Source: Escherichia coli (lineage in GTDB: Bacteria; Pseudomonadota; Gammaproteobacteria; Enterobacterales; Enterobacteriaceae). Taken from it: a stretch of DNA of 64,000 bases. Where the stretch lies: the NCBI RefSeq assembly GCF_003790525.1, contig NZ_CP033635.1; one strand, given 5' to 3'. A program made the translations under genes and the position numbers. The notes beneath the pieces were generated by a model. It was not told where the DNA came from. It saw nothing but the letters and a program-made list of their open reading frames with translations, and searched no databases. This document shows positions 1 through 64,000 of this stretch, piece after piece; position 1 is the stretch's first letter, and every line of letters starts with the position of its first letter.

Positions 1-538
<538 letters not shown>

Positions 539-556
539 TCTCGATTTATATCGAAC

Positions 557-580
557 AAAGGGCCTGCGGGCCCTTTTTTC
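557..580 (+). terminator. Rho-independent terminator of ompC (GGGCC-loop-GGCCC hairpin followed by a T-run)
   Basis: GC hairpin aaagggcctgcgggccc followed by tttttt, directly after the ompC stop. Confidence 0.6.
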
Positions 581-649
581 ATTGTTTTCAGCGTACAAAC
601 ACAGTTTTTTGGTGTACTCTTGCGACCGTTCGCATGAGGATAATCACGT

Positions 650-1705
650 ATGGAAATAAGCTTTACCCGCGTGGCACTGCTGGCTGCCGCGCTCTTCTTT
701 GTTGGTTGCGATCAAAAACCACAACCCGCCAAAACCCACGCTACTGAAGTTACCGTTCTTGAAGGCAAAACCATGGGTACCTTCTGGCGTGCCAGCATCC
801 CGGGCATTGATGCCAAACGCAGTGCCGAACTTAAAGAAAAGATTCAGACCCAGCTGGACGCCGACGATCAGCTGCTTTCGACCTATAAAAAAGATTCCGC
901 GCTGATGCGCTTTAACGACTCGCAAAGTTTGTCGCCGTGGCCGGTAAGTGAAGCGATGGCCGATATCGTCACCACCTCGCTGCGCATTGGCGCAAGGACC
1001 GATGGTGCGATGGATATAACCGTCGGGCCGCTGGTGAATCTGTGGGGCTTTGGCCCGGAACAACAGCCGGTTCAAATTCCGAGTCAGGAACAGATCGATG
1101 CGATGAAAGCCAAAACCGGCTTACAGCACCTGACGGTGATTAATCAGTCCCACCAGCAATATCTGCAAAAAGACCTGCCGGATTTATATGTCGATCTCTC
1201 TACCGTCGGTGAAGGTTATGCGGCGGATCATCTGGCACGCTTGATGGAGCAGGAAGGGATTTCCCGCTATCTGGTGTCGGTGGGCGGCGCGCTGAACAGC
1301 CGTGGTATGAACGGTGAAGGCCAGCCGTGGCGAGTGGCGATTCAAAAACCAACCGATAAAGAAAACGCGGTTCAGGCGGTGGTGGATATCAACGGCCACG
1401 GTATCAGCACCTCCGGCAGCTATCGCAACTATTACGAACTGGACGGCAAACGTCTTTCTCATGTTATCGATCCGCAAACCGGGCGTCCCATTGAACATAA
1501 TCTGGTATCCGTGACGGTGATTGCCCCGACGGCGCTGGAAGCCGACGCCTGGGACACAGGTTTGATGGTGCTCGGGCCGGATAAAGCCAAAGAAGTTGTT
1601 CGCCGGGAAGGGCTGGCGGTCTATATGATCACCAAAGAGGGCGATAGCTTTAAAACCTGGATGTCGCCGCAGTTTAAAAGCTTCCTTATCAGCGAAAAAA
1701 ATTAA
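650..1705 (+). CDS. apbE: FAD:protein FMN transferase (ApbE/Ftp family lipoprotein)
   Basis: 351-aa ORF with lipoprotein signal and lipobox (LLAAALFFVGC); recognised as E. coli ApbE. Confidence 0.93.
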   Translation: MEISFTRVALLAAALFFVGCDQKPQPAKTHATEVTVLEGKTMGTFWRASIPGIDAKRSAELKEKIQTQLDADDQLLSTYKKDSALMRFNDSQSLSPWPVSEAMADIVTTSLRIGARTDGAMDITVGPLVNLWGFGPEQQPVQIPSQEQIDAMKAKTGLQHLTVINQSHQQYLQKDLPDLYVDLSTVGEGYAADHLARLMEQEGISRYLVSVGGALNSRGMNGEGQPWRVAIQKPTDKENAVQAVVDINGHGISTSGSYRNYYELDGKRLSHVIDPQTGRPIEHNLVSVTVIAPTALEADAWDTGLMVLGPDKAKEVVRREGLAVYMITKEGDSFKTWMSPQFKSFLISEKN

Positions 1706-1745
1706 AGCGCAAGATTGTTGGTTTTTGCGCGATGGTGACCGGGCA
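1697..1745 (+). promoter_or_regulatory. ada promoter region with Ada box (AAAGCGCA) overlapping the apbE stop codon
   Basis: Sequence aaaaattAAAGCGCAagattgttggtttttgcgcgatgg about 70 bp upstream of the ada start; the Ada-box consensus is read by eye. Confidence 0.45.
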
Positions 1746-1778
1746 GACTAAAGGCTATCCTTAACCAGGGAGCTGATT

Positions 1779-2843
1779 ATGAAAAACGCCACATGCTTAA
1801 CAGACGATCAACGCTGGCAATCTGTCTTAGCCCGCGACCCGAATGCCGACGGCGAATTCGTTTTCGCCGTGCGCACCACAGGTATCTTTTGCCGTCCGTC
1901 TTGCCGCGCCAGACATGCCTTGCGGGAAAATGTCTCCTTCTACGCAAATGCCAGCGAGGCACTCGCCGCCGGATTTCGCCCCTGCAAACGTTGTCAGCCA
2001 GACAAAGCCAATGCCCAGCAACATCGCCTTGATAAAATTACCCACGCCTGCCGACTTCTGGAACAGGAAACGCCTGTAACGCTGGAAGCCTTAGCCGACC
2101 ATGTGGCGATGAGTCCGTTCCATCTGCATCGGTTGTTTAAAGCGACTACCGGAATGACGCCTAAAGCCTGGCAACAGGCCTGGCGCGCTCGCCGTTTGCG
2201 CGAATCGCTGGCGAAAGGGGAGAGCGTGACGACGTCTATTCTTAACGCCGGATTCCCCGACAGCAGCAGTTACTACCGCAAAGCTGACGAAACGCTGGGC
2301 ATGACGGCTAAACAATTCCGTCACGGTGGCGAAAATCTGGCGGTGCGTTACGCGCTGGCTGATTGTGAGCTGGGCCGTTGCCTGGTGGCAGAAAGTGAGC
2401 GGGGGATTTGCGCGATATTACTGGGCGATGATGACGCGACACTAATCAGCGAGTTACAGCAGATGTTTCCCGCTGCCGACAGCGCGCCTGCCGATCTGAC
2501 GTTTCAGCAACATGTGCGTGAAGTGATCGCCAGCCTCAATCAACGCGATACGCCGCTGACGTTACCGCTGGACATTCGCGGCACTGCTTTTCAGCAACAA
2601 GTCTGGCAGGCACTGCGCACGATACCTTGCGGTGAAACCGTCAGTTATCAGCAACTGGCTAATGCCATCGGCAAACCGAAAGCGGTACGGGCTGTTGCCA
2701 GCGCCTGTGCCGCCAACAAGCTAGCTATCGTTATACCTTGTCATCGGGTGGTCCGTGGTGATGGCACACTTTCCGGTTACCGCTGGGGCGTGTCGCGCAA
2801 AGCGCAACTGCTGCGCCGCGAAGCTGAGAATGAGGAGAGGTAA
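1779..2843 (+). CDS. ada: Bifunctional transcriptional activator / O6-methylguanine-DNA methyltransferase Ada
   Basis: 354-aa ORF; N-terminal Cys-rich methylphosphotriester acceptor region (FCRPSCRARH...PCKRCQP), AraC-type HTH, C-terminal PCHRV active-site motif. Confidence 0.95.
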   Translation: MKNATCLTDDQRWQSVLARDPNADGEFVFAVRTTGIFCRPSCRARHALRENVSFYANASEALAAGFRPCKRCQPDKANAQQHRLDKITHACRLLEQETPVTLEALADHVAMSPFHLHRLFKATTGMTPKAWQQAWRARRLRESLAKGESVTTSILNAGFPDSSSYYRKADETLGMTAKQFRHGGENLAVRYALADCELGRCLVAESERGICAILLGDDDATLISELQQMFPAADSAPADLTFQQHVREVIASLNQRDTPLTLPLDIRGTAFQQQVWQALRTIPCGETVSYQQLANAIGKPKAVRAVASACAANKLAIVIPCHRVVRGDGTLSGYRWGVSRKAQLLRREAENEER

Positions 2844-3493
2844 TGTTGGATCTGTTTGCCGATGCTGAACCGTGGCAAGAGCCACTGGCGGCTGGTGCGG
2901 TAATTTTACGGCGTTTCGCTTTTAACGCTGCGGAGCAACTAATCCGCGATATTAATGACGTTGCCAGCCAGTCGCCGTTTCGCCAGATGGTCACTCCAGG
3001 CGGATATACCATGTCGGTGGCGATGACCAACTGTGGGCATCTGGGCTGGACGACCCATCGGCAAGGTTATCTCTATTCGCCCATTGATCCGCAAACAAAT
3101 AAACCGTGGCCCGCCATGCCGCAGAGTTTTCATCATTTATGTCAACGTGCGGCTACGGCGGGGGGCTATCCAGATTTCCAGCCAGATGCCTGTTTGATCA
3201 ACCGCTACGTTCCTGGCGCGAAACTGTCGCTGCATCAGGATAAAGACGAACCGGATCTGCGCGCGCCAATTGTTTCTGTTTCTCTGGGCTTACCCGCGAT
3301 TTTTCAATTTGGCGGCCTGAAACGAAATGATCCGCTAAAAAGATTGTTGCTGGAACATGGCGATGTGGTGGTATGGGGCGGTGAATCGCGGCTGTTTTAT
3401 CATGGCATTCAACCGTTGAAAGCGGGGTTTCATCCACTCGCCGGCGACTGCCGCTACAACCTGACATTCCGTCAGGCAGGTAAAAAAGAATAA
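2843..3493 (+). CDS. alkB: Alpha-ketoglutarate/Fe(II)-dependent DNA dioxygenase AlkB
   Basis: 216-aa ORF, start overlaps the ada stop by 1 nt (translational coupling); contains the LHQDKDE motif. Confidence 0.95.
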   Translation: MLDLFADAEPWQEPLAAGAVILRRFAFNAAEQLIRDINDVASQSPFRQMVTPGGYTMSVAMTNCGHLGWTTHRQGYLYSPIDPQTNKPWPAMPQSFHHLCQRAATAGGYPDFQPDACLINRYVPGAKLSLHQDKDEPDLRAPIVSVSLGLPAIFQFGGLKRNDPLKRLLLEHGDVVVWGGESRLFYHGIQPLKAGFHPLAGDCRYNLTFRQAGKKE

Positions 3494-3568
3494 AAATAAG
3501 AATTATTATTGCTGTGCGCGCGAAGATGTTTAAACTGCGGGCTGTAATTCATTGTCCGGGTTTTCTGC

Positions 3569-5212
3569 ATGGAACTTCTTGTACTTGTCTGGCGGCAGTA
3601 TCGCTGGCCATTTATCAGTGTGATGGCGCTAAGCCTCGCCAGTGCGGCATTAGGCATTGGCTTAATTGCTTTTATCAATCAGCGCCTTATCGAAACGGCG
3701 GATACCAGTCTGCTGGTGTTGCCGGAGTTTCTGGGATTATTGTTGCTGTTGATGGCAGTCACTCTCGGATCGCAACTGGCGCTCACCACTTTGGGGCATC
3801 ACTTCGTTTACCGACTGCGTAGTGAATTTATCAAGCGGATTCTGGATACCCACGTCGAGCGCATTGAACAACTTGGTAGCGCTTCGTTGCTGGCGGGGTT
3901 AACCAGCGATGTGCGCAATATCACCATTGCTTTTGTGCGTCTGCCGGAACTGGTGCAGGGGATCATTCTCACTATCGGTTCCGCGGCGTATTTGTGGATG
4001 CTGTCGGGCAAAATGTTGCTGGTAACGGCTATCTGGATGGCAGTCACCATCTGGGGCGGTTTTGTGCTGGTGGCGCGGGTGTACAAACATATGGCGACCC
4101 TGCGTGAAACCGAAGATAAGCTGTACACGGATTTTCAAACCGTACTCGAAGGGCGCAAAGAGCTGACTCTGAACCGGGAACGCGCCGAGTATGTGTTTAA
4201 CAACCTCTACATTCCTGATGCGCAAGAGTATCGCCATCATATTATCCGCGCAGACACCTTCCATCTTAGTGCCGTGAACTGGTCAAACATCATGATGCTG
4301 GGCGCTATCGGCCTGGTGTTCTGGATGGCGAACAGTCTCGGTTGGGCTGATACCAACGTTGCCGCGACCTATTCGTTGACGCTGTTGTTCCTGCGTACGC
4401 CGCTGCTTTCGGCGGTTGGCGCATTACCGACGCTGCTGACGGCGCAGGTGGCGTTTAACAAGCTGAACAAATTCGCGCTCGCGCCTTTCAAAGCAGAGTT
4501 TCCGCGTCCGCAGACGTTTCCCAACTGGCAAACGCTGGAGCTGCGCAATGTTACGTTTGCTTATCAGGATAACGCGTTTTCCGTTGGGCCGATTAACCTC
4601 ACCATCAAACGTGGCGAACTGCTGTTTCTGATTGGTGGCAACGGTAGTGGAAAATCGACGCTGGCGATGTTGCTGACGGGCTTGTATCAGCCACAAAGCG
4701 GCGAAATCTTGCTGGATGGCAAACCTGTCAGCGGCGAACAACCGGAAGATTATCGCAAACTGTTTTCGGCAGTGTTTACCGATGTCTGGCTGTTCGATCA
4801 ACTGCTGGGGCCGGAGGGTCAACCCGCTAACCCGCAACTGATTGAGAAGTGGCTGGCGCAACTGAAAATGGCTCATAAGCTTGAGTTAAGCAACGGGCGT
4901 ATTGTTAACCTGAAGTTATCAAAAGGGCAGAAAAAACGCGTCGCGCTGTTGCTGGCGCTGGCAGAAGAACGCGATATTATCCTGCTGGATGAATGGGCGG
5001 CGGATCAGGACCCACACTTCCGCCGTGAGTTTTATCAGGTGCTGCTGCCGCTGATGCAGGAGATGGGTAAAACCATATTCGCCATCAGTCATGATGATCA
5101 TTACTTTATCCACGCTGACCGCCTGCTGGAAATGCGCAACGGGCAACTTAGCGAGCTGACAGGCGAAGAGCGCGATGCTGCTTCGCGTGATGCCGTTGCC
5201 CGGACGGCATAA
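3569..5212 (+). CDS. yojI: ABC exporter, fused permease/ATPase (microcin J25 efflux YojI)
   Basis: 547-aa ORF; N-terminal TM domain and C-terminal ABC ATPase with Walker [10 protein letters not shown]. Confidence 0.92.
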
Positions 5213-5417
5213 TATTTCGACGCTGACCTGGCGGACTGCTGCCGCCAGGTCAATATGCTAAAAATCCCTTCGTTTCTAATAACCCTATAATTAATCAACG
5301 AAATTATAATGTTTCTAAAATTAGAATATAATTTATAAACATTATTTAAATGTTGTTACTTAAGTGTTACCGTTGGTGCCGCGCAAATCTCACCTGCAAT
5401 AAAGCGACTAAAAGTAA

Positions 5418-7076
<1,659 letters not shown>

Positions 7077-7077
7077 T

Positions 7078-7215
7078 GATGTGCCACATCCGGCATGGTT
7101 TGCCGGATGTGGCGTATGCTAATAAGACGCGTCAGCGTCGCATCAGGCAACCGGCTCGGGCGTTAGATGTCGGATGCGGCGTAACCGCCTTATTCGGCCT
7201 ACAGGTTGCAGCACT
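7078..7215. repeat. REP/BIME-type repetitive extragenic palindromes (two or more units) between the mqo and eco 3' ends
   Basis: GCCGGATG...GGCGTAACCGCCTTATTCGGCCTAC-type palindromic units typical of enterobacterial REP sequences, in a convergent intergenic region. Confidence 0.7.
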
Positions 7216-7225
7216 TCACAGCAGT

Positions 7226-7714
7226 TTAGCGGACAACCGCGTTGTCAATTTTCTCTTCCGCCTTCCAGACACGGTACTTCACATCCACATTGTCTGGCGT
7301 ATACACCACGATCGGCAGCTTGCTGTTGTAACGCAGCATTCCAGCATCGCCCAGATACGCGGTGACAAATTTCTTCTCTTTCTTGCCATCCGGGCAAGCC
7401 ATCATCGTGGAAACCGGCGAGCTAACTTTATCAAAGACATAATAATCATAGCCCCAGCCTTCCAGCGTTTTGCTTTCCAGCTTCCCGCCGAGACGATGCA
7501 AATTGCAGTCGACTTCCAGCGTCTGACCGATTAACAGTTCTACTTTCAGGGTAGATTCATCTTCTTGCGGAGTTAACTGAATCACCTGACGCTTCATGCC
7601 TTTTTCAGCTTGTGGATAAGGTGCGATTTTTTCCAGTGGCTGGACGCTTTCTGCCGCCCAGGCGGAAGTGGTGGCGAAAGCGGCAAACAATACTGCAGGT
7701 AGAATGGTCTTCAT
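7226..7714 (-). CDS. eco: Ecotin, periplasmic serine-protease inhibitor
   Basis: ORF 7226..7735 trimmed to the [20 protein letters not shown] signal-peptide start (162 aa), preceded by a GGAAAG Shine-Dalgarno. Confidence 0.93.
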
Positions 7715-7848
7715 TTTTTTGCTTTCCTTCTTCATTTATAGGTTTTCACCGATGATGTCGCTGAAGGTTAACATATTCATCAGATTTATTAATTTGCTTT
7801 ATGAATAACTTAAAGAACATTCAGATAATTTTACCTGCTCTTTTAGTG

Positions 7849-8013
7849 TTAAATTCTGATGAGAAAACAAACCAGCAGAAATATCTCTGGCGAATTAATC
7901 GCTATATAAATATGTTTATAACCATTTGAAATGTGAGCAAAAGCCCGTTTTTGCCACGCTTCCCGCCACTCTTTTGATCCTGCTACAGGTTTTACCCCGA
8001 TCGGGGTATGCAT
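7849..8013 (-). CDS. yojO: Small protein of unknown function (54 codons), divergent from napF
   Basis: Hand-translated minus-strand ORF MHTPIGVKPVAGSKEWREAWQKRAFAHISNGYKHIYIAINSPEIFLLVCFLIRI-stop. Length and position agree with my recollection of the K-12 small gene yojO next to eco, but this is not verified. Below the 60-aa cutoff of the ORF track. Confidence 0.4.
   Translation of the reverse strand: MHTPIGVKPVAGSKEWREAWQKRAFAHISNGYKHIYIAINSPEIFLLVCFLIRI
7897..7921 (+). promoter_or_regulatory. Candidate ModE operator in the napF control region
   Basis: atCGCTATATAaatatgtTTATAAcc resembles the ModE consensus (CGCTATATA-N-TATATAACG); the napF promoter is known to be molybdate/ModE-responsive. 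Confidence 0.4.
7974..8008 (+). promoter_or_regulatory. napF promoter: candidate FNR half-site (TTGAT) and a perfect NarP/NarL 7-2-7 palindrome TACCCCGATCGGGGTA
   Basis: Perfect 16-bp palindrome at about 7993..8008 matching the NarL/NarP heptamer pair (TACYYMT-2-AKRRGTA), about 115 bp upstream of the napF start; TTGAT about 15 bp further upstream. Confidence 0.6.
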
Positions 8014-8121
8014 CTTTGACACATCCTTTAATATCTTAGCGGCTATAAAAATGGCTTATTAATTATGCGGTTTATTTGGTCGCTCTCAATTTTCAGAGCG
8101 CGTTAATGATGGAAGGTCAAT

Positions 8122-8616
8122 GTGAAGATTGATGCATCCCGTCGGGGCATACTCACTGGTCGCTGGCGCAAAGCCAGTAACGGTATCCGTCCGCCCTGGT
8201 CCGGTGATGAATCTCATTTTCTGACCCATTGCACCCGCTGTGATGTCTGTATTAATGCTTGTGAAAACAACATTCTGCAACGCGGCGCGGGTGGCTATCC
8301 GAGCGTTAATTTCAAAAATAACGAGTGCAGCTTCTGTTACGCCTGCGCGCAGGCTTGCCCCGAATCGCTATTTTCTCCGCGCCACACCAGGGCCTGGGAT
8401 TTGCAGTTCACCATTGGGGACGCGTGCCTGGCGTATCAGTCAGTTGAATGCCGCCGCTGTCAGGATAGCTGTGAGCCAATGGCAATTATCTTTCGCCCGA
8501 CGCTCTCCGGGATCTACCAGCCGCAACTTAATAGCCAACTTTGCAACGGATGTGGAGCATGTGCAGCCAGCTGTCCGGTATCAGCCATAACTGCGGAGTA
8601 TCTCCATGCACACTAA
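8122..8616 (+). CDS. napF: Ferredoxin-type protein NapF (4Fe-4S clusters)
   Basis: 164-aa ORF, GTG start; several CxxCxxCxxxCP-type ferredoxin motifs. Confidence 0.93.
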   Translation: MKIDASRRGILTGRWRKASNGIRPPWSGDESHFLTHCTRCDVCINACENNILQRGAGGYPSVNFKNNECSFCYACAQACPESLFSPRHTRAWDLQFTIGDACLAYQSVECRRCQDSCEPMAIIFRPTLSGIYQPQLNSQLCNGCGACAASCPVSAITAEYLHAH

Positions 8617-8869
8617 CTGGCAAGTTTGCAGCCTGGTCGTGCAGGCCAAAAGCGAACGAATTTCAGACATCAGCACCCAACTGAACGCCTTTACCGGCTG
8701 TGAAGTTGCTGTCAGCGACGCGCCGAGCGGTCAGTTGATTGTGGTGGTGGAAGCAGAAGACAGCGAAACGCTGATCCAAACCATTGAGTCAGTACGCAAC
8801 GTAGAGGGCGTGCTGGCGGTGTCGCTGGTTTATCACCAGCAGGAAGAGCAAGGTGAGGAAACACCATGA
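8606..8869 (+). CDS. napD: NapA signal-peptide chaperone NapD
   Basis: 87-aa ORF overlapping the napF end and the napA start. Confidence 0.93.
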
Positions 8870-11352
8870 AACTCAGTCGTCGTAGCTTTATGAAAGCTAA
8901 CGCCGTTGCGGCCGCTGCGGCGGCTGCCGGTCTCAGCGTGCCGGGCGTTGCCCGCGCCGTTGTTGGTCAGCAGGAAGCCATTAAATGGGATAAAGCGCCG
9001 TGCCGTTTCTGCGGTACGGGTTGCGGCGTTCTGGTCGGAACGCAGCAGGGGCGTGTGGTGGCCTGTCAGGGCGACCCGGACGCACCGGTTAACCGTGGCC
9101 TGAACTGCATTAAGGGCTATTTCCTGCCCAAAATCATGTACGGTAAAGACCGTTTGACGCAGCCGCTGCTGCGTATGAAAAACGGTAAATATGACAAAGA
9201 AGGCGAATTTACCCCAATCACCTGGGATCAGGCCTTCGATGTGATGGAAGAGAAATTTAAGACTGCCCTGAAAGAAAAAGGGCCGGAATCGATCGGTATG
9301 TTCGGTTCTGGTCAGTGGACTATCTGGGAAGGTTATGCCGCGTCCAAGTTGTTCAAAGCGGGCTTCCGTTCGAACAACATCGACCCGAACGCGCGTCACT
9401 GTATGGCGTCGGCAGTAGTTGGCTTTATGCGTACCTTTGGTATGGATGAGCCGATGGGCTGCTACGACGACATCGAGCAGGCTGACGCGTTTGTGCTGTG
9501 GGGCGCAAACATGGCGGAGATGCACCCGATCCTCTGGTCGCGCATCACTAACCGTCGTCTCTCTAACCAGAACGTTACCGTGGCGGTGCTTTCTACCTAC
9601 CAGCATCGTAGCTTCGAGCTGGCGGATAACGGCATCATCTTTACGCCGCAATCTGACCTGGTGATCCTGAACTATATCGCCAACTATATCATTCAAAACA
9701 ATGCGATAAATCAGGACTTCTTCAGCAAACACGTTAACCTGCGCAAAGGGGCGACGGACATCGGCTACGGTTTACGTCCGACCCATCCGCTGGAAAAAGC
9801 AGCGAAGAATCCGGGTTCTGACGCCTCCGAACCGATGAGCTTTGAAGATTACAAAGCCTTCGTTGCTGAATATACGCTGGAAAAAACCGCCGAAATGACC
9901 GGCGTGCCGAAAGACCAGTTAGAACAACTGGCGCAGCTGTATGCCGATCCGAACAAGAAAGTCATCTCCTACTGGACGATGGGCTTCAACCAGCATACCC
10001 GTGGTGTGTGGGCCAACAACCTGGTCTACAACCTGCACCTGCTGACCGGCAAAATTTCCCAGCCGGGTTGCGGTCCGTTCTCCCTGACCGGGCAGCCTTC
10101 CGCGTGTGGTACTGCGCGTGAAGTGGGCACCTTTGCTCACCGTCTGCCTGCGGACATGGTGGTGACTAACGAGAAACATCGTGATATTTGCGAGAAGAAG
10201 TGGAATATCCCGAGTGGCACCATTCCGGCGAAAATCGGTCTGCACGCGGTGGCACAAGACCGTGCGCTGAAAGACGGCAAACTGAATGTTTACTGGACCA
10301 TGTGTACCAATAACATGCAGGCCGGACCGAACATTAATGAAGAGCGTATGCCGGGCTGGCGCGATCCGCGCAACTTTATCATCGTTTCCGATCCGTATCC
10401 GACGGTCAGTGCGCTGGCAGCGGACTTGATCCTGCCGACCGCAATGTGGGTAGAGAAAGAGGGCGCTTACGGTAATGCCGAACGCCGTACTCAGTTCTGG
10501 CGTCAGCAGGTACAGGCACCGGGTGAAGCGAAATCGGATCTCTGGCAGTTAGTTCAGTTCTCCCGCCGCTTCAAAACTGAAGAAGTGTGGCCGGAAGAGT
10601 TGCTGGCGAAGAAACCTGAACTGCGTGGCAAAACGCTGTATGAGGTTCTGTATGCCACTCCGGAAGTGAGCAAATTCCCGCTATCCGAACTGGCGGAAGA
10701 TCAGCTGAACGATGAATCCCGCGAGCTGGGCTTCTATCTGCAAAAAGGGCTGTTCGAAGAGTACGCATGGTTTGGTCGCGGTCACGGTCACGATCTCGCG
10801 CCGTTCGATGACTACCACAAAGCACGCGGTCTGCGCTGGCCGGTGGTGAACGGTAAAGAAACGCAGTGGCGTTACAGCGAAGGTAACGACCCGTACGTGA
10901 AAGCGGGCGAAGGCTACAAGTTCTACGGTAAACCGGATGGCAAAGCGGTGATCTTCGCGCTGCCGTTCGAACCTGCGGCGGAAGCACCGGATGAAGAGTA
11001 CGACCTGTGGCTCTCTACCGGACGCGTCCTGGAGCACTGGCATACCGGCAGTATGACTCGCCGTGTACCGGAACTGCACCGCGCCTTCCCTGAAGCGGTC
11101 CTGTTTATTCACCCGCTGGATGCGAAAGCGCGCGATCTGCGTCGTGGCGACAAAGTGAAAGTGGTTTCTCGCCGTGGCGAAGTGATCTCGATTGTCGAAA
11201 CGCGCGGCCGTAACCGTCCACCGCAGGGCCTGGTGTACATGCCGTTCTTCGACGCCGCACAGCTGGTTAACAAACTGACGCTGGACGCGACCGATCCGCT
11301 CTCGAAAGAGACGGACTTCAAGAAGTGCGCGGTCAAACTGGAGAAGGTGTAA
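8866..11352 (+). CDS. napA: Periplasmic nitrate reductase catalytic subunit NapA (molybdopterin, Tat-exported)
   Basis: 828-aa ORF; twin-arginine signal ([28 protein letters not shown]); N-terminal Cys cluster CRFCGTGC. Confidence 0.96.
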
Positions 11353-11358
11353 GCCATT

Positions 11359-12054
11359 ATGTCCCGGTCAGCGAAACCTCAAAATGGTCGCCGCCGCTTT
11401 CTGCGCGATGTCGTTCGCACAGCAGGCGGGCTGGCTGCCGTGGGTGTGGCGCTGGGGTTACAACAGCAAACCGCACGCGCATCTGGTGTGCGGTTGCGCC
11501 CGCCCGGAGCCATAAACGAGAACGCCTTTGCCAGTGCCTGTGTGCGTTGCGGTCAGTGTGTTCAGGCTTGCCCTTACGACACCTTAAAACTGGCGACGCT
11601 GGCTTCTGGCCTGTCGGCGGGCACGCCATATTTTGTTGCGCGGGATATTCCTTGCGAAATGTGTGAGGACATTCCGTGCGCCAAAGTGTGCCCGAGCGGT
11701 GCGCTGGATCGTGAGATCGAATCGATCGACGACGCGCGGATGGGGCTGGCGGTGCTGGTGGACCAGGAAAACTGTCTCAACTTTCAGGGGCTGCGCTGCG
11801 ATGTTTGTTATCGCGAATGCCCGAAAATTGATGAGGCCATCACCCTGGAGCTGGAGCGCAACACGCGTACCGGTAAGCACGCCCGCTTTCTGCCGACGGT
11901 TCACAGCGACGCCTGTACCGGTTGCGGTAAGTGCGAAAAAGTGTGCGTGCTGGAACAACCGGCAATCAAGGTGTTACCGCTGTCACTAGCGAAAGGGGAG
12001 TTAGGTCACCATTACCGCTTCGGCTGGCTGGAGGGGAACAATGGCAAATCGTAA
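11359..12054 (+). CDS. napG: Ferredoxin-type quinol dehydrogenase subunit NapG (Tat signal)
   Basis: 231-aa ORF; RRRFLRD twin-arginine motif; four Cys-cluster motifs. Confidence 0.94.
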
Positions 12055-12904
12055 ACGTGACGCCGGGCGCGAGGCGCTGGAGAAAAAAGGCTGGTGGCGC
12101 AGTCACCGTTGGTTAGTGTTACGTCGCCTTTGTCAGTTCTTCGTGCTGGGGATGTTTTTGAGCGGTCCGTGGTTTGGTGTGTGGATCTTGCACGGCAACT
12201 ACAGCAGTAGCCTGTTATTCGACACCGTTCCGCTGACCGATCCGCTGATGACGCTGCAAAGCCTTGCCAGCGGTCATCTGCCTGCCACGGTAGCACTGAC
12301 TGGTGCGGTAATTATCACCGTGCTCTACGCCCTGGCAGGAAAGCGATTATTTTGCAGCTGGGTCTGCCCGCTGAACCCGATTACCGACTTAGCGAACTGG
12401 TTACGCAGGCGCTTTGACCTCAATCAGTCTGCGACGATCCCTCGCCACATTCGCTACGTGCTGTTGGTGGTCATTCTGCTGGGATCGGCCTTAACCGGCA
12501 CGCTCATCTGGGAATGGATCAACCCCGTTTCCCTGATGGGGCGCAGCCTGGTAATGGGCTTCGGTAGCGGCGCGCTGCTTATTCTCGCGCTGTTTTTATT
12601 TGATCTACTGGTCGTTGAACACGGCTGGTGCGGTCACATTTGTCCGGTTGGCGCGCTGTATGGCGTACTGGGTAGCAAAGGTGTGATTACCGTTGCGGCC
12701 AGCGATCGGCAGAAATGTAACCGCTGTATGGATTGTTTTCATGTTTGCCCGGAACCGCATGTGCTACGTGCCCCGGTGCTGGATGAACAAAGCCCGGTGC
12801 AGGTCACCAGCCGCGATTGCATGACGTGCGGTCGCTGCGTGGATGTCTGTTCTGAGGATGTATTTACAATAACTACACGATGGAGTTCGGGAGCGAAATC
12901 ATGA
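12041..12904 (+). CDS. napH: Membrane ferredoxin-type quinol dehydrogenase subunit NapH
   Basis: 287-aa ORF with TM segments and C-terminal Cys clusters; overlaps napG by 14 nt. Confidence 0.94.
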
Positions 12905-13350
12905 AAAGCCATGACCTGAAGAAAGCGCTGTGTCAATGGACGGCGATGCTGGCCCTGGTGGTGAGCGGCGCGGTTTGGGCGGCTAATGGCGTCGATTTTA
13001 GCCAGTCGCCGGAAGTATCCGGGACGCAGGAAGGGGCCATTCGGATGCCAAAAGAGCAGGAACGGATGCCGCTGAACTATGTGAATCAGCCGCCAATGAT
13101 CCCGCATAGCGTTGAAGGTTATCAGGTAACGACCAATACCAACCGCTGCTTGCAGTGCCACGGTGTCGAAAGCTATCGCACCACTGGCGCGCCGCGCATC
13201 AGTCCTACTCACTTTATGGACAGCGACGGCAAAGTGGGCGCGGAAGTGGCTCCGCGTCGTTATTTCTGTCTGCAATGTCACGTACCGCAGGCCGATACCG
13301 CGCCAATCGTGGGGAATACCTTTACCCCATCAAAAGGTTACGGGAAATAA
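12901..13350 (+). CDS. napB: Periplasmic di-haem cytochrome c NapB
   Basis: ORF 12880..13350 trimmed to the MKSHDLKK start (149 aa); signal peptide; two CxxCH motifs (CLQCH twice); ATGA overlap with the napH stop. Confidence 0.93.
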   Translation: MKSHDLKKALCQWTAMLALVVSGAVWAANGVDFSQSPEVSGTQEGAIRMPKEQERMPLNYVNQPPMIPHSVEGYQVTTNTNRCLQCHGVESYRTTGAPRISPTHFMDSDGKVGAEVAPRRYFCLQCHVPQADTAPIVGNTFTPSKGYGK

Positions 13351-13359
13351 GAGGTTATT

Positions 13360-13962
13360 ATGGGAAATTCTGACCGTAAGCCTGGTCTGATTAAGCGCCT
13401 GTGGAAATGGTGGCGTACCCCCAGCCGTTTGGCGCTGGGGACGCTACTGTTGATCGGTTTTGTCGGCGGCATCGTCTTCTGGGGCGGCTTTAACACCGGG
13501 ATGGAAAAAGCCAATACCGAAGAGTTCTGCATTAGCTGCCACGAAATGCGTAACACGGTGTATCAGGAATACATGGATTCCGTGCACTACAACAACCGTA
13601 GCGGCGTTCGTGCGACCTGTCCGGATTGTCACGTTCCGCACGAGTTTGTGCCGAAGATGATACGCAAGCTCAAAGCAAGTAAAGAGCTGTATGGTAAAAT
13701 TTTTGGCGTTATTGACACGCCGCAGAAATTTGAAGCTCATCGCCTGACGATGGCACAGAATGAGTGGCGGCGCATGAAGGACAATAACTCGCAGGAGTGC
13801 CGTAACTGTCACAACTTCGAGTATATGGATACAACCGCCCAGAAATCGGTTGCCGCGAAGATGCATGACCAGGCGGTGAAAGATGGGCAAACCTGTATTG
13901 ATTGCCATAAAGGGATAGCGCACAAGCTGCCCGATATGCGCGAAGTCGAGCCAGGTTTTTAA
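13360..13962 (+). CDS. napC: Membrane-anchored tetra-haem cytochrome c NapC (NapC/NirT family)
   Basis: 200-aa ORF; N-terminal TM anchor; four CxxCH motifs (CISCH, CPDCH, CRNCH, CIDCH). Confidence 0.95.
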   Translation: MGNSDRKPGLIKRLWKWWRTPSRLALGTLLLIGFVGGIVFWGGFNTGMEKANTEEFCISCHEMRNTVYQEYMDSVHYNNRSGVRATCPDCHVPHEFVPKMIRKLKASKELYGKIFGVIDTPQKFEAHRLTMAQNEWRRMKDNNSQECRNCHNFEYMDTTAQKSVAAKMHDQAVKDGQTCIDCHKGIAHKLPDMREVEPGF

Positions 13963-13974
13963 CAGGGTTATTGC

Positions 13975-14598
13975 GTGGGTATGCTTGAAGCCAGAGAGTT
14001 ACTTTGCGAGCGGGATGAACGAACCTTATTTAGTGGCTTGTCATTTACGCTGAACGCAGGAGAGTGGGTACAAATCACCGGTAGCAACGGCGCGGGGAAG
14101 ACAACGCTTCTCCGTTTGCTGACGGGGTTGTCTCGCCCTGATGCGGGTGACGTTCTCTGGCAAGGGCAGCCCTTGCATCAGGTACGCGACAGCTACCATC
14201 AAAACCTGTTATGGATAGGCCATCAGCCGGGGATCAAAACCCGGCTGACGGCGTTAGAAAATCTGCACTTTTATCATCGCGATGGCGATACCGCACAATG
14301 TCTGGAAGCCCTGGCGCAGGCTGGGCTTGCCGGATTCGAAGATATTCCGGTAAATCAACTTTCTGCCGGGCAACAACGCCGCGTCGCTTTAGCGCGTCTG
14401 TGGCTGACCCGTGCCACGTTATGGATCCTCGACGAGCCTTTTACCGCGATTGACGTTAACGGCGTCGATCGTCTGACCCAGCGTATGGCGCAGCATACGG
14501 AGCAGGGGGGGACTGTGATTCTGACTACCCACCAGCCGCTCAACGTTGCTGAAAGTAAAATTCGCCGCATTTCACTGACGCAAACGGGGGCCGCATGA
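13975..14598 (+). CDS. ccmA: Haem exporter ATP-binding protein CcmA
   Basis: 207-aa ORF, GTG start; Walker [10 protein letters not shown]. Confidence 0.94.
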
Positions 14599-15257
14599 TG
14601 TTCTGGCGCATTTTCCGTCTTGAGCTGCGCGTGGCGTTTCGCCACAGCGCCGAAATCGCCAACCCGCTGTGGTTCTTCCTGATTGTCATTACCCTTTTTC
14701 CGCTCAGTATCGGTCCGGAGCCGCAACTGCTGGCGCGTATTGCACCGGGCATTATCTGGGTTGCCGCGCTGCTTTCATCCTTGCTGGCACTCGAGCGACT
14801 GTTCCGTGACGATTTGCAGGACGGCAGTCTTGAACAATTGATGTTGTTGCCGTTACCCTTGCCCGCCGTTGTGCTGGCGAAGGTGATGGCGCACTGGATG
14901 GTAACCGGTCTGCCGTTACTCATCCTTTCGCCCCTGGTAGCAATGCTACTGGGAATGGATGTTTATGGCTGGCAAGTGATGGCGCTGACGCTGCTGCTGG
15001 GAACGCCTACGCTTGGCTTTCTCGGTGCACCGGGCGTGGCGCTGACAGTGGGACTTAAGCGCGGTGGTGTGCTGCTCAGCATACTGGTGTTACCGCTGAC
15101 TATCCCATTACTCATCTTTGCCACCGCCGCGATGGACGCGGCTTCTATGCATTTGCCCGTTGATGGGTATCTGGCAATTTTAGGCGCGTTGCTGGCAGGC
15201 ACCGCGACATTAAGTCCTTTTGCGACGGCGGCAGCGTTACGAATCAGCATTCAATAA
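14595..15257 (+). CDS. ccmB: Haem exporter membrane protein CcmB
   Basis: 220-aa polytopic ORF; ATGA overlap with ccmA. Confidence 0.94.
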
Positions 15258-15298
15258 CGCTGGATTACTGATTTTTGTTCGAGTCTGGTATCGAAACT

Positions 15299-16036
15299 AT
15301 GTGGAAAACACTGCATCAACTGGCGATCCCACCACGGCTGTATCAAATCTGTGGCTGGTTTATACCGTGGCTGGCAATTGCCAGTGTGGTCGTGCTTACC
15401 GTCGGCTGGATCTGGGGATTCGGCTTTGCTCCGGCTGATTATCAGCAGGGAAATAGCTACCGCATTATCTACCTGCATGTGCCTGCGGCGATCTGGTCGA
15501 TGGGCATTTATGCATCAATGGCGGTGGCGGCGTTTATTGGCCTTGTCTGGCAGATGAAAATGGCCAACCTGGCGGTGGCGGCGATGGCCCCCATTGGTGC
15601 CGTGTTTACCTTTATTGCCCTGGTTACCGGCTCTGCATGGGGAAAACCGATGTGGGGCACCTGGTGGGTATGGGATGCACGTCTGACTTCTGAACTGGTG
15701 CTGCTGTTTTTGTATGTGGGTGTGATTGCCCTGTGGCACGCCTTCGACGACCGCCGTCTGGCGGGCCGTGCGGCAGGTATCCTGGTGCTGATTGGCGTGG
15801 TGAATCTGCCGATTATTCATTACTCCGTGGAGTGGTGGAACACCCTGCACCAGGGATCAACGCGGATGCAGCAAAGTATCGATCCGGCGATGCGTTCGCC
15901 GCTGCGCTGGTCGATTTTTGGCTTCCTGCTCCTGTCTGCCACGCTGACGCTGATGCGGATGCGTAATTTGATTTTGCTGATGGAAAAACGCCGTCCGTGG
16001 GTGAGTGAACTGATACTGAAAAGAGGCCGTAAATGA
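15299..16036 (+). CDS. ccmC: Haem exporter/lyase protein CcmC (WWD domain)
   Basis: ORF 15275..16036 trimmed to the MWKTLHQ start (245 aa); WGTWWVWDARL WWD motif. Confidence 0.93.
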   Translation: MWKTLHQLAIPPRLYQICGWFIPWLAIASVVVLTVGWIWGFGFAPADYQQGNSYRIIYLHVPAAIWSMGIYASMAVAAFIGLVWQMKMANLAVAAMAPIGAVFTFIALVTGSAWGKPMWGTWWVWDARLTSELVLLFLYVGVIALWHAFDDRRLAGRAAGILVLIGVVNLPIIHYSVEWWNTLHQGSTRMQQSIDPAMRSPLRWSIFGFLLLSATLTLMRMRNLILLMEKRRPWVSELILKRGRK

Positions 16037-16242
16037 CCCCTGCATTTGCTTCCTGGAATGAATTTTTCGCAATGGGCGGTTACGCCTTTTTTGTCTGGCT
16101 GGCGGTGGTGATGACCGTCATTCCGCTGGTGGTTTTGGTCGTGCACTCGGTGATGCAGCATCGCGCAATTCTGCGTGGCGTGGCGCAACAGCGGGCGCGT
16201 GAGGCGCGTTTACGTGCTGCGCAACAGCAGGAGGCTGCATGA
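16033..16242 (+). CDS. ccmD: Haem exporter small membrane protein CcmD
   Basis: 69-aa ORF; overlaps the ccmC stop and the ccmE start. Confidence 0.92.
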
Positions 16243-16718
16243 ATATTCGCCGTAAAAACCGCTTGTGGATTGCCTGTGCCGTGTTGGCGGGGCTGGCGCT
16301 GACTATCGGTCTGGTGCTATATGCGCTGCGCTCGAATATCGATCTCTTTTATACGCCGGGGGAAATTCTCTACGGCAAGCGTGAAACTCAGCAAATGCCG
16401 GAAGTCGGTCAGCGTCTGCGCGTTGGCGGGATGGTGATGCCGGGTAGTGTGCAGCGCGATCCCAATTCGCTAAAAGTAACTTTCACCATTTACGACGCTG
16501 AAGGTTCAGTAGATGTCTCTTACGAAGGCATTTTGCCGGATCTGTTCCGTGAAGGGCAGGGCGTTGTGGTGCAGGGCGAACTGGAAGAAGGCAATCATAT
16601 CCTCGCGAAAGAAGTGCTGGCGAAACACGATGAAAACTACACGCCGCCAGAAGTTGAGAAAGCGATGGAAGCCAATCACCGTCGCCCGGCGAGTGTTTAT
16701 AAGGACCCAGCATCATGA
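16239..16718 (+). CDS. ccmE: Periplasmic haem chaperone CcmE
   Basis: 159-aa ORF with N-terminal membrane anchor. Confidence 0.94.
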
Positions 16719-18658
16719 TGCCGGAAATTGGTAACGGGCTGCTGTGTCTGGCGCTAGGAATTGCGCTGCTGCTGTCCGTGTATCCGCTATGGGGCGTAGC
16801 GCGCGGAGATGCGCGCATGATGGCATCTTCCCGCTTGTTTGCCTGGCTGCTGTTTATGTCTGTGGCTGGCGCATTTCTGGTACTGGTCAATGCCTTCGTG
16901 GTCAACGACTTCACCGTCACCTATGTTGCCAGCAACTCCAATACCCAGCTTCCGGTGTGGTATCGCGTGGCGGCCACCTGGGGCGCGCATGAAGGCTCGC
17001 TCCTGCTGTGGGTGCTGCTGATGAGCGGCTGGACCTTTGCGGTAGCGATTTTTAGTCAGCGTATTCCGCTGGATATTGTGGCCCGCGTACTGGCGATAAT
17101 GGGGATGGTCAGCGTCGGCTTTTTGCTGTTCATTCTCTTTACCTCTAACCCGTTCTCACGCACGTTGCCGAACTTCCCGATTGAAGGTCGCGATCTTAAC
17201 CCGCTGTTACAGGATCCGGGGCTGATCTTCCATCCGCCTCTGCTTTATATGGGGTACGTCGGCTTCTCGGTGGCGTTTGCTTTTGCCATTGCTTCTTTGT
17301 TGAGCGGGCGTCTGGACAGCACTTATGCGCGTTTTACTCGTCCGTGGACGCTGGCGGCGTGGATCTTCTTGACGCTCGGCATTGTGCTCGGTTCCGCATG
17401 GGCCTATTACGAACTCGGCTGGGGCGGCTGGTGGTTCTGGGATCCGGTAGAAAACGCCTCGTTTATGCCGTGGCTGGTGGGGACTGCGCTGATGCACTCA
17501 CTGGCGGTCACTGAACAACGCGCCAGCTTCAAAGCGTGGACATTACTGCTGGCAATCAGTGCCTTCTCGTTGTGTCTGCTGGGGACTTTCCTGGTGCGTT
17601 CCGGCGTGCTGGTATCGGTACACGCGTTTGCCTCTGATCCGGCACGCGGTATGTTTATCCTCGCCTTTATGGTACTGGTGATTGGTGGTTCGCTGCTGCT
17701 GTTTGCCGCGCGTGGACACAAAGTTCGCTCACGCGTAAACAATGCGCTGTGGTCGCGGGAATCTCTGCTGTTAGCGAACAACGTTTTGCTGGTCGCCGCG
17801 ATGCTGGTGGTGTTGCTGGGGACGCTGCTGCCGCTGGTGCACAAGCAACTGGGACTGGGCAGTATTTCGATTGGCGAACCGTTCTTCAACACCATGTTTA
17901 CCTGGCTGATGGTGCCGTTTGCGCTGCTGCTTGGTGTCGGTCCTCTGGTGCGCTGGGGGCGCGATCGCCCACGTAAAATCCGCAATTTGTTGATTATCGC
18001 CTTCATCTCTACGCTGGTGCTGTCGCTGCTGTTGCCGTGGCTGTTCGAAAGCAAAGTGGTGGCGATGACGGTGCTCGGCCTGGCAATGGCCTGCTGGATT
18101 GCGGTGCTGGCAATTGCGGAAGCTGCGCTGCGTATTTCACGCGGCACGAAAACCACCTTCAGTTATTGGGGAATGGTGGCGGCTCACCTGGGGCTGGCAG
18201 TGACAATTGTTGGTATTGCCTTTAGCCAGAACTATAGCGTTGAGCGTGATGTGCGCATGAAGTCCGGCGATAGTGTCGATATCCATGAATATCGCTTCAC
18301 CTTCCGTGATGTCAAAGAGGTGACTGGCCCGAACTGGCGTGGCGGTGTGGCGACTATCGGCGTAACGCGCGATGGCAAGCCGGAAACGGTGCTGTATGCG
18401 GAAAAACGTTATTACAACACTGCCGGGTCGATGATGACCGAAGCGGCGATTGACGGCGGCATCACGCGTGACCTGTACGCCGCGCTCGGTGAAGAGCTGG
18501 AAAACGGCGCGTGGGCCGTGCGTCTTTACTACAAACCGTTTGTTCGCTGGATTTGGGCGGGCGGGCTGATGATGGCGTTGGGCGGACTGCTGTGTCTGTT
18601 TGATCCTCGCTATCGTAAGCGCGTGAGTCCGCAAAAAACTGCGCCGGAGGCTGTATGA
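16715..18658 (+). CDS. ccmF: Cytochrome c-type biogenesis haem lyase subunit CcmF
   Basis: 647-aa polytopic ORF with [15 protein letters not shown] motif. Confidence 0.95.
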
Positions 18659-19212
18659 AGCGCAAAGTATTGTTAATTCCGTTGATTATCTTCCTGGCGA
18701 TTGCCGCGGCGCTGCTGTGGCAGCTGGCGCGTAATGCCGAAGGGGATGATCCGACCAATCTGGAATCGGCGCTCATTGGCAAGCCAGTGCCGAAGTTTCG
18801 CCTCGAATCACTGGACAATCCGGGGCAGTTTTATCAGGCGGATGTGCTGACTCAGGGCAAACCTGTGCTGCTTAACGTCTGGGCGACCTGGTGTCCGACC
18901 TGCCGTGCGGAACATCAATATCTGAATCAGCTTTCTGCGCAGGGCATTCGCGTGGTCGGCATGAACTATAAAGACGATCGCCAGAAGGCAATCAGCTGGC
19001 TGAAAGAGCTGGGCAATCCTTACGCACTAAGCCTGTTTGATGGCGACGGCATGTTAGGGCTGGATCTCGGTGTCTATGGCGCGCCAGAAACGTTCCTCAT
19101 CGACGGCAACGGCATCATTCGCTATCGCCATGCGGGCGATCTCAATCCTCGCGTCTGGGAAGAAGAGATCAAGCCGCTGTGGGAGAAATACAGTAAGGAG
19201 GCCGCACAATGA
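18655..19212 (+). CDS. ccmG: Thiol:disulfide interchange protein CcmG/DsbE
   Basis: 185-aa ORF; thioredoxin-fold WCPTC active site. Confidence 0.95.
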   Translation: MKRKVLLIPLIIFLAIAAALLWQLARNAEGDDPTNLESALIGKPVPKFRLESLDNPGQFYQADVLTQGKPVLLNVWATWCPTCRAEHQYLNQLSAQGIRVVGMNYKDDRQKAISWLKELGNPYALSLFDGDGMLGLDLGVYGAPETFLIDGNGIIRYRHAGDLNPRVWEEEIKPLWEKYSKEAAQ

Positions 19213-20261
19213 GGTTTTTATTGGGCGTGCTGATGCTGATGATCTCCGGCTCAGCGCTGGCGACCATCGACGTGTTGCAGTTTAAGGATGAAGCGCAGGA
19301 GCAGCAGTTCCGCCAACTCACTGAAGAACTACGCTGCCCGAAATGCCAGAACAACAGCATTGCCGATTCCAACTCGATGATTGCCACCGACCTGCGCCAG
19401 AAAGTGTATGAACTGATGCAGGAAGGTAAAAGTAAGAAAGAGATTGTCGATTATATGGTGGCGCGTTACGGCAACTTCGTCACTTACGATCCGCCGTTAA
19501 CGCCGCTGACCGTGCTGCTGTGGGTGCTTCCGGTAGTGGCTATTGGCATTGGCGGTTGGGTCATTTACGCCCGTTCGCGGCGTCGGGTACGCGTGGTGCC
19601 GGACGCGTTTCCTGAACAAAGCGTGCCGGAAGGTAAGCGTGCCGGATATATTGTTTATCTGCCGGGTATTGTGGTGGCGTTAATTGTGGCTGGCGTCAGC
19701 TACTACCAGACGGGCAATTATCAGCAGGTGAAAATCTGGCAGCAGGCCACGGCACAGGCTCCGGCGTTACTGGACAGGGCGCTGGATCCGAAAGCCGATC
19801 CGCTCAACGAAGAAGAGATGTCGCGCCTGGCGCTGGGGATGCGTACTCAACTGCAAAAAAATCCGGGAGATATAGAAGGCTGGATTATGTTGGGCCGCGT
19901 TGGCATGGCGCTGGGTAACGCCAGTATTGCCACCGATGCATACGCTACTGCATATCGCCTCGATCCGAAGAACAGTGATGCGGCGCTCGGATACGCTGAA
20001 GCGTTGACACGTTCATCTGATCCCAACGACAACCGCCTGGGTGGTGAACTGCTACGCCAGTTGGTGAGAACTGACCACAGCAATATCCGTGTGTTAAGCA
20101 TGTATGCGTTTAATGCCTTTGAGCAGCAGCGATTTGGCGAAGCCGTTGCCGCGTGGGAGATGATGTTGAAACTCTTACCTGCCAATGATACTCGCCGTGC
20201 GGTGATTGAACGTAGTATCGCGCAGGCGATGCAACATTTGTCGCCGCAGGAGAGTAAATAA
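19209..20261 (+). CDS. ccmH: Cytochrome c-type biogenesis protein CcmH (fused CcmH/CcmI type)
   Basis: 350-aa ORF; LRCPKCQ motif and TPR-like C-terminal region. Confidence 0.94.
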   Translation: MRFLLGVLMLMISGSALATIDVLQFKDEAQEQQFRQLTEELRCPKCQNNSIADSNSMIATDLRQKVYELMQEGKSKKEIVDYMVARYGNFVTYDPPLTPLTVLLWVLPVVAIGIGGWVIYARSRRRVRVVPDAFPEQSVPEGKRAGYIVYLPGIVVALIVAGVSYYQTGNYQQVKIWQQATAQAPALLDRALDPKADPLNEEEMSRLALGMRTQLQKNPGDIEGWIMLGRVGMALGNASIATDAYATAYRLDPKNSDAALGYAEALTRSSDPNDNRLGGELLRQLVRTDHSNIRVLSMYAFNAFEQQRFGEAVAAWEMMLKLLPANDTRRAVIERSIAQAMQHLSPQESK

Positions 20262-20263
20262 AA

Positions 20264-20299
20264 AGAGGCCCGATGGTGATGCCATCGGGCTATTTTTAT
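20264..20299. terminator. Bidirectional Rho-independent terminator shared by ccmH (+) and narP (-)
   Basis: Hairpin gcccgatgg-loop-ccatcgggc flanked by an A-run upstream and a T-run downstream, between the convergent ccmH and narP ends. Confidence 0.55.
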
Positions 20300-20943
20300 T
20301 GTGCCCCGCGTTGTTGCAGGAACAGAATGGTGGCCGCCACGCGTGAGCGGACATTGAGTTTACGCAGCAGATTGCGAATGTGTACTTTTACTGTCTGCTC
20401 GGAAATATTCAACACCGAGGCAATCTGTTTATTTGACAGCCCCTGTGCCAGCTCGTGCAGAACATCCAGCTCGCGCTCCGTCAGCACGCTGAAGGGATCT
20501 TCTTCTGCGCCAAACATTTCACGTTCACGTAAGTACTGATTGACGCGTTCGCTAAAGACTTTGCTGCCTTTCGCTCCGGCACGAATCGCTTCCAGCAACA
20601 CTTCCGGGTCGCTGTCTTTCAACAGATAACCGTCTGCGCCTGCGTCTATCAGCGCAAAGACATCGCTGGAGGCATCTGATACGGTCAGGATAATAATTTG
20701 CGCGGTAACGCCATCCCTGCGCAAGGCATTGAGGGTATCCAGGCCACTCATACCTTTCATATTGAGATCCAGTAAGATCACGTCGATATCCAGCCTATTC
20801 GCCAGATCGATCGCGCTCGCGCCGTCGCCCGCTTCGGCGACCACTTCAAAGCCAGGATCAAGCTCCAGTAACTGACGAACACCGCGTCGCATAAGTGGAT
20901 GATCATCCACAATCATCACCTGAAAAGGCGTTGCTTCAGGCAT
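20296..20943 (-). CDS. narP: Nitrate/nitrite response regulator NarP (receiver + LuxR-type HTH)
   Basis: ORF 20296..20973 trimmed to MPEATPFQVMIVDDHPLMRRG (215 aa); receiver domain and C-terminal LuxR/FixJ HTH. Confidence 0.94.
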   Translation of the reverse strand: MPEATPFQVMIVDDHPLMRRGVRQLLELDPGFEVVAEAGDGASAIDLANRLDIDVILLDLNMKGMSGLDTLNALRRDGVTAQIIILTVSDASSDVFALIDAGADGYLLKDSDPEVLLEAIRAGAKGSKVFSERVNQYLREREMFGAEEDPFSVLTERELDVLHELAQGLSNKQIASVLNISEQTVKVHIRNLLRKLNVRSRVAATILFLQQRGAQ

Positions 20944-21262
20944 AGTAGTCTCCTGAGGTTTTATTAGAATCATTATGTTTGAGCGTAGCGTTGGTAACGC
21001 TACCAGGCGCGTGAATGTTACCCCATTTTATGTATGGACATGTAGTGAAAACTACAACCTTGTCGTTCGCTTTGGCATCATTTTCATTATAAAGACGGAA
21101 TTTTGCATCAGCTTCTCATCAAGAAAAACAACTAAAAAATCAATCACAATACTTGTGCATTTCTTTAAACAGTTTTTAAAAACTGACTCCGGGTATGGAG
21201 CTATGGGTATTTTCTTTACCCAATGCTTTTAACAGCAATTAATTTCATAGGATGAAAGCTCA

Positions 21263-23854
21263 ATGCATCAATCTGGTTCTGTTTCTCTTTGTCGTTCCGC
21301 AATATCTGTTCTGGTGGCTACAGCGTTATATTCACCCATAGCATTGGCATCAACAGTTGAGTATGGTGAGACAGTTGATGGTGTTGTCCTGGAAAAAGAT
21401 ATCCAGCTGGTTTATGGGACCGCCAATAATACGAAAATCAATCCTGGCGGAGAACAGCATATTAAAGAATTTGGTATAAGTAGTAATACTGAAATTAACG
21501 GCGGGTATCAGTACATTGAAATGAATGGCACCGCAGAATACTCAGTATTAAATGATGGTTATCAAATTGTTCAAATGGGTGGCGCGGCAAACCAGACTAC
21601 CCTCAATAATGGTGTGCTACAGGTTTATGGCGCGGCGAATGAACCTACGATTAAAGGCGGGCGCTTAATCGTTGAAAAAGATGGGGGGACCGTCTTTGCC
21701 GCTATCGAAAAGGGAGGACTACTGGAGGTTAAAGAGGGGGGATTTGCGCTTGCGGTAGATCAGAAAGCAGGCGGTGCGATTAAAACAACCACGCGGGCCA
21801 TGGAGGTATTCGGAACAAACCGTCTCGGTCAGTTCGATATCAAGAATGGTATTGCTAATAATATGCTGTTGGAAAACGGCGGAAGTTTGCGAGTTGAAGA
21901 AAATGACTTCGCTTATAATACCACTGTGGATAATGGCGGCTTACTGGAGGTTATGGATGGCGGGACTGCAACTGGCGTTGATAAAAAAGCAGGCGGAAAA
22001 TTAATTGTCTCAACGAATGCGCTGGAAGTGAGTGGTACAAACAGTAAAGGCCAATTTAGTATAAAAGATGGTGTGTCAAAAAATTATGAACTGGATGATG
22101 GTTCCGGGCTCATTGTTATGGAGGACACGCAGGCCATTGATACTATCCTTGATGAGCATGCCACTATGCAATCGCTGGGAAAGGATACTGGTACGAGAGT
22201 GCAGGCAAATGCGGTATATGATCTCGGTCGATCAGATCAGAATGGAAGTATCACGTATTCCTCTAAAGCCATCTCTGAAAATATGGTTATCAACAATGGC
22301 CGCGCTAATGTCTGGGCTGGCACAATGGTTAACGTTTCAGTCAGAGGGAATGATGGCATTCTTGAGGTCATGAAGCCGCAAATAAATTATGCACCCGCTA
22401 TGTTGGTGGGTAGTGTCGTGGTTTCTGAGGGCGCTTCTTTAAGAACGCATGGTGCCGTGGATACCAGCAAAGCGGATGTTTCGCTCGATGGTAGCTCATG
22501 GACCATCATTGCCGATATCACTACGACGAACCAAAACACCCTCCTCAACTTAGCCAACCTTGCGATGTCTGACGCAAATGTGATTATGATGGATGAGCCA
22601 GTGACTCGTTCATCAGTGACGGCAAGTGCGGAAAATTTCATTACGTTGACCACCAATACCCTGTCGGGAAACGGCAATTTTTATATGCGTACCGATATGG
22701 CTAATCATCAGAGCGATCAGCTCAACGTCACCGGTCAGGCAACAGGTGATTTCAAAATATTCGTTACGGACACCGGTGCCAGCCCGGCAGCAGGAGATAG
22801 CCTTACACTGGTAACGACGGGCGGCGGTGATGCTGCATTTACGTTGGGCAATGCCGGAGGCGTTGTTGATATCGGTACGTATGAATATACCTTGCTGGAT
22901 AATGGCAACCATAGCTGGAGTCTGGCAGAGAATCGCGCGCAAATTACCCCTTCAACCACTGATGTGCTGAATATGGCGGCAGCACAACCGCTGGTATTTG
23001 ATGCAGAACTGGACACCGTGCGTGAGCGTCTTGGTAGCGTAAAAGGCGTTAATTACGATACGGCGATGTGGAGTTCGGCAATTAACACCCGCAACAACGT
23101 GACCACTGATGCGGGAGCTGGCTTTGAGCAAACATTGACGGGGCTGACGCTTGGTATCGATAGCCGTTTCTCCCGTGAAGAAAGCAGTACAATTCGCGGC
23201 TTGTTCTTTGGTTACTCTCATTCTGATATTGGTTTTGATCGCGGCGGCAAAGGCAATATCGATAGCTATACCCTGGGGGCTTATGCCGGTTGGGAGCATC
23301 AGAACGGTGCCTATGTTGATGGGGTGGTGAAAGTTGACCGTTTTGCCAACACCATCCATGGCAAGATGAGTAATGGGGCAACAGCGTTTGGCGATTACAA
23401 TAGTAACGGCGCGGGTGCTCATGTCGAGAGCGGGTTCCGTTGGGTTGACGGATTGTGGAGTGTTAGACCTTATCTGGCCTTTACCGGCTTTACCACAGAT
23501 GGTCAGGACTACACGTTATCAAACGGCATGCGCGCGGATGTGGGAAATACCCGCATATTACGGGCTGAAGCGGGAACGGCGGTAAGCTATCACATGGACC
23601 TGCAAAACGGTACGACGCTGGAACCCTGGCTGAAAGCCGCCGTACGTCAGGAATACGCCGATTCTAACCAGGTGAAAGTTAATGACGATGGCAAATTTAA
23701 TAATGATGTGGCTGGAACCCGTGGCGTTTATCAGGCTGGGATAAGGTCATCGTTTACCCCGACGTTAAGCGGTCATTTGTCAGTCAGTTATGGCAATGGC
23801 GCAGGGGTAGAATCGCCGTGGAATACTCAGGCGGGTGTGGTCTGGACGTTCTGA
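21263..23854 (+). CDS. yejO: Autotransporter (type Va) adhesin-like outer-membrane protein YejO
   Basis: 863-aa ORF; N-terminal signal-like region, repetitive Gly/Asn-rich passenger with about 60-aa internal repeats, C-terminal beta-barrel translocator ending ...AGVVWTF. Confidence 0.85.
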   Translation: MHQSGSVSLCRSAISVLVATALYSPIALASTVEYGETVDGVVLEKDIQLVYGTANNTKINPGGEQHIKEFGISSNTEINGGYQYIEMNGTAEYSVLNDGYQIVQMGGAANQTTLNNGVLQVYGAANEPTIKGGRLIVEKDGGTVFAAIEKGGLLEVKEGGFALAVDQKAGGAIKTTTRAMEVFGTNRLGQFDIKNGIANNMLLENGGSLRVEENDFAYNTTVDNGGLLEVMDGGTATGVDKKAGGKLIVSTNALEVSGTNSKGQFSIKDGVSKNYELDDGSGLIVMEDTQAIDTILDEHATMQSLGKDTGTRVQANAVYDLGRSDQNGSITYSSKAISENMVINNGRANVWAGTMVNVSVRGNDGILEVMKPQINYAPAMLVGSVVVSEGASLRTHGAVDTSKADVSLDGSSWTIIADITTTNQNTLLNLANLAMSDANVIMMDEPVTRSSVTASAENFITLTTNTLSGNGNFYMRTDMANHQSDQLNVTGQATGDFKIFVTDTGASPAAGDSLTLVTTGGGDAAFTLGNAGGVVDIGTYEYTLLDNGNHSWSLAENRAQITPSTTDVLNMAAAQPLVFDAELDTVRERLGSVKGVNYDTAMWSSAINTRNNVTTDAGAGFEQTLTGLTLGIDSRFSREESSTIRGLFFGYSHSDIGFDRGGKGNIDSYTLGAYAGWEHQNGAYVDGVVKVDRFANTIHGKMSNGATAFGDYNSNGAGAHVESGFRWVDGLWSVRPYLAFTGFTTDGQDYTLSNGMRADVGNTRILRAEAGTAVSYHMDLQNGTTLEPWLKAAVRQEYADSNQVKVNDDGKFNNDVAGTRGVYQAGIRSSFTPTLSGHLSVSYGNGAGVESPWNTQAGVVWTF

Positions 23855-36067: not shown

Positions 36068-37888
36068 CTACTCTCCCTGTTGTCTGGCTGACGGCAGTTT
36101 CGTCGCTTTGTTAACGTCATACCACCAGGTATCGATACCCAGGCTGTAAACAGGGCGTACAGCGGGGTGGGAGAATTTATCCCACCAGGCGAGACGGTCT
36201 TCCGCCATATACCACATTGGCAGCATGTAATAATTCCACGTTAATACGCGATCCAGTGCTCGCCCCAACGGCAGTAATTTTTCTTTATTTCCCTGCGCGG
36301 CAATAATTTGGTTGATCAGCGAGTCGATAACCGGGCTTTGCACGCCGGGGGCATTATAAGTGGAATTGATATATTCCGATGACCAGGAAATCTGTAAATC
36401 GGAACTGGGCCACGGCATCGCCCGCCATACGCGCGGCATCATGTCATAGTCGCGACTGCGCATGCGGTTGGTGATTTGAGAGTTATCCACCTTGCGAATA
36501 TCCATGTTGATACCCAGACGTTGCAGGCTGTGCTGGAACGGCAATACCCACTGACTATTACTGCTTGAGGGAAGCAATAATTCAAAGCTGAGTGGCTGAC
36601 CCGTTGTGGCATTAACGCGTTGCTGACCCTTCAGCACCCAGCCTGCTTCGTTAAGAAGTTTGTCGGCTTTTAACAGGTTGTCACGATCGTAGCCATCGCC
36701 TTTGGATACCGGCGGCTGGTAGATTTGCGTGAAGACTTCTGGCGGTAGATCTTTTTTCATTGGTGCCAGAAGCACCAGCTCCGCGGCGTCGGGGTAATTT
36801 CTGGCCGCGTATTCGGTATTCTGAAAATAACTGTTCGTGCGACTCCAGGCATTGTAAAACAACGCTTTGTTCATCCATTCAAAGTCAAAGGCGAGAGTGA
36901 TCGCTTCCCGCACCCGGCGATCGCTGAATACCGGACGTTGGATATTAAACGCCAGCCAGCGCGTATCCTGGGCTGATTCGTTCTTTTGCTCATCTTTGAT
37001 GATGTATTTTTTATCGAAATTTTTACCGGTATAGCGCGTGGCCCAGTTTTTGGCGTCGTTTTCCATACGCAAATCAAAGGCACCTGCTTTAAACGCTTCA
37101 AAGGCGACATTATCATCGAGGTAATAATCGTAGCGAATGGTGTCGAAATTCCAGCGTCCACGGTTTACCGGTAAGTTTGCTGCCCAGTAATCTTTTACGC
37201 GGGAATAGACAATATTTTGCCCCATTTTCCAGGACGTAATGCGGTACGGACCACTGGCAAGCGGAGGCGTGGCGAGCGGGTCGCTAAGTTTGTGATCTTT
37301 CCAGTACTTTTCTGGAAATACCGGCAGCGAAAACAGACTCAGCATATCTTCTTTGCCGGGTTTAGCTAACTCAATGCGCACGGTTAACGGCGCAATGGCT
37401 TTGACGGTGGTGCCTTTGTAGACCAGACGAAATTGCGGCACGCCTTCGGTCATAAATTTTTGAAAAGTAAACTCTACATCGCGGGCAGTAATGGGCGAAC
37501 CATCATGAAAACGGGCGCGCGGATTAATAGCGACCTCCACCCAGGAATAATCGTCAGCATAGCGTGCGCTTTCAGCAATCAGCGGGTAATAACTGCCTGG
37601 TTCGTCATCGGAAGTCGTAAATAGCGTGTCGTACAGCTGCTCGGTGCGTGCGCCCGGGTTGCCGCGTAGTGCATAGCGGTTGAAATTATCGAAGGTGCCG
37701 AGGGCGGACAACGTTATTTGCCCACCTTTTGGCGCGGCGGGGTTCACATAATCAAAATGGTTGAAATTAAATGCGTACCGGGGTTCGCCCAGTACGGCAA
37801 AGGCATAGCTTTCCTTGATAGCCTGCGCCTGCGCACCAAAGGTGAACAGAGCGATAAACAGCAGCAGTATGCGCACAATCATCTGCAA
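36068..37888 (-). CDS. yejA: Periplasmic substrate-binding protein YejA (family 5 SBP)
   Basis: 606-aa ORF with signal peptide ([18 protein letters not shown]); the true start may be 2 codons downstream at 37882. Confidence 0.92.
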
Positions 37889-37963
37889 CGGATTTCCTTT
37901 TACTCATCATTAGCCGCAATCCGGCATGCTTTCACTATGAATAATAAGGGACGTAAGCACACC

Positions 37964-39520
37964 TTACCACTGCGGCGTATACGGTTTCTTCAGCCAGCGA
38001 ACAAAATCGTCCAGCGGTAACGGGCGACTAATCCAGTAGCCTTGCATGAAATTAACGCCGCGTTCGCTTAGCCATCGTGCCTGTTCTGGCGTTTCGACCC
38101 CTTCAGCAACTGTCAGCATATTGAGACGTTTCGCCAGCGTCAGCACCGCGTCAAGTACGGGTGAAGTGATCGTTTCCGTACCGATGGCGTTGATAAATCC
38201 ACGATCAATTTTCAGATAATCGAGCGTAAAACGCTCAAGATAGATAAGCGCGCTGTGCCCGGTGCCGAAGTCATCAATAGCAATTTCTACGCCGACCGAA
38301 TGCAGCCAGGCGAAGAGTTGTGTGGCTTCTCGCTCTTTCAGCATATCGCGCTCGGTAATTTCCAGCACAATCTGGAAATGGTGTGCGGGCAGGGAAGTGA
38401 GCAGTTTCTGGATATCCGCTTTAAAGCTTTCGCTGTGCAAGTGGGCCGGCGCAATGTTAATGCCAAATTTGACGCCTACCGGCAGTACTTTTTCTAATTC
38501 TGCGGCATCGCGGGCAATCAACTCAAACAGGTGCTGAGTCAGTGGCACAATCATCTTTTGCGCTTCGGCAAAGTTAATGAAGGCATCCGGGGGGATTTCT
38601 CCTGCTACTGGATGCCGCCAGCGTAGCAGTACTTCCAGGCCCGTTACCCGCAAAGCTTGTGTATCAACCACCGGTTGATATACCACGTAAAATTGTTCGC
38701 GCTTGATGGCGGTCATGATTTCTCTGCCTGGGCGCATACGCACACTCATCAGGTAATAGCAGAGAAGTCCAACGAAAGTTCCACTCATGCCACCCAGTAA
38801 AAATGCGTACCACACATCGTTCCATGTCCAGTCATCCGCATAAAGCCGAACGGTCAGAGGAATGCCCGCAATTTTAGTTTCACGGACCGGCATGTCGGTT
38901 AATTCATTAACATTCATCAAACGTGAAGAAAAGGTAGATAGCGCAGTATTACCAATAATGAGGGCGAGGCCATCGTAATCTTCCTGCCGTGAACTATAAA
39001 AGAGTGAAGGCGTCAGGTTGAGATTCAGAGCGGCAAAGACGCCGCTATTTTTCAGCAAAGGGTTGCGATACCAGATGACGATTGCGGGTTTGTTCGGCAC
39101 CATCGGCGTACCGGGTAAGATCGCCATATCGACATTTTTATTAATGTCGAGCGCCGGAATCAATTCTTTTAGTGGAATGTCCATCTCACCAGTCGCAGAT
39201 GAACAGAATGTTTTTTTATCTTTCACCAGCACAAACGTACGGACATTCATGCTAAACGCCGCGCGAGCGGTCAGTTCGGGGTTAGCCTGCTGGCAGGTAT
39301 CTAAGGTCAGCGGCTGAAGCCGGTCAGTAGTGGATTTCAGGTCGGCAAAATAGGTATCGAGATACTTTTGTACGTCGGTAATCAGTGTGTCGTATTTGAC
39401 TTCGTGCTTATGCCAGGCCACTAAAAACTGAAGGCAGCTCACCAGTATCGCAATCATCACGCCTGCAACAATGCAGGTAAGCAGGAGCTTACGTCCAGAA
39501 TTGGGAGCGCGTATGAACAT
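37964..39520 (-). CDS. rtn: Membrane-anchored EAL-domain c-di-GMP phosphodiesterase Rtn (PdeN)
   Basis: 518-aa ORF; N-terminal TM/periplasmic sensor region and C-terminal EAL-type domain. Confidence 0.9.
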   Translation of the reverse strand: MFIRAPNSGRKLLLTCIVAGVMIAILVSCLQFLVAWHKHEVKYDTLITDVQKYLDTYFADLKSTTDRLQPLTLDTCQQANPELTARAAFSMNVRTFVLVKDKKTFCSSATGEMDIPLKELIPALDINKNVDMAILPGTPMVPNKPAIVIWYRNPLLKNSGVFAALNLNLTPSLFYSSRQEDYDGLALIIGNTALSTFSSRLMNVNELTDMPVRETKIAGIPLTVRLYADDWTWNDVWYAFLLGGMSGTFVGLLCYYLMSVRMRPGREIMTAIKREQFYVVYQPVVDTQALRVTGLEVLLRWRHPVAGEIPPDAFINFAEAQKMIVPLTQHLFELIARDAAELEKVLPVGVKFGINIAPAHLHSESFKADIQKLLTSLPAHHFQIVLEITERDMLKEREATQLFAWLHSVGVEIAIDDFGTGHSALIYLERFTLDYLKIDRGFINAIGTETITSPVLDAVLTLAKRLNMLTVAEGVETPEQARWLSERGVNFMQGYWISRPLPLDDFVRWLKKPYTPQW

Positions 39521-39622
39521 GATTCCGTTAATTTCCTGAAATTACGACAACATTTAAAAGATAACAATGACCGGACTATAGCCTGGATCAAGACGCGGAA
39601 ACATCATTTTCTCTGATGAATG

Positions 39623-39653
39623 AAAACAAAAAAGCACTGCCTAAGCAGTGCTT
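39623..39653 (-). terminator. Rho-independent terminator of mepS
   Basis: Hairpin agcactgc-ctaa-gcagtgct with a T-run on the minus strand, about 50 bp downstream of the mepS stop. Confidence 0.5.
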
Positions 39654-39700
39654 TCAGTTAACTCGTCAGGATAGCCAAGGGATTGCATCCAAACGGTTTA

Positions 39701-40267
39701 TTAGCTGCGGCTGAGAACCCGGCGTGCTTCGTTGTAACGCTTCTTCCAGTATGGTTCATTCATGCTGGAAATAATAACGCCACTGCTGGTGGAAGCATGG
39801 ACAAACTGGTTGTTGCCGATATAAATACCGACATGGCGTCCCGTTGAACCGGCACGGAACAGAACTAAATCACCCGTACGCAAATTACTGCGGGAAACAG
39901 ATTTACCCATTTCCTGCTGTTCATAAGTCGAACGCGGAAGTTCTAAGCCAAATTGCTCACGGAATGTACGCTGTACGAAACCAGAACAATCGATGCCTTT
40001 TTTAGTGCTGCCGCCCAGACGATAGCGTACGCCTTTCCAGTCAGCATACTGATCCATAATTCGCGATTTTACGTCGACATTACGAACCAGGTTTTCAAAT
40101 TCATCCTGAGAAGCTTGCAGTGATGATGTTTCACTACCCACTGCACGTGTCTCAGGATGCATATTCTTTGCGGTGTTATTTGCACTACATGCAGAAAGCA
40201 GAACCGCTACTGCAATCGCGGGGATCCCGCGCAAGATATATCTCAAAATCGGTTGAGATTTGACCAT
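39701..40267 (-). CDS. mepS: Peptidoglycan DD-endopeptidase/LD-carboxypeptidase MepS (Spr), NlpC/P60 lipoprotein
   Basis: 188-aa ORF; lipobox LLSAC; NlpC/P60 catalytic Cys in DCSGFV. Confidence 0.94.
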
Positions 40268-40678
40268 GTTGTTTGTTTTCCCTTGAAGTCCTTAACGACA
40301 AATATCGTTATAAAAAAATGCCAAGCGACACGAGACTAATTACCTGGGCATGTTGAAACAATTCCTTAAGGCCAAATCTGTGGACTAACGCACAAAATTA
40401 TATGCTGTGAGGATAATCTACCGCCGAGGCAAAACGAGTTCGAGATTACCCGATTGGTGCGGTCTTGGCGAGCGGTTTTACATGATTTTTTATAAGAAAA
40501 AGTGATACAGAAAGTTAATAAGCGGGATTGGTCAATTAAAGTACGATTGAGTGAAACGCATGCAATACATTCATTTACTTAGAGAATGATTTTTGCGTTC
40601 GATAGATGAAAGCACGGTGCGCATCATCAGGATTATCCTCACTATAAAAATAACCCTGATGATGTTAATTACTGTGAG

Positions 40679-41392
40679 TTATTTGTTTTGGAAATGTTTG
40701 TTTTTTCCCGGTAGTGATTTGTCAAAAAAGGTGATTAATCGATCACTTAATGGCGTCAGCAACACCCAGGGCAAACCGATCAATATCACGGTCATCGAAC
40801 CAACAATGATGTCAGTAAACCAGTGTGCGCCAATCATTACTCTGGGAAATGCAAAAACCACAAAAATAATAAGGGCGATAAGGCCTGCAACTTTGCCGAA
40901 ATAACGCCACATGAATGCCGAAAAAATAAGCAGCATCATACCGTGATCGCCGGGAAAGCTATCTCGTGAGGCATCTTTCGTGGGAACAGAGAGCAGTTCG
41001 CTGACGCGGTTAATATCGGTAAAAGTCAATGTTGGGCTGGCCCGTTTTACAGGAATTAATGCCTGACCCAGCTGGTTTAATACTACTGCAGTTAATAGCA
41101 TGACCAGACCAATAATCACGATACGTCGTCTGCCAGGGGCGTTTTCTTTCAGCCAGAAACTCAGCATCAACATACCCATCGCCAGCAGTGAACAACCGTC
41201 GAAGGCGCGATTGTTGGTCAATGCAACCAGCCACAAAAAGGCCTTACTTTCGACCAGTTTCTGATTAAAGAAATAAAAAATATCCGCATCAATCGGCAAC
41301 CAGAATCCATGATTAACGGGAATATACCAGGAAAGAAACAGCGCGAGGCCGACAATATTCAACAACACTATTTGCGGCAAATTTTTAATCAT
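40679..41392 (-). CDS. lpxT: Lipid A 1-diphosphate synthase LpxT (PAP2 family)
   Basis: ORF 40679..41428 trimmed to MIKNLPQIVLLNIVG (237 aa); polytopic PAP2 phosphatase-like. Confidence 0.92.
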   Translation of the reverse strand: MIKNLPQIVLLNIVGLALFLSWYIPVNHGFWLPIDADIFYFFNQKLVESKAFLWLVALTNNRAFDGCSLLAMGMLMLSFWLKENAPGRRRIVIIGLVMLLTAVVLNQLGQALIPVKRASPTLTFTDINRVSELLSVPTKDASRDSFPGDHGMMLLIFSAFMWRYFGKVAGLIALIIFVVFAFPRVMIGAHWFTDIIVGSMTVILIGLPWVLLTPLSDRLITFFDKSLPGKNKHFQNK

Positions 41393-41430
41393 ATTTTCTC
41401 TAATTATCTTACTGAAAAACGCAGGCAACC

Positions 41431-42417
41431 TTACGCGGTAGTCGCTAAACGAAGCTTCAACAGCGCGCTCTGCAAGGCATTCCAGTCAGCTTCGCTGCTG
41501 GAAATCAGCTCAATACGGCTGTCCGGTGGCGCAACGTTTTGCGTTTCAATGTGCAGGTCATCGCCCTGACGGTTGATTCGCACCAGCCCTTCGGGAATAC
41601 GCAGCACGCCTTTGACGCGTTCTACCGGTGCAAGTCGCGCCCATTCCAGAATGCCAATGGTGTCGAATACCGTATCAGCGTCGAATATCCAGCCGCAGGC
41701 CTGATATCCTTGCCCGCTGTTCAGACTGCGACGCCAGCGTTGATGCTCTGGCAGGCTTAACGCTGCTAACCCTTTTTTCACGACATGCTGATGAGAATGC
41801 GCGGCGCTGGCGGGCAACTCGGCTAAATTGCGACGCGGCAAATCCAGAAGATGACCGTCAACTTTCCCATGCGCGCTGTGAATTAATTGCCGATCGCCAC
41901 CATTTTGCTGCCACCAGCGCTGTAGCGCTTGCTCACTTTCGGGCGTCGCACGGTCGGATTTATTGGCGACAATAATGTCTGCGGCAGCCAGCTGGTCACG
42001 GAAGTTTTCATTGCTGGCGCTTTTTTCGTCCAGCAGCAGGCGTGGATCGAGAATGCACAACGTGGCGCGCAGATCTATCCACGGTTCATACACGGGCGCG
42101 GTTAAGAGATCGAGGATCTGTTTCGGATGGCCCAGCCCGGTCGGCTCTATCAACAAGCGGTCTGGTTTTCCCTGACGCAGTAAGGTATTCAACCCTACCT
42201 GCATGGGTAAACCATTAACGCAGCACATACAGCCGCCGGGGATCTCTTTCAACAATGCGCCGCTATCGGCGAGCAAAGCACCATCAATTCCGACTTCCCC
42301 AAATTCATTAACCAGTACCGCCCATTTTTCGTTGGGATCTTTATGGGCTAACAGATGAAGAATCGACGTAGTTTTCCCGCTGCCGAGAAAACCGGTGATG
42401 AGGTTGGTTCTGGTCAC
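41431..42417 (-). CDS. yeiR: Zinc-binding GTPase YeiR (CobW/COG0523 family)
   Basis: 328-aa ORF; P-loop GFLGSGKTT and CxCC motif (GGCMCCVNG). Confidence 0.92.
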   Translation of the reverse strand: MTRTNLITGFLGSGKTTSILHLLAHKDPNEKWAVLVNEFGEVGIDGALLADSGALLKEIPGGCMCCVNGLPMQVGLNTLLRQGKPDRLLIEPTGLGHPKQILDLLTAPVYEPWIDLRATLCILDPRLLLDEKSASNENFRDQLAAADIIVANKSDRATPESEQALQRWWQQNGGDRQLIHSAHGKVDGHLLDLPRRNLAELPASAAHSHQHVVKKGLAALSLPEHQRWRRSLNSGQGYQACGWIFDADTVFDTIGILEWARLAPVERVKGVLRIPEGLVRINRQGDDLHIETQNVAPPDSRIELISSSEADWNALQSALLKLRLATTA

Positions 42418-42534
42418 AACGGCTCCGCAATACTCTTAAAAGTTAACTGAGCGTTAATCCTGGCTAAAAAAGGCAGAAAAGAGAAGGGGAGAGCGGACGA
42501 AGGCGAGCTTCATCCGCTTTAACCGCAGAAATCG

Positions 42535-44001
42535 TTAAATTTTGAGGGTGTTTAATAGCGCTTGATGCGCGCCGAATTGTGCGATTTGTTGCCAGGCTTG
42601 TTCGATTGCCTGCACAAAATGCGGGTTATCTGGCAGATCATCACTGAAAACTTCACGCAGAGAAAGCAGGGCGGTTACGCGTTGTTCACTGTTACTGCCC
42701 GCAACAAGTTCGCAAATTTTATCGCTAAGCGGATCGCGAACATCAATGGCATTTCCGGCATCATCAACGCCGCTGACGTAACGCATCCAGCCTGCAACGC
42801 CTAATGCCAGCAACGACCAGTCCGTTTCGCGCGCCAGATGTATGCGAATACCTGCCAGCATACGTTGCGGTAATTTCTGGCTGCCATCCATCGCGATTTG
42901 CCAGGTCTTATGTTTCAGCGCCGGGTTAGCAAAACGTGCAATTAACTTATCCGCATATTGTGTTAAATCGAAATCTTTAATCCGCAGTGTCGGCGCTTGC
43001 TCATCCAGCATTAATGTTCTGGCGGCATGGCGAAATGCGCGATCCTGCATGCAATCACTGATATGGGCGAATCCTGAGAGGTAACCCAGATAAGCGAGAA
43101 AAGAGTGGCTGCCATTAAGCATACGCAGTTTCATCTCTTCCCATGGCAGGACATCATTCACCATTTGTACACCTGCGACTTCCCAGGCAGGACGCCCAGC
43201 GACGAAGTTATCTTCCACCACCCACTGGATAAACGGTTCGCAGCTAATCGCACAGGGATCATTCACCCCCAGATGCTGGCTGATTTCCGCCAGTGATTCG
43301 TCGGTTGCTGCCGGAACAATACGGTCGACCATGGTTCCCGGAAAACTGACGTGTTCTTTTATCCACCCGGCGAGTTCTGGTGAACGTTTTTCCGCCATCC
43401 CCAGCACCGCGTTTTTCACCAAATGGCCATTGTCGGGAATATTGTCGCAGGAGAGTACGGTAAACGGTGCAAGGCCGCGTTCACGGCGTCGTTTCAGTGC
43501 TTCGACGAGAATACCCGGCGCGGAGTGAGGTTCTTCAGGATTTTGAAGATCGTGAATAATCCGCGGATTGCTGGTGTCGAGTGCACCGGTGGCCGGGTCA
43601 ATACAATAGCCTTTTTCGGTAATCGTCAGGGAAACAATTGCCACCTGTGGCTCGCAAAATTTCTCAATAATTGCCGCTAAGGAATCCAGTTTTGCATTCA
43701 GGCAGTCGTGAACGGCACCGACAATTATCGCCTGATTGCCGTCCGCACCTTTCTCCAGCACGGTATATAAATGGTTCTGTGCGCGGAGCTGGCTCATCAG
43801 TTGATCGCCGCTGAACAAGCTGATCTCACAGATCCCCCAGTCGCCGCCCTGGGCATTCAGCACACGATCGGTCAGTAACGCCTGATGAGCGCGGTGAAAG
43901 GCTCCAAAGCCAAAATGAACGATACGTGATTGCAACTGCTGGCGATCGTAGCGTGGAGCGTGTACATGATGCGGGAGCGTAACGGAGGCGATTGTATTCA
44001 T
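42535..44001 (-). CDS. yeiQ: Putative NAD-dependent polyol dehydrogenase YeiQ (mannitol dehydrogenase family)
   Basis: ORF 42535..44010; Rossmann-type N-terminus (HFGFGAFHRAHQALL); start trimmed to MNTIAS. Confidence 0.9.
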   Translation of the reverse strand: MNTIASVTLPHHVHAPRYDRQQLQSRIVHFGFGAFHRAHQALLTDRVLNAQGGDWGICEISLFSGDQLMSQLRAQNHLYTVLEKGADGNQAIIVGAVHDCLNAKLDSLAAIIEKFCEPQVAIVSLTITEKGYCIDPATGALDTSNPRIIHDLQNPEEPHSAPGILVEALKRRRERGLAPFTVLSCDNIPDNGHLVKNAVLGMAEKRSPELAGWIKEHVSFPGTMVDRIVPAATDESLAEISQHLGVNDPCAISCEPFIQWVVEDNFVAGRPAWEVAGVQMVNDVLPWEEMKLRMLNGSHSFLAYLGYLSGFAHISDCMQDRAFRHAARTLMLDEQAPTLRIKDFDLTQYADKLIARFANPALKHKTWQIAMDGSQKLPQRMLAGIRIHLARETDWSLLALGVAGWMRYVSGVDDAGNAIDVRDPLSDKICELVAGSNSEQRVTALLSLREVFSDDLPDNPHFVQAIEQAWQQIAQFGAHQALLNTLKI

Positions 44002-44173
44002 AGGAGTCACGTCTTAGTAACGATTAATTAACAATGACAGTGTAAAGTTATATGACAGCAATTGAAATTGGTCTGGATTGTTAATGCGATGAAGTGTGAG
44101 GGCGATCAATCAACGAGTGAAAATTGCGGGCGTAAGGTGTTCAGGAAGCGCAAAATAGAAGATTGGTATAATA

Positions 44174-44205
44174 AATTAAAAAAGGGACAGCCTGAGCTAT
44201 CCCTT
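44174..44205 (-). terminator. Rho-independent terminator of yeiP
   Basis: Hairpin gggatagctcaggctgtccc followed by TTTTTT on the minus strand, just downstream of the yeiP stop. Confidence 0.5.
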
Positions 44206-44223
44206 TTCTGCATGCGGCTGAAG

Positions 44224-44796
44224 TTAGTCAGCACGACCCATATAACGGCGTTCTTCGATATGGATACGAATTTTTTCGCCCGGGCTTAAGTATTCTGGTA
44301 CCTGAATCACCAGACCAGTGCTCAATGTCGCCGGTTTGTTACGGGCGCTGGCAGATGCCCCTTTGATGCCAGGTGCGGTTTCAACGATTTCCAGATCAAC
44401 GGTCTGCGGTAGCTCAAGCGCCAGCAGTTGACCGTCCCAGGTCAGCACCTGCATGTCCGGCATGCCGCCCTCAGGCATAAACAGCAACTCTTCTTCAATC
44501 TGATCTTTGGTGAAGGTATACGGGGTATAGTCTTCTTTATCCATAAAGACATATTCGTTGCCATCGACATAGGAGAAGTCAACGTAACGGCGGGTCAGCG
44601 TCACGGTGTCAACGATATCATCACCTTTGAAACGCTCTTCTACTTTCAGCCCGGTACGGACATCAGAAAAACGCATTTTGTACAGCGTAGCGGCACCGCG
44701 GGCAGTGGGCGACTGAATATCAATATCCTTAACCAGCAGCAGTTTGCCGTTGTAATTCAGTACCATACCTTTTTTAATTTCGTTCGCTCTTGGCAT
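44224..44796 (-). CDS. yeiP: Elongation factor P-like protein YeiP (EfpL)
   Basis: ORF 44224..45051 trimmed to [20 protein letters not shown] (190 aa); EF-P fold paralog. Confidence 0.93.
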
Positions 44797-44950
44797 CGAA
44801 AAATTCCTGTAGTCGAAAATGTCAAAAATATCGCGACAAAGTACTCGCGACGGGCCTTTCGGGCAAGTGGTATTCGCACTTTTGCTGGTGCAAAAAAGGT
44901 GGTACTGTGCGCGCTCATCAATCCGGTGGTTAACCTTAAGAGAACAACGT

Positions 44951-45205
44951 ATGGAATGCCGTCCGGGTTGCGGGGCGTGTTGCACTGCCCCTTCAATTTC
45001 CAGCCCTATTCCCGGTATGCCAGATGGCAAGCCCGCCAATACGCCCTGCATTCAGCTTGATGAACAGCAACGCTGTAAAATTTTCACCTCGCCACTGCGG
45101 CCGAAAGTCTGTGCAGGCTTACAAGCCAGCGCTGAAATGTGCGGTAACTCGCGTCAGCAGGCAATGACCTGGCTTATCGATCTGGAAATGCTGACCGCGC
45201 CTTAA
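44951..45205 (+). CDS. yeiW: Small cysteine-rich protein YeiW (UPF0153 family)
   Basis: ORF 44819..45205 trimmed to [14 protein letters not shown] (84 aa); Cys cluster CxxxCxxCC; divergent from yeiP. Confidence 0.85.
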
Positions 45206-46383
45206 ACATCTTTAATCCGCAGTAAGCAAAACAGAGTGGCGATAATCATCACCATCGCAAACCAGAACACAGCGTGATAATTCCAGATCTCGGCGACGAT
45301 GCCCGCCACAGATCCTGCGATGATCCAGCCCACGCGCGACGTGTTGGTATAGAGCGTGGTGGCTGAACCTGCCTGACCGGGCATCAAATCCTGAAAATAA
45401 AGCATCCCGATGCCGCCCAGAATGCCAATAAAAATAGCATTTAGCAGCTGCAAGCCCAACAGAATGGCAGGTGAATGCGCCATCAGCATTCCTGCGTAAA
45501 AACAGACGCCACCCACGGCAGCAACGCGCATTAAGAAACGCTTACCCAGACGTTTGGCAAAATATCCGGCAATCAACATGGTCGGGATTTCCAGCCCGGC
45601 GGCGGTCCCCATCATCACGCCTGCCAGTTTCTCGGGAAGATGCAGTTCGTTGATAATAAATAGCGGCATGTTGATGATGTACAGGCTGTTCGAGCCCCAC
45701 ATCAATGTACAAATGACAAACAGCAGCAGCGTATCGCGACGGTTACGGCGCGGCGCTTCAACCGTGCCGGTCGCCAGCGGAAGCTCTTTTTGCATCGACG
45801 GTAAAAACAGCCACACCATCACGCCGCAAACAATAAACGCTACCGCTGCGCTCAGATACATTACCGTAAAGCTGAAACCCATCGCTAAGGCATAAGCCAG
45901 CGGCGGGCCAATGACCCATGCCAGTGAAACCTGAGCGCGTAAAAAAGAGCTGAACATCACCGCCTCACGTCCGGTTTTGTCGGCATGTTCACGTGCAAGG
46001 GCAAACATTTGCGGGTTAGCGGTCGAGCCAAAGCTGCTAAGAAAGACGCCAACGAATAACAAAACAAAGTAGTTGCGATTCCAGGCAAAAAGGGTGCAGG
46101 CCAGCACGCCTAACAGGCAGCAAAAGACAATCAGCGATTTGCGATCGCCGCGCTTATCAGAGCGCCCGGCGAGAAACTGACTGACCAGAATCCCAATGAC
46201 AGCGCTGCCGGTAAAGAAGAATCCCACCATCGCCGGACGGGCATGTACTTCATCGGTAAGGAAAATACTGAGTGTCGGGGTTTGCAAAGCGCCCGCAATA
46301 CCGGTGAGAAAGGCAACGATTAAAAACGCCGTCGAGGTCAGATCAAACGATTTCGCGCTGGAGACTGCGGGGGAGTTATGCAT
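45202..46383 (-). CDS. setB: MFS sugar efflux transporter SetB
   Basis: 393-aa 12-TM ORF. Confidence 0.92.
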
Positions 46384-46650
46384 GCTGGTCGATCACTGGA
46401 AGAGGAAGACGCGGAGTTTACGCTGCTTGTTAGAAAATAAACAGACAGCGAAATCAAAAGCGCCACGAATAATCAAAATGCCATTTCACTGTTGCTGATT
46501 GGCTGCTGACGCTGCTGAAATGAAATTGCTGATAACGGATTTTCCCATCAGCAATTAGGAAAAATGACAAAAAATTGTGCAGCACATCAAACTTTTGCTC
46601 ATTAGTTTGCGGCTTTCCTTGCGTGCTGAAACAGAAGTATTATGCTTTCT

Positions 46651-46736
46651 TGAAACGTTTCAGCGCGATCTTGTCTTTAACCCTAAGCCAGGTTGGCGCT
46701 TTTTTTCTCATAGAGGCTGAATCGTTTCAATTCAGC
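46651..46736 (+). promoter_or_regulatory. fruBKA promoter region with two Cra (FruR) operators
   Basis: TGAAACGTTTCAGC at about 46651..46664 and GCTGAATCGTTTCAATTCAGC at about 46716..46736; both match the Cra palindromic consensus by eye. Confidence 0.7.
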
Positions 46737-46750
46737 AAGAGAGGAGAACT

Positions 46751-47881
46751 ATGTTCCAGTTATCCGTACAGGACATCCATCCGGGCGAAAAGGCCGGAGA
46801 CAAAGAAGAGGCGATTCGCCAGGTCGCTGCGGCGCTGGTGCAGGCCGGTAATGTAGCTGAAGGCTACGTCAATGGCATGCTGGCGCGCGAACAGCAAACC
46901 TCTACGTTCCTCGGCAATGGTATTGCTATTCCACACGGCACTACCGACACCCGCGATCAGGTGCTGAAAACCGGCGTTCAGGTATTTCAGTTCCCGGAAG
47001 GCGTCACCTGGGGTGACGGCCAGGTAGCGTACGTGGCGATCGGTATTGCTGCCAGCTCGGATGAACATCTGGGTCTGTTACGCCAGCTGACCCACGTACT
47101 AAGCGATGATTCCGTTGCTGAACAGCTGAAGTCAGCAACGACAGCAGAAGAACTTCGCGCATTGCTGATGGGCGAAAAGCAGAGTGAGCAGCTGAAGCTC
47201 GATAACGAAATGCTGACGCTGGATATTGTCGCCAGCGATCTGCTGACGCTTCAGGCGCTTAACGCTGCGCGTCTGAAAGAAGCAGGGGCAGTTGACGCCA
47301 CCTTCGTCACTAAAGCCATCAATGAACAACCGCTGAACCTCGGACAGGGCATCTGGCTGAGCGATAGCGCTGAAGGCAATCTGCGTAGCGCGATTGCGGT
47401 AAGCCGTGCGGCAAATGCTTTTGATGTGGACGGCGAAACGGCAGCCATGCTGGTGAGTGTGGCGATGAATGACGATCAGCCCATTGCGGTTCTTAAGCGT
47501 CTCGCTGATTTGTTGCTCGATAATAAAGCTGACCGCTTGCTGAAAGCGGATGCGGCAACGTTGCTGGCGCTGCTGACCAGCGATGATGCGCCGACCGACG
47601 ACGTGTTAAGCGCGGAGTTTGTGGTGCGCAATGAACACGGCCTGCATGCTCGTCCAGGTACCATGCTGGTCAATACCATTAAACAATTTAACAGTGATAT
47701 TACCGTGACAAACCTTGATGGCACCGGCAAACCGGCAAACGGACGTAGTCTGATGAAAGTTGTGGCACTTGGCGTTAAGAAAGGTCATCGCCTACGCTTT
47801 ACCGCCCAGGGTGCAGATGCTGAACAGGCGCTGAAAGCCATTGGCGACGCTATCGCTGCTGGTCTTGGGGAGGGCGCATAA
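46751..47881 (+). CDS. fruB: Fructose PTS fused EIIA(Fru)/FPr phosphocarrier
   Basis: 376-aa ORF; N-terminal EIIA domain and C-terminal HPr-like domain (HGLHARPG). Confidence 0.95.
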
Positions 47882-48819
47882 TGAGCAGACGTGTTGCTAC
47901 GATCACCCTTAATCCGGCTTATGACCTTGTTGGTTTCTGCCCGGAAATTGAACGCGGCGAAGTGAACCTGGTGAAAACCACCGGTCTGCATGCGGCGGGT
48001 AAAGGCATCAACGTGGCCAAAGTATTAAAAGACCTGGGAATTGATGTCACCGTTGGCGGCTTCCTGGGTAAAGACAATCAGGATGGTTTTCAGCAACTGT
48101 TCAGCGAGCTGGGCATTGCCAACCGTTTCCAGGTTGTACAGGGGCGCACCCGAATTAACGTTAAGCTGACGGAAAAAGACGGCGAAGTGACCGACTTCAA
48201 CTTCTCGGGTTTTGAAGTCACCCCCGCCGACTGGGAACGCTTTGTGACTGATTCTCTGAGCTGGCTCGGTCAGTTCGATATGGTCTGTGTCAGCGGAAGC
48301 TTACCGTCAGGCGTCAGCCCGGAAGCGTTCACCGACTGGATGACTCGCCTGCGTAGTCAGTGTCCTTGCATTATCTTTGATAGTAGCCGTGAAGCGTTAG
48401 TAGCAGGTTTGAAAGCGGCACCGTGGCTGGTGAAACCTAACCGCCGCGAGCTGGAAATCTGGGCGGGCCGTAAACTGCCTGAAATGAAAGATGTGATTGA
48501 AGCTGCGCATGCGCTGCGTGAACAAGGTATCGCGCATGTCGTTATTTCACTGGGTGCCGAAGGCGCGCTTTGGGTTAATGCCTCCGGCGAATGGATCGCC
48601 AAACCACCGTCAGTCGATGTCGTAAGCACCGTTGGCGCAGGGGATTCTATGGTTGGTGGCCTGATTTATGGCTTGCTGATGCGTGAATCCAGTGAACACA
48701 CACTGCGTCTGGCGACAGCTGTTGCAGCCCTGGCGGTAAGTCAAAGCAATGTGGGTATTACCGATCGTCCGCAGTTGGCCGCAATGATGGCGCGCGTCGA
48801 CTTACAACCTTTTAACTGA
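47881..48819 (+). CDS. fruK: 1-phosphofructokinase
   Basis: 312-aa PfkB-family ORF (GAGDSMVGG); start overlaps the fruB stop. Confidence 0.95.
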   Translation: MSRRVATITLNPAYDLVGFCPEIERGEVNLVKTTGLHAAGKGINVAKVLKDLGIDVTVGGFLGKDNQDGFQQLFSELGIANRFQVVQGRTRINVKLTEKDGEVTDFNFSGFEVTPADWERFVTDSLSWLGQFDMVCVSGSLPSGVSPEAFTDWMTRLRSQCPCIIFDSSREALVAGLKAAPWLVKPNRRELEIWAGRKLPEMKDVIEAAHALREQGIAHVVISLGAEGALWVNASGEWIAKPPSVDVVSTVGAGDSMVGGLIYGLLMRESSEHTLRLATAVAALAVSQSNVGITDRPQLAAMMARVDLQPFN

Positions 48820-48835
48820 CAGCAGGAGAGGCATA

Positions 48836-50527
48836 ATGAAAACGCTGCTGATTATTGACGCTAATCTCGGTCAGGCACGCGCCTATATGGCGAAGACCCT
48901 GCTGGGCGCGGCGGCGCGAAAAGCAAAACTGGAAATCATCGACAATCCGAACGACGCAGAAATGGCGATTGTTCTCGGTGATTCCATCCCGAATGACAGC
49001 GCGCTGAACGGTAAAAATGTCTGGCTGGGCGATATTTCCCGGGCAGTTGCGCACCCTGAGCTGTTCCTGAGTGAAGCCAAAGGCCATGCGAAACCTTACA
49101 CTGCGCCGGTCGCTGCGACAGCACCGGTTGCCGCCAGCGGTCCGAAACGCGTAGTTGCGGTGACTGCTTGCCCGACTGGCGTAGCACACACCTTTATGGC
49201 GGCTGAAGCCATTGAAACCGAAGCGAAAAAACGTGGCTGGTGGGTGAAAGTTGAAACCCGTGGTTCTGTTGGCGCGGGTAATGCAATCACCCCTGAAGAA
49301 GTCGCAGCAGCGGATCTGGTGATTGTGGCGGCAGATATCGAAGTGGATCTGGCGAAATTTGCTGGTAAACCGATGTATCGCACCTCTACCGGTCTGGCGC
49401 TGAAGAAAACTGCGCAGGAACTGGATAAAGCGGTTGCTGAAGCAACGCCGTATGAACCAGCGGGCAAAGCTCAAACAGCGACCACTGAAGGTAAGAAAGA
49501 GAGTGCAGGCGCTTACCGTCACTTGCTGACGGGCGTCTCTTACATGCTGCCGATGGTCGTTGCAGGTGGTCTGTGTATCGCGCTTTCTTTTGCTTTTGGT
49601 ATCGAAGCGTTTAAAGAGCCGGGTACGTTGGCTGCGGCGCTGATGCAGATTGGTGGTGGTTCAGCCTTTGCGTTGATGGTGCCGGTACTGGCAGGTTATA
49701 TTGCCTTTTCCATTGCCGATCGTCCGGGTCTCACGCCGGGTCTGATTGGCGGTATGCTGGCGGTCAGCACCGGTTCTGGCTTCATTGGCGGTATTATTGC
49801 GGGCTTCCTGGCTGGTTACATTGCGAAGTTAATCAGTACGCAATTGAAACTGCCACAGAGTATGGAGGCGCTGAAACCGATTCTGATCATTCCGCTAATT
49901 TCCAGTCTGGTGGTCGGTCTGGCGATGATCTACCTGATCGGTAAACCGGTTGCTGGCATTCTCGAAGGGTTGACTCACTGGCTGCAGACCATGGGGACTG
50001 CGAATGCGGTTCTGCTGGGGGCGATCCTCGGTGGCATGATGTGTACTGACATGGGCGGTCCGGTAAACAAAGCAGCGTACGCATTCGGTGTGGGTCTGCT
50101 GAGTACTCAAACCTATGGCCCGATGGCGGCGATTATGGCGGCAGGTATGGTGCCACCGCTGGCAATGGGCCTGGCAACAATGGTGGCGCGTCGCAAATTC
50201 GACAAGGCGCAGCAGGAAGGGGGCAAAGCTGCTCTGGTACTGGGACTGTGCTTTATTTCGGAAGGTGCAATTCCGTTTGCTGCCCGTGATCCGATGCGTG
50301 TGCTGCCGTGCTGTATCGTGGGTGGGGCGCTGACTGGCGCAATCTCAATGGCGATTGGTGCGAAACTGATGGCACCGCACGGTGGTCTGTTTGTTCTGCT
50401 GATCCCTGGCGCGATTACGCCGGTATTGGGTTACCTGGTAGCCATTATTGCCGGTACGCTGGTGGCGGGGTTGGCCTATGCCTTCCTGAAACGTCCGGAA
50501 GTGGACGCAGTAGCGAAAGCAGCGTAA
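48836..50527 (+). CDS. fruA: Fructose PTS EIIB'BC component
   Basis: 563-aa ORF; two EIIB-like domains followed by a polytopic EIIC domain. Confidence 0.95.
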   Translation: MKTLLIIDANLGQARAYMAKTLLGAAARKAKLEIIDNPNDAEMAIVLGDSIPNDSALNGKNVWLGDISRAVAHPELFLSEAKGHAKPYTAPVAATAPVAASGPKRVVAVTACPTGVAHTFMAAEAIETEAKKRGWWVKVETRGSVGAGNAITPEEVAAADLVIVAADIEVDLAKFAGKPMYRTSTGLALKKTAQELDKAVAEATPYEPAGKAQTATTEGKKESAGAYRHLLTGVSYMLPMVVAGGLCIALSFAFGIEAFKEPGTLAAALMQIGGGSAFALMVPVLAGYIAFSIADRPGLTPGLIGGMLAVSTGSGFIGGIIAGFLAGYIAKLISTQLKLPQSMEALKPILIIPLISSLVVGLAMIYLIGKPVAGILEGLTHWLQTMGTANAVLLGAILGGMMCTDMGGPVNKAAYAFGVGLLSTQTYGPMAAIMAAGMVPPLAMGLATMVARRKFDKAQQEGGKAALVLGLCFISEGAIPFAARDPMRVLPCCIVGGALTGAISMAIGAKLMAPHGGLFVLLIPGAITPVLGYLVAIIAGTLVAGLAYAFLKRPEVDAVAKAA

Positions 50528-50537
50528 TAAAAGGTGT

Positions 50538-50710
50538 GTTACAGGGCAGAAATTTCCTGCCCTGTAACATTTGATGAGCGCAAAGGGAATGACCGGTTTG
50601 TGAATGTAATTTTATGAATTTAAATGGTTTTATCTTTTAGTGGAAACCTGAAACTTTCATCAAACACTAAGGTTATTTCCTCAAGGGCAGATTAATTTCT
50701 GCCCTTTTTT
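50538..50710 (+). terminator. fruA 3' region: perfect 11-bp stem hairpin (about 50538..50568) and a canonical Rho-independent terminator (about 50683..50710)
   Basis: gttacagggcag-aaatttc-ctgccctgtaac, then agggcag-attaattt-ctgccct followed by TTTTTT. Confidence 0.6.
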
Positions 50711-50950
50711 AGTGTTCCTGTTCTGTGCATCCCGTCACAAATTCCCCGTTTTTATAATTCAGGCATTTAATCGCGTTTTGTGAGCCTGCTCAAATCTGCC
50801 CATTTTGCCTCTCTGGCGGTAATTTACTTTACGTAAAACATGCATACTATGAGCACATGTTTAAATATGAACACATGTTTAAACCGTCTTTGCAGTATCA
50901 ATATTCTTGTGGATTGACAGGGTTGGTAATTTTTTACCAGAGGACGTGCT

Positions 50951-51892
50951 ATGCGCGAAAAGGATTATGTCGTAATTATAGGTTCGGCGAATATTGATGT
51001 CGCCGGATATTCACATGAATCATTAAATTATGCGGATTCAAATCCAGGTAAAATAAAATTTACGCCTGGTGGGGTAGGGCGCAATATTGCACAAAACCTG
51101 GCGTTGCTGGGTAATAAAGCCTGGCTACTGAGCGCCGTAGGCAGTGATTTTTATGGCCAATCGCTGCTAACGCAAACCAATCAATCTGGCGTTTATGTCG
51201 ATAAATGCCTGATTGTGCCGGGAGAAAATACGTCGAGCTATTTATCATTACTCGATAATACCGGTGAAATGCTGGTTGCTATAAATGACATGAATATTAG
51301 CAACGCTATTACAGCTGAATATCTCGCACAGCACCGTGAATTTATTCAGAGGGCAAAGGTCATTGTCGCGGACTGTAATATCAGTGAAGAGGCACTGGCA
51401 TGGATTCTGGATAATGCCGCCAACGTACCCGTATTTGTCGATCCGGTTTCAGCGTGGAAATGTGTCAAAGTGCGCGACCGTCTAAATCAAATCCACACTC
51501 TCAAGCCAAACCGCCTTGAAGCGGAAACCCTGAGTGGGATTGCGCTGTCAGGGCGTGAAGATGTGGCAAAGGTTGCCGCCTGGTTCCATCAACATGGCCT
51601 GAACCGACTGGTATTGAGCATGGGCGGCGACGGCGTTTATTACAGTGATATCAGCGGTGAAAGTGGTTGGTCTGCGCCGATCAAAACCAATGTCATTAAT
51701 GTTACCGGAGCGGGCGATGCCATGATGGCGGGACTTGCTTCGTGTTGGGTAGACGGAATGCCGTTTGCCGAATCTGTTCGTTTCGCACAGGGATGTTCGT
51801 CAATGGCGCTCTCCTGTGAATACACCAATAACCCCGATTTATCGATTGCCAACGTTATATCGTTAGTGGAGAACGTAGAATGTCTGAATTAA
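50951..51892 (+). CDS. psuK: Pseudouridine kinase (PfkB family)
   Basis: 313-aa ORF; PfkB signatures PGGVGRNIAQNLALLG and GAGDAMMAG. Confidence 0.9.
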   Translation: MREKDYVVIIGSANIDVAGYSHESLNYADSNPGKIKFTPGGVGRNIAQNLALLGNKAWLLSAVGSDFYGQSLLTQTNQSGVYVDKCLIVPGENTSSYLSLLDNTGEMLVAINDMNISNAITAEYLAQHREFIQRAKVIVADCNISEEALAWILDNAANVPVFVDPVSAWKCVKVRDRLNQIHTLKPNRLEAETLSGIALSGREDVAKVAAWFHQHGLNRLVLSMGGDGVYYSDISGESGWSAPIKTNVINVTGAGDAMMAGLASCWVDGMPFAESVRFAQGCSSMALSCEYTNNPDLSIANVISLVENVECLN

Positions 51893-52818
51893 AAATTTCC
51901 CCTGAATTATTACAAATCTCCCCGGAAGTGCAGGACGCTTTAAAAAACAAAAAACCGGTTGTGGCGCTGGAATCGACTATTATTTCTCACGGGATGCCGT
52001 TCCCACAAAATGCCCAGACCGCAATTGAAGTTGAAGAAACTATTCGTAAACAGGGCGCTGTACCTGCCACTATCGCCATTATTGGCGGCGTGATGAAAGT
52101 GGGTTTAAGCAAAGAAGAAATTGAATTGCTGGGTCGCGAAGGGCATAACGTGACCAAAGTTAGTCGTCGCGATTTACCTTTTGTCGTTGCCGCCGGAAAA
52201 AATGGCGCAACCACTGTGGCTTCAACGATGATTATTGCGGCGCTTGCCGGAATTAAAGTATTTGCCACCGGGGGAATTGGTGGTGTGCATCGCGGGGCGG
52301 AACATACCTTCGATATTTCTGCCGATTTGCAAGAACTGGCAAATACTAATGTCACCGTTGTTTGTGCCGGTGCAAAATCTATTCTCGATTTAGGATTAAC
52401 AACAGAATATTTAGAAACCTTCGGTGTGCCGTTAATTGGCTATCAGACAAAAGCGCTGCCTGCGTTTTTCTGCCGTACCAGCCCATTTGAAGTTAGTATT
52501 CGCCTTGATAGTGCCACGGAAATCGCTCGTGCAATGGCGGTGAAATGGCAAAGCGGTCTGAACGGTGGCCTGGTGGTGGCAAATCCGATCCCGGAACAGT
52601 TTGCGATGCCGGAGGAATCTATCAATGCAGCCATAGATCAAGCCGTCGCCGAAGCCGAAGAGCAGGGCGTTATTGGTAAAGAAAGCACACCGTTCCTGCT
52701 GGCTCGTGTTGCTGAACTGACTGGCGGTGACAGCCTGAAATCCAACATCCAACTGGTGTTCAACAACGCCATTCTGGCGAGCGAAATTGCCAAAGAATAC
52801 CAGCGTCTCGCGGGTTAA
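51880..52818 (+). CDS. psuG: Pseudouridine-5'-phosphate glycosidase
   Basis: 312-aa ORF overlapping the psuK end. Confidence 0.9.
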   Translation: MSELKISPELLQISPEVQDALKNKKPVVALESTIISHGMPFPQNAQTAIEVEETIRKQGAVPATIAIIGGVMKVGLSKEEIELLGREGHNVTKVSRRDLPFVVAAGKNGATTVASTMIIAALAGIKVFATGGIGGVHRGAEHTFDISADLQELANTNVTVVCAGAKSILDLGLTTEYLETFGVPLIGYQTKALPAFFCRTSPFEVSIRLDSATEIARAMAVKWQSGLNGGLVVANPIPEQFAMPEESINAAIDQAVAEAEEQGVIGKESTPFLLARVAELTGGDSLKSNIQLVFNNAILASEIAKEYQRLAG

Positions 52819-52911
52819 TTTCTGACGGGCAGAAAGCCGTCGCCCGTACTGATCATACATACCAAAACCTGGCGCTGACGCCGGGTTTACTGGCATGAAG
52901 GGAAAATCATT

Positions 52912-54162
52912 ATGGATATAATGAGAAGTGTTGTGGGGATGGTGGTGTTACTGGCAATAGCATTTTTGTTGTCAGTGAATAAAAAGAGCATCAGTTTGCG
53001 CACGGTTGGAGCCGCGTTGCTGCTACAAATCGCCATTGGCGGAATCATGCTCTATTTTCCACCAGGAAAATGGGCGGTAGAACAGGCGGCATTAGGCGTT
53101 CATAAAGTGATGTCTTACAGTGATGCCGGTAGCGCCTTCATTTTTGGTTCGCTGGTTGGGCCGAAAATGGATGTCCTCTTTGACGGTGCGGGTTTTATCT
53201 TCGCCTTTCGCGTACTCCCGGCGATTATCTTCGTCACTGCGCTCATTAGTCTGCTGTACTACATTGGCGTGATGGGGCTGCTGATTCGCATCCTTGGCAG
53301 CATTTTCCAGAAAGCCCTCAACATCAGCAAAATCGAATCTTTTGTTGCGGTTACCACTATTTTCCTCGGGCAAAATGAGATCCCGGCGATCGTTAAACCG
53401 TTTATCGATCGCATGAATCGCAACGAGTTGTTTACCGCAATTTGTAGCGGGATGGCGTCCATTGCGGGTTCGATGATGATTGGTTATGCCGGAATGGGCG
53501 TACCAATTGACTACCTGTTAGCGGCATCGCTGATGGCGATCCCTGGCGGGATTTTGTTTGCACGTATTCTTAGCCCGGCAACCGAGCCTTCGCAGGTCAC
53601 ATTTGAAAATTTATCGTTCAGCGAAACGCCGCCAAAAAGCTTTATCGAAGCGGCGGCGAGCGGTGCGATGACCGGGCTGAAAATCGCCGCTGGTGTGGCG
53701 ACGGTGGTAATGGTATTTGTGGCAATTATTGCGCTGATCAACGGCATTATCGGCGGAATTGGCGGCTGGTTTGGCTTCGCCAATGCTTCTCTGGAAAGTA
53801 TTTTTGGCTATGTGCTGGCACCGCTGGCGTGGATCATGGGTGTGGACTGGAGTGATGCCAACCTTGCGGGTAGCCTGATTGGGCAGAAACTGGCAATTAA
53901 CGAATTCGTCGCTTACCTGAGTTTCTCCCCATACCTGCAAACGGGCGGCACGCTGGAAGTGAAAACCATTGCGATTATCTCCTTTGCGCTTTGTGGTTTT
54001 GCTAACTTTGGTTCTATCGGTGTTGTCGTTGGGGCATTTTCGGCTATTTCGCCAAAACGCGCACCGGAAATCGCTCAGCTTGGTTTACGGGCGCTGGCAG
54101 CAGCAACGCTTTCCAACCTGATGAGCGCGACCATTGCCGGGTTCTTTATTGGTTTAGCTTGA
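52912..54162 (+). CDS. psuT: NupC-family nucleoside permease (putative pseudouridine transporter)
   Basis: 416-aa polytopic ORF; near-identical paralog of the ORF at 56099..57349. Confidence 0.9.
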   Translation: MDIMRSVVGMVVLLAIAFLLSVNKKSISLRTVGAALLLQIAIGGIMLYFPPGKWAVEQAALGVHKVMSYSDAGSAFIFGSLVGPKMDVLFDGAGFIFAFRVLPAIIFVTALISLLYYIGVMGLLIRILGSIFQKALNISKIESFVAVTTIFLGQNEIPAIVKPFIDRMNRNELFTAICSGMASIAGSMMIGYAGMGVPIDYLLAASLMAIPGGILFARILSPATEPSQVTFENLSFSETPPKSFIEAAASGAMTGLKIAAGVATVVMVFVAIIALINGIIGGIGGWFGFANASLESIFGYVLAPLAWIMGVDWSDANLAGSLIGQKLAINEFVAYLSFSPYLQTGGTLEVKTIAIISFALCGFANFGSIGVVVGAFSAISPKRAPEIAQLGLRALAAATLSNLMSATIAGFFIGLA

Positions 54163-54229
54163 GTTTCATTGCCGGATGTACGCCTTATTAAGCGTTGCAT
54201 CCGGCAATCGCGCTATTGCAGATTATTTT

Positions 54230-54889
54230 TTACTGCATCATCCCGGAGAATTTATTCTCCGGGTCCATCTCCAGCGCCAGTCCTGACAACTGCTTTCTGT
54301 TTTTAATTAGATATCCTTTCTTGCTTTTAATTAATAAACCGTCGTGAATGAATTGCGCGAGAACATATAAAAGATGTCGATAAGAAACGCCTAAATACTC
54401 TGCCGCTTGCGTATGCTTTTCGTGATAAAGATCACCTTCTTGTGAGAGTAATATAAATGCTGCCAGGCGATTCACTAACGGAAATGATTGATTCTGAGTT
54501 AAAGAAACAATATTGCGATAATTTTTATGGCTTAAACTAACGCAGAGTTTTCGTAAAAATAGCGTGTCGTTTAATAACAGCGGACGGTAATGTTTCATGG
54601 GGAGTGCAAGGCACCAACACTCTTCAATCGCCTGCACCGCACGTGGTTCATGGTCTTTATCGATTAACTCAATCTCACCAATAAAACAGGGGGCGGCAAA
54701 GAAATCGATCAGCGACACGCGACCATTAGCAAGCGTGGCGTAAAGCCTGGCGCGGCCTCGCGTCAGGTAAAACAGCCATGACGGCTGTTGCCCTTCCTGC
54801 ACAATGTAGTCACGTGCTAAAAAATGAAACAGCCGTGCATCGGCTGAAACATCCGTTGAAAAGCAATCCTTAAACGCGGATTCACTCAT
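54230..54889 (-). CDS. yeiL: Crp/Fnr-family transcriptional regulator YeiL
   Basis: ORF 54230..54928; cNMP-binding-like domain plus C-terminal HTH; start trimmed to MSESAFKD (219 aa), uncertain. Confidence 0.88.
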
Positions 54890-55057
54890 CAATTGCTGCT
54901 TAAGATCATTATTGTGGATTTCTTTCACGATATTTATCCGCTATGAGATTTCTCATATTTAGCATACGTACGCTGTTGTTAAGATTCAATCATCGGCCCG
55001 GTCGAATTTTCTTTGCTGTAGAAAAAATAACGCAACTGGAAACAGAGGAAATAAACA

Positions 55058-55999
55058 ATGGAAAAGAGAAAAATTATTCTGGATTGTGATCCGGGTCATG
55101 ATGATGCTATTGCAATGATGATGGCAGCGAAACATCCGGCGATTGATTTATTAGGTATCACCATTGTAGCGGGTAATCAGACGCTTGATAAAACATTAAT
55201 TAATGGCCTGAATGTTTGCCAGAAACTGGAGATTAATGTTCCGGTTTATGCGGGGATGCCACAACCCATTATGCGGCAACAAATCGTTGCCGATAATATT
55301 CACGGTGAAACCGGACTGGATGGCCCGGTATTCGAGCCGCTGACCCGCCAGGCAGAAAGCACTCATGCGGTGAAATATATCATCGATACCCTGATGGCAA
55401 GCGATGGCGATATCACTCTGGTGCCGGTTGGTCCGCTTTCAAATATCGCGGTGGCAATGCGTATGCAGCCCGCGATCCTGCCAAAAATCCGTGAAATTGT
55501 ACTGATGGGCGGCGCTTATGGTACTGGCAACTTCACGCCATCTGCCGAGTTCAACATCTTTGCGGACCCGGAAGCGGCGCGAGTGGTGTTCACCTCCGGC
55601 GTTCCATTAGTGATGATGGGCCTCGATCTCACCAACCAGACCGTTTGCACCCCGGACGTGATTGCTAGGATGGAAAGGGCAGGCGGCCCCGCCGGAGAGC
55701 TGTTCAGCGACATCATGAACTTCACTCTGAAAACGCAGTTCGAAAACTACGGTCTGGCTGGCGGCCCGGTACATGACGCCACCTGTATCGGTTATCTGAT
55801 TAACCCCGATGGCATTAAAACCCAGGAGATGTACGTCGAAGTGGATGTTAACAGTGGCCCTTGCTATGGGCGTACCGTCTGCGACGAGCTGGGCGTTCTT
55901 GGCAAGCCCGCCAATACCAAAGTCGGCATCACTATTGATACCGACTGGTTCTGGGGATTAGTCGAAGAGTGCGTGCGCGGCTACATCAAAACCCATTAA
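55058..55999 (+). CDS. rihB: Pyrimidine-specific ribonucleoside hydrolase RihB
   Basis: 313-aa ORF; nucleoside-hydrolase N-terminal Asp cluster DCDPGHDDA. Confidence 0.92.
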
Positions 56000-56098
56000 G
56001 TGTTGATAACAAGCCGGGACAGTATCGCAAGATGCAGGCCCGGCGATTTCTGATGGGCAGAAAGCCGTCGCCCAAAATGACATGAAGAGATAATAACT

Positions 56099-57349
56099 AT
56101 GGATGTCATGAGAAGTGTTCTGGGAATGGTGGTATTGCTGGCAATTGCATTTTTGCTGTCAGTAAACAAGAAGAGGATCAGCCTGCGTACCGTTGGCGCG
56201 GCGTTAGTGTTACAGGTCGTGATTGGCGGCATTATGCTTTGGTTACCGCCAGGGCGTTGGGTCGCTGAAAAAGTCGCTTTTGGCGTCCATAAAGTGATGG
56301 CGTACAGCGACGCGGGTAGCGCATTTATCTTCGGTTCGCTGGTCGGGCCGAAAATGGACACGCTGTTTGATGGTGCAGGATTTATCTTTGGTTTCAGAGT
56401 ATTACCGGCAATTATCTTCGTCACCGCGCTGGTGAGTATTCTCTACTACATCGGTGTGATGGGGATCTTAATTCGCATTCTCGGCGGTATCTTCCAGAAA
56501 GCATTAAATATCAGCAAGATCGAGTCATTCGTCGCGGTCACTACCATTTTCCTCGGGCAAAACGAAATTCCGGCAATCGTCAAACCCTTTATCGATCGGC
56601 TGAATCGCAATGAATTATTTACAGCGATTTGTAGTGGCATGGCCTCGATTGCTGGTTCGACAATGATTGGTTACGCCGCACTGGGCGTACCTGTGGAATA
56701 TTTGCTGGCGGCATCGTTAATGGCGATCCCAGGCGGGATCTTGTTTGCCCGCCTGTTAAGCCCGGCTACGGAATCTTCGCAGGTTTCTTTTAATAACCTC
56801 TCTTTCACCGAAACACCGCCAAAAAGTATTATTGAGGCCGCTGCGACAGGGGCAATGACCGGGCTGAAAATCGCTGCGGGTGTGGCAACAGTGGTGATGG
56901 CATTTGTTGCCATCATTGCGTTAATTAACGGTATTATCGGCGGCGTTGGCGGCTGGTTTGGTTTTGAGCAAGCCTCGCTGGAGTCCATTTTAGGTTATCT
57001 GCTGGCCCCGCTGGCGTGGGTGATGGGGGTTGACTGGAGTGATGCAAATCTTGCCGGGAGTTTGATTGGGCAGAAGTTGGCGATCAATGAATTTGTCGCT
57101 TACCTCAATTTCTCACCTTATCTGCAAACAGCTGGCACGCTCGATGCTAAAACCGTGGCGATTATTTCCTTCGCGTTGTGCGGTTTCGCTAACTTTGGTT
57201 CTATCGGGGTAGTGGTTGGGGCATTTTCTGCGGTTGCGCCACACCGCGCGCCGGAAATCGCCCAGCTTGGTTTACGCGCGCTGGCGGCGGCGACACTTTC
57301 TAACCTGATGAGTGCCACCATTGCAGGATTCTTTATTGGCTTAGCGTAG
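56099..57349 (+). CDS. nupX: NupC-family nucleoside permease NupX
   Basis: 416-aa polytopic ORF, paralog of psuT. Confidence 0.92.
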   Translation: MDVMRSVLGMVVLLAIAFLLSVNKKRISLRTVGAALVLQVVIGGIMLWLPPGRWVAEKVAFGVHKVMAYSDAGSAFIFGSLVGPKMDTLFDGAGFIFGFRVLPAIIFVTALVSILYYIGVMGILIRILGGIFQKALNISKIESFVAVTTIFLGQNEIPAIVKPFIDRLNRNELFTAICSGMASIAGSTMIGYAALGVPVEYLLAASLMAIPGGILFARLLSPATESSQVSFNNLSFTETPPKSIIEAAATGAMTGLKIAAGVATVVMAFVAIIALINGIIGGVGGWFGFEQASLESILGYLLAPLAWVMGVDWSDANLAGSLIGQKLAINEFVAYLNFSPYLQTAGTLDAKTVAIISFALCGFANFGSIGVVVGAFSAVAPHRAPEIAQLGLRALAAATLSNLMSATIAGFFIGLA

Positions 57350-57404
57350 TGCGCGAGTTATGAGCCGGATAAGACGCGGTCAAGCGTCGAATCCGGCAAG
57401 ATTG

Positions 57405-58493
57405 TTACACCATCGGCACTAATGAAAGCGCGTTATCGGCAGACAGGGTAGGGTTGTTTAAGCTGCCGCTGGCGCGTGAAATTGCCGCGCAGGCCATCGC
57501 AAAACGGGCGCTGTCACGGAAACTGCTTCCTTCCAGAAAGCTATACACCAGGCCCGCCATAAAACCATCGTCAGCACCAAAACTGTCTACCGTCGTATGC
57601 GCTGGCGCAGTCAGCAAAAATTGTTCGCCATCCTTTTGGCTGCAATAAACAGACTCATCGGGCAAATAAACAAACAGTTGCTGAACGCCTTGCTGATGCA
57701 ACGCATTCACTGCGGCATTACGATCAGCATCGCGGGTTATCGGCTGGCCCCATAAAATTTCCAGCTCCGACAAAGTGGGTTTCAGAGTGTGAATATGCGC
57801 CAGCCAGTGTTTGATTTTGCCCGCTTTGAATTCTGAAACGGTATCGACAAACACCGGGATTTCATCAGCGAGGGTAAAGACCCATTCCAGCGCCTCGGCT
57901 GTCAGGTTACAATCTGCCAGTACCACGCCCGCATGACGAAGTAAATCGCGCGACCCGTTCAGTAGTTGCGGTGTCAACTGATCCAGCAGATGGGTATCGT
58001 TAATCGCCAGCACGGTTTGATCGTCTCGATTGGCAATTGCCAGATACGTCGATGTGCTTTGACCATGTAAACGAACGCAGCCGGAGACATTCACGCCGGC
58101 GCGGCGCGTTTCTTCCAGGAGCATTTCGCCATAAAAGTCATCGCCAATCACTGAAAGCAAATGAACGTCGCGGCCTAACAGCGCCAGATTGTGGGCGATA
58201 TTGCGTCCAACGCCGCCTGCCGAGCAATGAATGGTACCGGGATGAGAAGCCGCTTGCGGGTAACGGATATCCGCCATCCCGCGAATATCCATATTGATTG
58301 TCCCCACCACTACGCAGTATTCCTGCTCGGTGAGAATGTAACCTTTGCCTTTAATCCGTCCTTTGCGCATTAAATCCATAATATGCGCTGCAACACGCGA
58401 ACGGCTGATTTGCAGCATATCCGCAATTTCGTTCTGCTGAATCAGCGGGTTACGCCTTAATATTGCAAGGATCTCCTTCTCCCGGTTATTCAT
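57405..58493 (-). CDS. yeiI: Uncharacterised fusion protein: N-terminal winged-helix HTH + PfkB-family kinase
   Basis: 362-aa ORF; N-terminal HTH (EILAILRRNPLIQQNEIADMLQISRSRVAAHI) then PfkB kinase domain (AGGVGRNIAHNLALLG, GADDGFMAG) paralogous to PsuK. Confidence 0.88.
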   Translation of the reverse strand: MNNREKEILAILRRNPLIQQNEIADMLQISRSRVAAHIMDLMRKGRIKGKGYILTEQEYCVVVGTINMDIRGMADIRYPQAASHPGTIHCSAGGVGRNIAHNLALLGRDVHLLSVIGDDFYGEMLLEETRRAGVNVSGCVRLHGQSTSTYLAIANRDDQTVLAINDTHLLDQLTPQLLNGSRDLLRHAGVVLADCNLTAEALEWVFTLADEIPVFVDTVSEFKAGKIKHWLAHIHTLKPTLSELEILWGQPITRDADRNAAVNALHQQGVQQLFVYLPDESVYCSQKDGEQFLLTAPAHTTVDSFGADDGFMAGLVYSFLEGSSFRDSARFAMACAAISRASGSLNNPTLSADNALSLVPMV

Positions 58494-58495
58494 CT

Positions 58496-59353
58496 TCAGG
58501 CTACCGCTTTTTCAGTTTGTTGCGCTTTCAGCCAGGCGATCTCTTCTGCCCAGATATCCGGGTTGATGGTTTCAAGGATCAGCGGAATGCCGTCGAAACG
58601 GTCGTCCTGCATGATCCAGCGGAACGCATCATGACCGATATTGCCTTCACCGAGGCTATGATGGCGGTCAACGCGGCTGCCAAAGGTGCTTTTCGCATCG
58701 TTAAGGTGCATCCCGCGCAGATACTTAAAGCCGACAATACGGGCAAAATCCGCGAACGTTTTCTCGCATTCGGCAGAAGTACGCAAATCATACCCGGCAG
58801 CGAAAGCATGGCAGGTATCAATGCAGACGCCGACGCGGGATTTATCTTCCACGCCGTCGATAATCGCCGCGAGATGTTCGAATTTAAACCCTAAGTTACT
58901 GCCCTGACCGGCGGTGTTTTCAATCACCGCTGTCACACCATGAGTTTTATCCAGCGCAATGTTGATGGATTCGGCAATACGCGCAAGGCAATCCTCTTCT
59001 GAAATCTGCATCAGATGGCTGCCAGGGTGGAAGTTGAGCAAAGAAAGCCCCAGCTGTTCGCAACGCTGCATTTCATCTATAAAGGCATCGCGCGATTTTT
59101 CCAGAGCTTCAGTGACCGGATGTCCGAGGTTAATCAGATAACTGTCGTGGGGAAGAATTTGCGCCGATGTGTAGTGATATTTTTCACAGGCGGCTTTGAA
59201 TTCATCGATGGTTTGCGTCGTGAGCGGTGCGGCACGCCACTGACGTTGGTTTTTGGTGAACAAGGCAAACGCGGTTGCGTCGATTTCGGCGGCGCGAATT
59301 GCGGCATTTGCCAGACCGCCAGCAGCACTAACGTGCGCTCCAATGTATTTCAT
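58496..59353 (-). CDS. nfo: Endonuclease IV (AP endonuclease)
   Basis: 285-aa ORF recognised as E. coli Nfo. Confidence 0.95.
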
Positions 59354-59426
59354 GCGAGGACTCCTGTTAAACCCGCTGGAGGAAAACGGTAATGATAGCG
59401 GGTTAACAGGAGCAAGATGTAGTGGT

Positions 59427-60476
59427 TTATGCGATGACGCTTTGAATCACATAGTTAATCGCACCACCACCAACAATCAGCCAGGCAAACAGTACCAGAG
59501 CCATCAGCAGAGGTTTCGCCCCGGCTTTTTTCAGCGCGCTGACGTGAGTGGTCAGACCCAGCGCCGCCATCGCCATTGCCAGCAGGAAGGTATCCAGCGT
59601 TACCAGCATATTCACTACGCTCTGCGGTAACAGGTGGAACGAGTTAAAGATGGCAACTACGATGAACAAGATGGCAAACCACGGAATAGTGATTTTGCTT
59701 TTCTCGCCGCTGTTCGCCCCAGACAGCTGTTTAACACGCGCCGCCAGCAGGATGAGGAACGGAGCCAGCATCATCACGCGCAGCATTTTGGAAATAACTG
59801 CTGCGTTTTCTGCATCCGGGCTGATGGCATGACCTGCCGCCACCACCTGCGCCACTTCGTGCACAGTAGAACCAATGTAGATACCGAAAGTTTCCGGACT
59901 AAACCATTGAGACATCAGCGGATATATCGCCGGGTAGAGGAAAATCGCGACGGTCCCGAAGATAACAACGGTTGCAACAGCCACGGTTACTTTACTGGCT
60001 TCTGCTTTCACTACCGGCTCAGTCGCCAGTACCGCGGCAGCACCACAGATACTGCTACCGGCACCGATCAACCAGCTCGTGTGCTTATCCAGACCAAACA
60101 CTTTCTGCCCCAGGAAGCAAGCCAGCAGGAAGGTACTGGACAGCGTCAACACGTCAATGATGATCCCACTGATACCGACATCGGCAATTTGCGAGAACGT
60201 CAGACGGAAGCCATAAAGAATGATACCCAGACGTAATAAATATTGCTTGGCAAACAGCACGCCACCGTCACAGCTTTTCCAGATGTGCGGATAGATGGTG
60301 TTGCCTAAAACCATCCCCAACAAAATTGCGAGGGTGAGGGCACTAAACCCGGCACCCGCAACCGCGGGAATGGAACCACCCCACAGGGCGACCCCGGTGA
60401 TAACTGCACTCAGGGCTAACCCCGGAATAAAATGCCACAGTGTACGATGTTGTTTCTGTAAGGTGATATTCGTCAT
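59427..60476 (-). CDS. yeiH: Inner-membrane protein YeiH (UPF0324 family)
   Basis: 349-aa polytopic ORF, divergent from yeiE. Confidence 0.9.
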
Positions 60477-60574
60477 AACCCTCTCCTTTAACCGGGCATA
60501 AGGTTACGACTAACTGGTTTAAAAATAAAATTGATTATATATTTATAATTAATCTTTATAAGTGGTAAGCGACT

Positions 60575-61456
60575 ATGCACATCACCCTCCGGCAGTTGGA
60601 AGTTTTTGCAGAAGTATTGAAAAGTGGATCAACCACCCAGGCGTCGGTGATGCTGGCGTTGTCGCAATCAGCAGTGAGCGCAGCCTTGACCGACCTGGAA
60701 GGGCAGCTTGGCGTGCAACTGTTTGATCGCGTGGGGAAAAGACTGGTTGTTAATGAACACGGGCGGCTGCTCTATCCGCGCGCGTTGGCACTGCTTGAAC
60801 AGGCGGTTGAAATCGAACAACTGTTTCGCGAAGACAACGGCGCGATTCGTATCTATGCCAGTAGTACCATCGGTAACTACATTCTGCCTGCAGTTATCGC
60901 CCGTTATCGCCATGATTATCCGCAGTTGCCGATTGAACTTAGCGTTGGGAATAGCCAGGACGTGATGCAAGCGGTGCTGGATTTCCGCGTTGATATTGGC
61001 TTTATTGAAGGACCGTGCCACAGCACTGAAATCATTTCTGAACCGTGGCTGGAAGACGAGCTGGTGGTTTTCGCCGCGCCGACTTCGCCGTTGGCTCGTG
61101 GTCCGGTCACCTTAGAACAGCTGGCCGCTGCGCCGTGGATCCTGCGTGAACGCGGTTCCGGCACGCGGGAGATTGTCGATTATCTGTTGCTGTCACATTT
61201 ACCGAAGTTTGAGATGGCGATGGAATTAGGTAACTCCGAGGCAATCAAACATGCGGTGCGTCATGGGTTGGGTATTAGTTGCCTGTCGCGACGGGTGATT
61301 GAAGATCAATTGCAGGCAGGCACATTAAGTGAAGTTGCGGTCCCTCTTCCGCGCCTGATGCGTACGTTGTGGCGTATACATCATCGGCAAAAACACCTTT
61401 CCAACGCGCTACGGCGCTTCCTGGACTATTGCGATCCCGCGAATGTACCGCGTTAA
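60575..61456 (+). CDS. yeiE: LysR-type transcriptional regulator YeiE
   Basis: 293-aa ORF with N-terminal LysR HTH. Confidence 0.92.
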
Positions 61457-61660
61457 GGTGCTGTACAAGAACATGCTGGTGCTGTGTCGATTTCGTGACG
61501 CAGCGCCCTCAGCATGCATTCGCCAGAAAAGAGATTGGCTGCTTTACTTATAATCCCTGGGCGATCATGAAGGTGTCTTATAACCGTGTATTTCTGCCGG
61601 AAGGATTGCCAATCGTCTGCTACAATCGCGCCTCATTTTTAAGATGGATAGCATTTTTGT

Positions 61661-63130
61661 ATGGGTTCCGAAACTAAAACTACAGAAGCGCCGGGCTTAC
61701 GCCGTGAATTAAAGGCGCGTCACCTGACGATGATTGCCATTGGCGGTTCCATCGGTACAGGTCTTTTTGTTGCCTCTGGCGCAACGATTTCTCAGGCAGG
61801 TCCGGGCGGGGCATTGCTCTCGTATATGCTGATTGGCCTGATGGTTTACTTCCTGATGACCAGTCTCGGTGAACTGGCTGCATATATGCCGGTTTCCGGT
61901 TCGTTTGCCACTTACGGTCAGAACTATGTTGAAGAAGGCTTTGGCTTCGCGCTGGGCTGGAACTACTGGTACAACTGGGCGGTGACTATCGCCGTTGACC
62001 TGGTTGCAGCTCAGCTGGTCATGAGCTGGTGGTTCCCGGATACACCGGGCTGGATCTGGAGTGCGCTGTTCCTCGGCGTTATCTTCCTGCTGAACTACAT
62101 CTCAGTTCGTGGCTTTGGTGAAGCGGAATACTGGTTCTCACTGATCAAAGTCACGACAGTTATTGTCTTTATCATCGTTGGCGTGCTGATGATTATCGGT
62201 ATCTTCAAAGGCGCGCAGCCTGCGGGCTGGAGCAACTGGACAATCGGCGAAGCGCCGTTTGCTGGTGGTTTTGCGGCGATGATCGGCGTAGCTATGATTG
62301 TCGGCTTCTCTTTCCAGGGAACCGAGCTGATCGGTATTGCTGCAGGCGAGTCCGAAGATCCGGCGAAAAACATTCCACGCGCGGTACGTCAGGTATTCTG
62401 GCGAATCCTGTTGTTCTATGTGTTCGCGATCCTGATTATCAGCCTGATTATTCCGTATACCGATCCGAGCCTGCTGCGTAACGATGTTAAAGACATCAGC
62501 GTCAGTCCGTTCACCCTGGTGTTCCAGCACGCGGGTCTGCTCTCTGCGGCGGCGGTGATGAACGCAGTTATTCTGACGGCGGTGCTGTCAGCGGGTAACT
62601 CCGGTATGTATGCGTCTACTCGTATGCTGTACACCCTGGCGTGTGACGGTAAAGCGCCGCGCATTTTCGCTAAACTGTCGCGTGGTGGCGTGCCGCGTAA
62701 TGCGCTGTATGCGACGACGGTGATTGCAGGTCTGTGCTTCCTGACCTCCATGTTTGGCAACCAGACGGTATACCTGTGGCTGCTGAACACCTCCGGGATG
62801 ACCGGTTTTATCGCCTGGCTGGGGATTGCCATTAGCCACTATCGTTTCCGTCGCGGGTACGTATTGCAGGGACACGACATTAACGATCTGCCGTACCGTT
62901 CAGGTTTCTTCCCACTGGGGCCGATCTTCGCATTCATTCTGTGTCTGATTATCACTTTGGGCCAGAACTACGAAGCGTTCCTGAAAGATACCATTGACTG
63001 GGGCGGCGTAGCGGCAACGTATATTGGTATCCCGCTGTTCCTGATTATTTGGTTCGGATACAAGCTGATTAAAGGAACTCACTTCGTACGCTACAGCGAA
63101 ATGAAGTTCCCGCAGAACGATAAGAAATAA
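61661..63130 (+). CDS. lysP: Lysine-specific permease LysP (APC family)
   Basis: 489-aa 12-TM ORF. Confidence 0.95.
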   Translation: MGSETKTTEAPGLRRELKARHLTMIAIGGSIGTGLFVASGATISQAGPGGALLSYMLIGLMVYFLMTSLGELAAYMPVSGSFATYGQNYVEEGFGFALGWNYWYNWAVTIAVDLVAAQLVMSWWFPDTPGWIWSALFLGVIFLLNYISVRGFGEAEYWFSLIKVTTVIVFIIVGVLMIIGIFKGAQPAGWSNWTIGEAPFAGGFAAMIGVAMIVGFSFQGTELIGIAAGESEDPAKNIPRAVRQVFWRILLFYVFAILIISLIIPYTDPSLLRNDVKDISVSPFTLVFQHAGLLSAAAVMNAVILTAVLSAGNSGMYASTRMLYTLACDGKAPRIFAKLSRGGVPRNALYATTVIAGLCFLTSMFGNQTVYLWLLNTSGMTGFIAWLGIAISHYRFRRGYVLQGHDINDLPYRSGFFPLGPIFAFILCLIITLGQNYEAFLKDTIDWGGVAATYIGIPLFLIIWFGYKLIKGTHFVRYSEMKFPQNDKK

Positions 63131-63227
63131 GTTTCCTCCCTTCCTTGCTAAGCCCTCTCAACCGAGAGGGCTTTTTCAATTCCATTTCCCTGACAAATCA
63201 TGCGGATATAAAATTTAACATTTGGAT

Positions 63228-63254
63228 TGATAATTGTTATCGTTTGCATTATCG
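63228..63254 (+). promoter_or_regulatory. Candidate Fur box(es) in the cirA promoter
   Basis: GATAATTGTTATCGTTTGCATTATCG resembles the Fur consensus GATAATGATAATCATTATC (about 13/19 matches by eye), about 170 bp upstream of the cirA start. Confidence 0.5.
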
Positions 63255-63421
63255 TTACGCCGCAATCAAAAAAGGCTGACAAATCAGAGGCTGTTCCGGC
63301 TTTCTGGGATGATCACCTGCATACAAATAAGTCCACCGCGATGCTGCCGTACGCAAGGGGACGTAAAGAAGATGTGAGCGATACCCATTTTATTTTCGTA
63401 GTTACCTCATGGAGATATGGA

Positions 63422-64000
63422 ATGTTTAGGTTGAACCCTTTCGTACGGGTCGGGCTGTGTTTGTCCGCTATTTCTTGTGCATGGCCTGTGTTAGCGGTCG
63501 ATGATGATGGCGAAACGATGGTTGTCACTGCATCTTCCGTTGAGCAAAACCTTAAAGATGCACCCGCCAGTATCAGCGTCATTACCCAGGAAGACCTGCA
63601 GCGAAAACCGGTACAGAATCTGAAGGATGTCCTCAAAGAAGTGCCTGGCGTACAACTGACGAACGAAGGGGATAACCGTAAGGGCGTAAGTATTCGTGGT
63701 CTGGACAGCAGCTACACCCTGATTCTTGTCGACGGTAAACGCGTTAACTCCCGCAATGCCGTCTTCCGCCACAATGATTTCGATCTGAACTGGATCCCGG
63801 TCGATTCCATCGAACGTATTGAAGTGGTCCGTGGCCCGATGTCGTCGCTGTACGGTTCCGATGCGCTCGGCGGTGTAGTGAATATCATCACCAAAAAAAT
63901 CGGTCAGAAATGGTCGGGCACCGTTACCGTCGATACCACCGTTCAGGAACATCGCGATCGCGGTGATACCTATAACGGTCAGTTCTTTACCAGCGGACCA
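63422..64000 (+). CDS. cirA: TonB-dependent colicin I / catecholate siderophore receptor CirA, N-terminal part (runs off the window end)
   Basis: Hand translation: [63 protein letters not shown]...; signal peptide, TonB box (ETMVVTA) and plug domain. Not in the ORF track because no stop lies within the window. Confidence 0.9.

Follow-up and report, generated by a model that had tools for sequence, protein, structure and literature searches.

Gene organization of the apbE-ada-alkB locus

The window analyzed here is a stretch of 64,000 nucleotides from the Escherichia coli contig NZ_CP033635.1. Its first 5 kb contain the 3′ part of ompC, which ends at 537, followed by apbE, ada, alkB, and yojI, all on the plus strand (Table 1). 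RefSeq annotates the order apbE-ada-alkB-yojI, and the order in K-12 MG1655 is identical, on the minus strand. The terminator behind ompC has a hairpin of about -17 kcal/mol and corresponds to a strong Term-seq 3′ end of K-12 at 2311605(-). At the other end of the unit, the start of alkB shares bases with the stop codon of ada (TAATG).

The ada product kept Cys38, Cys42, Cys69, Cys72, Arg45, Arg71, Phe114, His115, Arg118, and Cys321 intact. These include the residues of the Cys4 zinc site with the methyl acceptor Cys38, as well as the DNA-reading residues R45, R71, F114, H115, and R118.

The junction between apbE and ada was found in nearly all E. coli. A 601-nt query spanning it matched 5421 of 5426 complete E. 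coli genomes, with the annotation always apbE on one side and ada on the other, and was 100% identical to E. coli strain 165. A 46-nt segment around the Ada site showed at least 95% identity in all 5421 genomes; in about half of them, the 600 nt around the junction were merely 90-95% identical.

Table 1. Features of the apbE-ada-alkB locus, in coordinates of the window
Feature	Position	Strand	Basis
ompC intrinsic terminator (hairpin 557-576 and T run)	557..583	+	Terminator scan; upstream boundary of the apbE unit
apbE (ftp), FAD:protein FMN transferase	650..1705	+	ORF; Pfam ApbE, E=9e-84; RefSeq annotation
Last three apbE codons GAA AAA AAT (Glu-Lys-Asn), A-rich	1694..1702	+	Sequence; adjoins and enters the Ada site
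Ada-binding site AATTAAAGCGCAA (AAT-N6-GCAA)	1700..1712	+	Pattern search; published A/B-box definition
apbE stop codon TAA	1703-1705	+	ORF list
Classical Ada box octamer AAAGCGCA	1704..1711	+	Motif search
Inverted repeat GCGCAAGA / TTTTGCGC	1707..1730	+	RNA fold: 8-bp hairpin, 8-nt loop
Conserved block GATTGnnGGTTTTT downstream of the B box	1713..1726	+	Alignment A2: G1713 invariant, Ts at 1722 and 1724 at least 90%
Candidate -10 hexamer CAGACT	1744..1749	+	Conservation only: cAnnnT, A1745 invariant, C1744 and T1749 at least 90%
Alternative -10 TAAAGG, start near 1761	1749-1754	+	Candidate
Zone of candidate ada transcription start	1755..1762	+	Spacing from the candidate -10s; tiling-array boundary at about 1759
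Conserved TAnnCTT	1756-1762	+	Alignment A2
ada Shine-Dalgarno GGGAG, 6 nt before ATG	1768..1772	+	Sequence; alignment A2: G1769 invariant, G1772 at least 90%
ada	1779..2843	+	ORF; Pfam Ada_Zn_binding, HTH_AraC, and methyltransferase domains (DNA_binding_1)
alkB	2843..3493	+	ORF; Pfam 2OG-FeII_Oxy_2
yojI	3569-5212	+	ORF list

The Ada-binding site overlaps the end of apbE

An earlier sequence-only reading of this DNA had named the genes apbE and ada-alkB, placed an Ada box octamer over the apbE stop codon, and described the ada promoter as packed into the last codons of apbE and a 73-bp spacer. The gene names proved right by Pfam domains and RefSeq annotation. The sequence and the ORF list confirmed the octamer position and the spacer (1706..1778, with the ada ATG at 1779) to the base. 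The identity of AAAGCGCA as an Ada box agreed with the published ada promoter (PMC3788762, PMC4437013, PMC6505713), and the packing of the promoter was upheld.

According to the Ada-DNA structure, six bases separate the two parts of the Ada site, the A box AAT and the B box GCAA (PMC4437013; PMC3788762). The 13-mer AATTAAAGCGCAA is the K-12 ada box itself, located 66 nt upstream of the ada start (PMC6505713 Table 7). By this definition, the overlap with apbE is larger than first noted. The octamer has only 2 nt in common with the stop codon, and the full site extends from the stop into the last sense codon: the A box (1700-1702) is the Asn351 codon, the N6 stretch contains the TAA, and the B box occupies 1709-1712. 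A second, inverted Ada site at TTGC (1725-1728) was considered and rejected, because no ATT stands six bases away as such a site requires.

The window was compared with K-12 from 1640 to 1800. Six differences were found, none of them in the 13-mer and two in the apbE-ada spacer, which is identical at 71 of 73 positions. The spacer differences are C at 1730 (T in K-12) and A at 1747 (C in K-12); the latter is common to E. albertii and the other E. coli sampled (L039).

Core promoter and transcription start of ada

Directly downstream of the B box, the conserved block at 1713-1726, which covers the -35 side, is likely where RNA polymerase and the remainder of Ada make contact. A generic scan found no consensus-like sigma-70 promoter, which is expected of an activator-dependent promoter. 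The -10 candidates and the likely start zone were taken from conservation and spacing (Table 1). On the K-12 tiling array, the constitutive apbE segment gives way to the MNNG-induced segment at about window position 1759, resolved to 7-14 nt.

Methylated Ada occupies the region from -60 to -40. Conservation suggests a start near 1756-1758, with which the array boundary at about 1759 agrees; the Ada site would then lie at about -58 to -44, in keeping with the known binding region. In work of Landini and Volkert from 1995, the -60 to -40 region is said to act as an UP-like contact for the alpha subunit of RNA polymerase. TATCCT (1756-1761) is conserved, but it was disfavored as the -10 element: the leader would be 11 nt long and the Ada site would lie at about -68 to -56, a poorer fit to this region. 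It was kept only as an alternative. Published start-site data were also searched. The Cappable-seq supplement held no entry for an ada start at 23104xx-23116xx (PMC4782308), and the SMRT-Cappable-seq supplement made no mention of apbE, ada, or alkB.

Transcription termination between apbE and ada

The sequence-only reading had seen no obvious terminator hairpin between apbE and ada, and this observation held. A scan that does find the ompC terminator returned no intrinsic terminator between 700 and 2880. One 8-bp hairpin is present, with arms at 1707-1714 and 1723-1730 and a 66-nt fold of -17.6 kcal/mol (z = -2); the C at 1730 that distinguishes the window from K-12 closes its stem by a G-C pair. 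This hairpin was rejected as a terminator, since GAUGGUG follows it in place of a U tail. Among the 34 apbE-ada genomes listed, hairpins beside T runs fell mostly between -2 and -8 kcal/mol and were weak next to the ompC hairpin at about -17 kcal/mol. Rfam covariance models gave no match at an E-value up to 1 in positions 1-4000 of the window.

The spacer contains 23 G vs 14 C, and C/G ratios were 0.6-0.8 in 78-nt windows starting at 1661-1721. By composition it is G-rich and so is not rut-like. K-12 Term-seq with or without bicyclomycin recorded no 3′ end or Rho region from apbE to alkB (PMC7815308), a silence that may merely reflect low apbE expression, at about 1 log2 unit above background on the array. 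The sequence-only reading had named an apbE 3′ end mapped ahead of the Ada box, with no read-through, as the sign of insulated units; no such end appeared in the datasets examined. Neither an intrinsic terminator after apbE nor a Rho-dependent terminator in the spacer was found, with low expression limiting the Term-seq part of the latter result.

On the K-12 tiling array, a minus-strand segment classed as "similarly expressed" spans 2308447-2309581 (U00096.2), which corresponds to window positions 625-1759. The apbE signal therefore runs from about 25 nt before the ATG to 54 nt past the stop codon and covers the Ada box. The boundary at 1759 marks a switch from the "similar" to the "induced" class and not a measured 3′ end. 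The signal is weak (log2 10.3 and 10.0 vs a background of 9.0) and unaffected by MNNG (10.34 vs 9.98, probability of difference 0.00).

The basal levels of the two products have been determined at the native locus: about 1 Ada per cell, made at about 1 molecule per generation, and no AlkB in about 80% of uninduced cells (PMC6818145; PMC8643705). Productive read-through, if any, must therefore be very small. Such scarcity, in spite of detectable apbE RNA and a good ada Shine-Dalgarno sequence, speaks for insulated units, as does the 8-bp hairpin; apbE transcripts would then end in the spacer or in early ada, by Rho, by hairpin-assisted termination, or by processing, and the overlap would have no transcriptional consequence. 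The hairpin, however, lacks a U tail, the T-run hairpins of the 34 genomes listed are weak, the spacer is poor in C, Term-seq shows neither a 3′ end nor a Rho region under either condition, and the array signal continues 54 nt beyond the stop. On balance, we regard insulation as a possible but rather unlikely explanation. Occlusion of the ada ribosome-binding site within a read-through RNA was also considered and is not supported, because the fold of 1640-1800 was no better than that of shuffled sequences (z = -0.30).

Conservation of the Ada site across genera

One genome per species was scanned with a conserved ApbE peptide motif, which yielded at least 120 loci; Salmonella was absent from this sample. 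About 78 of the loci listed were true ApbE orthologues from Enterobacterales. In 34 of those listed, all from Enterobacteriaceae, apbE is followed by ada. Among them are Escherichia, Citrobacter, Enterobacter, Leclercia, Lelliottia, Kluyvera, Klebsiella oxytoca, Kosakonia, Phytobacter, Pseudocitrobacter, Trabulsiella, Cedecea, Mangrovibacter, and Shimwellia.

In 29 of the 34 apbE-ada loci listed, AAT-N6-GCAA starts 3 nt before the apbE stop codon, exactly as in the window, and 2 of the 34 have one mismatch in the site. Three further loci (L048, L049, and L062) encode an ApbE ORF that is two codons (6 nt) shorter; the site stands at the same aligned place and is wholly intergenic. The exact form AAAGCGCA was restricted to Escherichia and two other lineages in the sample, and most genera carry AAAAAGCA. 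In an alignment of 26 sequences from about 20 lineages (A2, mean column identity 64%), columns 1701-1704, 1706, and 1709-1713 were invariant and form the Ada-site block. The neighboring coding third positions and the remaining spacer vary across the same lineages.

The last apbE codon was AAT in 30 of the 34 apbE-ada loci listed and AAC in none. The ApbE tail ends in KN in 26 of the 34, with AAA AAT as the final two codons in most. In the apbE-alkB loci without ada, the ApbE tails differ in 22 of the 22 listed. Since AAC never replaces AAT where ada is present, and the tails are free to vary where it is absent, the constraint acts on the DNA and dictates the Lys-Asn end of ApbE.

The geometry of the site raises the question of antagonistic coupling, either with bound methylated Ada as a roadblock to polymerase arriving from apbE or through occlusion of the ada promoter by transcription of apbE. 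The argument for it is purely geometric: transcription of apbE has to pass over the site, whose register relative to the stop codon is conserved. The apbE signal, however, is unchanged by MNNG, apbE transcription is weak, and the three lineages with the earlier stop have kept the site, so it is the site that is conserved and not its overlap with the stop. Regulatory coupling of this kind is therefore very improbable.

Motif frequency by itself does not distinguish the site. In the window, AAAGCGCA was observed 9 times vs 5.2 +/- 2.1 expected, and AAT-N6-GCAA 6 times vs 16.8 expected. By these counts the motif alone does not rise above chance, and its significance comes from identity with K-12 and from conservation; evidence was therefore drawn from conservation instead. 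A chance motif near a gene start, with the true regulatory site elsewhere, would fit the occurrence of both motif definitions at or below chance frequency, but the identity with the characterized K-12 site and the invariance of the block across about 20 lineages effectively refute it.

Relatives without ada and read-through from apbE

The synteny ompC-apbE-...-alkB-yojI is kept in Enterobacteriaceae and Erwiniaceae. Among the loci listed, 22 have neither ada nor an Ada box (Pantoea, Erwinia, Rosenbergiella, Tatumella, Mixta, and Pluralibacter gergoviae). The apbE stop codon and the alkB start lie 3-45 nt apart in these loci, with the alkB ribosome-binding site in the gap, and in one case the two genes overlap as TGATG. 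This arrangement looks like an apbE-alkB operon. At some Serratia loci, where other genes lie behind apbE, an obvious GC-rich hairpin was seen by eye just past the stop and was not scored by the scan.

The loci together place apbE in three apparent settings: followed by a terminator where its unit ends, fused to alkB where ada is absent, and, in genomes with ada, bearing the Ada-dependent promoter on its last codon.

Read-through from apbE across the Ada site is likely, and read-through into ada, which the sequence-only reading had proposed, is plausible. It is consistent with the lack of a terminator, a spacer that is not rut-like, the absence of a Term-seq 3′ end or Rho region, an array signal extending 54 nt past the stop codon, and relatives that have alkB directly behind apbE. 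A further step would be to trace basal Ada, in whole or in part, to apbE transcripts that fail to terminate, and in the end to leakage past the ompC terminator, instead of to the unactivated ada promoter; the arrangement would then be a remnant of an Erwiniaceae-like apbE-alkB operon. We consider this doubtful. If it were true, the rare, random production of Ada from apbE read-through would seed the positive feedback and decide which cells respond late to alkylation.

Proposed mechanism and significance

The feature is the canonical, already known promoter of the alkylation-repair genes ada and alkB, and no novel type of element. It has the properties of an Ada-regulon promoter of the ada/aidB type: an Ada site, a cognate Ada encoded alongside, and ada-alkB as the genes driven. 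The joint explanation, in which an ada-alkB promoter whose conserved site is used by both Ada and apbE is accompanied by low-level read-through, is held with high confidence.

Ada is established to move a methyl group from a DNA methylphosphotriester onto its own Cys38. Methylated Ada would then bind AAT-N6-GCAA at 1700-1712 and recruit sigma-70 RNA polymerase to the weak core promoter just downstream, and this recruitment would switch on ada itself and alkB. Because nothing terminator-like lies between the units, weak constitutive transcription of apbE most probably continues at a low level over the Ada site and on into ada-alkB. Ada-dependent induction by methylating agents is known for the near-identical K-12 promoter (PMC8643705; PMC6505713), and ada, alkB, and yojI of K-12 are induced by MNNG as one region (PMC6505713).

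This is a textbook element, and the main value of the analysis is a clean confirmation. What it adds is modest. The A box of the Ada site doubles as the last codon of apbE, a dual coding conserved across Enterobacteriaceae in which the regulatory site fixes the Lys-Asn tail of ApbE. No insulation signal between apbE and ada was found in any genome sampled, which together with the Erwiniaceae layout, where alkB directly follows apbE, gives an evolutionary context for low constitutive transcription of alkB and ada. The origin of the basal Ada, at about one molecule, becomes testable; how far individual cells differ in the adaptive response is set by this basal level.

Comparison with known systems

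The closest known system is the K-12 Pada. It shares with the window the locus, the 13-mer AATTAAAGCGCAA, the distance of 66 nt from the B box to the ada ATG, and the flanking genes, and differs by the two spacer substitutions at 1730 and 1747.

Promoters embedded in the 3′ end of a preceding gene are a common compact arrangement in bacteria. The locus shares with them regulatory DNA within an upstream, co-oriented coding sequence and no terminator between the genes. It differs in that the shared bases are few (the last codon and the stop) and can be identified base by base, and in that the effect on the ApbE tail can be read against genomes without ada.

The E. coli aidB promoter follows the same AAT-N6-GCAA logic and belongs to the same activation class, in which the Ada site precedes -35 and activation depends on the alpha subunit (PMC3788762; PMC4437013), but it belongs to another locus and is absent from this stretch. 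Its lower affinity for Ada is due to an A instead of C before the B box (PMC4437013).

The alkA promoter, with the form AAAGCAA, is matched in sequence by most of the Enterobacteriaceae ada promoters sampled, which carry the alkA-like AAAAAGCAA and not AAAGCGCA (PMC3788762). The alkA site abuts or overlaps -35, and both forms of Ada can activate there (PMC4437013), whereas the ada site at this locus lies further upstream.

Conservation of the Ada site at the apbE-ada junction

The Ada site (AAT-N6-GCAA, window 1700-1712; A box AAT, B box GCAA) was compared with the end of apbE across Enterobacterales apbE loci from a one-genome-per-species scan. At the apbE-ada junction of three loci (L048, L049, and L062), the ApbE reading frame ends two codons earlier (..LLSE). 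The Ada site keeps its aligned position there and is wholly intergenic. Judged by this alignment, the conserved element is the Ada site, not its overlap with the apbE stop codon.

The surrounding region, window 1400-2000, is unusually diverse among E. coli: identity reached at least 99% in just 51 of the 5421 genomes and was only 90-95% in 2783. Over a 46-nt stretch around the Ada site, identity was 95% or more in every genome (5421/5421).

Sequence features near the Ada site and within ada
Feature	Window position	Strand	Location
Inverted repeat GCGCAAGA/TTTTGCGC	1707-1730		Bridges B box and -35 side
Second AAAGCGCA(A) copy	2799-2806	+	Within ada, 37 nt upstream of the alkB ATG

The last base of the inverted repeat is C in the window versus T in K-12 and E. 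albertii, and its closing pair is thus G-C. Palindromes around the T run sit elsewhere in other genera; Citrobacter youngae, for one, has ATTGCGGGTT..AACCCGCAAT. The second AAAGCGCA(A) copy is coding sequence (..RKAQL..), with no A box at the 6-nt distance, and the total of AAAGCGCA in the window was at chance level.

Loci lacking ada

The ada gene is missing between apbE and alkB in Erwiniaceae and Pluralibacter gergoviae (loci L012, L013, L016, L020, L027, L029, L030, L032, L033, L050, L056, L057, L067, L068, L076, L079, L083, L098, L110, L112, L119, and L121). These loci were compared over the apbE stop codon and the next 80 nt, and no Ada box was present in that interval. The alkB start lies 3-45 nt downstream of the apbE stop, and in L057 the two overlap as TGATG. 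This arrangement looks like an apbE-alkB(-yojI) operon; if so, alkB would be constitutive there. A separate locus, L117 (uncultured Cedecea sp.), carries neither ada nor alkB, and yojI follows apbE directly, about 170 nt downstream.

Transcription of apbE and yojI

No consensus-like sigma-70 promoter for apbE was found in the 65-nt gap after the ompC terminator (window 577-649, terminator to ATG), and this terminator is very strong. In the K-12 tiling array, the apbE segment starts approximately 25 nt upstream of the apbE ATG (PMC6505713). Transcription of apbE may arise from a weak promoter or from leakage through the ompC terminator.

On the + strand, the alkB-yojI spacer (window 3494-3568) contained no terminator-like site. 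The MNNG-induced region in the K-12 tiling array covers ada, alkB, and yojI (PMC6505713), so alkylation may switch on yojI, a microcin-efflux gene, together with ada and alkB.

Follow-up and report, generated by a model that had tools for sequence, protein, structure and literature searches.

The spacer between the convergent genes mqo and eco, in the 64-kb stretch of Escherichia coli DNA analysed here in full (hereafter the window), consists largely of palindromic sequence. This raises the question of whether this material, and the palindromes in three further spacers of the window, belong to the REP/BIME family, and in what state they have survived. Elements of this family have been described for about 40 years. 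A sequence-only reading had placed classic REP units between mqo and eco and downstream of yejK, and REP-like forms between psuT and yeiL and between nupX and yeiI, all at convergent gene ends and all as expected in E. coli. This reading holds, being supported at three of the four sites by direct matches to REP consensus sequences and at the fourth by descent. We put at about 90% the probability that the elements belong to the E. coli REP/BIME family (palindromic units, REPINs), either as members or as decayed derivatives of it. They are ordinary and already known elements, mostly present as single and partly decayed copies.

REP-type palindromes in four convergent spacers

Positions 6700-7600 of the window match E. 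coli SMS-3-5 (NC_010498.1) at 100% identity, as they do some 37 further complete genomes, and the RefSeq annotation of SMS-3-5 places mqo at 5430-7076 on the plus strand and eco at 7226-7735 on the minus strand. In the same annotation the pairs yejK(+)/rplY(-), psuT(+)/yeiL(-) and nupX(+)/yeiI(-) are likewise convergent, as had been claimed, and every REP-type palindrome of the window is intergenic, in keeping with the extragenic position of REPs. The eco gene is annotated with 510 nt in SMS-3-5 and some strains and with 489 nt in K-12 and others, a difference of start-codon choice with no relation to the repeats. The RefSeq record of K-12 has no REP features annotated at eco-mqo; the sequences were compared directly instead.

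The whole 64 kb was scanned by blastn-short with Y, Z1 and Z2 REP consensus sequences, which are consistent with the description in PMC3333891. This recovered four significant matches only, two forming the Z2/Y pair between mqo and eco, one downstream of yejK and one, of Z2-like type, between nupX and yeiI (Table 1). As there were no others, the sequence-only reading had missed no REP of the 64 kb, and every element it listed can be traced to a REP. The REP head motif occurs 18 times in the window against 9.0 +/- 2.8 expected, a count reached by 0 of 100 shuffles, and the tail motif 3 times against 0.25 expected. An inverted-repeat scan of the whole window found no additional REP-like palindromes. 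Rfam searches of the whole window at gathering thresholds returned nothing in the four spacers, the only matches being a tRNA at 23960-24033 (-), tRNA-Pro in the SMS-3-5 annotation, and the L25 ribosomal-protein leader upstream of rplY at 27749-27774 (-; 46.9 bits). Queries containing the window REPs match at more than one place in a genome (median 2, maximum 10).

Table 1. REP-type and associated elements in the four convergent spacers of the window
Element	Position	Strand	Sequence and remarks	Consensus match (blastn-short)	Fold energy (kcal/mol)
Perfect hairpin, mqo-eco	7083-7113	none	13-bp stem GCCACATCCGGCA/TGCCGGATGTGGC, 5-nt loop tggtt, arms 100% complementary		-28.1 and -27.2, one value per strand; z -6.1 and -7.7
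Z2 REP, mqo-eco	7114-7150	minus	classical GCC...CTAC reading on minus strand	7119-7148, minus, E 1.5e-7, 28/30 positions	-12.1 and -14.4
Head-to-head linker, 18 nt, mqo-eco	7151-7168		between Z2 and Y; position of the BIME-2 'S' linker, by comparison with the K-12 113-bp unit		
Y REP, mqo-eco	7169-7202	plus	GTCGGATGCGGCGTAACCGCCTTATTCGGCCTAC; CTAC/GTAG retained	7171-7202, plus, E 1.4e-7, 29/32 positions	plus -15.6, minus -8.8 (z -0.15)
Tail-to-tail BIME-2 linker remnant, mqo-eco	7203-7225		AGGTTGCAGCACTTCACAGCAGT, reaching the eco stop codon (7226-7228)		
Single Y REP, yejK-rplY	27324-27357	plus	GCCAGATGCGGCGTGAACGCCTTATCTGGCCTGC; 18 nt past yejK stop codon	27324-27355, plus, E 1.5e-8, 30/32 positions	-19.8 and -19.4; z -4.5 and -4.9
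REP-derived palindrome, psuT-yeiL	54168-54211	none	perfect GCCGGATG/CATCCGGC outer stem		-24.9 and -24.6
Lone Z2-like REP, nupX-yeiI	57360-57397	minus	GCCGGATTCGACGCTTGACCGCGTCTTATCCGGCTCAT; ATGA at the GTAG position	57364-57397, minus, E 0.003	-23.7 and -22.3

Hairpin energies lie far below those of shuffled sequences in five of the six elements. REPs are imperfect palindromes of 30-40 nt with a 2-nt mismatch in the stem. This mismatch, seen as an internal loop (2x2 or 1x1) that separates the foot from the upper stem, is present in the Z2, Y, yejK and nupX units and absent from the 7083-7113 hairpin, which is perfect, and from the psuT palindrome, which has a perfect 8-bp outer stem. The tetranucleotide GTAG/CTAC is kept at one place only among the six palindromes, at 7199-7202 in the Y unit; its position is occupied by GTAT in the Z2 unit (7114-7117), by CTGC behind yejK (27354-27357) and by ATGA behind nupX (57360-57363). 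Since GTAG is present in the internal Z2 units of other strains and in the K-12-type alleles of the psuT and nupX sites, the window units are best regarded as degenerate members of the family and not as non-members.

Anatomy of the mqo-eco spacer

The spacer (7077-7225, 149 bp) is nearly all repeat-derived, and BIME material makes up everything in it except six bases. Its core corresponds to a BIME-2, which is defined by z2 and y units in inverse orientation with a short linker between them (PMC3333891). The segment 7114-7202 has this layout, with a minus-strand Z2, the 18-nt linker and a plus-strand Y, and the minimum-energy fold of the plus strand pairs the Z2 with the Y. The sequence-only reading had not recognised this BIME-2, nor that the hairpin beside it and the psuT palindrome are without the features that define a REP. 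The 23 nucleotides that follow are homologous to GGGGTGGAGCACTTCACAGCGGT, the internal tail-to-tail linker that separates units in K-12.

Both REPs of the unit show signs of decay. In the Z2 the foot is degenerate, as the plus strand reads GTATGC-TAAT where GTAGGCCTGAT is expected, and both the GTAG and one foot base have been lost; the E. coli GTATGC-TGAT foot is a decayed form of GTAGGCCTGAT. This first Z2 is degenerate in all sampled E. coli alleles, and the internal units retain GTAG. In the foot of the Y there are two G-T/T-G positions, which are wobbles in the plus-strand RNA and C-A mismatches on the minus strand. The stability of the Y fold in the mqo-sense RNA is due to these G-U wobbles, while on the minus strand the unit folds no better than shuffles. 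Its 3' arm is unique among the 33 Y units sampled. The classic description proposed for this locus stands for the Z2/Y pair with respect to the consensus match, and fails with respect to the exact GCCGGATG head, for the heads of these units read GTCGGATG in the Y and GCCTGATG in the Z2.

Nor does it stand for the hairpin at 7083-7113, which is no REP unit and begins 6 nt past the mqo stop codon. Its arms are two copies of the REP 'GCCGGATGTGGC' arm (of the 'GCCGGATGYGGC' type) placed head to head, with neither stem mismatch nor GTAG/CTAC, and against the REP consensus it gives a half-arm match alone (E 0.58). A search for the exact hairpin pattern in 100,044 species genomes found one Escherichia sp. 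and one Paenibacillus, a pattern too strict to measure phylogenetic spread; the result shows that this exact hairpin sequence does not form a dispersed family. The match in Paenibacillus terrigena, an unrelated Firmicute (10692-10720 of the retrieved locus), has both 13-nt arms exact around a 3-nt loop and is taken as a chance palindrome. We also considered the possibility that the right arm of the hairpin is a Y unit truncated by deletion, a candidate weakened by Escherichia sp. E1V33, in which the hairpin directly abuts the intact GTAG of a Z2. In the GZM7 allele the right arm runs on at the start of the spacer into a complete Y unit, and this allele is probably a recombinant of the hairpin arm with a downstream Y unit.

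Variation of the array among strains

In the K-12 spacer of 714 bp (K-12 positions 2,304,394-2,305,107) this hairpin is present too, and after it a 113-bp Z2/Y unit is repeated in tandem 5.9 times, with 96% identity between the copies. A BIME is found at mqo-eco in every strain sampled, and across seven strains the number of units ranges from 1 to 7: one in the window (149 bp), two in D3 (264 bp), three in M171-1 (377 bp), five in WP7-S17 (601 bp), about 5.5 in GZM7 (649 bp; 5 Z2 and 6 Y), six in K-12 and seven in CUWW10 (829 bp). The short form of the window matches across the whole spacer in 3,449 of 5,423 matching genomes (64%), a class of which one sampled member has two units. In the remaining genomes the alignments stop after the first unit, as in K-12; alignments of multi-unit genomes are continuous as far as query position 303 (window 7229), where they are interrupted. 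Of 5,426 genomes, three give no match at all to the mqo-eco query. In the laboratory strain E. coli C43(DE3) (NZ_CP011938.1) the query matches only an 88-bp REP elsewhere, and the locus has apparently been deleted.

The hairpin itself lies behind mqo in 5,414 of 5,426 E. coli genomes, of which 1,336 show it at 90-95% identity; in the four alleles sampled from among such diverged hairpins, two extra nucleotides, GG, are inserted into the right arm. As Escherichia sp. E1V33 also has the hairpin and three units, the first Z2 opening with an intact GTAG directly after the hairpin, the arrangement predates the diversification of E. coli. Strain-to-strain variation in BIME copy number is published, and the number of REPs is lower in SMS-3-5 and IAI39 of clade F (<310) than in clade A (about 546) (PMC3333891). 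The single mqo-eco unit of the window against six in K-12 matches this low count of clade F. Two sampled alleles, that of D3 among them, carry ...TGATAAGACG...CGTCTTATCA... in the first Z2, in which the GC side of the stem mismatch has become TT and the stem is perfect, the pattern expected of hairpin-templated quasipalindrome correction.

Taken with the yejK REP, which is found in 5,423 of 5,426 complete genomes, the near-universal hairpin and the BIME in every sampled strain bear out the expectation that such elements belong to the ordinary E. coli genome. The array behaves as a variable-number repeat, of 149 to 829 bp in the sampled strains, which can break assemblies; one K-12-derived assembly ended in a 613-bp repeat at this very locus (PMC10044804).

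The yejK, nupX and psuT sites

The palindrome behind yejK is a clean, textbook Y REP. One of its foot pairs shows a compensated change (G>A/C>T, giving GCCAGAT/ATCTGGC), and the element is identical in a laboratory strain. The yejK-rplY spacer also contains, forty nucleotides downstream of this REP and distinct from it, an intrinsic terminator that is perfect and bidirectional (27399-27426; AAAAAACCCCGC-cgga-GCGGGGTTTTTT).

Between nupX and yeiI lies a lone Z2-like REP of classical geometry, whose stem segments of 7 bp and 5 bp are separated by a 2x2 internal loop. In K-12-type strains the same spacer holds a two-REP BIME made up of a Z1 unit, a linker and a GTAG-bearing unit; the window form occurs in 4,157 of 5,421 genomes at a coverage of at least 80% of the query.

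The psuT-yeiL palindrome is the one site recognised by descent. Against the REP consensus it (54171-54205) is not significant (E 1.7-45), the common part being the GCCGGATG/CATCCGGC outer stem, and it has neither the 2-nt mismatch nor GTAG/CTAC. E. coli genomes carry two allele classes here. The K-12-type allele, carried by 2,421 genomes, is a proper REP with its GTAG, GTAGACCGGATAAAACGTATTAAGCGTTGCATCCGGC, to which the right half of the window allele is identical. Its left half matches another sequence, the head of the Z1 unit behind nupX in strains of the K-12 type. Because a perfect palindrome arises when the 5' arm of an inverted REP is joined to a direct REP's 3' arm, we infer that the site is a collapsed tail-to-tail BIME. 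The label REP-like was apt here, for an element that shares the outer stem and appears to be a REP by descent.

The genes nupX and psuT are paralogues, each with a homologous REP behind it (window 57170-57410 and 53985-54235). The last ~12 coding bases of the window psuT, its stop codon and the first ~20 bases of the spacer match the K-12-type nupX (GGTTTAGCTTGAGT.TCATTGCC.GATG), and the end of the window nupX resembles the psuT end of K-12-type strains. From these alignments it looks as if gene conversion or recombination between the 3' ends of the paralogues had yielded two allele classes common in E. coli. In E. coli EC2341 a 129-bp insertion (236-364 of the retrieved locus) lies beside the psuT-yeiL palindrome, at about window position 54214. 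Both the ERIC1R primer sequence and the ERIC2 primer sequence, the latter as its reverse complement, occur in it without a mismatch, which identifies it as an ERIC/IRU element present in some strains only.

Proposed origin through RayT and probable present state

We propose that the elements are non-autonomous DNA, made and rearranged on single-stranded DNA by the single-copy Y1 transposase RayT (TnpA-REP). The rayT gene (WP_000006244.1) lies outside the window and is intact in SMS-3-5 between yafL and flhA (254577-255074 of NC_010498.1), so that a cognate RAYT gene is available through this strain, which is taken to be the window strain or nearly identical to it. RayT binds the single-stranded REP hairpin, for which it needs a 5' GTAG and the 2-nt stem mismatch; it cleaves at CT in the inverted partner REP or in the linker and in vitro it recombines BIMEs, those used being other than the BIMEs of the window, and a mutation that removes the stem mismatch abolishes binding by TnpA-REP in vitro (PMC3333891). 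Unequal recombination would expand and contract the tandem units, which fits the range of 1 to 7 at mqo-eco, and the elements would build up at convergent gene ends because their insertion there leaves promoters intact.

Judged by the GTAG and the mismatch, it is plausible that only the Y at 7169-7202, in its minus-strand reading, remains a predicted RayT site in the window; the Z2 at 7114-7150 still carries TGCC|TGAT, the cleavage motif of its partner. As GTAG/CTAC is kept in only one of six palindromes, activity of RayT on the window copies is doubtful. Most of these copies are probably, from the state of their recognition sequences, immobile fossils retained as 3'-end structures. That most copies lack the RayT signal in the low-REP background of clade F fits a decaying REP population.

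Possible functions at 3' ends and alternative readings

No hairpin followed by a T-tract was found in the mqo-eco, psuT-yeiL and nupX-yeiI spacers, so that in these three the palindromes are the only strong 3'-end structures, and the REP/BIME elements explain every strong structure there. The distance from stop codon to stem is 6 nt for mqo, 5-8 for psuT, 14 for nupX, 7 for yeiI, 18 for yejK and 23 for eco. Hairpins in the 3' untranslated RNA are expected to block 3'-to-5' exonucleases and so stabilise the upstream message, and to attenuate read-through into the converging gene. Those whose distance to the stop codon is below 16 nt (mqo, psuT, nupX and yeiI) are also expected to slow terminating ribosomes, an effect placed within about 15-16 nt of the stop codon in 2015 work, as summarised in PMC12306157. 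At the level of DNA, gyrase binds REPs, most strongly BIME-2, for which high-affinity binding and cleavage by the enzyme are described (PMC1475751, PMC2817692), and IHF binding, Pol I binding and Rho-dependent termination are reported for REPs (PMC2817692, PMC1475751); the BIME-2 behind mqo could likewise be a preferred gyrase site. These physiological roles are carried over from the literature on other REP loci and would apply here by analogy.

The position of the palindromes could also be explained if they were ordinary Rho-independent terminators of the converging genes with an incidental resemblance to REPs. They do stand where terminators are expected and are the sole strong hairpins in three of the four spacers, but no T-tract follows any of the REP-type palindromes on either strand, and the sole true terminator of the four spacers, that near the yejK REP, is a separate element. 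REP hairpins are reported to act by way of Rho and of RNA stability. With consensus matches far above chance and a unit that is tandemly amplified in other strains, unlike terminators, we regard this explanation as very improbable. A further point against the REP/BIME assignment is that the 7083-7113 and psuT palindromes lack two defining features of REPs and could be independent 3'-end structures with no more than a resemblance to REP arms. They could also be symmetrised REP derivatives that selection has retained, immune to RayT and acting as modulators of 3' ends or of translation termination. This would account for the presence of the mqo hairpin in nearly all E. coli genomes and in another Escherichia species, for the two having the most stable structures of the set (-28 and -25 kcal/mol), and for the start of both at most 15 nt from a stop codon, in the range for which an effect on translation is reported (PMC12306157). 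The loss of the mismatch is moreover the very mutation that abolishes TnpA-REP binding in vitro (PMC3333891). Against this, about a quarter of the genomes (1,336) have a diverged hairpin, so that a perfect stem is not a conserved feature, the psuT site has a second common allele, the K-12-type REP of 2,421 genomes, and conservation of this order is also expected of neutral sequence within one species. We hold retention by selection to be unlikely. A wider proposal, in which the host keeps both palindromes to tune mqo and psuT decay and translation termination and also uses the variation from 1 to 7 BIME-2 units as a dial on mqo/eco expression or on local gyrase loading, seems to us somewhat less likely still.

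The Z2-Y unit could instead be transcribed into a nucleoid RNA like naRNA4, with HU bridging cruciform REP sites and so condensing the chromosome. REP325 likewise consists of six repeats in a Y/Z2 array, the effect is reported to require an RNA in which Z2 and Y each form a hairpin (PMC4550694), and the K-12 eco-mqo array shares this architecture, which makes such an RNA conceivable for that array. However, in the window there is only one unit, its feet are degenerate and its minus-strand Y shows no folding beyond that of shuffles, the mqo-eco spacer contains no promoter-like site, and mqo is named 0 times in the text of PMC4550694; of all the alternatives this has the slightest chance of being correct. 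The preferred reading remains that of REP/BIME elements in various stages of decay. What the present analysis adds is their dissection into a BIME-2 unit with an atypical hairpin, a clean REP, a lone degenerate REP and a collapsed BIME, together with the variation in unit number at mqo-eco between strains; beyond correct annotation the practical importance is small.

Comparison with known systems

Among known systems the mqo-eco locus comes closest to BIME-2 in the Gilson/Bachellier nomenclature (via PMC3333891), with which it shares the inverse Z2 and Y placed head to head across a short linker at 7114-7202 and, in K-12 and other strains, tandem 113-bp units whose copy number varies between strains. 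Unlike a typical BIME-2, the window has one unit, whose mqo-proximal Z2 has lost GTAG and a foot base and whose Y foot has two non-Watson-Crick positions, and an extra perfect hairpin precedes it. The element behind yejK resembles a single Y REP in its 7-bp foot, 2-nt mismatch, 4-bp upper stem and tetraloop, in its match to the consensus at 30 of 32 positions and in its extragenic place downstream of a stop codon; it differs in the tail, CTGC and not CTAC, and in one compensated foot pair.

The REP325/naRNA4 locus (PMC4550694) is also a Y/Z2 array between two genes, and K-12 has six repeats at both loci, but its unit measures 77 bp against 113 bp at mqo-eco, its linkers are different, and the window strain has one unit. 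With the REPIN-RAYT systems of Bertels and Rainey the comparison differs in that most window copies are without the recognition tetranucleotide and rayT lies outside the window; the likeness lies in the inverted Z2/Y pair, which can fold into one long hairpin, and in the single-copy rayT of the nearest genome.

Follow-up and report, generated by a model that had tools for sequence, protein, structure and literature searches.

The segment 7849-8013 of the window, by which we mean the whole 64,000-nucleotide stretch of Escherichia coli DNA under analysis (NCBI RefSeq assembly GCF_003790525.1, contig NZ_CP033635.1), is, we infer, the DNA upstream of napF from which the operon for periplasmic nitrate reductase is controlled, with the assignment of factors to individual sites taken from the literature. 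The short open reading frame yojO, annotated across the same bases on the opposite strand, is very probably an open frame that crosses the napF sites and, judged from the comparative sequence evidence set out below, not a protein gene maintained by selection. An annotation left-over, as opposed to a hidden gene, is the most likely description of it. Both the yojO annotation and the napF operators are already known.

Locus and reading frame

The genes at this locus follow the order mqo, eco, the yojO ORF and napF, and then napD and napA, with the following positions in the window:

5430-7076, plus strand: mqo, which precedes eco in the gene order
7226..7735, minus strand: eco (ecotin), downstream of yojO and on the same strand
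8013..7849, minus strand: yojO ORF, with ATG at 8013..8011, 54 codons and TAA at 7851..7849; a RefSeq CDS
8020..8022, minus strand: alternative in-frame GTG start with a product of 57 aa, the form used in records P0029 and P0049
8122..8616, plus strand: napF, first gene of napFDAGHBC, the operon that the control region serves

Read on the minus strand from 8013, the sequence gives ATG CAT ACC CCG ATC GGG GTA AAA (M-H-T-P-I-G-V-K), and the frame continues to the TAA with the 54-codon translation MHTPIGVKPVAGSKEWREAWQKRAFAHISNGYKHIYIAINSPEIFLLVCFLIRI, so that the ORF divergent from napF is as the preliminary description of this DNA had it. An identical CDS is present between eco and napF in RefSeq/PGAP, where the allele of the window is listed as WP_001296243.1, 'hypothetical protein', and other alleles are named 'protein YojO'. 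Locus, strand, start and length are shared with yojO (b4604) of K-12, the 'uncharacterized protein YojO', from which the product of the window differs in three residues (H34Y, N40D and F50S) as well as in its RefSeq name. The eco-napF spacer is 386 nt long and was found in 5,421 of 5,426 complete E. coli genomes; that of the window is a non-K-12 allele, matching the spacers of SK1144, LF82 and other strains at 100% identity and those of K-12 type at ~98%.

Regulatory sites of napF within the ORF

Reading outward from the napF promoter, the control region would comprise the core, a NarL/NarP site (-44.5), an FNR site (-64.5), a CRP-like site (~-105.5) and a ModE site (-133.5), the last four of which together span 26 of the 54 yojO codons. 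The elements are as follows:

8009..8045, plus strand: napF P1 core promoter, ACACATCCT..AATATCTTA, conserved, with a -10-like TATCTT at 8032-8037
7993..8008, no strand assigned: NarL/NarP 7-2-7 operator TACCCCG-AT-CGGGGTA, i.e. TACCCCGATCGGGGTA, centre 8000.5 = napF -44.5
7974..7987, no strand assigned: FNR site TTGAT-CCTG-CTACA, TTGATCCTGCTACA, centre 7980.5 = napF -64.5, codons 9-14 (PVAGSK)
7932..7947, no strand assigned: CRP-like site TGTGA-GCAAAA-GCCCG, centre 7939.5 = ~-105.5, codons 23-28 (RAFAHI)
7900..7923, no strand assigned: ModE-like operator CGCTATATA-N6-TTTATAACC, CGCTATATAAATATGTTTATAACC, centre 7911.5 = napF -133.5, codons 31-38 (GYKHIYIA)
7852..7899, minus strand: hypervariable 3' third of yojO, codons 39-54, holding no recognised operator; the frameshift alleles map here

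The centres 8000.5, 7980.5 and 7911.5, taken with the distances -44.5, -64.5 and -133.5, all give the same start point, so that +1 of napF P1 would lie at 8045, and the agreement of three site centres provides a useful internal check on this position. The yojO ATG then corresponds to -32..-34 of napF, and the ORF extends upstream to ~-196.

The NarL/NarP site TACCCCGATCGGGGTA is a perfect palindrome made of two inverted heptamers 2 bp apart, each with a single mismatch (position 7) to TACYYMT, and it covers the last base of yojO codon 2 and all of codons 3-7 (together HTPIGV). Both statements made about it earlier, that it encodes codons 2 to 7 and that it resembles the NarL/NarP heptamer pair, are thus borne out. 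Its placement fits napF -44.5, which makes it a predicted NarP/NarL operator, and a 7-2-7 site of napF has been located at -40 to -49 (PMC4549865).

As had also been proposed, the ORF runs on through an FNR-like half-site and a ModE-like site. The FNR site has a perfect left half relative to TTGAT-N4-ATCAA and a right half, CTACA, that matches at 2 of 5 positions; it exceeds two mismatches and was therefore missed by a search allowing up to 2. Its centre is exactly 20 bp from that of the NarP site, and its TTTGATC is invariant across all 12 aligned sequences. The FNR site of napF we take to be at -64.5 (Darwin & Stewart 1995/1998). An FNR ChIP peak has been recorded upstream of napF (PMC3688515).

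Relative to TGTGA-N6-TCACA, the CRP-like site carries 3 mismatches, all in the second half, and it sits in a conserved block (7926-7947) that shows no variation among the E. coli alleles sampled and is also conserved among Escherichia, Citrobacter and Salmonella. The second half reads GCACG or GCGCG in Salmonella, C. amalonaticus and Citrobacter sp. Cu233, and GCGCA in the remaining Citrobacter strains (2-3 mismatches in each case). In the work of Stewart et al. 2009, cited in PMC3688515, the Crp site of napF reportedly lies upstream of the Fnr and NarP sites, and 7932-7947 is probably that site.

At the ModE-like site of the window, CGCTATATA and TTTATAACC are separated by the spacer AATATG. 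ModE operators are of the type CGnTATATA-N6-TATATAnCG, with inverted TATAT-type repeats, and the inverted repeat of the window resembles this type. The palindromic CGTTATATA...TATATAAC is kept in Citrobacter and Salmonella. The ModE site of napF reportedly lies at -133.5 (McNicholas & Gunsalus 2002). Activation of nap by ModE (PMC8139620) and the roles of FNR, NarP, NarL and ModE at nap (PMC9262595, PMC8139620) have been described. An IHF-like core at 7931..7919 was rejected as a further candidate, as it has one mismatch and the pattern is too common.

In site order, spacing and sequence the window matches the region that controls napF (aeg-46.5) in E. coli K-12, with no substantive difference (the allele is ~98% identical, and the Crp assignment is an inferred one). 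In K-12, sites for FNR, NarP/NarL and ModE are reportedly accompanied by a Crp site further upstream (Darwin & Stewart 1995; Darwin et al. 1998; Stewart et al. 2003).

Chance expectation

Neither the ORF nor a motif match, taken alone, is more than chance would give. Of 5000 shuffled versions of the 386-nt spacer (dinucleotide shuffling), 16.8% had an ATG ORF of at least 54 codons; for ORFs with any start codon and 57 codons or more the figure was 23.7%. The 64-kb window contains 194 ATG ORFs of at least 54 codons. The 7-2-7 consensus, allowing up to 2 mismatches, had 4 hits in the window vs 2.25 expected, and palindromy as such was rejected as meaningful, since the window has 3 perfect 16-bp palindromes. 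The overlap of ORF and operator had been called unusual, a description that finds no support, given that such an ORF appears in about one of six spacer shuffles and that the ATG and AAGGA of yojO are the complement of conserved napF promoter bases.

Conservation across relatives

Spacers were compared across eleven E. coli/Shigella alleles, Escherichia sp. E1130, E. marmotae, E. albertii and a divergent 'E. coli' (L005), and, from other genera, five Citrobacter strains, Salmonella, Leclercia and Trabulsiella. A NapF-based contig scan supplied at least 7 useful loci, with Salmonella, C. amalonaticus and Trabulsiella added separately; E. fergusonii and a frameshift-ridden assembly (L039) were left out.

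The operator blocks are conserved in six genera, which exceeds chance. The blocks shared across genera are ACACATCCT..AATATCTTA, GGGGTATGC with the remainder of the 7-2-7 site, TTTGATC, TGTGAG.AAAAGC and the ModE inverted repeat. In Citrobacter, Salmonella, Leclercia and Trabulsiella the 7-2-7 site is kept with consensus-compatible changes, and the variants seen in relatives (TACCTC and TACCCCA) are within or near the consensus. The homologous frame has 54 codons only in E. coli/Shigella and in Escherichia sp. E1130, whose YojO-like product is 74% identical. It amounts to 33 codons in E. marmotae, 20 in E. albertii and L005 (CAA to TAA at codon 21), 43 in Salmonella, 21 in C. amalonaticus, 16 in C. 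youngae, C. werkmanii and Citrobacter sp. Cu233, and 15 in Leclercia. In place of the ATG, C. youngae, Citrobacter sp. Cu233 and Leclercia have GTG, and C. werkmanii and Trabulsiella have GAG, so the retention at the syntenic position that is looked for in a small protein is not seen in these relatives, and no gene is called in the eco-napF spacer of Salmonella, C. amalonaticus or Trabulsiella. Among Escherichia species, nucleotide identity is 83-94% over codons 1-38 and 58-69% over codons 39-54.

These data bear on the idea that yojO is an old enterobacterial gene, lost independently outside E. coli (in E. albertii, E. marmotae, Citrobacter, Salmonella and Leclercia). Its first 14-16 codons and the stretch 'RAFAHIS' are indeed recognisable in all these genera, in frame and free of indels, but what is recognisable coincides exactly with the NarL/NarP, FNR and CRP-like sites, the stops differ by lineage (15, 16, 20, 21, 33 and 43), the full frame is present in none of the five other genera and no related protein is found elsewhere. 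We therefore regard an old gene as extremely unlikely; with lineage-specific stops and no full frame in five other genera, it is most parsimonious that the 54-codon frame opened within Escherichia. The preferred explanation, an open frame across napF control DNA, would account for the conserved peptide stretches HTPIGV, PVAGSK, RAFAHI and GYKHIYIA as four operators read as codons.

The preliminary description had put forward two alternatives, a regulator seated on the yojO translation start or a chance reading through regulatory DNA, and had suggested comparing conservation of the ORF with that of the operators in relatives. That comparison yields the pattern in which only the operators are preserved, which the description had named among the signs that the ORF is no real gene. 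The second alternative is the one supported, given truncation of the frame in all non-coli lineages bar one, the missing third-position bias described below and the coincidence of conserved peptide stretches with operator sites. The first was ill-posed, as the targets of NarP, NarL and FNR are DNA and not mRNA; these regulators could at most block transcription of a divergent RNA, not occupy a translation start.

Start and promoter signals on the opposite strand

Two signals upstream of the yojO ATG could suggest expression:

8024..8028, minus strand: Shine-Dalgarno-like AAGGA, 10 nt before the yojO ATG and complement of napF TCCTT
8062..8089, minus strand: sigma-70 promoter-like TTGAGA-16-CATAAT, a 10/12 match that faces yojO and eco

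On one reading, which we hold to be unlikely, yojO is a recent protein-coding gene of E. coli alone, formed de novo out of napF control DNA, transcribed from 8089..8062 and translated from the ATG at 8013, in which case occupancy of napF P1 by FNR, NarP, NarL and RNA polymerase would couple its expression inversely to that of napF. The ATG is accompanied by an AAGGA whose duplex with the anti-Shine-Dalgarno sequence (-6.3 kcal/mol) equals those of the real neighbours napF, napD and eco and ranks in the top 6% of ATGs in the window. The promoter-like element is joined by a site for the RpoD holoenzyme in the spacer, for which genomic SELEX (Shimada et al.) gave the same hexamers (PMC3946193). 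Among the lineages compared, moreover, the hexamers and the full ORF occur together in E. coli only, the -35 being altered in E. marmotae, E. albertii and L005 and the A of the -10 in E1130.

Against such a gene, the TACCCCGATCGGGGTA palindrome would fold in any mRNA into a hairpin of -9.6 kcal/mol at +6..+21, directly after the AUG and inside the ribosome footprint. The translation signals themselves are the complement of napF promoter bases conserved in most genera (ACACATCCT in 5 of 6 genera, TCCT in 12 of 12 sequences). As the ATG, the Shine-Dalgarno sequence and half of the codons are fixed by the regulatory constraints of napF, their presence is no evidence for a gene.

In a further version of this idea, yojO is a de novo gene at the moment of birth, in which ~38 codons are stop-free only by virtue of the four transcription-factor sites and in which the hydrophobic tail and a divergent promoter over napF P1 were gained in the E. 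coli lineage. We consider this quite unlikely; if it were true, a small protein would be made only while the napF operators are unoccupied.

Transcription of the minus strand may also occur with no translation at all, as a by-product of promoter interference or as a long leader of eco, with the ORF incidental to it. The promoter-like element and the SELEX site are compatible with this, as is the lack of any terminator-like site on the minus strand from 8055 to eco, which lies downstream on the same strand; a start from the 8089..8062 element would be near 8055 and would overlap napF +1. Conservation of the hexamers does not, however, reach beyond E. coli, there are other promoter-like elements closer to the start of eco, and no published 5'-end data were found, with neither yojO nor its K-12 coordinates among the entries searched in the Cappable-seq, Kim 2012 TSS profiling and Stringer 2021 supplements. 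As a full account this is very unlikely, although as regards the ORF it is compatible with our best explanation, under which a minus-strand RNA from 8089..8062 may be made and would be expected to be non-coding or a by-product. A structured RNA of a known family in the spacer was considered and rejected, as no Rfam family was found.

Substitution pattern and composition

A coding signature is absent from yojO, which weighs against a young gene. Variable columns across Escherichia are distributed over codon positions 1/2/3 as 20/17/21 (chi-square p = 0.80) in yojO, vs 10/8/52 (p = 3e-12) in napF and 7/3/61 (p = 6e-20) in eco from the same genomes. By the Nei-Gojobori method, yojO dN between the window and E1130 is 0.145 and between the window and E. 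marmotae 0.108, vs 0.005-0.016 for napF, eco and napD in the same two comparisons, i.e. 7-27x that of the flanking genes; over all comparisons the ranges are 0.11-0.24 for yojO and 0.005-0.025 for flanking genes. The dN/dS of yojO against E1130 and E. marmotae is 0.45-0.56 vs 0.02-0.19 in the flanking genes, and over all comparisons it is 0.42-0.56, based on small counts, so that the substitutions expected of a small protein, concentrated at third positions and with dN much below dS, are not observed. In favor of a gene, dN/dS is slightly lower in the yojO frame than in the other two frames (0.42-0.56 vs 0.61-1.11, again from small counts). We do not take this as protein selection, because of the small counts and because the value is the same against E. 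albertii and L005, in which the frame is already broken. GC content by codon position is 0.47/0.38/0.35, with a GC3 of 0.56-0.65 in the neighbours, and the composition is thus unlike that of host genes.

Variation within E. coli and Shigella

Nearly all of 5,420 complete E. coli genomes carry the ORF unbroken and free of indels, and in a systematic sample the uninterrupted 165-nt span and its CDS were present in 58 of 60, which is a further point in favor of a young gene. This intactness weighs little, because alleles within the species diverge by no more than 4%, a stop results from just 5.7% of point changes (~0.6 stops expected per 10 polymorphisms) and the part of the 386-nt spacer outside the ORF is just as indel-free. 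For the four non-coli Escherichia lineages, the probability that the frame stays open under neutrality is ~0.22, 0.35, 0.22 and 0.11 by approximate arithmetic, so that approximately 0.9 intact lineages are expected vs 1 observed, and survival of the ORF fits the neutral expectation.

Polymorphisms within E. coli yojO are mostly non-synonymous (6, vs 4 synonymous). One of them, Gly6Glu, is a C to T change at 7997 that leaves the NarL heptamer within TACYYMT; the T is present in O157:H7 and fixed in E. albertii, Salmonella and Leclercia. As it changes the residue and yet keeps the heptamer, it shows directly which constraint acts here. Frameshift alleles also circulate, a second point against a young gene. 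A 63-aa form (P0013), due to a 1-nt deletion at codon 50, occurs in 383 contig-index blocks and in just 6 complete E. coli genomes, and a 71-aa form (P0045) from Shigella flexneri occurs in 178 contig-index blocks. The latter had no match in complete E. coli genomes, either through true absence there or through low-complexity masking of the query.

Databases and literature

Two protein searches, one word-seeded over 5.8 billion sequences and one by HMMER over 1.84 billion representatives, returned matches from Escherichia/Shigella only, with the single exception of one 44-aa Salmonella-like ORF call, and many of the YojO database matches are sequencing or adapter artefacts of varying length. 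The family PF28594 (YojO) in Pfam has a precomputed hit on all 70 relatives; a Pfam-A profile search gave no YojO match, in a version that does not include PF28594, and NCBIfam gave no meaningful match, just a spurious one at E = 0.15.

In the searchable literature we found no test of yojO expression or function, mentions being confined to gene lists, and the lack of published expression data likewise speaks against a young gene. A listing of yojO as 'highly expressed' by RCBS was set aside as a codon-bias score, a measure believed to be biased for short genes. Among the entries listed in the Fesenko microproteome tables, yojO stands as an annotated small protein, and it is given there as an annotated, genus-specific small-protein cluster (PMC11188072).

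Discussion

Like spurious or orphan AT-rich intergenic ORFs and 'proto-genes', yojO is restricted to one genus, has neither domain nor homologues, and shows no codon-position bias, a low GC3 and length variants caused by frameshifts. What sets it apart is that half of it experiences strong purifying selection as DNA. That half is operator DNA, which gives a misleading look of protein conservation and props up the database family. The calls by gene finders and the dedicated Pfam family probably follow from the operators, the ATG and the AAGGA being conserved for napF.

The result matters mainly for annotation hygiene, as K-12 and thousands of RefSeq genomes carry yojO, which now also has a Pfam family. 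It illustrates how DNA under strong regulatory constraint can pass for a conserved small protein, and how codon-position and synteny tests expose such imitation. Should the minority reading prove true after all, yojO would offer a clear-cut case of operator DNA giving rise to a gene.

Conservation and polymorphism in the napF control region

Along the spacer between eco and napF, and in the sequence bordering it, five elements were noted beside the 54-codon minus-strand frame yojO and the regulatory sites that it crosses.

Elements in and around the eco-napF spacer (window coordinates)
7117-7199, minus strand: match to Rfam naRNA4 (REP-type nucleoid-associated RNA), between mqo and eco
7852-7899: hypervariable patch, flanked by the ModE site and the area of the eco promoter
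7926-7947: conserved 22-nt block TTGAAATGTGAGCAAAAGCCCG, between the ModE and FNR sites
8062-8089, minus strand: sigma-70 promoter-like element TTGAGA-16-CATAAT, in the napF leader and facing eco
8067-8092, plus strand: terminator-like hairpin GCGGTTTATTTGGTCGC with a T-rich run after it, in the 5' leader of napF

The 22-nt block did not vary among the sampled E. coli alleles, and its conservation extends to Citrobacter and Salmonella. It contains a CRP-like TGTGA-N6-GCCCG motif, centered at about -105.5 relative to the inferred napF start, and is probably the Crp site described by Stewart et al. (2009); the sites listed in the preliminary description did not include this block. The left NarL/NarP heptamer, by comparison of alleles, carries a C/T polymorphism at position 7997, with the TACCTCG form found in O157:H7 strains and strain ES5, and the same state in E. 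albertii, Salmonella and Leclercia. With T at this position the perfect palindrome is lost, while the TACYYMT consensus is still satisfied; the change might affect NarP/NarL affinity.

Divergence on the eco side of the spacer

Nucleotide identity in the patch at 7852-7899 is 58-69% across Escherichia species, which is below what synonymous divergence in the flanking genes would predict. Within E. coli, 7 of the 12 polymorphic yojO columns lie at 7858-7873, and the frameshift alleles of yojO originate in this same patch. Its hypervariability could stem from recombination, from misalignment or from a run prone to indels. When the window is compared with Escherichia sp. E1130, eco shows a synonymous divergence of 0.16, against 0.028 for napF and 0 for napD; this difference points to a recombination boundary within or close to the eco-napF spacer.

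Strain S1-CAM-01-A (NZ_CP145714.1, 1-600) carries an IS5-like ISKpn26 element about 110 nt past the yojO stop, and its homology to the window stops at window position 7809, so that the part of the spacer nearer eco has been replaced. The annotated start of eco is itself inconsistent between strains, being placed at 7714 (MKTIL..., 162 aa) in most and at 7735 (169 aa) in SK1144 and others. Beyond eco, the naRNA4 match scored 48.5 bits (E = 4e-7), below the gathering score of 59.5.

Candidate elements in the napF leader

The predicted start of the minus-strand promoter-like element, at about 8055, would overlap the inferred napF +1 (8045) and thereby create divergent overlapping promoters; only E. 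coli retains both of its hexamers, TTGAGA and CATAAT, unchanged. The hairpin lies between the inferred napF +1 and the napF GTG start; it fits the consensus used in the scan only weakly, and such hairpins are no more numerous than in shuffles.

Dozens of predicted 155-aa proteins (P0121-P0183), mostly without a Pfam domain, match just ~57% of NapF, with identities of 67-82%. They resemble variants of napF that were frameshifted or wrongly called in draft assemblies.

An equivalent open frame in Salmonella

Upstream of napF in Salmonella, a 43-codon ATG ORF (MHTPIEVNAVAGSKECRVKASKRAFSHISMSYIDSYITKITNS) runs in the same frame and over the same operators as yojO, and a 44-aa version of it (P0194) appears as a predicted protein in at least one case. 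This Salmonella ORF shows that the operator blocks themselves hold the frame free of stops.

Follow-up and report, generated by a model that had tools for sequence, protein, structure and literature searches.

A known 15-gene nap-ccm operon of Escherichia coli with overlapping genes and a conserved mRNA stretch at the napD/napA junction

Translational coupling has been shown experimentally at ATGA or TGATG junctions in the trp, gal, ribosomal protein and atp operons. The napFDAGHBC-ccmABCDEFGH genes are treated as a single operon (PMC2634741, PMC3893208, PMC10937671), and nap is regulated by FNR, NarP, NarL, ModE and IscR (PMC8139620, PMC9262595, PMC3688515). An FNR ChIP-seq peak lies upstream of napF (PMC3688515), NarP-P activates and NarL-P competes at one shared site (PMC9262595), and activation by ModE is cited in a review (PMC8139620).

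The window analysed here is a stretch of 64,000 nt from E. coli (contig NZ_CP033635.1, assembly GCF_003790525.1). Positions 8122-20261 on the + strand hold napFDAGHBC-ccmABCDEFGH with 100% identity to the RefSeq-annotated locus of E. coli SMS-3-5. Judged from its sequence, this segment is the already known K-12-type (aeg-46.5) locus of 15 genes, and this match bears out an earlier note that had described a 15-gene nap-ccm operon as well known. The operon was found in 5,425 of 5,426 complete E. coli genomes and is 95-99% identical to that of most E. coli. Every one of the 15 ORFs has a length that is a multiple of 3 and a single stop. Curated NCBIfam cut-offs are passed by 14 of the 15 products, CcmH passes two Pfam models, and the diagnostic motifs were all found. 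The genes are as follows:

8122-8616, + strand: napF, ferredoxin-type protein; GTG start; TIGR00402, 246 bits; three CX2CX2CX3C motifs
8606-8869, + strand: napD, chaperone for the NapA Tat signal peptide; NF007840; PF03927; 11-nt overlap with napF
8866-11352, + strand: napA, catalytic Mo-bisMGD subunit; TIGR01706, 1655 bits; SRRSFMK twin-arginine motif and N-terminal Cys cluster; ATGA overlap with napD
11359-12054, + strand: napG, Fe-S protein; Tat-like RRRF; NF007012, 416 bits
12041-12904, + strand: napH, membrane quinol dehydrogenase Fe-S subunit; NF007013, 470 bits; two C-terminal 4Fe-4S motifs; 14-nt overlap with napG
12901-13350, + strand: napB, dihaem cytochrome c; NF008609, 329 bits; signal peptide and two CXXCH motifs; ATGA overlap with napH
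13360-13962, + strand: napC, tetrahaem NapC/NirT quinol dehydrogenase; NF007906, 463 bits; four CXXCH motifs
13975-14598, + strand: ccmA, ABC ATPase; GTG start; NF010061, 331 bits; Walker A, Walker B and signature motifs
14595-15257, + strand: ccmB; TIGR01190, 317 bits; ATGA overlap with ccmA
15299-16036, + strand: ccmC, haem-handling WWD protein; TIGR01191, 282 bits; WGTWWVWD motif
16033-16242, + strand: ccmD; TIGR03141; PF04995
16239-16718, + strand: ccmE, haem chaperone; NF009635, 321 bits; HDENY motif, residue 130
16715-18658, + strand: ccmF, haem lyase; TIGR00353, 1016 bits; WGGWWFWD motif
18655-19212, + strand: ccmG/dsbE, thioredoxin-like protein; NF011941, 422 bits; CPTC motif
19209-20261, + strand: ccmH, CcmH fused to a CcmI-like TPR protein; PF03918, PF23914; LRCPKC motif

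The nap genes encode the periplasmic nitrate reductase NapAB, with NapC and NapGH as quinol-oxidising components and NapD and NapF as cytoplasmic maturation factors. The ccm genes provide System I cytochrome c maturation, by which NapB, NapC and other cytochromes receive haem c.

The NarP/NarL, FNR-like and ModE-like sites that had been claimed upstream of the operon were recovered, with agreement among sequence, cross-genus conservation and literature. The control region contains:

7898-7922 (centre ~7910): ModE-like site ATCGCTATATAAATATGTTTATAAC, read from sequence; kept in Escherichia, Citrobacter and Enterobacter
7927-7947: conserved block with a CRP-like half-site (TGTGA, 7932-7936), from the phylogenetic footprint
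7974-7987 (centre 7980.5): FNR site TTGATcctgCTACA, read from sequence and conserved across genera
7993-8008 (centre 8000.5): NarP/NarL 7-2-7 site TACCCCGATCGGGGTA, a perfect palindrome, conserved
8029-8121, + strand: predicted -10-like TAATAT (8029-8034) and napF 5' leader up to the GTG

The FNR centre is 70.5 bp downstream of the ModE-like site and 20 bp from the centre of the NarP/NarL site. Conservation across genera covers the ModE, CRP-like, FNR and NarP blocks and the -10 but not their flanks, and ATATCTTAG, the -10 region, does not vary among nine sequences. A Crp site has been reported farther upstream than those for Fnr and NarP, and the napF region reportedly has two overlapping promoters. 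Transcription would start in this region, where FNR at 7980.5 and phospho-NarP at 8000.5 would activate jointly. Phospho-NarL would compete for the NarP site, and ModE, and probably CRP, would act from farther upstream.

The measured junction lengths (in nt, overlaps negative) are F/D -11, D/A -4, A/G +6, G/H -14, H/B -4 and B/C +9 in nap, +12 at napC/ccmA, and A/B -4, B/C +41, C/D -4, D/E -4, E/F -4, F/G -4 and G/H -4 in ccm. Ten of the 14 are overlaps (8 of ATGA type), and the ten overlaps listed earlier, including the 14 nt of napG/napH, are all real. The description of almost every junction as an overlap or a gap of at most 10 nt also stands (12/14). The sole sizeable gap within the operon is:

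15258-15298, + strand: ccmB-ccmC spacer, 41 nt

As the earlier note stated, no operon in the window is larger than nap-ccm; among the tight clusters, yejABEF (4 genes) and fruBKA (3 genes) come next. Overlaps are more frequent in nap-ccm (10/14) than among the other same-strand neighbour pairs of the window (4/29; Fisher p = 0.0003). The difference is not significant against the closely spaced, likely operonic pairs outside nap-ccm (<50 nt apart; 4/11; p = 0.12). The operon is thus a strong case of a common operon feature and not an anomaly.

Fusion of nap to ccm was seen solely in some Enterobacteriaceae and, in partial form, in a MAG labelled Providencia. The same junction pattern occurs in the 10 fused loci compared (Escherichia, Citrobacter, Leclercia, Enterobacter; ~80% DNA identity), apart from three probable start-calling outliers. 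Among gammaproteobacterial loci, the -4 overlap is present in 41 of 53 at ccmD/E and in 47 of 64 at ccmE/F. An overlap of ccmB and ccmC is absent from all 75 related loci, and this junction tolerates REP-like insertions in Citrobacter and Enterobacter.

Translational coupling in nap-ccm is suggested by the junction geometry. Since the chain of overlaps is interrupted at four junctions (+6, +9, +12 and +41), coupling can only operate within five blocks, namely napF-D-A, napG-H-B, napC, ccmA-B and ccmC-D-E-F-G-H. Within a block, the ribosome ending the upstream cistron would sit on or beside the next start codon, which would favour re-initiation and the opening of local mRNA structure. The earlier claim of coupling along ~12 kb is therefore overstated, as any coupling would stay inside these blocks. 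A Shine-Dalgarno duplex of -4 kcal/mol or below was found at 13 of the 15 starts and of -6 or below at 11, compared with 26% and 8% of random operon positions. Most cistrons thus have a Shine-Dalgarno sequence of their own, which could allow independent initiation; the two weakest are at the napC/ccmA (-3.3 kcal/mol) and ccmB/ccmC (-3.0 kcal/mol) junctions. In Salmonella and Citrobacter youngae CCUG 30791, an ERIC-like insertion of ~125 nt abolishes the napH/napB overlap, so coupling at this junction, at least, is dispensable.

Two junctions are constrained at the nucleotide level:

8806-8905, + strand: ultra-conserved stretch of ~100 nt, spanning the napD stop and napA start
8788-8817, 8824-8840 and 8849-8868, + strand: predicted hairpins at napD/napA, the last with the napA Shine-Dalgarno in its loop
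12734-12940, + strand: a further stretch in which synonymous change is strongly suppressed, napH 3' end and napB 5' end

Constraint within the operon peaks at the napD/napA junction, where synonymous change is 0.01-0.04 at 8806-8905 versus 0.36 operon-wide (permutation p<0.0005) and the sequence is nearly invariant in 14 taxa, as far as Hafnia and Edwardsiella. This stretch, held across Enterobacterales, fits a model of three hairpins (fold z = -2.97), with 97.7% of cells paired and changes on both sides at 3 pairs. At 12734-12940 the synonymous change is 0.09 versus 0.36 (p<0.0005); here the constraint is relaxed in more distant Enterobacterales and folding shows no significant signal (z = -1.09). 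Taken as a whole, positions 8122-20261 are very probably explained by the aeg-46.5 locus with FNR/NarP control from the napF region and overlap packing in five blocks.

The napF region is the sole strong control region that can be seen in the sequence, and from the literature we infer a single full-length transcript. Read-through from napF could cover ~12.2 kb and end at a terminator shared with narP:

20267-20291, both strands: bidirectional intrinsic terminator between ccmH and convergent narP (20296-20943, - strand)

This is the strongest and the sole strong terminator in the scan (11 pairs, 7 of them G-C, on the + strand; 9 pairs on the - strand), with a T-rich tail after the hairpin on each strand. 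The earlier proposal of a single upstream control region for the whole operon is nevertheless doubtful. An additional, Fnr-independent ccmA promoter reportedly lies inside napC of E. coli, and with it the operon would not be driven by the napF region alone. We regard it as an even chance that there are two or more overlapping transcription units, in which weak internal promoters also drive ccm (and possibly napBC) and the napF region controls ccm expression only in part. Cytochromes other than Nap, those of Nrf and Tor, also need ccm products. In 70 of 80 loci with CcmA, nap genes are absent from the sequence viewed upstream of ccm (up to 8 kb, less on some contigs), and stand-alone ccm in the other Gammaproteobacteria sampled fits independent ccm expression. 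Stand-alone nap occurs in Pluralibacter, Buttiauxella, Atlantibacter, Hafnia and Edwardsiella, and in Pectobacterium ccm is convergent to nap. The napC/ccmA junction points the same way: the genes are spaced by 12-20 nt and never overlap among related loci, and ccmA combines a GTG start with the second-weakest Shine-Dalgarno. So does the constraint at the napH 3' end, which is confined to the fused clade. On the other hand, a consensus scan of 7500-21300 returned no sigma70-like site on the + strand, and the test for synonymous constraint at the napC 3' end (13786-13993) was not significant (p = 0.43). The literature also has ccm expressed with nap only anaerobically (PMC10937671).

The overlaps may alternatively be a by-product of genome compaction and easy ATGA formation, each cistron being translated from its own ribosome-binding site. 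The recognisable Shine-Dalgarno sequences, an overlap frequency not significantly above that of other tightly spaced pairs and the retention of the Salmonella genes without the napH/napB overlap agree with this explanation, which we consider unlikely. The exact overlap lengths, even the odd -11 and -14, are unchanged at ~20% DNA divergence, and the ccmD/E and ccmE/F overlaps persist across Gammaproteobacteria. Strong nucleotide-level constraint surrounds napD/napA and napH/napB, and the napA AUG is part of a conserved predicted hairpin that the terminating napD ribosome would open. That the overlaps are artefacts of mis-assigned start codons is highly improbable: other in-frame starts exist for napB (ATG 12880), ccmC (TTG 15275) and ccmA (ATG 13981), but using them would lengthen the napB overlap and otherwise affect just two junctions that have no overlap, most profile alignments begin within residues 1-7 of the annotated proteins, and both the annotated starts and the Shine-Dalgarno sequences that go with them are kept from genus to genus.

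The nap-ccm operon with five-block packing can be compared with several known systems. Like the trp, gal, ribosomal protein and atp operons, it has start/stop overlaps of 1-4 nt and Shine-Dalgarno sequences inside upstream cistrons; coupling is experimental in those operons and assumed here. The order ccmABCDE(FGH) is common to stand-alone System I operons (Aeromonas, Marinobacterium, Pasteurellaceae, Pseudomonas). Stand-alone gammaproteobacterial ccm operons keep the -4 overlaps at ccmD/E and ccmE/F and always have ccmB and ccmC spaced, as in E. coli, but they lack upstream nap genes. Many of them have CcmH and CcmI as two proteins, in contrast to the fused CcmH of E. coli, and in some loci (L060, L064, L074 and L075) ccmFG is split off or inverted. 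Stand-alone napFDAGHBC operons (Hafnia, Edwardsiella, Buttiauxella, Atlantibacter, Pluralibacter) are alike in gene order and mostly in junction types, and those of Enterobacterales share the ultra-conserved napD/napA sequence; ccm is not downstream, and narQP-like genes are often divergent upstream. Pasteurellaceae napDAGHBC, likewise with no ccm downstream, has the nap order and mostly the junction types of E. coli but lacks napF and the conserved napD/napA sequence. Compared with the K-12 operon, gene content, order, junctions and control sites are alike, with strain-level nucleotide differences only, so that the locus is a natural allele, ordinary except for the unusually conserved mRNA stretch at the napD/napA junction.

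The nap-ccm operon (napFDAGHBC-ccmABCDEFGH, window 8122-20261, + strand) is a real, correctly placed and correctly named locus that is already known. A megablast search of all complete E. coli genomes found 100% identity over 12,140/12,140 bases in several strains, including SMS-3-5, whose RefSeq annotation served as our reference. A match to 8122-20261 was present in 5,425 of the 5,426 genomes and covered at least 80% of the query in 5,417; one genome gave no match. The median number of places matched by the query in a genome was two, and five places were on plasmids; the second place is presumably the paralogous nrfEFG. The SMS-3-5 annotation lists napF, napD, napA, napG, napH, napB, napC, ccmA-F, dsbE (ccmG) and ccmH on one strand, with a 54-aa hypothetical ORF and eco upstream of napF and the convergent narP downstream of ccmH. 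Window 20204-64000 differs from the same record by 3 mismatches. All 15 ORFs are intact in the window, the nap genes stand in the order F-D-A-G-H-B-C, and 14 of the 15 products exceed the curated NCBIfam thresholds for the families after which they are named. The models and motifs are listed below.

Family models and motifs of the nap-ccm products.
NapF: TIGR00402, above cut-off; Fe-S motifs
NapD: NF007840, above cut-off
NapA: TIGR01706, 1655 bits (cut-off 930); twin-arginine SRRSFMK at residues 4-10; N-terminal 4Fe-4S Cys cluster CRFCGTGC at residue 46
NapG: NF007012, above cut-off; Fe-S motifs
NapH: NF007013, above cut-off; Fe-S motifs
NapB: NF008609, above cut-off; dihaem, two CXXCH
NapC: NF007906, above cut-off; tetrahaem, four CXXCH
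CcmA: NF010061, above cut-off; Walker A, Walker B and signature motifs, with LWILDE among them
CcmB: TIGR01190, above cut-off
CcmC: TIGR01191, above cut-off; WWD motif
CcmD: small; TIGR03141, above cut-off; PF04995
CcmE: NF009635, above cut-off; haem-binding His motif HDENY
CcmF: TIGR00353, above cut-off; WWD motif
CcmG: NF011941; CXXC motif CPTC
CcmH: PF03918 and the CcmH/CycH TPR domain PF23914; LRCXXC motif LRCPKC

Because CcmH passes both PF03918 and PF23914, it is of the fused CcmH-CcmI type. Periplasmic nitrate-reducing activity is known for the K-12 orthologues of Nap.

The earlier note had placed ModE-like, FNR-like and NarP/NarL sites upstream of napF. All three can be read in the sequence and are conserved across genera, and an alignment of the E. 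albertii, Citrobacter, Leclercia and Enterobacter loci shows the control-site blocks as conserved islands in diverged, indel-rich sequence.

Control features upstream of napF, read from the sequence.
7898-7922: ModE-like site, upstream of napF
7927-7947: CRP-like TGTGA block, between the ModE-like and FNR sites, conserved
centre 7980.5: FNR site TTGAT-N4-CTACA, upstream of napF, conserved across genera
centre 8000.5: NarP/NarL 7-2-7 heptamer pair TACCCCGATCGGGGTA, a perfect palindrome, conserved across genera
3' of the NarP/NarL site: -10-like hexamer TAATAT

Both the FNR and the NarP site lie upstream of a weak -10, the layout of an FNR and NarP co-activated promoter of the napF type. The FNR and NarP centres are 20 bp apart and the ModE and FNR sites ~70 bp. 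These spacings agree with the published positions, namely -64.5 for FNR and -44.5 for NarP relative to the transcription start (as reported by Darwin and Stewart) and also -133.5. The conserved TGTGA half-site block, which was absent from the earlier note, is presumably the Crp site reported for napF. A 54-aa yojO-like hypothetical ORF (WP_001296243.1; 7849-8013, - strand) covers the ModE, CRP-like, FNR and NarP sites. It gave no family match, and indels of non-multiple-of-3 length in Citrobacter, Leclercia and Enterobacter indicate that beyond Escherichia its reading frame is not kept. In K-12, an FNR ChIP-seq peak is located at napF (PMC3688515), and anaerobic, nitrate-dependent activation of the gene has been reported (PMC3688515, PMC9262595). 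FNR and NarP-P activate napF, NarL-P competes, ModE activates and IscR represses (PMC8139620, PMC9262595, PMC3688515).

In agreement with the description of the locus as well known, published work treats napFDAGHBC-ccmABCDEFGH as one anaerobically induced operon (PMC2634741, PMC3893208, PMC10937671). A simple consensus promoter scan, which weak internal promoters can escape, found no sigma70-like site on the + strand in 7500-21300. This result fits an activator-dependent promoter and lends no support to an internal sigma70 promoter on the + strand. Between ccmH and narP, a bidirectional hairpin (20267-20291) stands far above every other terminator-like structure; inside the operon the terminator scan returned only weak hairpins. 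Synonymous constraint was absent at the napC 3' end, and the literature searched gave nothing relevant on promoters of ccmA or within the operon, or on transcripts that begin close to ccmA. Stewart reportedly described dual overlapping napF promoters in 2003, and Tanapongpipat is said to have placed an Fnr-independent ccmA promoter inside napC in 1998. Some independent ccm expression is plausible, since free-standing ccm operons occur in other sampled taxa. The "single upstream control region" of the earlier note is overstated.

The 14 junctions from napF to ccmH measure -11, -4, +6, -14, -4, +9, +12, -4, +41, -4, -4, -4, -4 and -4 nt. Stop and start overlap at 10 of them, eight being of the ATGA type, and these lengths bear out all ten overlaps that had been named from the sequence, including the 14-nt overlap of napG/napH. 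Overlap is more frequent here (10/14) than among the same-strand neighbour pairs in the rest of the window (4/29; Fisher p = 0.0003). The comparison with closely spaced pairs elsewhere in the window (4/11) gave p = 0.12, so the packing is an ordinary feature of operons, here in marked form. As had been claimed, nap-ccm is by far the largest gene cluster of the window, followed by yejABEF and fruBKA. Shine-Dalgarno duplexes reach -4 kcal/mol or lower at 13 of the 15 starts and -6 or lower at 11, compared with 26% and 8% of random positions within the operon. The signals are weak at ccmA (-3.3, GTG start) and ccmC (-3.0), both located at the two widest gaps. The ccmA start itself is ambiguous (13975-13983), with the annotated GTG at 13975 and an ATG two codons on at 13981; Citrobacter has another codon in place of the GTG, and Leclercia has lost the ATG.

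Translational coupling had been proposed along about 12 kb. The overlap geometry would allow this only within five blocks of overlap-joined cistrons, namely napF-D-A, napG-H-B, napC, ccmA-B and ccmC-D-E-F-G-H. The block boundaries are places where coupling cannot operate and they break the chain, so coupling would be confined to the blocks. We infer functional coupling from the junction geometry, and in the literature that we found it appears as a mere assumption. As the cistrons have both overlaps and their own Shine-Dalgarno sequences, re-initiation by terminating ribosomes and direct initiation are both possible within a block. The blocks roughly match the functional groupings of the products: action on cytoplasmic NapA (NapD and NapF), quinol dehydrogenation (NapGH), the ABC module (CcmAB), and the handling and ligation of haem (CcmCDE and CcmFGH). 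An ERIC-like insertion of ~125 nt, the same in Salmonella (L084 10871-10985) and C. youngae CCUG 30791 (L012), lies just 5' of the napB ribosome-binding site and corresponds in position to window 12873/12874. It alters the NapH C-terminus and abolishes the napH/napB overlap, leaving a gap of 115 nt in Salmonella. Judged from these two genomes, coupling is not indispensable. C. youngae ATCC 29220 (L010) has no such element.

Synonymous change, scored at codons with a conserved amino acid in single representatives of E. albertii, Citrobacter, Leclercia and Enterobacter, averaged 0.36 over the operon. Two stretches were far lower, each with a family-wise permutation p < 0.0005. No suppression was observed at the ccm ATGA junctions. 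The stronger stretch (8768-8950) comprises the napD 3' end and the napA 5' end, and synonymous change falls to 0.013 over 20 codons. Within it, ~8806-8905 hardly differs at the nucleotide level between 14 taxa, and this holds across families of the Enterobacterales as far as Hafnia and Edwardsiella, in which NapH is only 60-63% identical. The stretch takes in the last six NapD residues, an unstructured tail outside the Pfam NapD domain. Just 3' of it, in the alanine-rich signal-peptide part of napA, third positions vary freely.

The RNA of this stretch folds better than shuffled sequences (z = -2.97), and RNAalifold proposed three hairpins at 8788-8817, 8824-8840 and 8849-8868. The last is predicted to hold the napA Shine-Dalgarno sequence in its loop and to pair two bases of the AUG. 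In the alignment, 97.7% of the cells are paired, and Providencia alone accounts for the three pairs in which both sides change. The covariation score exceeded all 500 shuffles and all slid controls; since the majority of pairs do not vary at all, it is a suggestion and not proof. With less than even confidence, we tentatively propose that ~100 nt across the napD stop and napA start (~8806-8905, with a hairpin from 8788) may form a structured mRNA element for translational control or coupling and be more than coding sequence. Such an element could tie NapA synthesis to ribosomes finishing napD, and the chaperone would be made beside the nascent Tat signal peptide. Alternatively, an sRNA, an RNase, the status of a cofactor or a similar input might act on it.

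Overlapping genes on the opposite strand were considered as a cause of the constraint. A short antisense ORF starts opposite the napA ATG, with a length of 21-81 codons, and it is absent in Providencia and in the Pasteurellaceae representative; on these sequences it is an unlikely cause. A Moco riboswitch was not found at napD/napA in the Rfam scans, nor was any known RNA family at the gathering threshold, and a permissive scan of 8600-9100 gave only a chance viral match (E = 6.3). Elsewhere in the window, Rfam reported only a tRNA (23960-24033, - strand, annotated tRNA-Pro) and an L25 ribosomal protein leader (27749-27774, - strand) upstream of rplY. A 299-aa antisense ORF (8833-9732) was rejected as the cause because it contains stops in most relatives.

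The second stretch (12734-12940) comprises the napH 3' end and the napB 5' end, with a synonymous change of 0.09 over 60 codons as against 0.36. The constraint is present only in Escherichia, Salmonella, Citrobacter, Leclercia and Enterobacter, and is relaxed in more distant Enterobacterales. A promoter inside the operon, or an element controlling napB, might lie concealed here as a feature of the fused clade, which is a weaker case than napD/napA. A long-range helix of 12736-12755 with 12885-12907, which would bury the napB Shine-Dalgarno sequence and AUG, occurs in the minimum-energy fold but has a z of only -1.09; more distant taxa break four of its pairs and keep two by wobble, and the helix is not supported. 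A 180-aa antisense ORF (12739-13281) was dismissed on internal stops even in other Escherichia.

As a finding, the operon with its regulators and tight packing adds nothing to textbook E. coli physiology. Its value is as context: it settles which genes occupy 12 kb of the window and shows that the yojO-like ORF overlies the ModE, CRP-like, FNR and NarP sites. Of all this, only the conserved napD/napA mRNA segment might repay work. If the proposed RNA element is true, it would be a concrete, testable mechanism coordinating the synthesis of a chaperone and its substrate. The side observations could concern research on Tat proofreading and Nap assembly.

The fusion of nap to ccm was compared across taxa by a CcmA scan with one genome per species, in which at least 80 loci were listed. 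In 10 of the 80 listed, ccmA directly follows nap (Escherichia, Citrobacter, Leclercia and one Enterobacter; CcmA identity at least 82%). The other 70 have no nap genes in the upstream flank (up to 8 kb, shorter on some contigs). The junctions of the ten fused loci are essentially invariant at ~80% DNA identity: -11, -4, +5/6, -14, -4, +9, +12 to +20, -4, +40 to +103, and then five of -4 nt. There are three outlier junctions, two of them due to the ERIC insertion or the start-calling rule. Among the gammaproteobacterial loci listed, the -4 overlap is found at ccmD/E in 41/53 and at ccmE/F in 47/64. At ccmG/H, other taxa show apparent gaps of ~470 nt, an artefact that arises because ccmH and ccmI are two genes there. 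An overlap of ccmB/ccmC occurs in 0/75 loci listed, and the ccmB-ccmC spacer (15258-15298) is the only sizeable gap of the operon. No conserved element was found in this spacer, which varies from 40 to 103 nt and carries REP-like palindromic insertions in Citrobacter and Enterobacter (76-103 nt; L006, L009, L010, L012 and L013). C. youngae (L016) and C. werkmanii (L017) have a second ccmABCDEFGH copy (CcmA 61% identical), which is unlinked to nap and followed by a NapC/TorC-like gene.

Additional contigs were reached through NapH relatives. Fused nap-ccm was found in Salmonella (only to ccmA, at the contig end), a Klebsiella-labelled MAG and Trabulsiella, and nap alone in Pluralibacter, Buttiauxella, Atlantibacter, Hafnia, Edwardsiella and a Pasteurellaceae member. 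The fused loci found indicate that full fusion is confined to part of the Enterobacteriaceae among the sampled genomes. A MAG labelled Providencia (L092) has napFDAGHBC followed by ccmCDEFGH and lacks ccmAB, and the two other Providencia loci, from the CcmA scan (L034 and L047), show ccmAB only; this split falls exactly at ccmB/ccmC, the junction that is never overlapped. In Pectobacterium (L087 5995-19259), napFDAGHBC is followed 0.7 kb on by a convergent ccm operon, and the two are neighbours, not fused. The Pectobacterium ccm operon has ccmH and ccmI as separate genes, in contrast to the fused CcmH-CcmI of E. coli.

Follow-up and report, generated by a model that had tools for sequence, protein, structure and literature searches.

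An intact yejO autotransporter gene with an unoccupied IS5K site in an SMS-3-5-like Escherichia coli chromosome

In Escherichia coli K-12 yejO is a pseudogene, inactivated by a copy of IS5K near its start codon (PMC11005336; PMC11677980), and the locus raises the question of whether the yejO copy in the 64,000-nucleotide stretch analysed here (the window) is intact, how exceptional an intact copy is, and what its product would do. An initial annotation described an uninterrupted 863-codon reading frame preceded by an interval of about 320 bp without an insertion element, and both descriptions hold, the integrity of the gene being seen directly:

20296..20943, minus strand: open reading frame of narP, the nitrate/nitrite response regulator, divergent from yejO and given that name in the identical records of SMS-3-5 and SC516.
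20944..21262, no strand assigned: narP-yejO intergenic region, 319 bp, AT-rich and without an IS.
21263..23854, plus strand: yejO coding sequence with an ATG start, 863 codons plus stop and no internal stop; intact.

The gene order ccmH-narP / yejO / proL-yejM is common to the window and K-12, and both the position between narP and proL/yejM and near-identity to the reference gene mark the product as the YejO orthologue (b2190). Over 24 kb the window matches E. coli SMS-3-5 and its relatives at 100% identity, and its yejO is 100% identical to the SMS-3-5 CDS WP_024175761.1, which RefSeq annotates as an intact 863 aa 'autotransporter YejO'. We conclude with high confidence that the region holds the intact yejO from the chromosome of an SMS-3-5-like strain, that its product is a classical type Va autotransporter belonging structurally with AIDA-I and Ag43, and that its IS5K site is unoccupied.

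In MG1655, yejO is interrupted by IS5K (insH8) after nucleotide 67 of the reading frame, within codon 23, such that the hydrophobic core of the signal peptide is cut after codon 22, and the element is bordered by a TTAT duplication (...GCGTTAT[IS5K]TTATATTC...). The window reads ...GCGTTATATTC..., with a single TTAT and no IS sequence, and so does not carry the K-12-type yejO::IS5K pseudogene. The empty site is directly visible:

21326..21329, plus strand: empty TTAT target of the K-12 IS5K, located by comparison of the window with MG1655.

The expectation that MG1655 carries IS5 in this neighbourhood and that the window strain lacks it was therefore right, although the element disrupts yejO itself and lies inside the reading frame, not in the narP-yejO interval. 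The MG1655 interval is also 319 bp and differs by one substitution (window 21216 T, MG1655 G); an equally uninterrupted MG1655 interval had been named as grounds for abandoning the strain inference, and this is literally what is found, but the inference survives because IS5K sits within yejO. Excision of IS5K from MG1655 in silico yields a 2,592-nt reading frame with no other stop, differing from the window at 56 of 2,592 nucleotides (97.8% nucleotide identity) and at 22 amino acids, and IS5K is, as judged from this reconstruction, the sole lesion of K-12 yejO. The empty site shows that the window derives from a strain other than K-12; it matches SMS-3-5 and relatives. The suggestion that expression from the native promoter could differ from MG1655 finds no basis in the sequence, the upstream DNA being essentially identical and the K-12 coding sequence broken.

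The initial annotation also implied that the empty site was unusual, an impression that does not survive a direct count of its frequency: the site is uninterrupted in 5,006 of 5,426 complete E. coli genomes, at 97% to 100% identity, and the IS5K junction occurs in 357, all sampled ones of which are laboratory K-12 derivatives. IS5 is capable of precise excision, and the uninterrupted gene could in principle be a reversion allele from which an ancestral IS5 was lost; the prevalence of the empty site, the restriction of the junction to K-12 derivatives and the single clean TTAT in the window make this scarcely credible, nothing was found in its favour, and we rejected it. At least 80% of yejO is present in 4,281 of the 5,426 genomes and the barrel end in 4,293, and about 1,130 have a decayed remnant or nothing; the two of these that were inspected are of the B2/UPEC type, in which, in contrast to the intact window gene, a remnant of about 0.8-0.9 kb has a premature stop and a deleted barrel. 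This pattern of presence and truncation was already published in 2010: as far as that work is cited in PMC3426408, YejO is found in commensal and diarrheagenic genomes and is truncated in UPEC (Wells et al. 2010), and it is missing from ST131 (PMC5654935). The intact yejO of the window is an ordinary, already known and publicly annotated allele, most strains carry that form, and finding it has little importance beyond housekeeping. The K-12 pseudogene is the exception, so that K-12 conclusions on YejO are not transferable to natural isolates, and an intact allele of the window type is the right starting material for tests of YejO function.

The beginning of the protein has the following feature:

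21263..21349, plus strand: signal peptide, residues 1-29, as judged from hydropathy and the -3/-1 rule; SPase I is predicted to cut behind A-L-A.

The N-terminus reads MHQSGSVSLCR-SAISVLVATALYSPIALA, followed after the predicted cut by STVEYG, and comprises a basic R11, a hydrophobic core at residues 12-22 (Kyte-Doolittle 11-residue mean up to 2.15), P25 and A-L-A at -3 to -1, in agreement with the signal-like N-terminus initially noted and with the Sec-type signal peptide of a type Va autotransporter, both it and the cleavage site being assigned by rule only. Residues 1-28 are disordered in the AlphaFold model (pLDDT below 50). A relative of 69% identity has just one change in residues 1-31, and in homologs a classical signal peptide precedes a mature protein that begins in the same way. 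In SC516, PGAP annotates the identical allele from an internal GTG 51 nt downstream of the ATG (WP_023141873.1, 846 aa), so automated annotation disagrees on the yejO start, and of the two calls for identical alleles, 863 and 846 aa, only the longer gives an exportable protein. Were the GTG (codon 18) the true start, the product would have a crippled signal peptide and would not be exported, and the gene would effectively be a pseudogene. The 50%-cluster representative, P0001, likewise starts MATALYSPIALA, in line with the PGAP call, but a GTG start would strip the product of its basic n-region and shorten the hydrophobic stretch to about 8 residues; no Shine-Dalgarno sequence precedes the GTG, while the ATG has AGGA 10 nt upstream; the 69%-identical relative conserves residues 1-17, distant homologs have full-length classical signal peptides, and the ATG is used in MG1655 curation and in the SMS-3-5 and K71-77 RefSeq records. 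We consider the GTG start very improbable and rejected it on the missing Shine-Dalgarno, the lost n-region and the conserved residues, and take the ATG at 21263 as the start in what follows.

Downstream of the signal peptide, profile searches and an AlphaFold model (mean pLDDT 87.3) directly recover the domain architecture and fold:

21350..22942, plus strand: passenger domain, residues 30 to about 560, an AIDA/Ag43-type beta-helix according to Pfam, PDB matches, AlphaFold and Foldseek.
21653..21874, plus strand: 74-aa repeat unit 1, residues 131-204, from offset-74 self-similarity.
21875..22096, plus strand: 74-aa repeat unit 2, residues 205-278, from offset-74 self-similarity.
22553..22927, plus strand: C-terminal, pertactin-like portion of the passenger at residues 431-555 (PF03212, 3.2e-45; sequence matches to pertactin 1dab and Vag8 7akv).
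22949..23038, plus strand: linker alpha-helix, residues 563-592, modelled with pLDDT above 90; no other helix of the model is long.
23060..23851, plus strand: 12-stranded beta-barrel translocator, residues 600-863 (PF03797, TIGR01414, 12 long strands in the model).

The passenger contains two AIDA domains (PF16168, 9e-51) and is modelled entirely as short strands with pLDDT mostly above 80; together with PF03212 and Foldseek matches to the Ag43, pertactin and TibA passengers, this points to the right-handed beta-helix of a type Va autotransporter, in which the pertactin-like segment sits at the autochaperone/junction position. The modelled helical linker superposes on structures that include both barrel and helix, pre-cleavage EspP among them, and leads into the predicted 12-stranded barrel expected of this class, with the Pfam Autotransporter beta-domain (PF03797) at residues 602-841 (2.7e-45), TIGR01414 at 3.7e-111 and Foldseek TM scores of 0.89 to BrkA 3qq2 and 0.82-0.86 to EspP. 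The protein ends ...AGVVWTF, with an aromatic beta-signal, and a C-terminal beta-barrel ending in F had been correctly recognised.

A repetitive passenger had also been reported, and the repetition is real, but its length of about 60 aa was wrong: the unit is 74 aa long and present twice, and the shorter estimate probably stems from the Pfam AIDA model, which has 63 positions. Self-BLASTP of YejO reported no internal repeat, and the duplication was revealed by an offset scan with a shuffle control, in which the best 50-aa segment is identical at 29 of 50 positions and reaches a BLOSUM sum of 149, whereas none of 100 shuffles exceeded 51. A rung periodicity of 18-19 aa underlies the repeat, and AlphaFold confidence is low at residues 164-190, within unit 1. 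The unit is single-copy in some strains: the K71-77-type allele, at 789 aa, lacks exactly 74 residues relative to the window allele (168-241, window 21764..21985), and the endpoints of the missing stretch fall inside a shared 11-mer, AAAGCAGGCGG, at 21764 and 21986.

Sequence matches in the PDB (Ag43, Vag8, BrkA, TibA and pertactin) and Foldseek matches (Ag43, the BrkA barrel, EspP and the AIDA-I transport unit) place YejO among well-studied proteins without making it one of them. The best solved-structure relative of the passenger is Ag43 (Flu), the self-associating E. coli autotransporter (7koh; 8e-38 in the sequence comparison, E=2.7e-19 with Foldseek), which has the same AIDA-type rungs, pertactin-like junction and barrel family; however, identity in the structural alignment is only about 23%, YejO scores 135.4 bits where the Ag43/Cah equivalog NF033177 requires 1,200, and its signal peptide is, unlike that of Ag43, short and classical. 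YejO is structurally like Ag43, yet is not an Ag43 orthologue. Its likeness to the glycosylated adhesins AIDA-I and TibA lies in the Pfam AIDA repeats, in Foldseek matches to the TibA passenger and AIDA-I transport unit, and in the TIGR04415 'strand-loop-strand' heptosylation-target repeat (58.6 bits, cut-off 30), whereas its score with the AIDA-I model NF033176 is just 71.8 bits (cut-off 1,200), its passenger is much shorter, and its neighbours are narP and tRNA-Pro/yejM, with no heptosyltransferase gene of the aah/tibC type beside it. The Bordetella proteins pertactin, BrkA and Vag8 share the Pertactin domain at 431-555, a Vag8 match over residues 459-860 and the BrkA barrel fold, but belong to another genus and have different N-terminal passenger regions, and there is no evidence that YejO has their roles in serum resistance or C1-inhibitor binding.

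A plausible scenario, which we infer from established autotransporter biology, is that YejO would be translated from the ATG at 21263, directed through Sec by the 29-residue signal peptide and cut after Ala29, following which BAM would place the 12-stranded barrel (600-863, with its W-T-F beta-signal) in the outer membrane. The passenger would then be exported through or alongside the barrel with its C-terminal end first, the pertactin-like segment (431-555) folding first and templating the beta-helix, and helix 563-592 would remain in the barrel pore. The exposed beta-helix, with its 18-19-residue rungs and two 74-residue units, could serve as an adhesin or aggregation factor, the most conjectural of these steps. 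Within the literature that could be searched no experiment on intact YejO came to light, which leaves its adhesin activity, its surface display and its expression unproven; searches for functional work brought up just papers that use the K-12 pseudogene as a neutral locus or study IS5, along with remarks on prevalence and antigen panels.

Whether the gene is used is a separate question, and a reading in which yejO is intact but cryptic, silenced for example by H-NS acting on its AT-rich 5' region and contributing nothing in ordinary conditions, is a serious contender that we rate somewhat short of an even chance. This reading is compatible with the encoded product proposed above and differs from it only on use. 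GC content is 38-44% in the narP-yejO interval, and 38-40% over the interval and first 300 bp of yejO, against 51-57% in the flanks; a consensus sigma-70 promoter scan of the 319 bp gave no match; and other K-12 autotransporter adhesins (YfaL, YpjA and YcgV) are reportedly not expressed under laboratory conditions. With its AT-rich 5' region and no consensus promoter, yejO may be silent under many conditions. The K-12 transcript, from the IS-disrupted gene, ranks 4501, near the bottom of an expression ranking over 3,376 data sets (PMC10392735). On the other side, about 70% of complete genomes, drawn from several phylogroups, keep the reading frame open at 97-100% identity, and substitutions in the first 31 codons of the strains compared are few and all synonymous; both observations speak for purifying selection, and so for a gene that is used in some circumstances.

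Besides IS5 in K-12 and the shared stop and barrel deletion of the B2/UPEC type, yejO is disrupted elsewhere by IS2 and by a Mu-like prophage. These independent knock-outs, together with retained passengers that vary by whole 74-residue units, could reflect recurrent lineage-specific counter-selection, an idea we regard as unlikely. Were the losses adaptive rather than neutral decay, with YejO acting for example as a phage receptor, as an immune target or, in extraintestinal niches, as an anti-virulence factor, the SMS-3-5-type allele would offer a handle on the role of an uncharacterised adhesin.

The narP-yejO interval must house the promoters of both genes, which are uncharacterised, and it is nearly invariant in an alignment of six strains. 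Terminator-like matches from the promoter scan of this interval were unconvincing and an Rfam scan of 20000-26500 returned proL only, so these scans give no grounds for claiming a hidden RNA element or regulatory feature. An 85-aa reading frame within the interval (20975..21232) was taken as a chance ORF in AT-rich DNA. Among the other features downstream of yejO, we note the following:

23866..23895, plus strand: perfect 13-bp hairpin directly 3' of the yejO stop (RNA fold -16.4 kcal/mol), with no plus-strand T-tract.
23916..23945, no strand assigned: hairpin with A7...T6 flanks (A-run and T-run; RNA fold -14.1 kcal/mol).
23957..24033, minus strand: proL, tRNA-Pro(GGG), convergent with yejO (ARAGORN; Rfam RF00005, 54.9 bits).

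The hairpin at 23916..23945 is likely to be an intrinsic terminator that works in both directions and serves the convergent genes yejO and proL.

The yejO gene in the window is uninterrupted, running 863 codons from ATG to stop, and the initial annotation was correct both in this and in its coordinates and description of the region. The interval separating yejO from the divergent narP-like gene is 319 bp in length, because yejO starts at 21263 and narP occupies 20296..20943 on the minus strand, and inspection of 20944..21262 revealed nothing like an insertion sequence, as had been proposed. The features of the region are as follows.

20296..20943, minus strand: narP-like response regulator gene, divergent from yejO
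20944..21262: narP-yejO interval, 319 bp
21263..23854, plus strand: yejO open reading frame, 863 codons from the first in-frame ATG, no internal stops
21326-21329: empty IS5K target TTAT, from the comparison of the window with MG1655
23866..23895: hairpin with a perfect 13-bp stem, -16.4 kcal/mol, without a T-tract
23916..23945: hairpin flanked by A and T runs, -14.1 kcal/mol
23957..24033, minus strand: tRNA-Pro(GGG) gene (proL), downstream of yejO
24108..25868, minus strand: yejM/lapC, downstream of yejO

In MG1655, yejO (b2190) is annotated as a two-piece pseudogene in the order fragment 1 (67 nt), IS5K (1,195 bp, insH8) and fragment 2. Base-by-base comparison shows that ORF nucleotides 1-67 match without mismatch and that MG1655 reads GCGTTAT-IS5K-TTATATTC where the window has GCGTTATATTC; the window therefore carries an empty target, as expected of a strain lacking the MG1655 insertion. 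The initial statement that MG1655 has an IS5 copy in this neighbourhood was right as to its existence, but not if placed in the narP-yejO interval, since the element lies within codon 23 of the ORF, midway through the signal peptide's hydrophobic core. K-12 yejO is described in PMC11005336 as a pseudogene that IS5K inactivates close to the start codon. Excision in silico of IS5K and one TTAT from MG1655 restores a 2,592-nt ORF with no other stop, differing from the window at 56 nucleotides and 22 amino acids, and thus IS5K is the only lesion of K-12 yejO. The MG1655 narP-yejO interval is likewise 319 bp, with a single mismatch at 21216 (T in the window, G in MG1655 and most other aligned strains); the suggestion that expression from the native yejO promoter could differ from MG1655 thus finds no basis in the upstream DNA. 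Around position 21216 is a small inverted repeat, TGGGTA...TACCCA, which lies 41 nt upstream of the yejO ATG and has this base in its loop. The TTAT duplication at the junctions of the MG1655 locus does not fit the CTAA/CTAG (YTAR) targets usually given for IS5; PMC11677980 mentions CTAA and CTAG, and lists an IS5 insertion in yejO in direct orientation.

Intact yejO is the norm and K-12 the exception. Over the 24 kb at 12000-36000 the window shows 100% identity with E. coli SMS-3-5 (NC_010498.1), in which RefSeq annotates exactly the same 2,592-nt CDS as "autotransporter YejO" (WP_024175761.1), and with about 20 further complete genomes. Across the 5,426 complete E. coli genomes in RefSeq, a biased sample in which the direction is nonetheless unambiguous, the stretch 20800-21500 is uninterrupted in 5,006, and the K-12 yejO/IS5K junction is present in 357, every sampled example being a laboratory K-12 derivative. 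At least 80% of yejO is found in 4,281 genomes, a count that includes IS-split K-12 copies, so the gene is colinear and full-length in about 3,900 (roughly 70%). The barrel-coding 3' end is kept in 4,293 and missing from about 1,130 (21%). These counts agree with published statements that YejO is truncated in UPEC and present in commensal and diarrheagenic genomes (Wells et al. 2010, via PMC3426408) and that ST131 lacks yejO (PMC5654935). Everything of substance here is already known from RefSeq annotation and the literature of 2010-2024.

Genomes without the barrel end carry yejO remnants. Those of the B2/UPEC-type strains 1442 (L004:3501-4423) and N41 (L005:3501-4268) share an early TAA stop, at about codon 68, and have both lost gene nt 1934-2566 (barrel), but differ in their passenger deletions (about nt 472-1476 and 396-1556, respectively). 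This pattern suggests that the gene was inactivated long ago and has gone on decaying since. In STEC388 (L006:3501-7231), a Mu-like prophage with Mor activator, Gp27-family, Ash and Icd-like genes interrupts the ORF after about nt 231-240, which is another, independent way of breaking yejO. At least two natural isolates, 90-3040 and 503440, have an IS2 copy within yejO that divides the annotated gene into two parts.

YejO fits the textbook picture of a type Va autotransporter, and its passenger is of the AIDA/Ag43 class. Pfam matches comprise two AIDA stretches (9e-51), Pertactin at residues 431-555 (3e-45) and Autotransporter beta-domain at 602-841 (3e-45), and NCBIfam TIGR01414 is matched at 3.7e-111. 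YejO is an orthologue of neither Ag43 nor AIDA-I, scoring 135 and 72 bits respectively, far below the cut-off of 1,200 of both equivalog models, and no heptosyltransferase gene is adjacent to yejO. Solved structures matched by sequence are Ag43 passengers (8e-38), Vag8, TibA, the BrkA barrel and pertactin. Among 1.84 billion cluster representatives, searched exhaustively with HMMER, 2,142 proved related at E≤1e-3, and the closest non-YejO clusters are at most 46% identical. In an AlphaFold model for which 81 of the HMMER relatives were used (mean pLDDT 87.3, pTM 0.71), residues 1-28 are disordered, the passenger consists of strands only, a single long helix spans 563-592, and twelve long strands at 600-862 make up the C-terminal barrel originally proposed. 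Foldseek matches in the PDB include Ag43 (E=2.7e-19), the BrkA beta-domain (TM 0.89), pre-cleavage EspP and BAM-EspP complexes (TM 0.81-0.86), the AIDA-I transport unit, NalP, pertactin and TibA.

The N-terminus, MHQSGSVSLCR / SAISVLVATALYS / PIALA | STVEYG, is laid out like an SPase I substrate, with n-, h- and c-regions, and the ATG has AGGA 10 nt ahead of it. RefSeq/PGAP starts differ between identical sequences: GTG at codon 18 in SC516 (L002:2552-5092, 846 aa, WP_023141873.1) and ATG in SMS-3-5 (L007:1551-4142, 863 aa, WP_024175761.1); K71-77 (PGAP) and MG1655 curation also use ATG. No Shine-Dalgarno sequence precedes the GTG, and a product begun there would have no basic n-region and would lose most of the h-region; a plausible signal peptide results only from the ATG call. 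A 69%-identical relative differs at one position in residues 1-31 despite its diverged passenger, and more distant homologs begin with classical signal peptides of 20-27 residues, after which the mature protein opens in the same way (..TV..G.TV.GE..); both support the ATG, and the signal-like N-terminus noted initially. Judged from sequence, the ATG start with cleavage after Ala29 is very likely.

The passenger repeats, put initially at about 60 aa, have a 74-residue period in two copies (about 131-204 and 205-278; best window 29/50 identities, score 149, the highest shuffled score being 51), underlain by an 18-19-residue rung periodicity; the DNA of the two units is only 57% identical. The K71-77-type allele (L003:1201-3570; 789 aa), which is intact and has a single AIDA stretch, is shorter by exactly 74 residues, 168-241 (222 bp, 21764..21985), with endpoints in an 11-nt sequence, AAAGCAGGCGG, common to both units. 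Unit number is thus polymorphic, K71-77 and similar genomes having one fewer. Residues 164-190, the sole low-confidence passenger segment of the model, lie within the variable unit.

From established autotransporter biology we infer that YejO would be exported by Sec with signal peptide cleavage, and its barrel inserted by BAM through the W-T-F beta-signal. The passenger would then be exported C-to-N; folding of the beta-helix would nucleate at the pertactin-like segment, helix 563-592 would stay in the pore, and the surface beta-helix may serve adhesion or aggregation. The architecture is established here, expression and adhesive function being putative, and no paper testing intact YejO turned up in the literature searched. 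The yejO 5' region is AT-rich (GC 38-40%) and a scan of it detected no consensus promoter, which makes silencing under laboratory conditions a live possibility.

The two strong hairpins lie between the yejO stop and convergent proL; that at 23916..23945 looks like a bidirectional terminator, and a simple terminator scan listed neither. CM2 and 23CRST013 are otherwise identical over 12000-36000 and contain within it about 8-9.5 kb of extra DNA, including a gene for a DUF927-domain protein, which may be an island at proL adjoining yejO. In Shigella flexneri 1c, the remnant of the gtrIC prophage is likewise bounded by tRNA-Pro and yejO (PMC4924310).

Follow-up and report, generated by a model that had tools for sequence, protein, structure and literature searches.

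The spacer between lpxT and mepS of Escherichia coli carries a long palindrome just behind the lpxT stop codon, which raises the question of whether it acts as RNA at the end of the lpxT transcript, as a DNA site in front of mepS, or merely as one copy of a dispersed repeat. We addressed this question in a window of 64,000 nt of the E. coli genome GCF_003790525.1 (NZ_CP033635.1). The gene layout of the window agrees with the annotation of MG1655, and coordinates were transferred between the two by anchoring on the mepS start (Table 1). The lpxT-mepS spacer measures 411 nt and the palindrome begins 14 nt past the lpxT stop codon, close to the 410 bp and about 15 bp given by the first-pass annotation of this DNA. 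The sequence of the element is unchanged in K-12 (MG1655 2269582-2269624).

Table 1. Features of the yeiR-lpxT-mepS region; positions refer to the 64,000-nt window.
Feature	Window position	Strand in window	MG1655 position	Basis or remark
pdeN	37964-39520	minus		E. coli window
mepS	39701-40267	minus	2269979-2270545	b2175
G-poor, C>G stretch, putative Rho loading/termination zone	40436-40613	minus		composition; from the hairpin to the distal mepS promoter
Mapped RNA 3′ end	40619	minus	2269627 (+ strand there)	Adams 2021 Term-seq; 3 nt past the last paired base
Complete lpxT 3′ UTR RNA hairpin, 5′-CAUCAUCAGGGUUAUUUUUA-UAG-UGAGGAUAAUCCUGAUGAUG-3′	40622-40664	minus		folding; 20-bp stem, 3-nt loop
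3′ arm of the RNA stem, AUAAUCCUGAUGAUG	40622-40636	minus		inverted-repeat search, alignment, covariation
Escherichia-specific upper stem and loop, UUUUA-UAG-UGAGG	40637-40649	minus		pairs via G·U in lpxT-sense RNA only
σ70-like motif TTAACA-16 nt-TATAGT, facing mepS, overlapping the hairpin	40641-40668	minus		10/12 matches; probably incidental
5′ arm of the RNA stem, CAUCAUCAGGGUUAU	40650-40664	minus		cross-genus conservation concerns its outer 10 nt
lpxT stop codon	40679-40681	minus		
lpxT CDS, 237 aa	40679-41392	minus	2268854-2269567	annotated, b2174
yeiR	41431-42417	minus		b2173

An inverted-repeat search delimits two arms of 15 nt, CATCATCAGGATTAT on the lower and ATAACCCTGATGATG on the higher coordinates, with 93% complementarity and a gap of 13 nt. 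The palindrome announced by the first-pass annotation is thus real, but it fills only the inner part of the span originally assigned to it (40615-40680). The stem described there also holds, with a correction: what had been taken for a single bulge is a G·U pair in the lpxT-sense RNA, so that the arms form 15 contiguous base pairs. In the same RNA, the 13-nt gap closes by U·G, U·G, U-A, U·G, and A-U pairs, extending the stem to 20 bp around a 3-nt loop.

Folding, one of the checks suggested at the outset, supports this structure. In its context, the lpxT-sense (minus-strand) RNA reaches -24.8 kcal/mol, compared to -9.3 ± 2.7 kcal/mol for dinucleotide shuffles (z = -5.8, with none of 200 shuffles as good), and the hairpin folded alone reaches -23.7 kcal/mol (z = -7.3). 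The antisense (plus-strand) RNA, in which an A·C mismatch interrupts the stem and the 13-nt loop stays open, folds more weakly (-18.8 kcal/mol, z = -3.3), because several of the sense-strand pairs are G·U. Raw energy alone does not single out the hairpin, which ranks approximately 26th of 180 among the 50-nt regions of the window at -20 kcal/mol or below; the case for its non-randomness therefore rests on the AT-rich context, conservation, and covariation. A permissive E-value scan of 2 kb against Rfam returned only chance matches to miRNA and snoRNA families, with E > 0.3 and scores far under the gathering threshold.

For the comparative analysis, 80 loci from different Enterobacteriaceae species were fetched with MepS as an anchor. 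In 79 of them lpxT precedes mepS at a distance of approximately 415 nt, and folding about 120 nt around each lpxT stop codon places a hairpin at the matching position in almost all loci. A structure-blind MAFFT alignment of this fixed region in the 80 loci brings together one homologous hairpin with the consensus CATCAGGGATCGTTTTCGATCCCTGATG, in which the CATCAGGG block of the 5′ arm is kept in 56-65 of the 80 sequences. The top of the hairpin is GATCG-TTTT-CGATC in the relatives, which the Escherichia clade has swapped for its longer AU-rich and G·U-rich extension.

RNAalifold, applied to the MAFFT alignment, predicts the outer stem, with double-sided compensatory changes in six of six pairs. 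We also imposed the full 14-pair stem on the same alignment and compared it with 500 column shuffles. Paired cells amount to 79.3%, compared to 66.0 ± 0.8% in the column shuffles and 27-46% when the partners are slid by one to three columns, and each of the 14 pairs has changes on both sides. The number of compensatory cells (148) is not reached by any of the 500 shuffles (52 ± 5.8), and the covariation score is 0.365, while the slid structures do not exceed 0.146. Examples of compensatory arm pairs are CGGGGATC/GATCCCCG, TAGGGATC/GATCCCTA, CAAGGATC/GATCCTTG, CAGAGATC/GATCTCTG, and TGAGGG/CCCTCA; in Salmonella, the stem is rewritten almost wholly to the ACCTTCAGCGATGG/CCATCGTTGAAGGT type. Across three architectures the stability is kept at approximately -19 to -24 kcal/mol. 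As read from the alignment, this compensatory pattern is the signature of selection for base-pairing, and not for a sequence recognized by a protein.

The strand on which this pairing matters was assessed by folding each of the 80 sequences in both orientations. An advantage of at least 2 kcal/mol goes to the sense hairpin in 24 loci and to the antisense hairpin in three, the remaining ones being near-perfect palindromes; these counts are approximate, as are those of T-runs below, because the hairpin parser misreads about ten rows (several Citrobacter and a few others). In Escherichia, the gap between sense and antisense is 9 kcal/mol. We relied on folding energies per sequence since a raw count of G·U versus A·C cells in the alignment (54 versus 51) is uninformative, owing to the noise added by misaligned rows.

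The sequence behind the hairpin is where the genera part. The 8 nt following the E. coli stem, CGCACCGU, contain a single T, the longest T-run within 15 nt of the tail (CGCACCGUGCUU) is 3, and a consensus terminator scan makes no call at the lpxT hairpin. For an intrinsic terminator one expects a stable short-loop stem directly downstream of the gene, which the 20-bp stem, its 3-nt loop, and its -24.8 kcal/mol provide, followed immediately by a U-tract of approximately 7-8 nt, and an RNA 3′ end approximately 7-9 nt past the stem within that tract. The last two are absent here: the U-tract is missing and the Term-seq end described below lies at +3. Without a U-tract, the E. coli hairpin is not a canonical intrinsic terminator, in agreement with the first-pass annotation. 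E. coli RNA polymerase terminates poorly in the absence of a U-rich hybrid. Hairpins without a U-tract, termed 'I-shaped', have been reported as terminators in Actinobacteria, where their self-sufficiency in termination is disputed. They share with the lpxT element a stable hairpin at the gene end that lacks a U-trail, but the organisms and the RNA polymerase context differ.

In other genera, the orthologous hairpin is trailed by a run of at least five T (T5-T8), in 16-19 of the 80 loci depending on the measure, the taxa including Klebsiella, Kluyvera, Siccibacter, Atlantibacter, Buttiauxella, Cedecea, Dryocola, Trabulsiella, Yokenella, and Pseudescherichia. By an approximate per-sequence hairpin parse, 58 of the 80 loci have no T-run longer than 3, and Escherichia, Citrobacter, Salmonella, and Enterobacter are without one. 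The lpxT orthologues of the first six of these T-run genera end in canonical intrinsic terminators at the same site and with a similar stem energy, and in Klebsiella the terminator has a hairpin core homologous to the E. coli element (AGGGATCG…), the shared core being visible in AAGGGATCGTTCTGGGTCCCTTTTTTT. Compared to these terminators, the E. coli stem is long, AU-rich, and G·U-rich, is not followed by a U-tract, and has its mapped 3′ end directly past the stem instead of within a U-run. On a crude neighbor-joining tree of lpxT and mepS, the state of the U-tract needs at least about seven changes while the hairpin persists throughout; the tree is rough, with a few misplaced taxa, and supports only several independent switches. 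On this comparative evidence, the E. coli hairpin is orthologous to a canonical intrinsic terminator whose U-tract the Escherichia, Citrobacter, Salmonella, and Enterobacter lineages appear to have lost, with base-pairing having stayed under selection.

Published maps of RNA ends locate the lpxT transcript relative to the hairpin. Term-seq data (Adams et al. 2021, eLife 10:e62438, PMC7815308, Supplementary file 1) list a 3′ end at MG1655 2269627, in LB at OD 0.4, supported on average by 1,323 reads, with the sequence …GGATAATCCTGATGATGCGC and classified as 'orphan', presumably owing to its distance of 60 nt from the lpxT stop codon. This end was called in one of three growth conditions and is near the bottom of the read counts (PMC7815308). 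It corresponds to the base of the hairpin and is the only mapped 3′ end in the lpxT-mepS spacer. SMRT-Cappable-seq (Yan et al. 2018, PMC6131387) recovered a full-length yeiR-lpxT transcript (b2173/b2174) starting at 2267795, an lpxT-alone transcript (b2174) starting at 2268825, and mepS-alone transcripts (b2175) starting at 2269810 (window 40436) and 2269919. Among these full-length reads there is neither a joined lpxT-mepS transcript nor a transcription start site (TSS) at the hairpin. Since the yeiR-lpxT and mepS transcripts are separate, transcription from yeiR and lpxT ends in the spacer. As for a second, independent record of the 3′ end, the TERMITe supplements have no entry and the Cappable-seq 2016 supplements no coordinates here, and text searches of the literature on lpxT combined with Term-seq, bicyclomycin, or ProQ and 3′ UTR returned nothing relevant. 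The first-pass annotation had proposed to locate the lpxT 3′ end by Term-seq, and had stated that the palindrome would have no function if lpxT transcripts read through it and the sequence were not conserved; the published end lies at its base, the transcripts are separate, and the hairpin is conserved.

Taken together, these data support most favorably, with a probability of roughly 80%, a palindrome that acts as lpxT-sense RNA and forms a protective stem-loop at the 3′ end of the yeiR-lpxT mRNA. RNA polymerase starting at the yeiR and lpxT promoters would run past the lpxT stop codon and through the hairpin, to be released within the approximately 180-nt G-poor stretch ahead of the mepS promoters, most likely by Rho, while a minor part of the release may occur at the hairpin. 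The 3′→5′ exonucleases PNPase and RNase II would then trim the tail until stopped by the 20-bp stem, leaving a steady-state 3′ end 3 nt past it. In this way the stem would protect the lpxT mRNA against decay, and mepS would stay transcriptionally separate. The structure with its strand bias, the single copy per genome, the conservation and covariation, the mapped 3′ end, and the separate transcripts are observed, whereas we infer the role of exonuclease barrier as well as the site and the factor of polymerase release. An RNA 3′ stability element was among the functions initially suggested, and both the 3′ end at +3 and the compensatory evolution on the lpxT-sense strand speak for it.

A class of such elements has been described. 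Protective 3′ stem-loops of Rho-dependent transcripts were hypothesized by Peters et al. 2012 and described as a class by Dar and Sorek (2018, NAR 46:6797, PMC6061677), who found that Rho-ended transcripts of E. coli show precise 3′ ends right after stable, U-poor stem-loops, that these ends come from trimming by PNPase or RNase II of more distal termination points, and that the DNA downstream has a mild bias of C over G; they also proposed evolutionary switching of the terminator type through U content. The lpxT hairpin fits each of the sequence-level criteria of this class: it is a stable stem-loop that is not trailed by U-rich sequence, its 3′ end lies right past the stem (at +3, in one condition and with low reads), and C exceeds G downstream, modestly. 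It also shares with the class a stem energy like that of intrinsic terminators, the absence of a clear upstream A-tract, and a low expression of the gene. Two points set it apart from the published class: Rho dependence and exonuclease trimming are deduced for the lpxT site, which one bicyclomycin dataset did not flag, and, as compared to most examples of Dar and Sorek, the lpxT orthologues directly show descent from, or interconversion with, a canonical terminator.

The composition of the spacer is compatible with release by Rho. From 40613 down to 40436, 78-nt windows contain 21-29% C and 6-13% G, with C/G ratios of 1.6-3.4, and C exceeds G over the first 100 nt past the hairpin in 75 of the 80 loci, the rest of the spacer having about as much C as G. 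The bias in C is modest (21-29%), and this AT-rich region also holds promoter elements of mepS. Supplementary file 2 of Adams et al. 2021 (PMC7815308) lists no bicyclomycin-sensitive Rho region in 2268xxx-2270xxx, where the low expression of lpxT may hide one. The early proposal of a Rho-utilisation boundary is therefore left in an intermediate position, being compatible with the conserved downstream C>G bias but not accompanied by a Rho region in the one bicyclomycin dataset.

The main rival of the protective stem-loop, which we regard as unlikely, is a weak non-canonical intrinsic terminator, in which the U-less hairpin alone would dislodge the polymerase a few nucleotides downstream, independently of Rho, and exonucleases would nibble the end back to +3. 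The orthology to canonical terminators of other genera favors this scenario, as do the missing Rho-dependent region at the locus (Adams et al. 2021), the lack of lpxT-mepS read-through (Yan et al. 2018), and the remark by Dar and Sorek (2018, PMC6061677) that stem-loops poor in U may terminate intrinsically but inefficiently, with Rho as a backup. It is, however, difficult to reconcile with the single U in the 8 nt behind the stem, which would make a strong RNA:DNA hybrid, with a mapped end at +3 where +7 to +9 is usual, and with the silence of the consensus terminator scan. A 3′ end at +3 is also compatible with trimming after weak hairpin-driven termination. Release by the hairpin and release by Rho share their last step, the hairpin serving in both as an exonuclease-resistant 3′ cap.

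Two further explanations move the function from the RNA to the DNA and towards mepS. A mepS promoter made of the σ70-like motif, from which a mepS transcript with a long leader would begin near MG1655 2269612, is highly improbable. The motif combines its consensus matches with the 16-nt spacing, is the sole promoter-like match in a scan of 2.1 kb, and has its TTAAC part kept in many genera. Against it, shuffles of the region yield 3.9 ± 2.1 such matches, more than the one observed, and the mepS start sites seen by SMRT-Cappable-seq are only the two given above, none of them near 2269612 (Yan et al. 2018, PMC6131387). The -10 element lies within the Escherichia-specific loop, E. albertii, Citrobacter, and Enterobacter lack it, and a promoter would leave the covariation unexplained.

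Even less credible is a DNA element, either a palindromic site for a dimeric protein, such as a regulator of mepS, or a site related to Dam/SeqA. In its favor, many genera keep the sequence of both arms, GATC occurs twice in the consensus, and the element is placed upstream of mepS. Many lineages nevertheless alter both arms in a compensatory manner, including the first three arm pairs given above and the near-total rewrite in Salmonella, and such changes are expected from base-pairing and not from base-specific contacts of a protein. Escherichia and Citrobacter lack the GATC motifs, the G·U pairs favor one RNA strand, 170-290 nt separate the site from the mapped mepS TSSs downstream, and an RNA 3′ end maps to the element itself.

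The copy number of the element was determined by a sensitive BLAST search of complete E. coli genomes, in which 5,425 of 5,426 genomes carry the 58-nt element at a single place (median 1) and plasmids carry no copy. Within the window, the arm sequence matches only itself (0.11 matches expected by chance), and each locus of the relatives contains the consensus core exactly once, in every case at the orthologous site. The first-pass annotation had considered a REP-like protein-binding palindrome and advised a search for further copies, and the REP-like idea does not survive this search: being present in one copy per genome, the hairpin is not REP-like. Membership in the REP/BIME family, which has hundreds of dispersed copies with a GCCGGATG-type consensus, was rejected on both copy number and sequence. 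REP/BIME elements that stabilize mRNA 3′ ends, as in malE-malF, are likewise intergenic palindromes 3′ of a gene and able to block 3′→5′ exonucleases, but the lpxT element has no dispersed family. That the element is a dispersed repeat, REP-like or of another kind, the remnant of a mobile element, or a palindrome arisen by chance thus has a practically negligible probability, although the intergenic placement 3′ of a gene is typical for REP elements and genuine REP-like palindromes exist elsewhere in the window, since the single orthologous copy contradicts a repeat, Rfam has no match, and chance is excluded by family-wide conservation and covariation.

A protective stem-loop at this position would assign a function to an 'orphan' 3′ end of K-12, which would delimit the yeiR-lpxT operon on its 3′ side. 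Such a stem-loop would account for how a low-abundance mRNA for lipid A modification is capped against exonucleases and how mepS, a peptidoglycan hydrolase gene, is kept on its own promoters. The locus would further provide a concrete case of the switching of terminator type proposed by Dar and Sorek, with one hairpin that carries a U-tract in some genera only, and the comparative series may be a possible test bed for the contribution of the U-tract in vivo. The lpxT element itself was previously on record only as an unannotated 'orphan' 3′ end, while its class has been known since 2018; current understanding is left unchanged by what is an ordinary and well-documented case.

That the lpxT hairpin is more than a passive 3′ cap is a rather doubtful idea. 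With the U-tract gained or lost at least about seven times on one hairpin kept by compensatory evolution across Enterobacteriaceae, the orthologues would constitute a natural series of intrinsic versus factor-dependent 3′-end formation. The rebuilt Escherichia helix of 20 bp, rich in G·U pairs, would be long enough to serve as a specific target for a factor that binds double-stranded RNA, for example RNase III or ProQ. By binding there, this factor could adjust the level of LpxT, and thereby the 1-diphosphate modification of lipid A, or the extent to which transcription reads through into mepS, a tightly controlled gene.

Within E. coli, the only common polymorphism of the stem is at position 11 of the 5′ arm (window 40654). 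This position is G in the window and in K-12, forming a G·U pair, and T in O157 and O145, where it gives a U·U mismatch and a hairpin of -20.0 kcal/mol; it is A in E. albertii, forming an A-U pair, and C in E. coli strain 20A24 (NZ_CP147044.1). In the latter strain, an IS1 insertion interrupts the 3′ arm, which indicates that the element is dispensable for viability.

The hairpin that follows the lpxT stop codon has only one common stem polymorphism in E. coli. It lies on the minus strand at position 11 of the 5′ arm, window 40654, and its alleles are listed in the table. In E. coli 20A24 (locus L085, NZ_CP147044.1 4341377-4341538), an IS1 element is inserted in the 3′ arm, making this strain a natural disruption mutant of the hairpin. 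Among the Enterobacteriaceae loci retrieved with MepS as anchor, the lpxT frame seemingly ends 20-95 nt beyond the usual stop position in several genera (Phytobacter, Leclercia, Silvania, and Pluralibacter). In the loci concerned, the extended frame possibly reads through the hairpin, and the additional length may be either a genuine extension of the C-terminus or an artefact produced by the frame-extension method used.

The lpxT hairpin is a single-copy element, in contrast to the genuine REP-like palindromes found elsewhere in the window. It also overlaps a σ70-like motif oriented toward mepS, the -10 of which is Escherichia-specific. No transcription start site is observed at this motif in the published full-length Cappable reads.

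Cross-genus conservation of the lpxT-mepS spacer, whose length of ~415 nt is itself conserved, is far higher in the mepS-proximal 240 nt (window 40268-40513; identities per 10-nt bin mostly of 70-98%) than in the lpxT-proximal part. The conserved blocks include the surroundings of the published mepS start sites (window 40436 and 40327; Yan et al. 2018, PMC6131387). Within the mepS 5′ UTR, Term-seq data place two 3′ ends 4-6 nt ahead of the start codon (MG1655 2269973 and 2269975), directly downstream of a small hairpin, TAACGA-tatttg-TCGTTA. This hairpin belongs to a segment with 86-98% conservation among 80 Enterobacteriaceae species. Together, this hairpin and the 3′ ends may constitute a leader element controlling mepS.

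The strongest inverted repeat detected when the window was scanned is located within the mepS coding region. At MG1655 2270136 (window 40110, mepS +157), it harbours a strong 3′ end from published Term-seq data, for which two conditions each gave 10,000-13,000 reads and which was rated not Rho-dependent. The repeat with its 3′ end may correspond to an ORF-internal 3′ end or to a regulatory fragment of mepS. Downstream of the gene, the position of the intrinsic terminator agrees with that of a 3′ end in published Term-seq data (MG1655 2270620; window 39626).

Sequence features of the window and of related lpxT loci
Feature	Position	Strand	Description
Apparent lpxT frame extension	about 2585-2680		loci L031, L033, L037, L039, L042, L055, L068
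GCCGGATG…-type palindromes	window 54168-54208 and 7083-7113		genuine REP-like elements
σ70-like motif	window 40641-40668	minus	TTAACA-16 nt-TATAGT, 10/12 matches
Hairpin allele G	window 40654		K-12 and window; G·U pair
Hairpin allele T	window 40654		O157, O145; U·U mismatch
Hairpin allele C	window 40654		E. coli strain 20A24
Hairpin allele A	window 40654		E. albertii; Watson-Crick pair
Conserved spacer block	window 40484-40513		TTTCTGTATCACTTTTTCTTATAAAAAATC
mepS 5′ UTR element	window 40271-40310	minus	Term-seq 3′ ends and small hairpin
Imperfect inverted repeat	window 40099-40162	minus	24 nt, 83% complementary, inside mepS coding region
Canonical intrinsic terminator 3′ of mepS	window 39630-39655	minus	11-bp stem, then T-run

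Follow-up and report, generated by a model that had tools for sequence, protein, structure and literature searches.

The convergent gene pairs setB/yeiW and yejF/yejG of Escherichia coli are best understood, with a probability of roughly 0.72, as ordinary cases, without an intergenic terminator, of a class already known from bacteria: convergent genes that abut or overlap. Both pairs lie in the window, the 64,000-nucleotide stretch of E. coli DNA analyzed here. The 3' overlap of the transcripts in each pair is supported by published data, which for setB/yeiW consist of a listing based on RNA-seq coverage.

Geometry of the two junctions

As the basis for annotation we used the RefSeq record NC_010498.1 (E. 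coli SMS-3-5), which is 100% identical to the window in reverse complement and agrees with both the raw sequence and the lists of open reading frames (ORFs). The features referred to below are collected in Table 1. The initial annotation had proposed that yeiW and setB overlap by about 4 nt. This figure is exact, with sequence, ORFs, and RefSeq all giving the same TTAA tetramer, in which the yeiW stop (TAA) occupies 45203-45205 and the minus-strand setB stop (TAA) corresponds to plus-strand TTA at 45202-45204. The same three sources agree equally well on the second pair, whose ends had been placed about 3 nt apart: the trinucleotide GCG separates the yejG stop (TAA, 32351-32353) from the yejF stop (TGA, plus-strand TCA at 32357-32359). 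K-12 MG1655 shows identical geometry at both junctions (setB, 2263863-2265044; yeiW, 2265041-2265295; yejF, 2276300-2277889; yejG, 2277893-2278237), and K-12 coordinates were converted to window positions by subtraction from 2310246. Of 5426 complete E. coli genomes, 5413 contain a 2.5-kb part of the window, with 95 to 100% identity. Besides the Pfam matches listed in Table 1, the yeiW product matches PF03692 (CxxCxxCC; 33.5 bits versus a cutoff of 23) and the yejF product matches ABC_tran (E 1.8e-64).

Table 1. Features at and around the convergent junctions, with positions in the window
Feature	Position	Strand	Length	Details
yejG sigma-70 promoter	31713-31741	+		TTGATG-17-TATCAT; in the bcr-yejG spacer; promoter scan
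yejG CDS	32009-32353	+	114 aa	RefSeq; Pfam PF13989 YejG, E 5.8e-51
Spacer between yejG and yejF stops	32354-32356		3 nt	GCG
Perfect 9-bp inverted repeat	32354-32381			GCGTCAGCT-N10-AGCTGACGC; covers the spacer plus the stop and final codons of yejF
yejF CDS	32357-33946	-	529 aa	ATPase of ABC transporter YejABEF; RefSeq
Terminator-like hairpin inside yejF (antisense)	32519-32561	+		Tail TATTTGC; ends at the 3' end 32561
Rho termination region, antisense to yejF	32971	+		K-12 2277275(-); Rho score 3.76, p 2e-10 (PMC7815308)
yeiW CDS	44951-45205	+	84 aa	YkgJ-family Cys-cluster protein; RefSeq
ORF-internal terminator-like hairpin in yeiW	44972-44995	+		GGGGCGTGTTGCACTGCCCC + TTCA; terminator scan; ends at the mapped premature 3' end
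Stop-stop overlap of yeiW and setB	45202-45205	both	4 nt	TTAA; holds the yeiW and setB stop codons
setB CDS	45202-46383	-	393 aa	MFS sugar efflux transporter; RefSeq; Pfam MFS_1, E 5.6e-44
mqo>eco spacer			149 nt	13- to 17-bp GCCGGATG-type palindrome and more REP-like units
ccmH>narP spacer			34 nt	Bidirectional terminator AAAAGA-GGCCCGATGG...CCATCGGGC-TATTTT
yejO>tRNA-Pro spacer			102 nt	Bidirectional terminator AAAAAACCAACC...GGTTGGTTTTTT
yejK>rplY spacer			138 nt	REP unit and bidirectional terminator AAAAAACCCCGC...GCGGGGTTTTTT
psuT>yeiL spacer			67 nt	REP-like palindrome
nupX>yeiI spacer			55 nt	REP-like palindrome

By annotation, the window holds eight convergent pairs, six of them in addition to the two abutting ones. 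The suggestion that most of these other pairs are separated by a REP unit or a bidirectional terminator holds for all six, in each of which the genes are separated by a REP-like palindrome, by a bidirectional terminator of the A-tract/hairpin/T-tract type, or by both; the REP-like palindromes are those of mqo>eco, yejK>rplY, psuT>yeiL, and nupX>yeiI. At the setB/yeiW and yejG/yejF junctions, the terminator scan found no canonical terminator on the relevant strands, and no REP-like motif (an imperfect palindrome resembling GCCGGATG...CATCCGGC) lies within 40 nt of either. A search of Rfam 15 at the gathering score likewise returned no family at either junction, its matches in the whole window being tRNA-Pro and the L25 leader only. 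Because neither junction has a terminator-like site or a REP, full-length mRNAs must end inside the partner gene. One overlap and one near-abutment among eight convergent pairs is unremarkable; the arrangement is not rare.

Conservation of the junctions in Enterobacteriaceae

The gene for MepS lies between the two junctions, and a genome scan with MepS yielded 80 loci, which belong to about 25 Enterobacteriaceae genera. At each locus the four orthologs were located and extended to their stop codons, both junctions being covered where synteny holds. Protein identity of the orthologs across these approximately 25 genera is 75 to 90%, and yeiW orthologs are present in at least 60 species loci. 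The exact 4-nt overlap of setB and yeiW occurs in 45 of the 50 species loci in which both C termini are complete (TTAA in 24, TTAG in 21). The exceptions are K. pneumoniae, which has the same C termini with a 39-nt spacer, and four species with insertions of 1.2 to 3.2 kb. The gap between yejF and yejG measures 3 nt in 64 of 73 species loci and 1, 1, 2, 5, 5, 10, 12, 13, and 15 nt in the remainder; read on the yejF sense strand, the 3-nt spacer is CGC in 35 cases, CGG in 10, CGT in 7, and CGA in 2. A change in the length of this spacer would alter neither protein; nonetheless, 64 of the 73 species retain the 3-nt length.

Judged by comparison of these loci, both geometries are ancient, predating the radiation of the Enterobacteriaceae and kept since the common ancestor of the approximately 25 genera. 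Unlike the geometry, the terminator-like hairpins embedded in yejF and in yeiW are lineage specific. The setB/yeiW overlap itself is dispensable, since K. pneumoniae has the same C termini 39 nt apart. Conserved C-terminal residues (KDV-stop in setB, AP-stop in yeiW) explain most of the conservation of the geometry, and protein constraint alone does not fully explain the conserved 3-nt spacer.

Transcripts across the junctions

The hexamers of the yejG promoter are identical to those given for the constitutive RpoD promoter of this gene by Shimada et al. 2014 (PMC3946193). For the 3' ends of transcripts we relied on the Term-seq data of Adams et al. 2021 (PMC7815308), which cover MG1655 under three conditions, with Rho-dependent regions mapped by means of bicyclomycin; the supplementary 61-nt sequences of that study span positions -50 to +10 around each 3' end. 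The K-12 data contain a strong 3' end at 2277685(-), designated "antisense yejF," with scores of 212916 and 168450 (PMC7815308). This position corresponds to 32561 in the window, within ...AGCGUCAAUAUUUGC, and lies 208 nt beyond the yejG stop and 7 nt after an 8-bp stem (TTGATGCT, 32519-32526; AGCGTCAA, 32547-32554) belonging to a hairpin that folds at -12 kcal/mol. At least seven of the eight pairs of this stem are found in only 8 of 52 distinct sequences, and conservation of the hairpin is limited to Escherichia and a few further taxa. The Rho termination region on the same strand is located approximately 618 nt past the yejG stop. These data are most simply read as a yejG mRNA whose 3' untranslated region, 208 nt long, lies antisense to the final 68 yejF codons; part of the read-through would be halted further on by Rho. 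The 3' end at 32561 could be a site of intrinsic termination rather than a trimmed end. It may also stem from an independent antisense promoter inside yejF and not from yejG read-through.

The expectation in the initial annotation that transcripts extend antisense into the partner gene is borne out for yejG in K-12 by a Term-seq end 208 nt inside yejF. Its further statement that the head-on 3' ends leave no room for separate terminators is correct for the intergenic space but does not hold overall, as the yejG 3' end lies at a terminator-like hairpin within yejF. Mapping of 3' ends by Term-seq, which had been proposed as a check, places the yejG-strand end inside the partner as foreseen, but places the yeiW end inside its own ORF, at 44 nt. 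The yeiW end, at 2265251/2265250(-) and 44 nt from the start codon, is the dominant and sole one mapped for this gene, is not Rho dependent, and has an intrinsic-terminator score of 6.97 (PMC7815308). In the window it falls at 44995, 4 nt after the hairpin GGGGCGTGTTGCACTGCCCC (44972-44991). Because this sole mapped end is premature, many yeiW transcripts never reach setB. Selection on the ORF-internal hairpin was considered and rejected: conserved Gly-Ala...Ala-Pro codons dictate four of its pairs, and the central pair, which is free, is present in 21 of 63 sequences versus 14.8 expected, which is no evidence of selection.

The Term-seq supplements of Adams et al. (PMC7815308) list no 3' ends for setB, full-length yeiW, or yejF, or antisense to yejG, and none of the four gene names is present in the SMRT-Cappable-seq supplements. 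A hairpin at the setB/yeiW junction was also rejected as a candidate, the sequence giving a weak A-U stem only and folding z-scores of -0.9 and -0.06. The proposed transcript overlap is corroborated for both pairs by ExcludonFinder, which names "setB-yeiW" and "yejF-yejG" as convergent excludons; its Table 1 gives 165 such pairs for MG1655, detected in 50% or more of the 58 RNA-seq datasets (PMC12288877). The coverage criterion of this program is almost automatic for pairs without spacing. For the three transcripts other than that of yejG (setB, yeiW, and yejF), we infer read-through from logic and from this coverage-based listing.

On the strand opposite yeiW, setB and yeiP share an orientation, with yeiW lying between them. 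The trio setB-yeiW-yeiP is absent from the three E. coli noncontiguous operons given in PMC12288877, and a terminator-like hairpin at 44851..44830 on the setB/yeiP strand could block read-through to yeiP.

If the two pairs are ordinary convergent neighbors, transcription of yejG from its constitutive sigma-70 promoter would pass the stop codon and enter yejF as untranslated antisense RNA. Its dominant 3' end would be formed 208 nt in, at the hairpin embedded in yejF, with a region of Rho-dependent termination approximately 400 nt beyond. The transcripts of setB, yeiW, and yejF would also end in the partner gene, probably mainly because Rho acts on the antisense tail, which is not translated, and exonucleases then trim the RNA. 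The geometry would most simply be kept since insertions or deletions at the junction would damage the conserved C terminus of one or both proteins, and its conservation need not reflect regulation by the overlap. Regulatory effects are possible, for instance through polymerase collision or through cleavage of the duplex by RNase III, but are likely to be small in the laboratory.

The inverted repeat at the yejG/yejF junction

This perfect 9-bp repeat gives a hairpin of about -17 kcal/mol whichever strand is transcribed, and a U-tract is absent from both strands, the tails being GTATACTCCT (plus) and TTAAAAAGGA (minus). The window contains 15 distinct perfect inverted repeats of at least 9 bp, this one included. 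The repeat might be a selected RNA element, a hairpin lacking a U-tract at which polymerases coming from both directions would pause, so that head-on collisions are positioned there, and/or which would shield the 3' ends of both mRNAs from exonucleases; it would then stand in for a bidirectional terminator. We regard this reading as doubtful. The perfect stem lies exactly at the junction, most of the other repeats of this length in the window are terminators, and the RNA polymerase (RNAP) collision model calls for a gene-boundary hairpin of just this kind, with nothing more than a hairpin required for the pause (Wang et al. 2022, bioRxiv 10.1101/2022.10.23.513370). Against this, the Term-seq data give no 3' end at the hairpin for either strand (PMC7815308), and its arms are mostly fixed by conserved codons (TRQL, S-stop).

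The comparative data on this element are divided. In an ungapped alignment of 65 sequences, 88.1% of cells are paired (88% for 60 distinct orthologous sequences), compared with 84.7 +/- 0.6% in shuffles, of which 0 of 500 were as high, and with 15 to 36% in slid controls; the shuffle control is, however, inflated by relatedness. Changes on both sides of a pair occur in 23 cells versus 8.2 expected, but covariation is confined to two of the nine pairs, and RNAalifold yields no consensus structure. Pair 9-36, formed by the third base of a Thr codon and the third spacer base, is G-C in 34 sequences, A-U in 6, and C-G in 6. Conservation is 92% and 88% at the first two bases of the spacer, although 10 to 12% of synonymous sites match the conservation of the spacer (0.92, 0.88, 0.64). 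In Cedecea, which has a 10-nt gap, an 11-bp hairpin forms with a noncoding 3' arm. Nevertheless, only 23 of 73 species have a junction fold within the top 5% of local folds along yejF. In 36 of the 73, all of which retain the 3-nt gap and among which are Enterobacter, Kosakonia, and K. pneumoniae, the fold does not stand out (worse than 25% of blocks).

As a general cause of the conserved 3-nt gap, the junction hairpin was rejected on the lack of an RNAalifold consensus, on its unremarkable fold in about half of the gap-keeping species, and on a level of spacer conservation within the range of synonymous sites. The repeat is a possible clade-restricted boundary element and does not explain the conserved spacing. 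It is unlikely that a selected boundary hairpin without a U-tract replaces a bidirectional terminator in Escherichia, Citrobacter, Salmonella, Kluyvera, and some others; if it did, the covariation between the Thr codon base and the third spacer base would be the signature of such a hairpin.

Possible regulation by transcript overlap

Alternatively, the pairs might be functional excludons, in which 3' antisense overlap leads to mutually exclusive expression through RNAP collision and/or RNase III, and the conserved geometry would be explained by this function. We consider this improbable. Both pairs belong to the published E. coli excludome, whose pairs show, as a set, less single-cell co-expression and higher synteny than other neighbors (PMC12288877). 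The geometry is kept in about 25 genera, but setB and yeiW stand 39 nt apart in K. pneumoniae and 1.2 to 3.2 kb apart in four other species. The yejG gene is constitutively transcribed and has a strong 3' end inside yejF. Although yeiW is inducible, with a promoter reporter up 4.3-fold with vanillin, most detected yeiW transcripts end early, at +44, and there is no obvious logical connection between what the two partners do. In p19 capture of double-stranded RNA, a method insensitive to 3' overlaps, the entries listed include none for yeiW, setB, or yejG and one low-count hotspot in the middle of yejF, approximately 750 nt from the junction. The authors of ExcludonFinder state that p19 validation was not feasible for convergent excludons (PMC12288877).

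The reading that the abutments are annotation artifacts (the small yeiW or yejG being unreal, or a stop miscalled) is extremely improbable and can be excluded because all four products match Pfam families above the curated/gathering cutoffs; yeiW and yejG are both small and poorly characterized y-genes, but there are full-length orthologs with 63 to 100% identity and retained stop positions in dozens of genera, and for yejG both a promoter and a strong 3' end of the transcript are on record.

Discussion

As ordinary convergent neighbors without an intergenic terminator, setB/yeiW and yejF/yejG can be compared with several known systems. Lillo and Krakauer 2007 described 4-nt convergent stop-stop overlaps with a shared tetranucleotide of CTAA, TTAA, CTAG, or TTAG (YTAR), reported 58 convergent overlaps in E. 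coli, and noted that the terminators of overlapping convergent genes must sit in the coding sequence of the partner (PMC2174442). The setB/yeiW pair is a textbook member of the YTAR class, in which TTAA, or TTAG in other genera, holds both stops, whereas yejF/yejG is not a member but a near neighbor, with a 3-nt gap and no shared tetramer. The likeness to convergent excludons (PMC12288877) is that both pairs are named as such and that the yejG-strand 3' end inside yejF fits the definition. The defining trait of an excludon is mutually exclusive expression, and what is reported for the two pairs here is transcript overlap.

Bidirectional intrinsic terminators between convergent genes, together with an RNAP-collision model, were reportedly described by Ju et al. 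in 2019. The symmetric hairpin at the yejG/yejF boundary resembles such terminators in that it can form in both transcripts, but it differs from them in having neither correctly oriented A-tract/U-tract flanks nor a mapped 3' end, and setB/yeiW is without any junction hairpin. The true bidirectional terminators of the window (ccmH>narP, yejO>tRNA-Pro, and yejK>rplY) look quite unlike the yejG/yejF hairpin. The suppression by Rho of transcription that is antisense or untranslated, together with trimming of the RNA by exonucleases back to a hairpin, is said to have been described by Peters et al. in 2012 and by Dar and Sorek in 2018. The yejG transcript is similar, with a Rho region approximately 618 nt past the stop codon and a stable 3' end upstream of it at a hairpin, although the Rho dependence was measured genome-wide (PMC7815308) and not for the yejG transcript specifically.

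The arrangement is already known, the class having been described since the 2000s and both pairs having been named in a genome-wide map in 2025. To this the present analysis adds a worked example with exact coordinates, a geometry shown to be ancient, and a yejG mRNA tied to a 3' end and a Rho region within yejF. Were reciprocal regulation to be demonstrated, more interest would attach to the pair formed by constitutive yejG and the YejABEF peptide/microcin C importer.

Terminator-like elements within and beyond yeiW

We located a terminator-like hairpin inside yeiW, 22 to 44 nt into the open reading frame, where the codons of the Cys-cluster motif make up its stem. In the published Term-seq data for K-12 MG1655, the 3' end at this hairpin has an intrinsic-terminator score of 6.97 and is Rho independent (Adams et al. 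2021, PMC7815308). Transcription could terminate prematurely or be attenuated at this hairpin, or a short RNA could originate from it. It is not kept as a hairpin across other genera, its central pair being present in 21 of 63 sequences versus 14.8 expected.

On the strand shared by setB and yeiP, another terminator-like hairpin immediately precedes the Shine-Dalgarno sequence of yeiP (efpL), about 34 nt ahead of the start codon. This hairpin could either stop setB read-through once it has passed the whole of yeiW in the antisense direction or serve as a yeiP leader element. With setB and yeiP on the same strand and yeiW in between, the layout resembles that of a noncontiguous operon.

Table. 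Elements near the two convergent junctions and elsewhere in the window (window coordinates unless stated otherwise)
Feature	Position	Strand	Remark
Terminator-like hairpin GGGGCGTGTTGCACTGCCCC then TTCA, within yeiW	44972-44995	+	Coincides with Term-seq 3' end
Terminator-like hairpin GTCGCGAGTACTTTGTCGCGAT then ATTTTTGACA	44851..44830	-	Between yeiW and yeiP
Perfect 9-bp inverted repeat GCGTCAGCT-N10-AGCTGACGC	32354-32381	Both	Exactly at yejG/yejF junction
Term-seq 3' end, K-12 2278567(+)	~31678	-	Adjoins bcr stop (31673-31675)
RpoF SELEX peak in setB	K-12 ~2262454 (older genome coordinates)		
psuT and nupX 3' ends with downstream REP-like palindromes	54163-54229 and 57350-57404		
L25 ribosomal-protein leader upstream of rplY	27749-27774	-	Rfam
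tRNA-Pro	23960-24033	-	Rfam

The yejG/yejF junction and the yejF strand

The inverted repeat at the yejG/yejF junction takes in the 3-nt spacer together with the stop codon of yejF; it carries no U-tract. It shows some covariation, with one pair occurring as G-C, A-U, and C-G, and is strong in only about one-third of species. Farther along the yejF strand, the Term-seq 3' end beside the bcr stop codon, which has low scores of 1086 and 3147 (PMC7815308), falls 13 nt past the bcr terminator hairpin GGAAGCcttttaGCTTCC. Either yejABEF read-through running antisense over all of yejG (~680 nt) or a separate transcript of the bcr-yejG spacer could account for this end.

Capture of double-stranded RNA with p19 has yielded one low-count sense-antisense 22-mer pair, UUCAGGUUGCCUUCCCCAUUCG, in mid-yejF (window ~33100-33125). 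With the stop codon of yejF about 750 nt away, the pair is past the published Rho termination region at 32971 on the yejG strand, which hints at antisense RNA farther inside yejF than that region.

Other elements in the window

The C-terminal coding sequences of psuT and nupX, two NupC-family transporter genes, are near-identical, and downstream of both genes a REP-like palindrome faces a convergent gene; together, gene and palindrome look like a duplicated module. An Rfam search of the whole 64,000-nt window found no known RNA families other than the L25 leader and tRNA-Pro.

The setB 3' end at nonabutting loci

Within setB, a genomic SELEX study recorded weak binding of the RpoF (sigma-28) holoenzyme, classed as an intragenic peak (intensity, 6.2). 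Among the Enterobacteriaceae loci surveyed for orthologues, setB and the yeiW homologue are separated by 1.2 to 3.2 kb in L051, L067, L073, and L078 and by 39 nt in L070 (Klebsiella pneumoniae). The YeiW matches at these five loci are only 64 to 73% identical and may be paralogues. A G+C-rich palindrome directly follows the setB stop codon in the nonabutting species (e.g., TAAGGCGAGCGCTGCTCGCCTTATGG in Yokenella), which suggests that a conventional hairpin terminator arises after setB once space permits.
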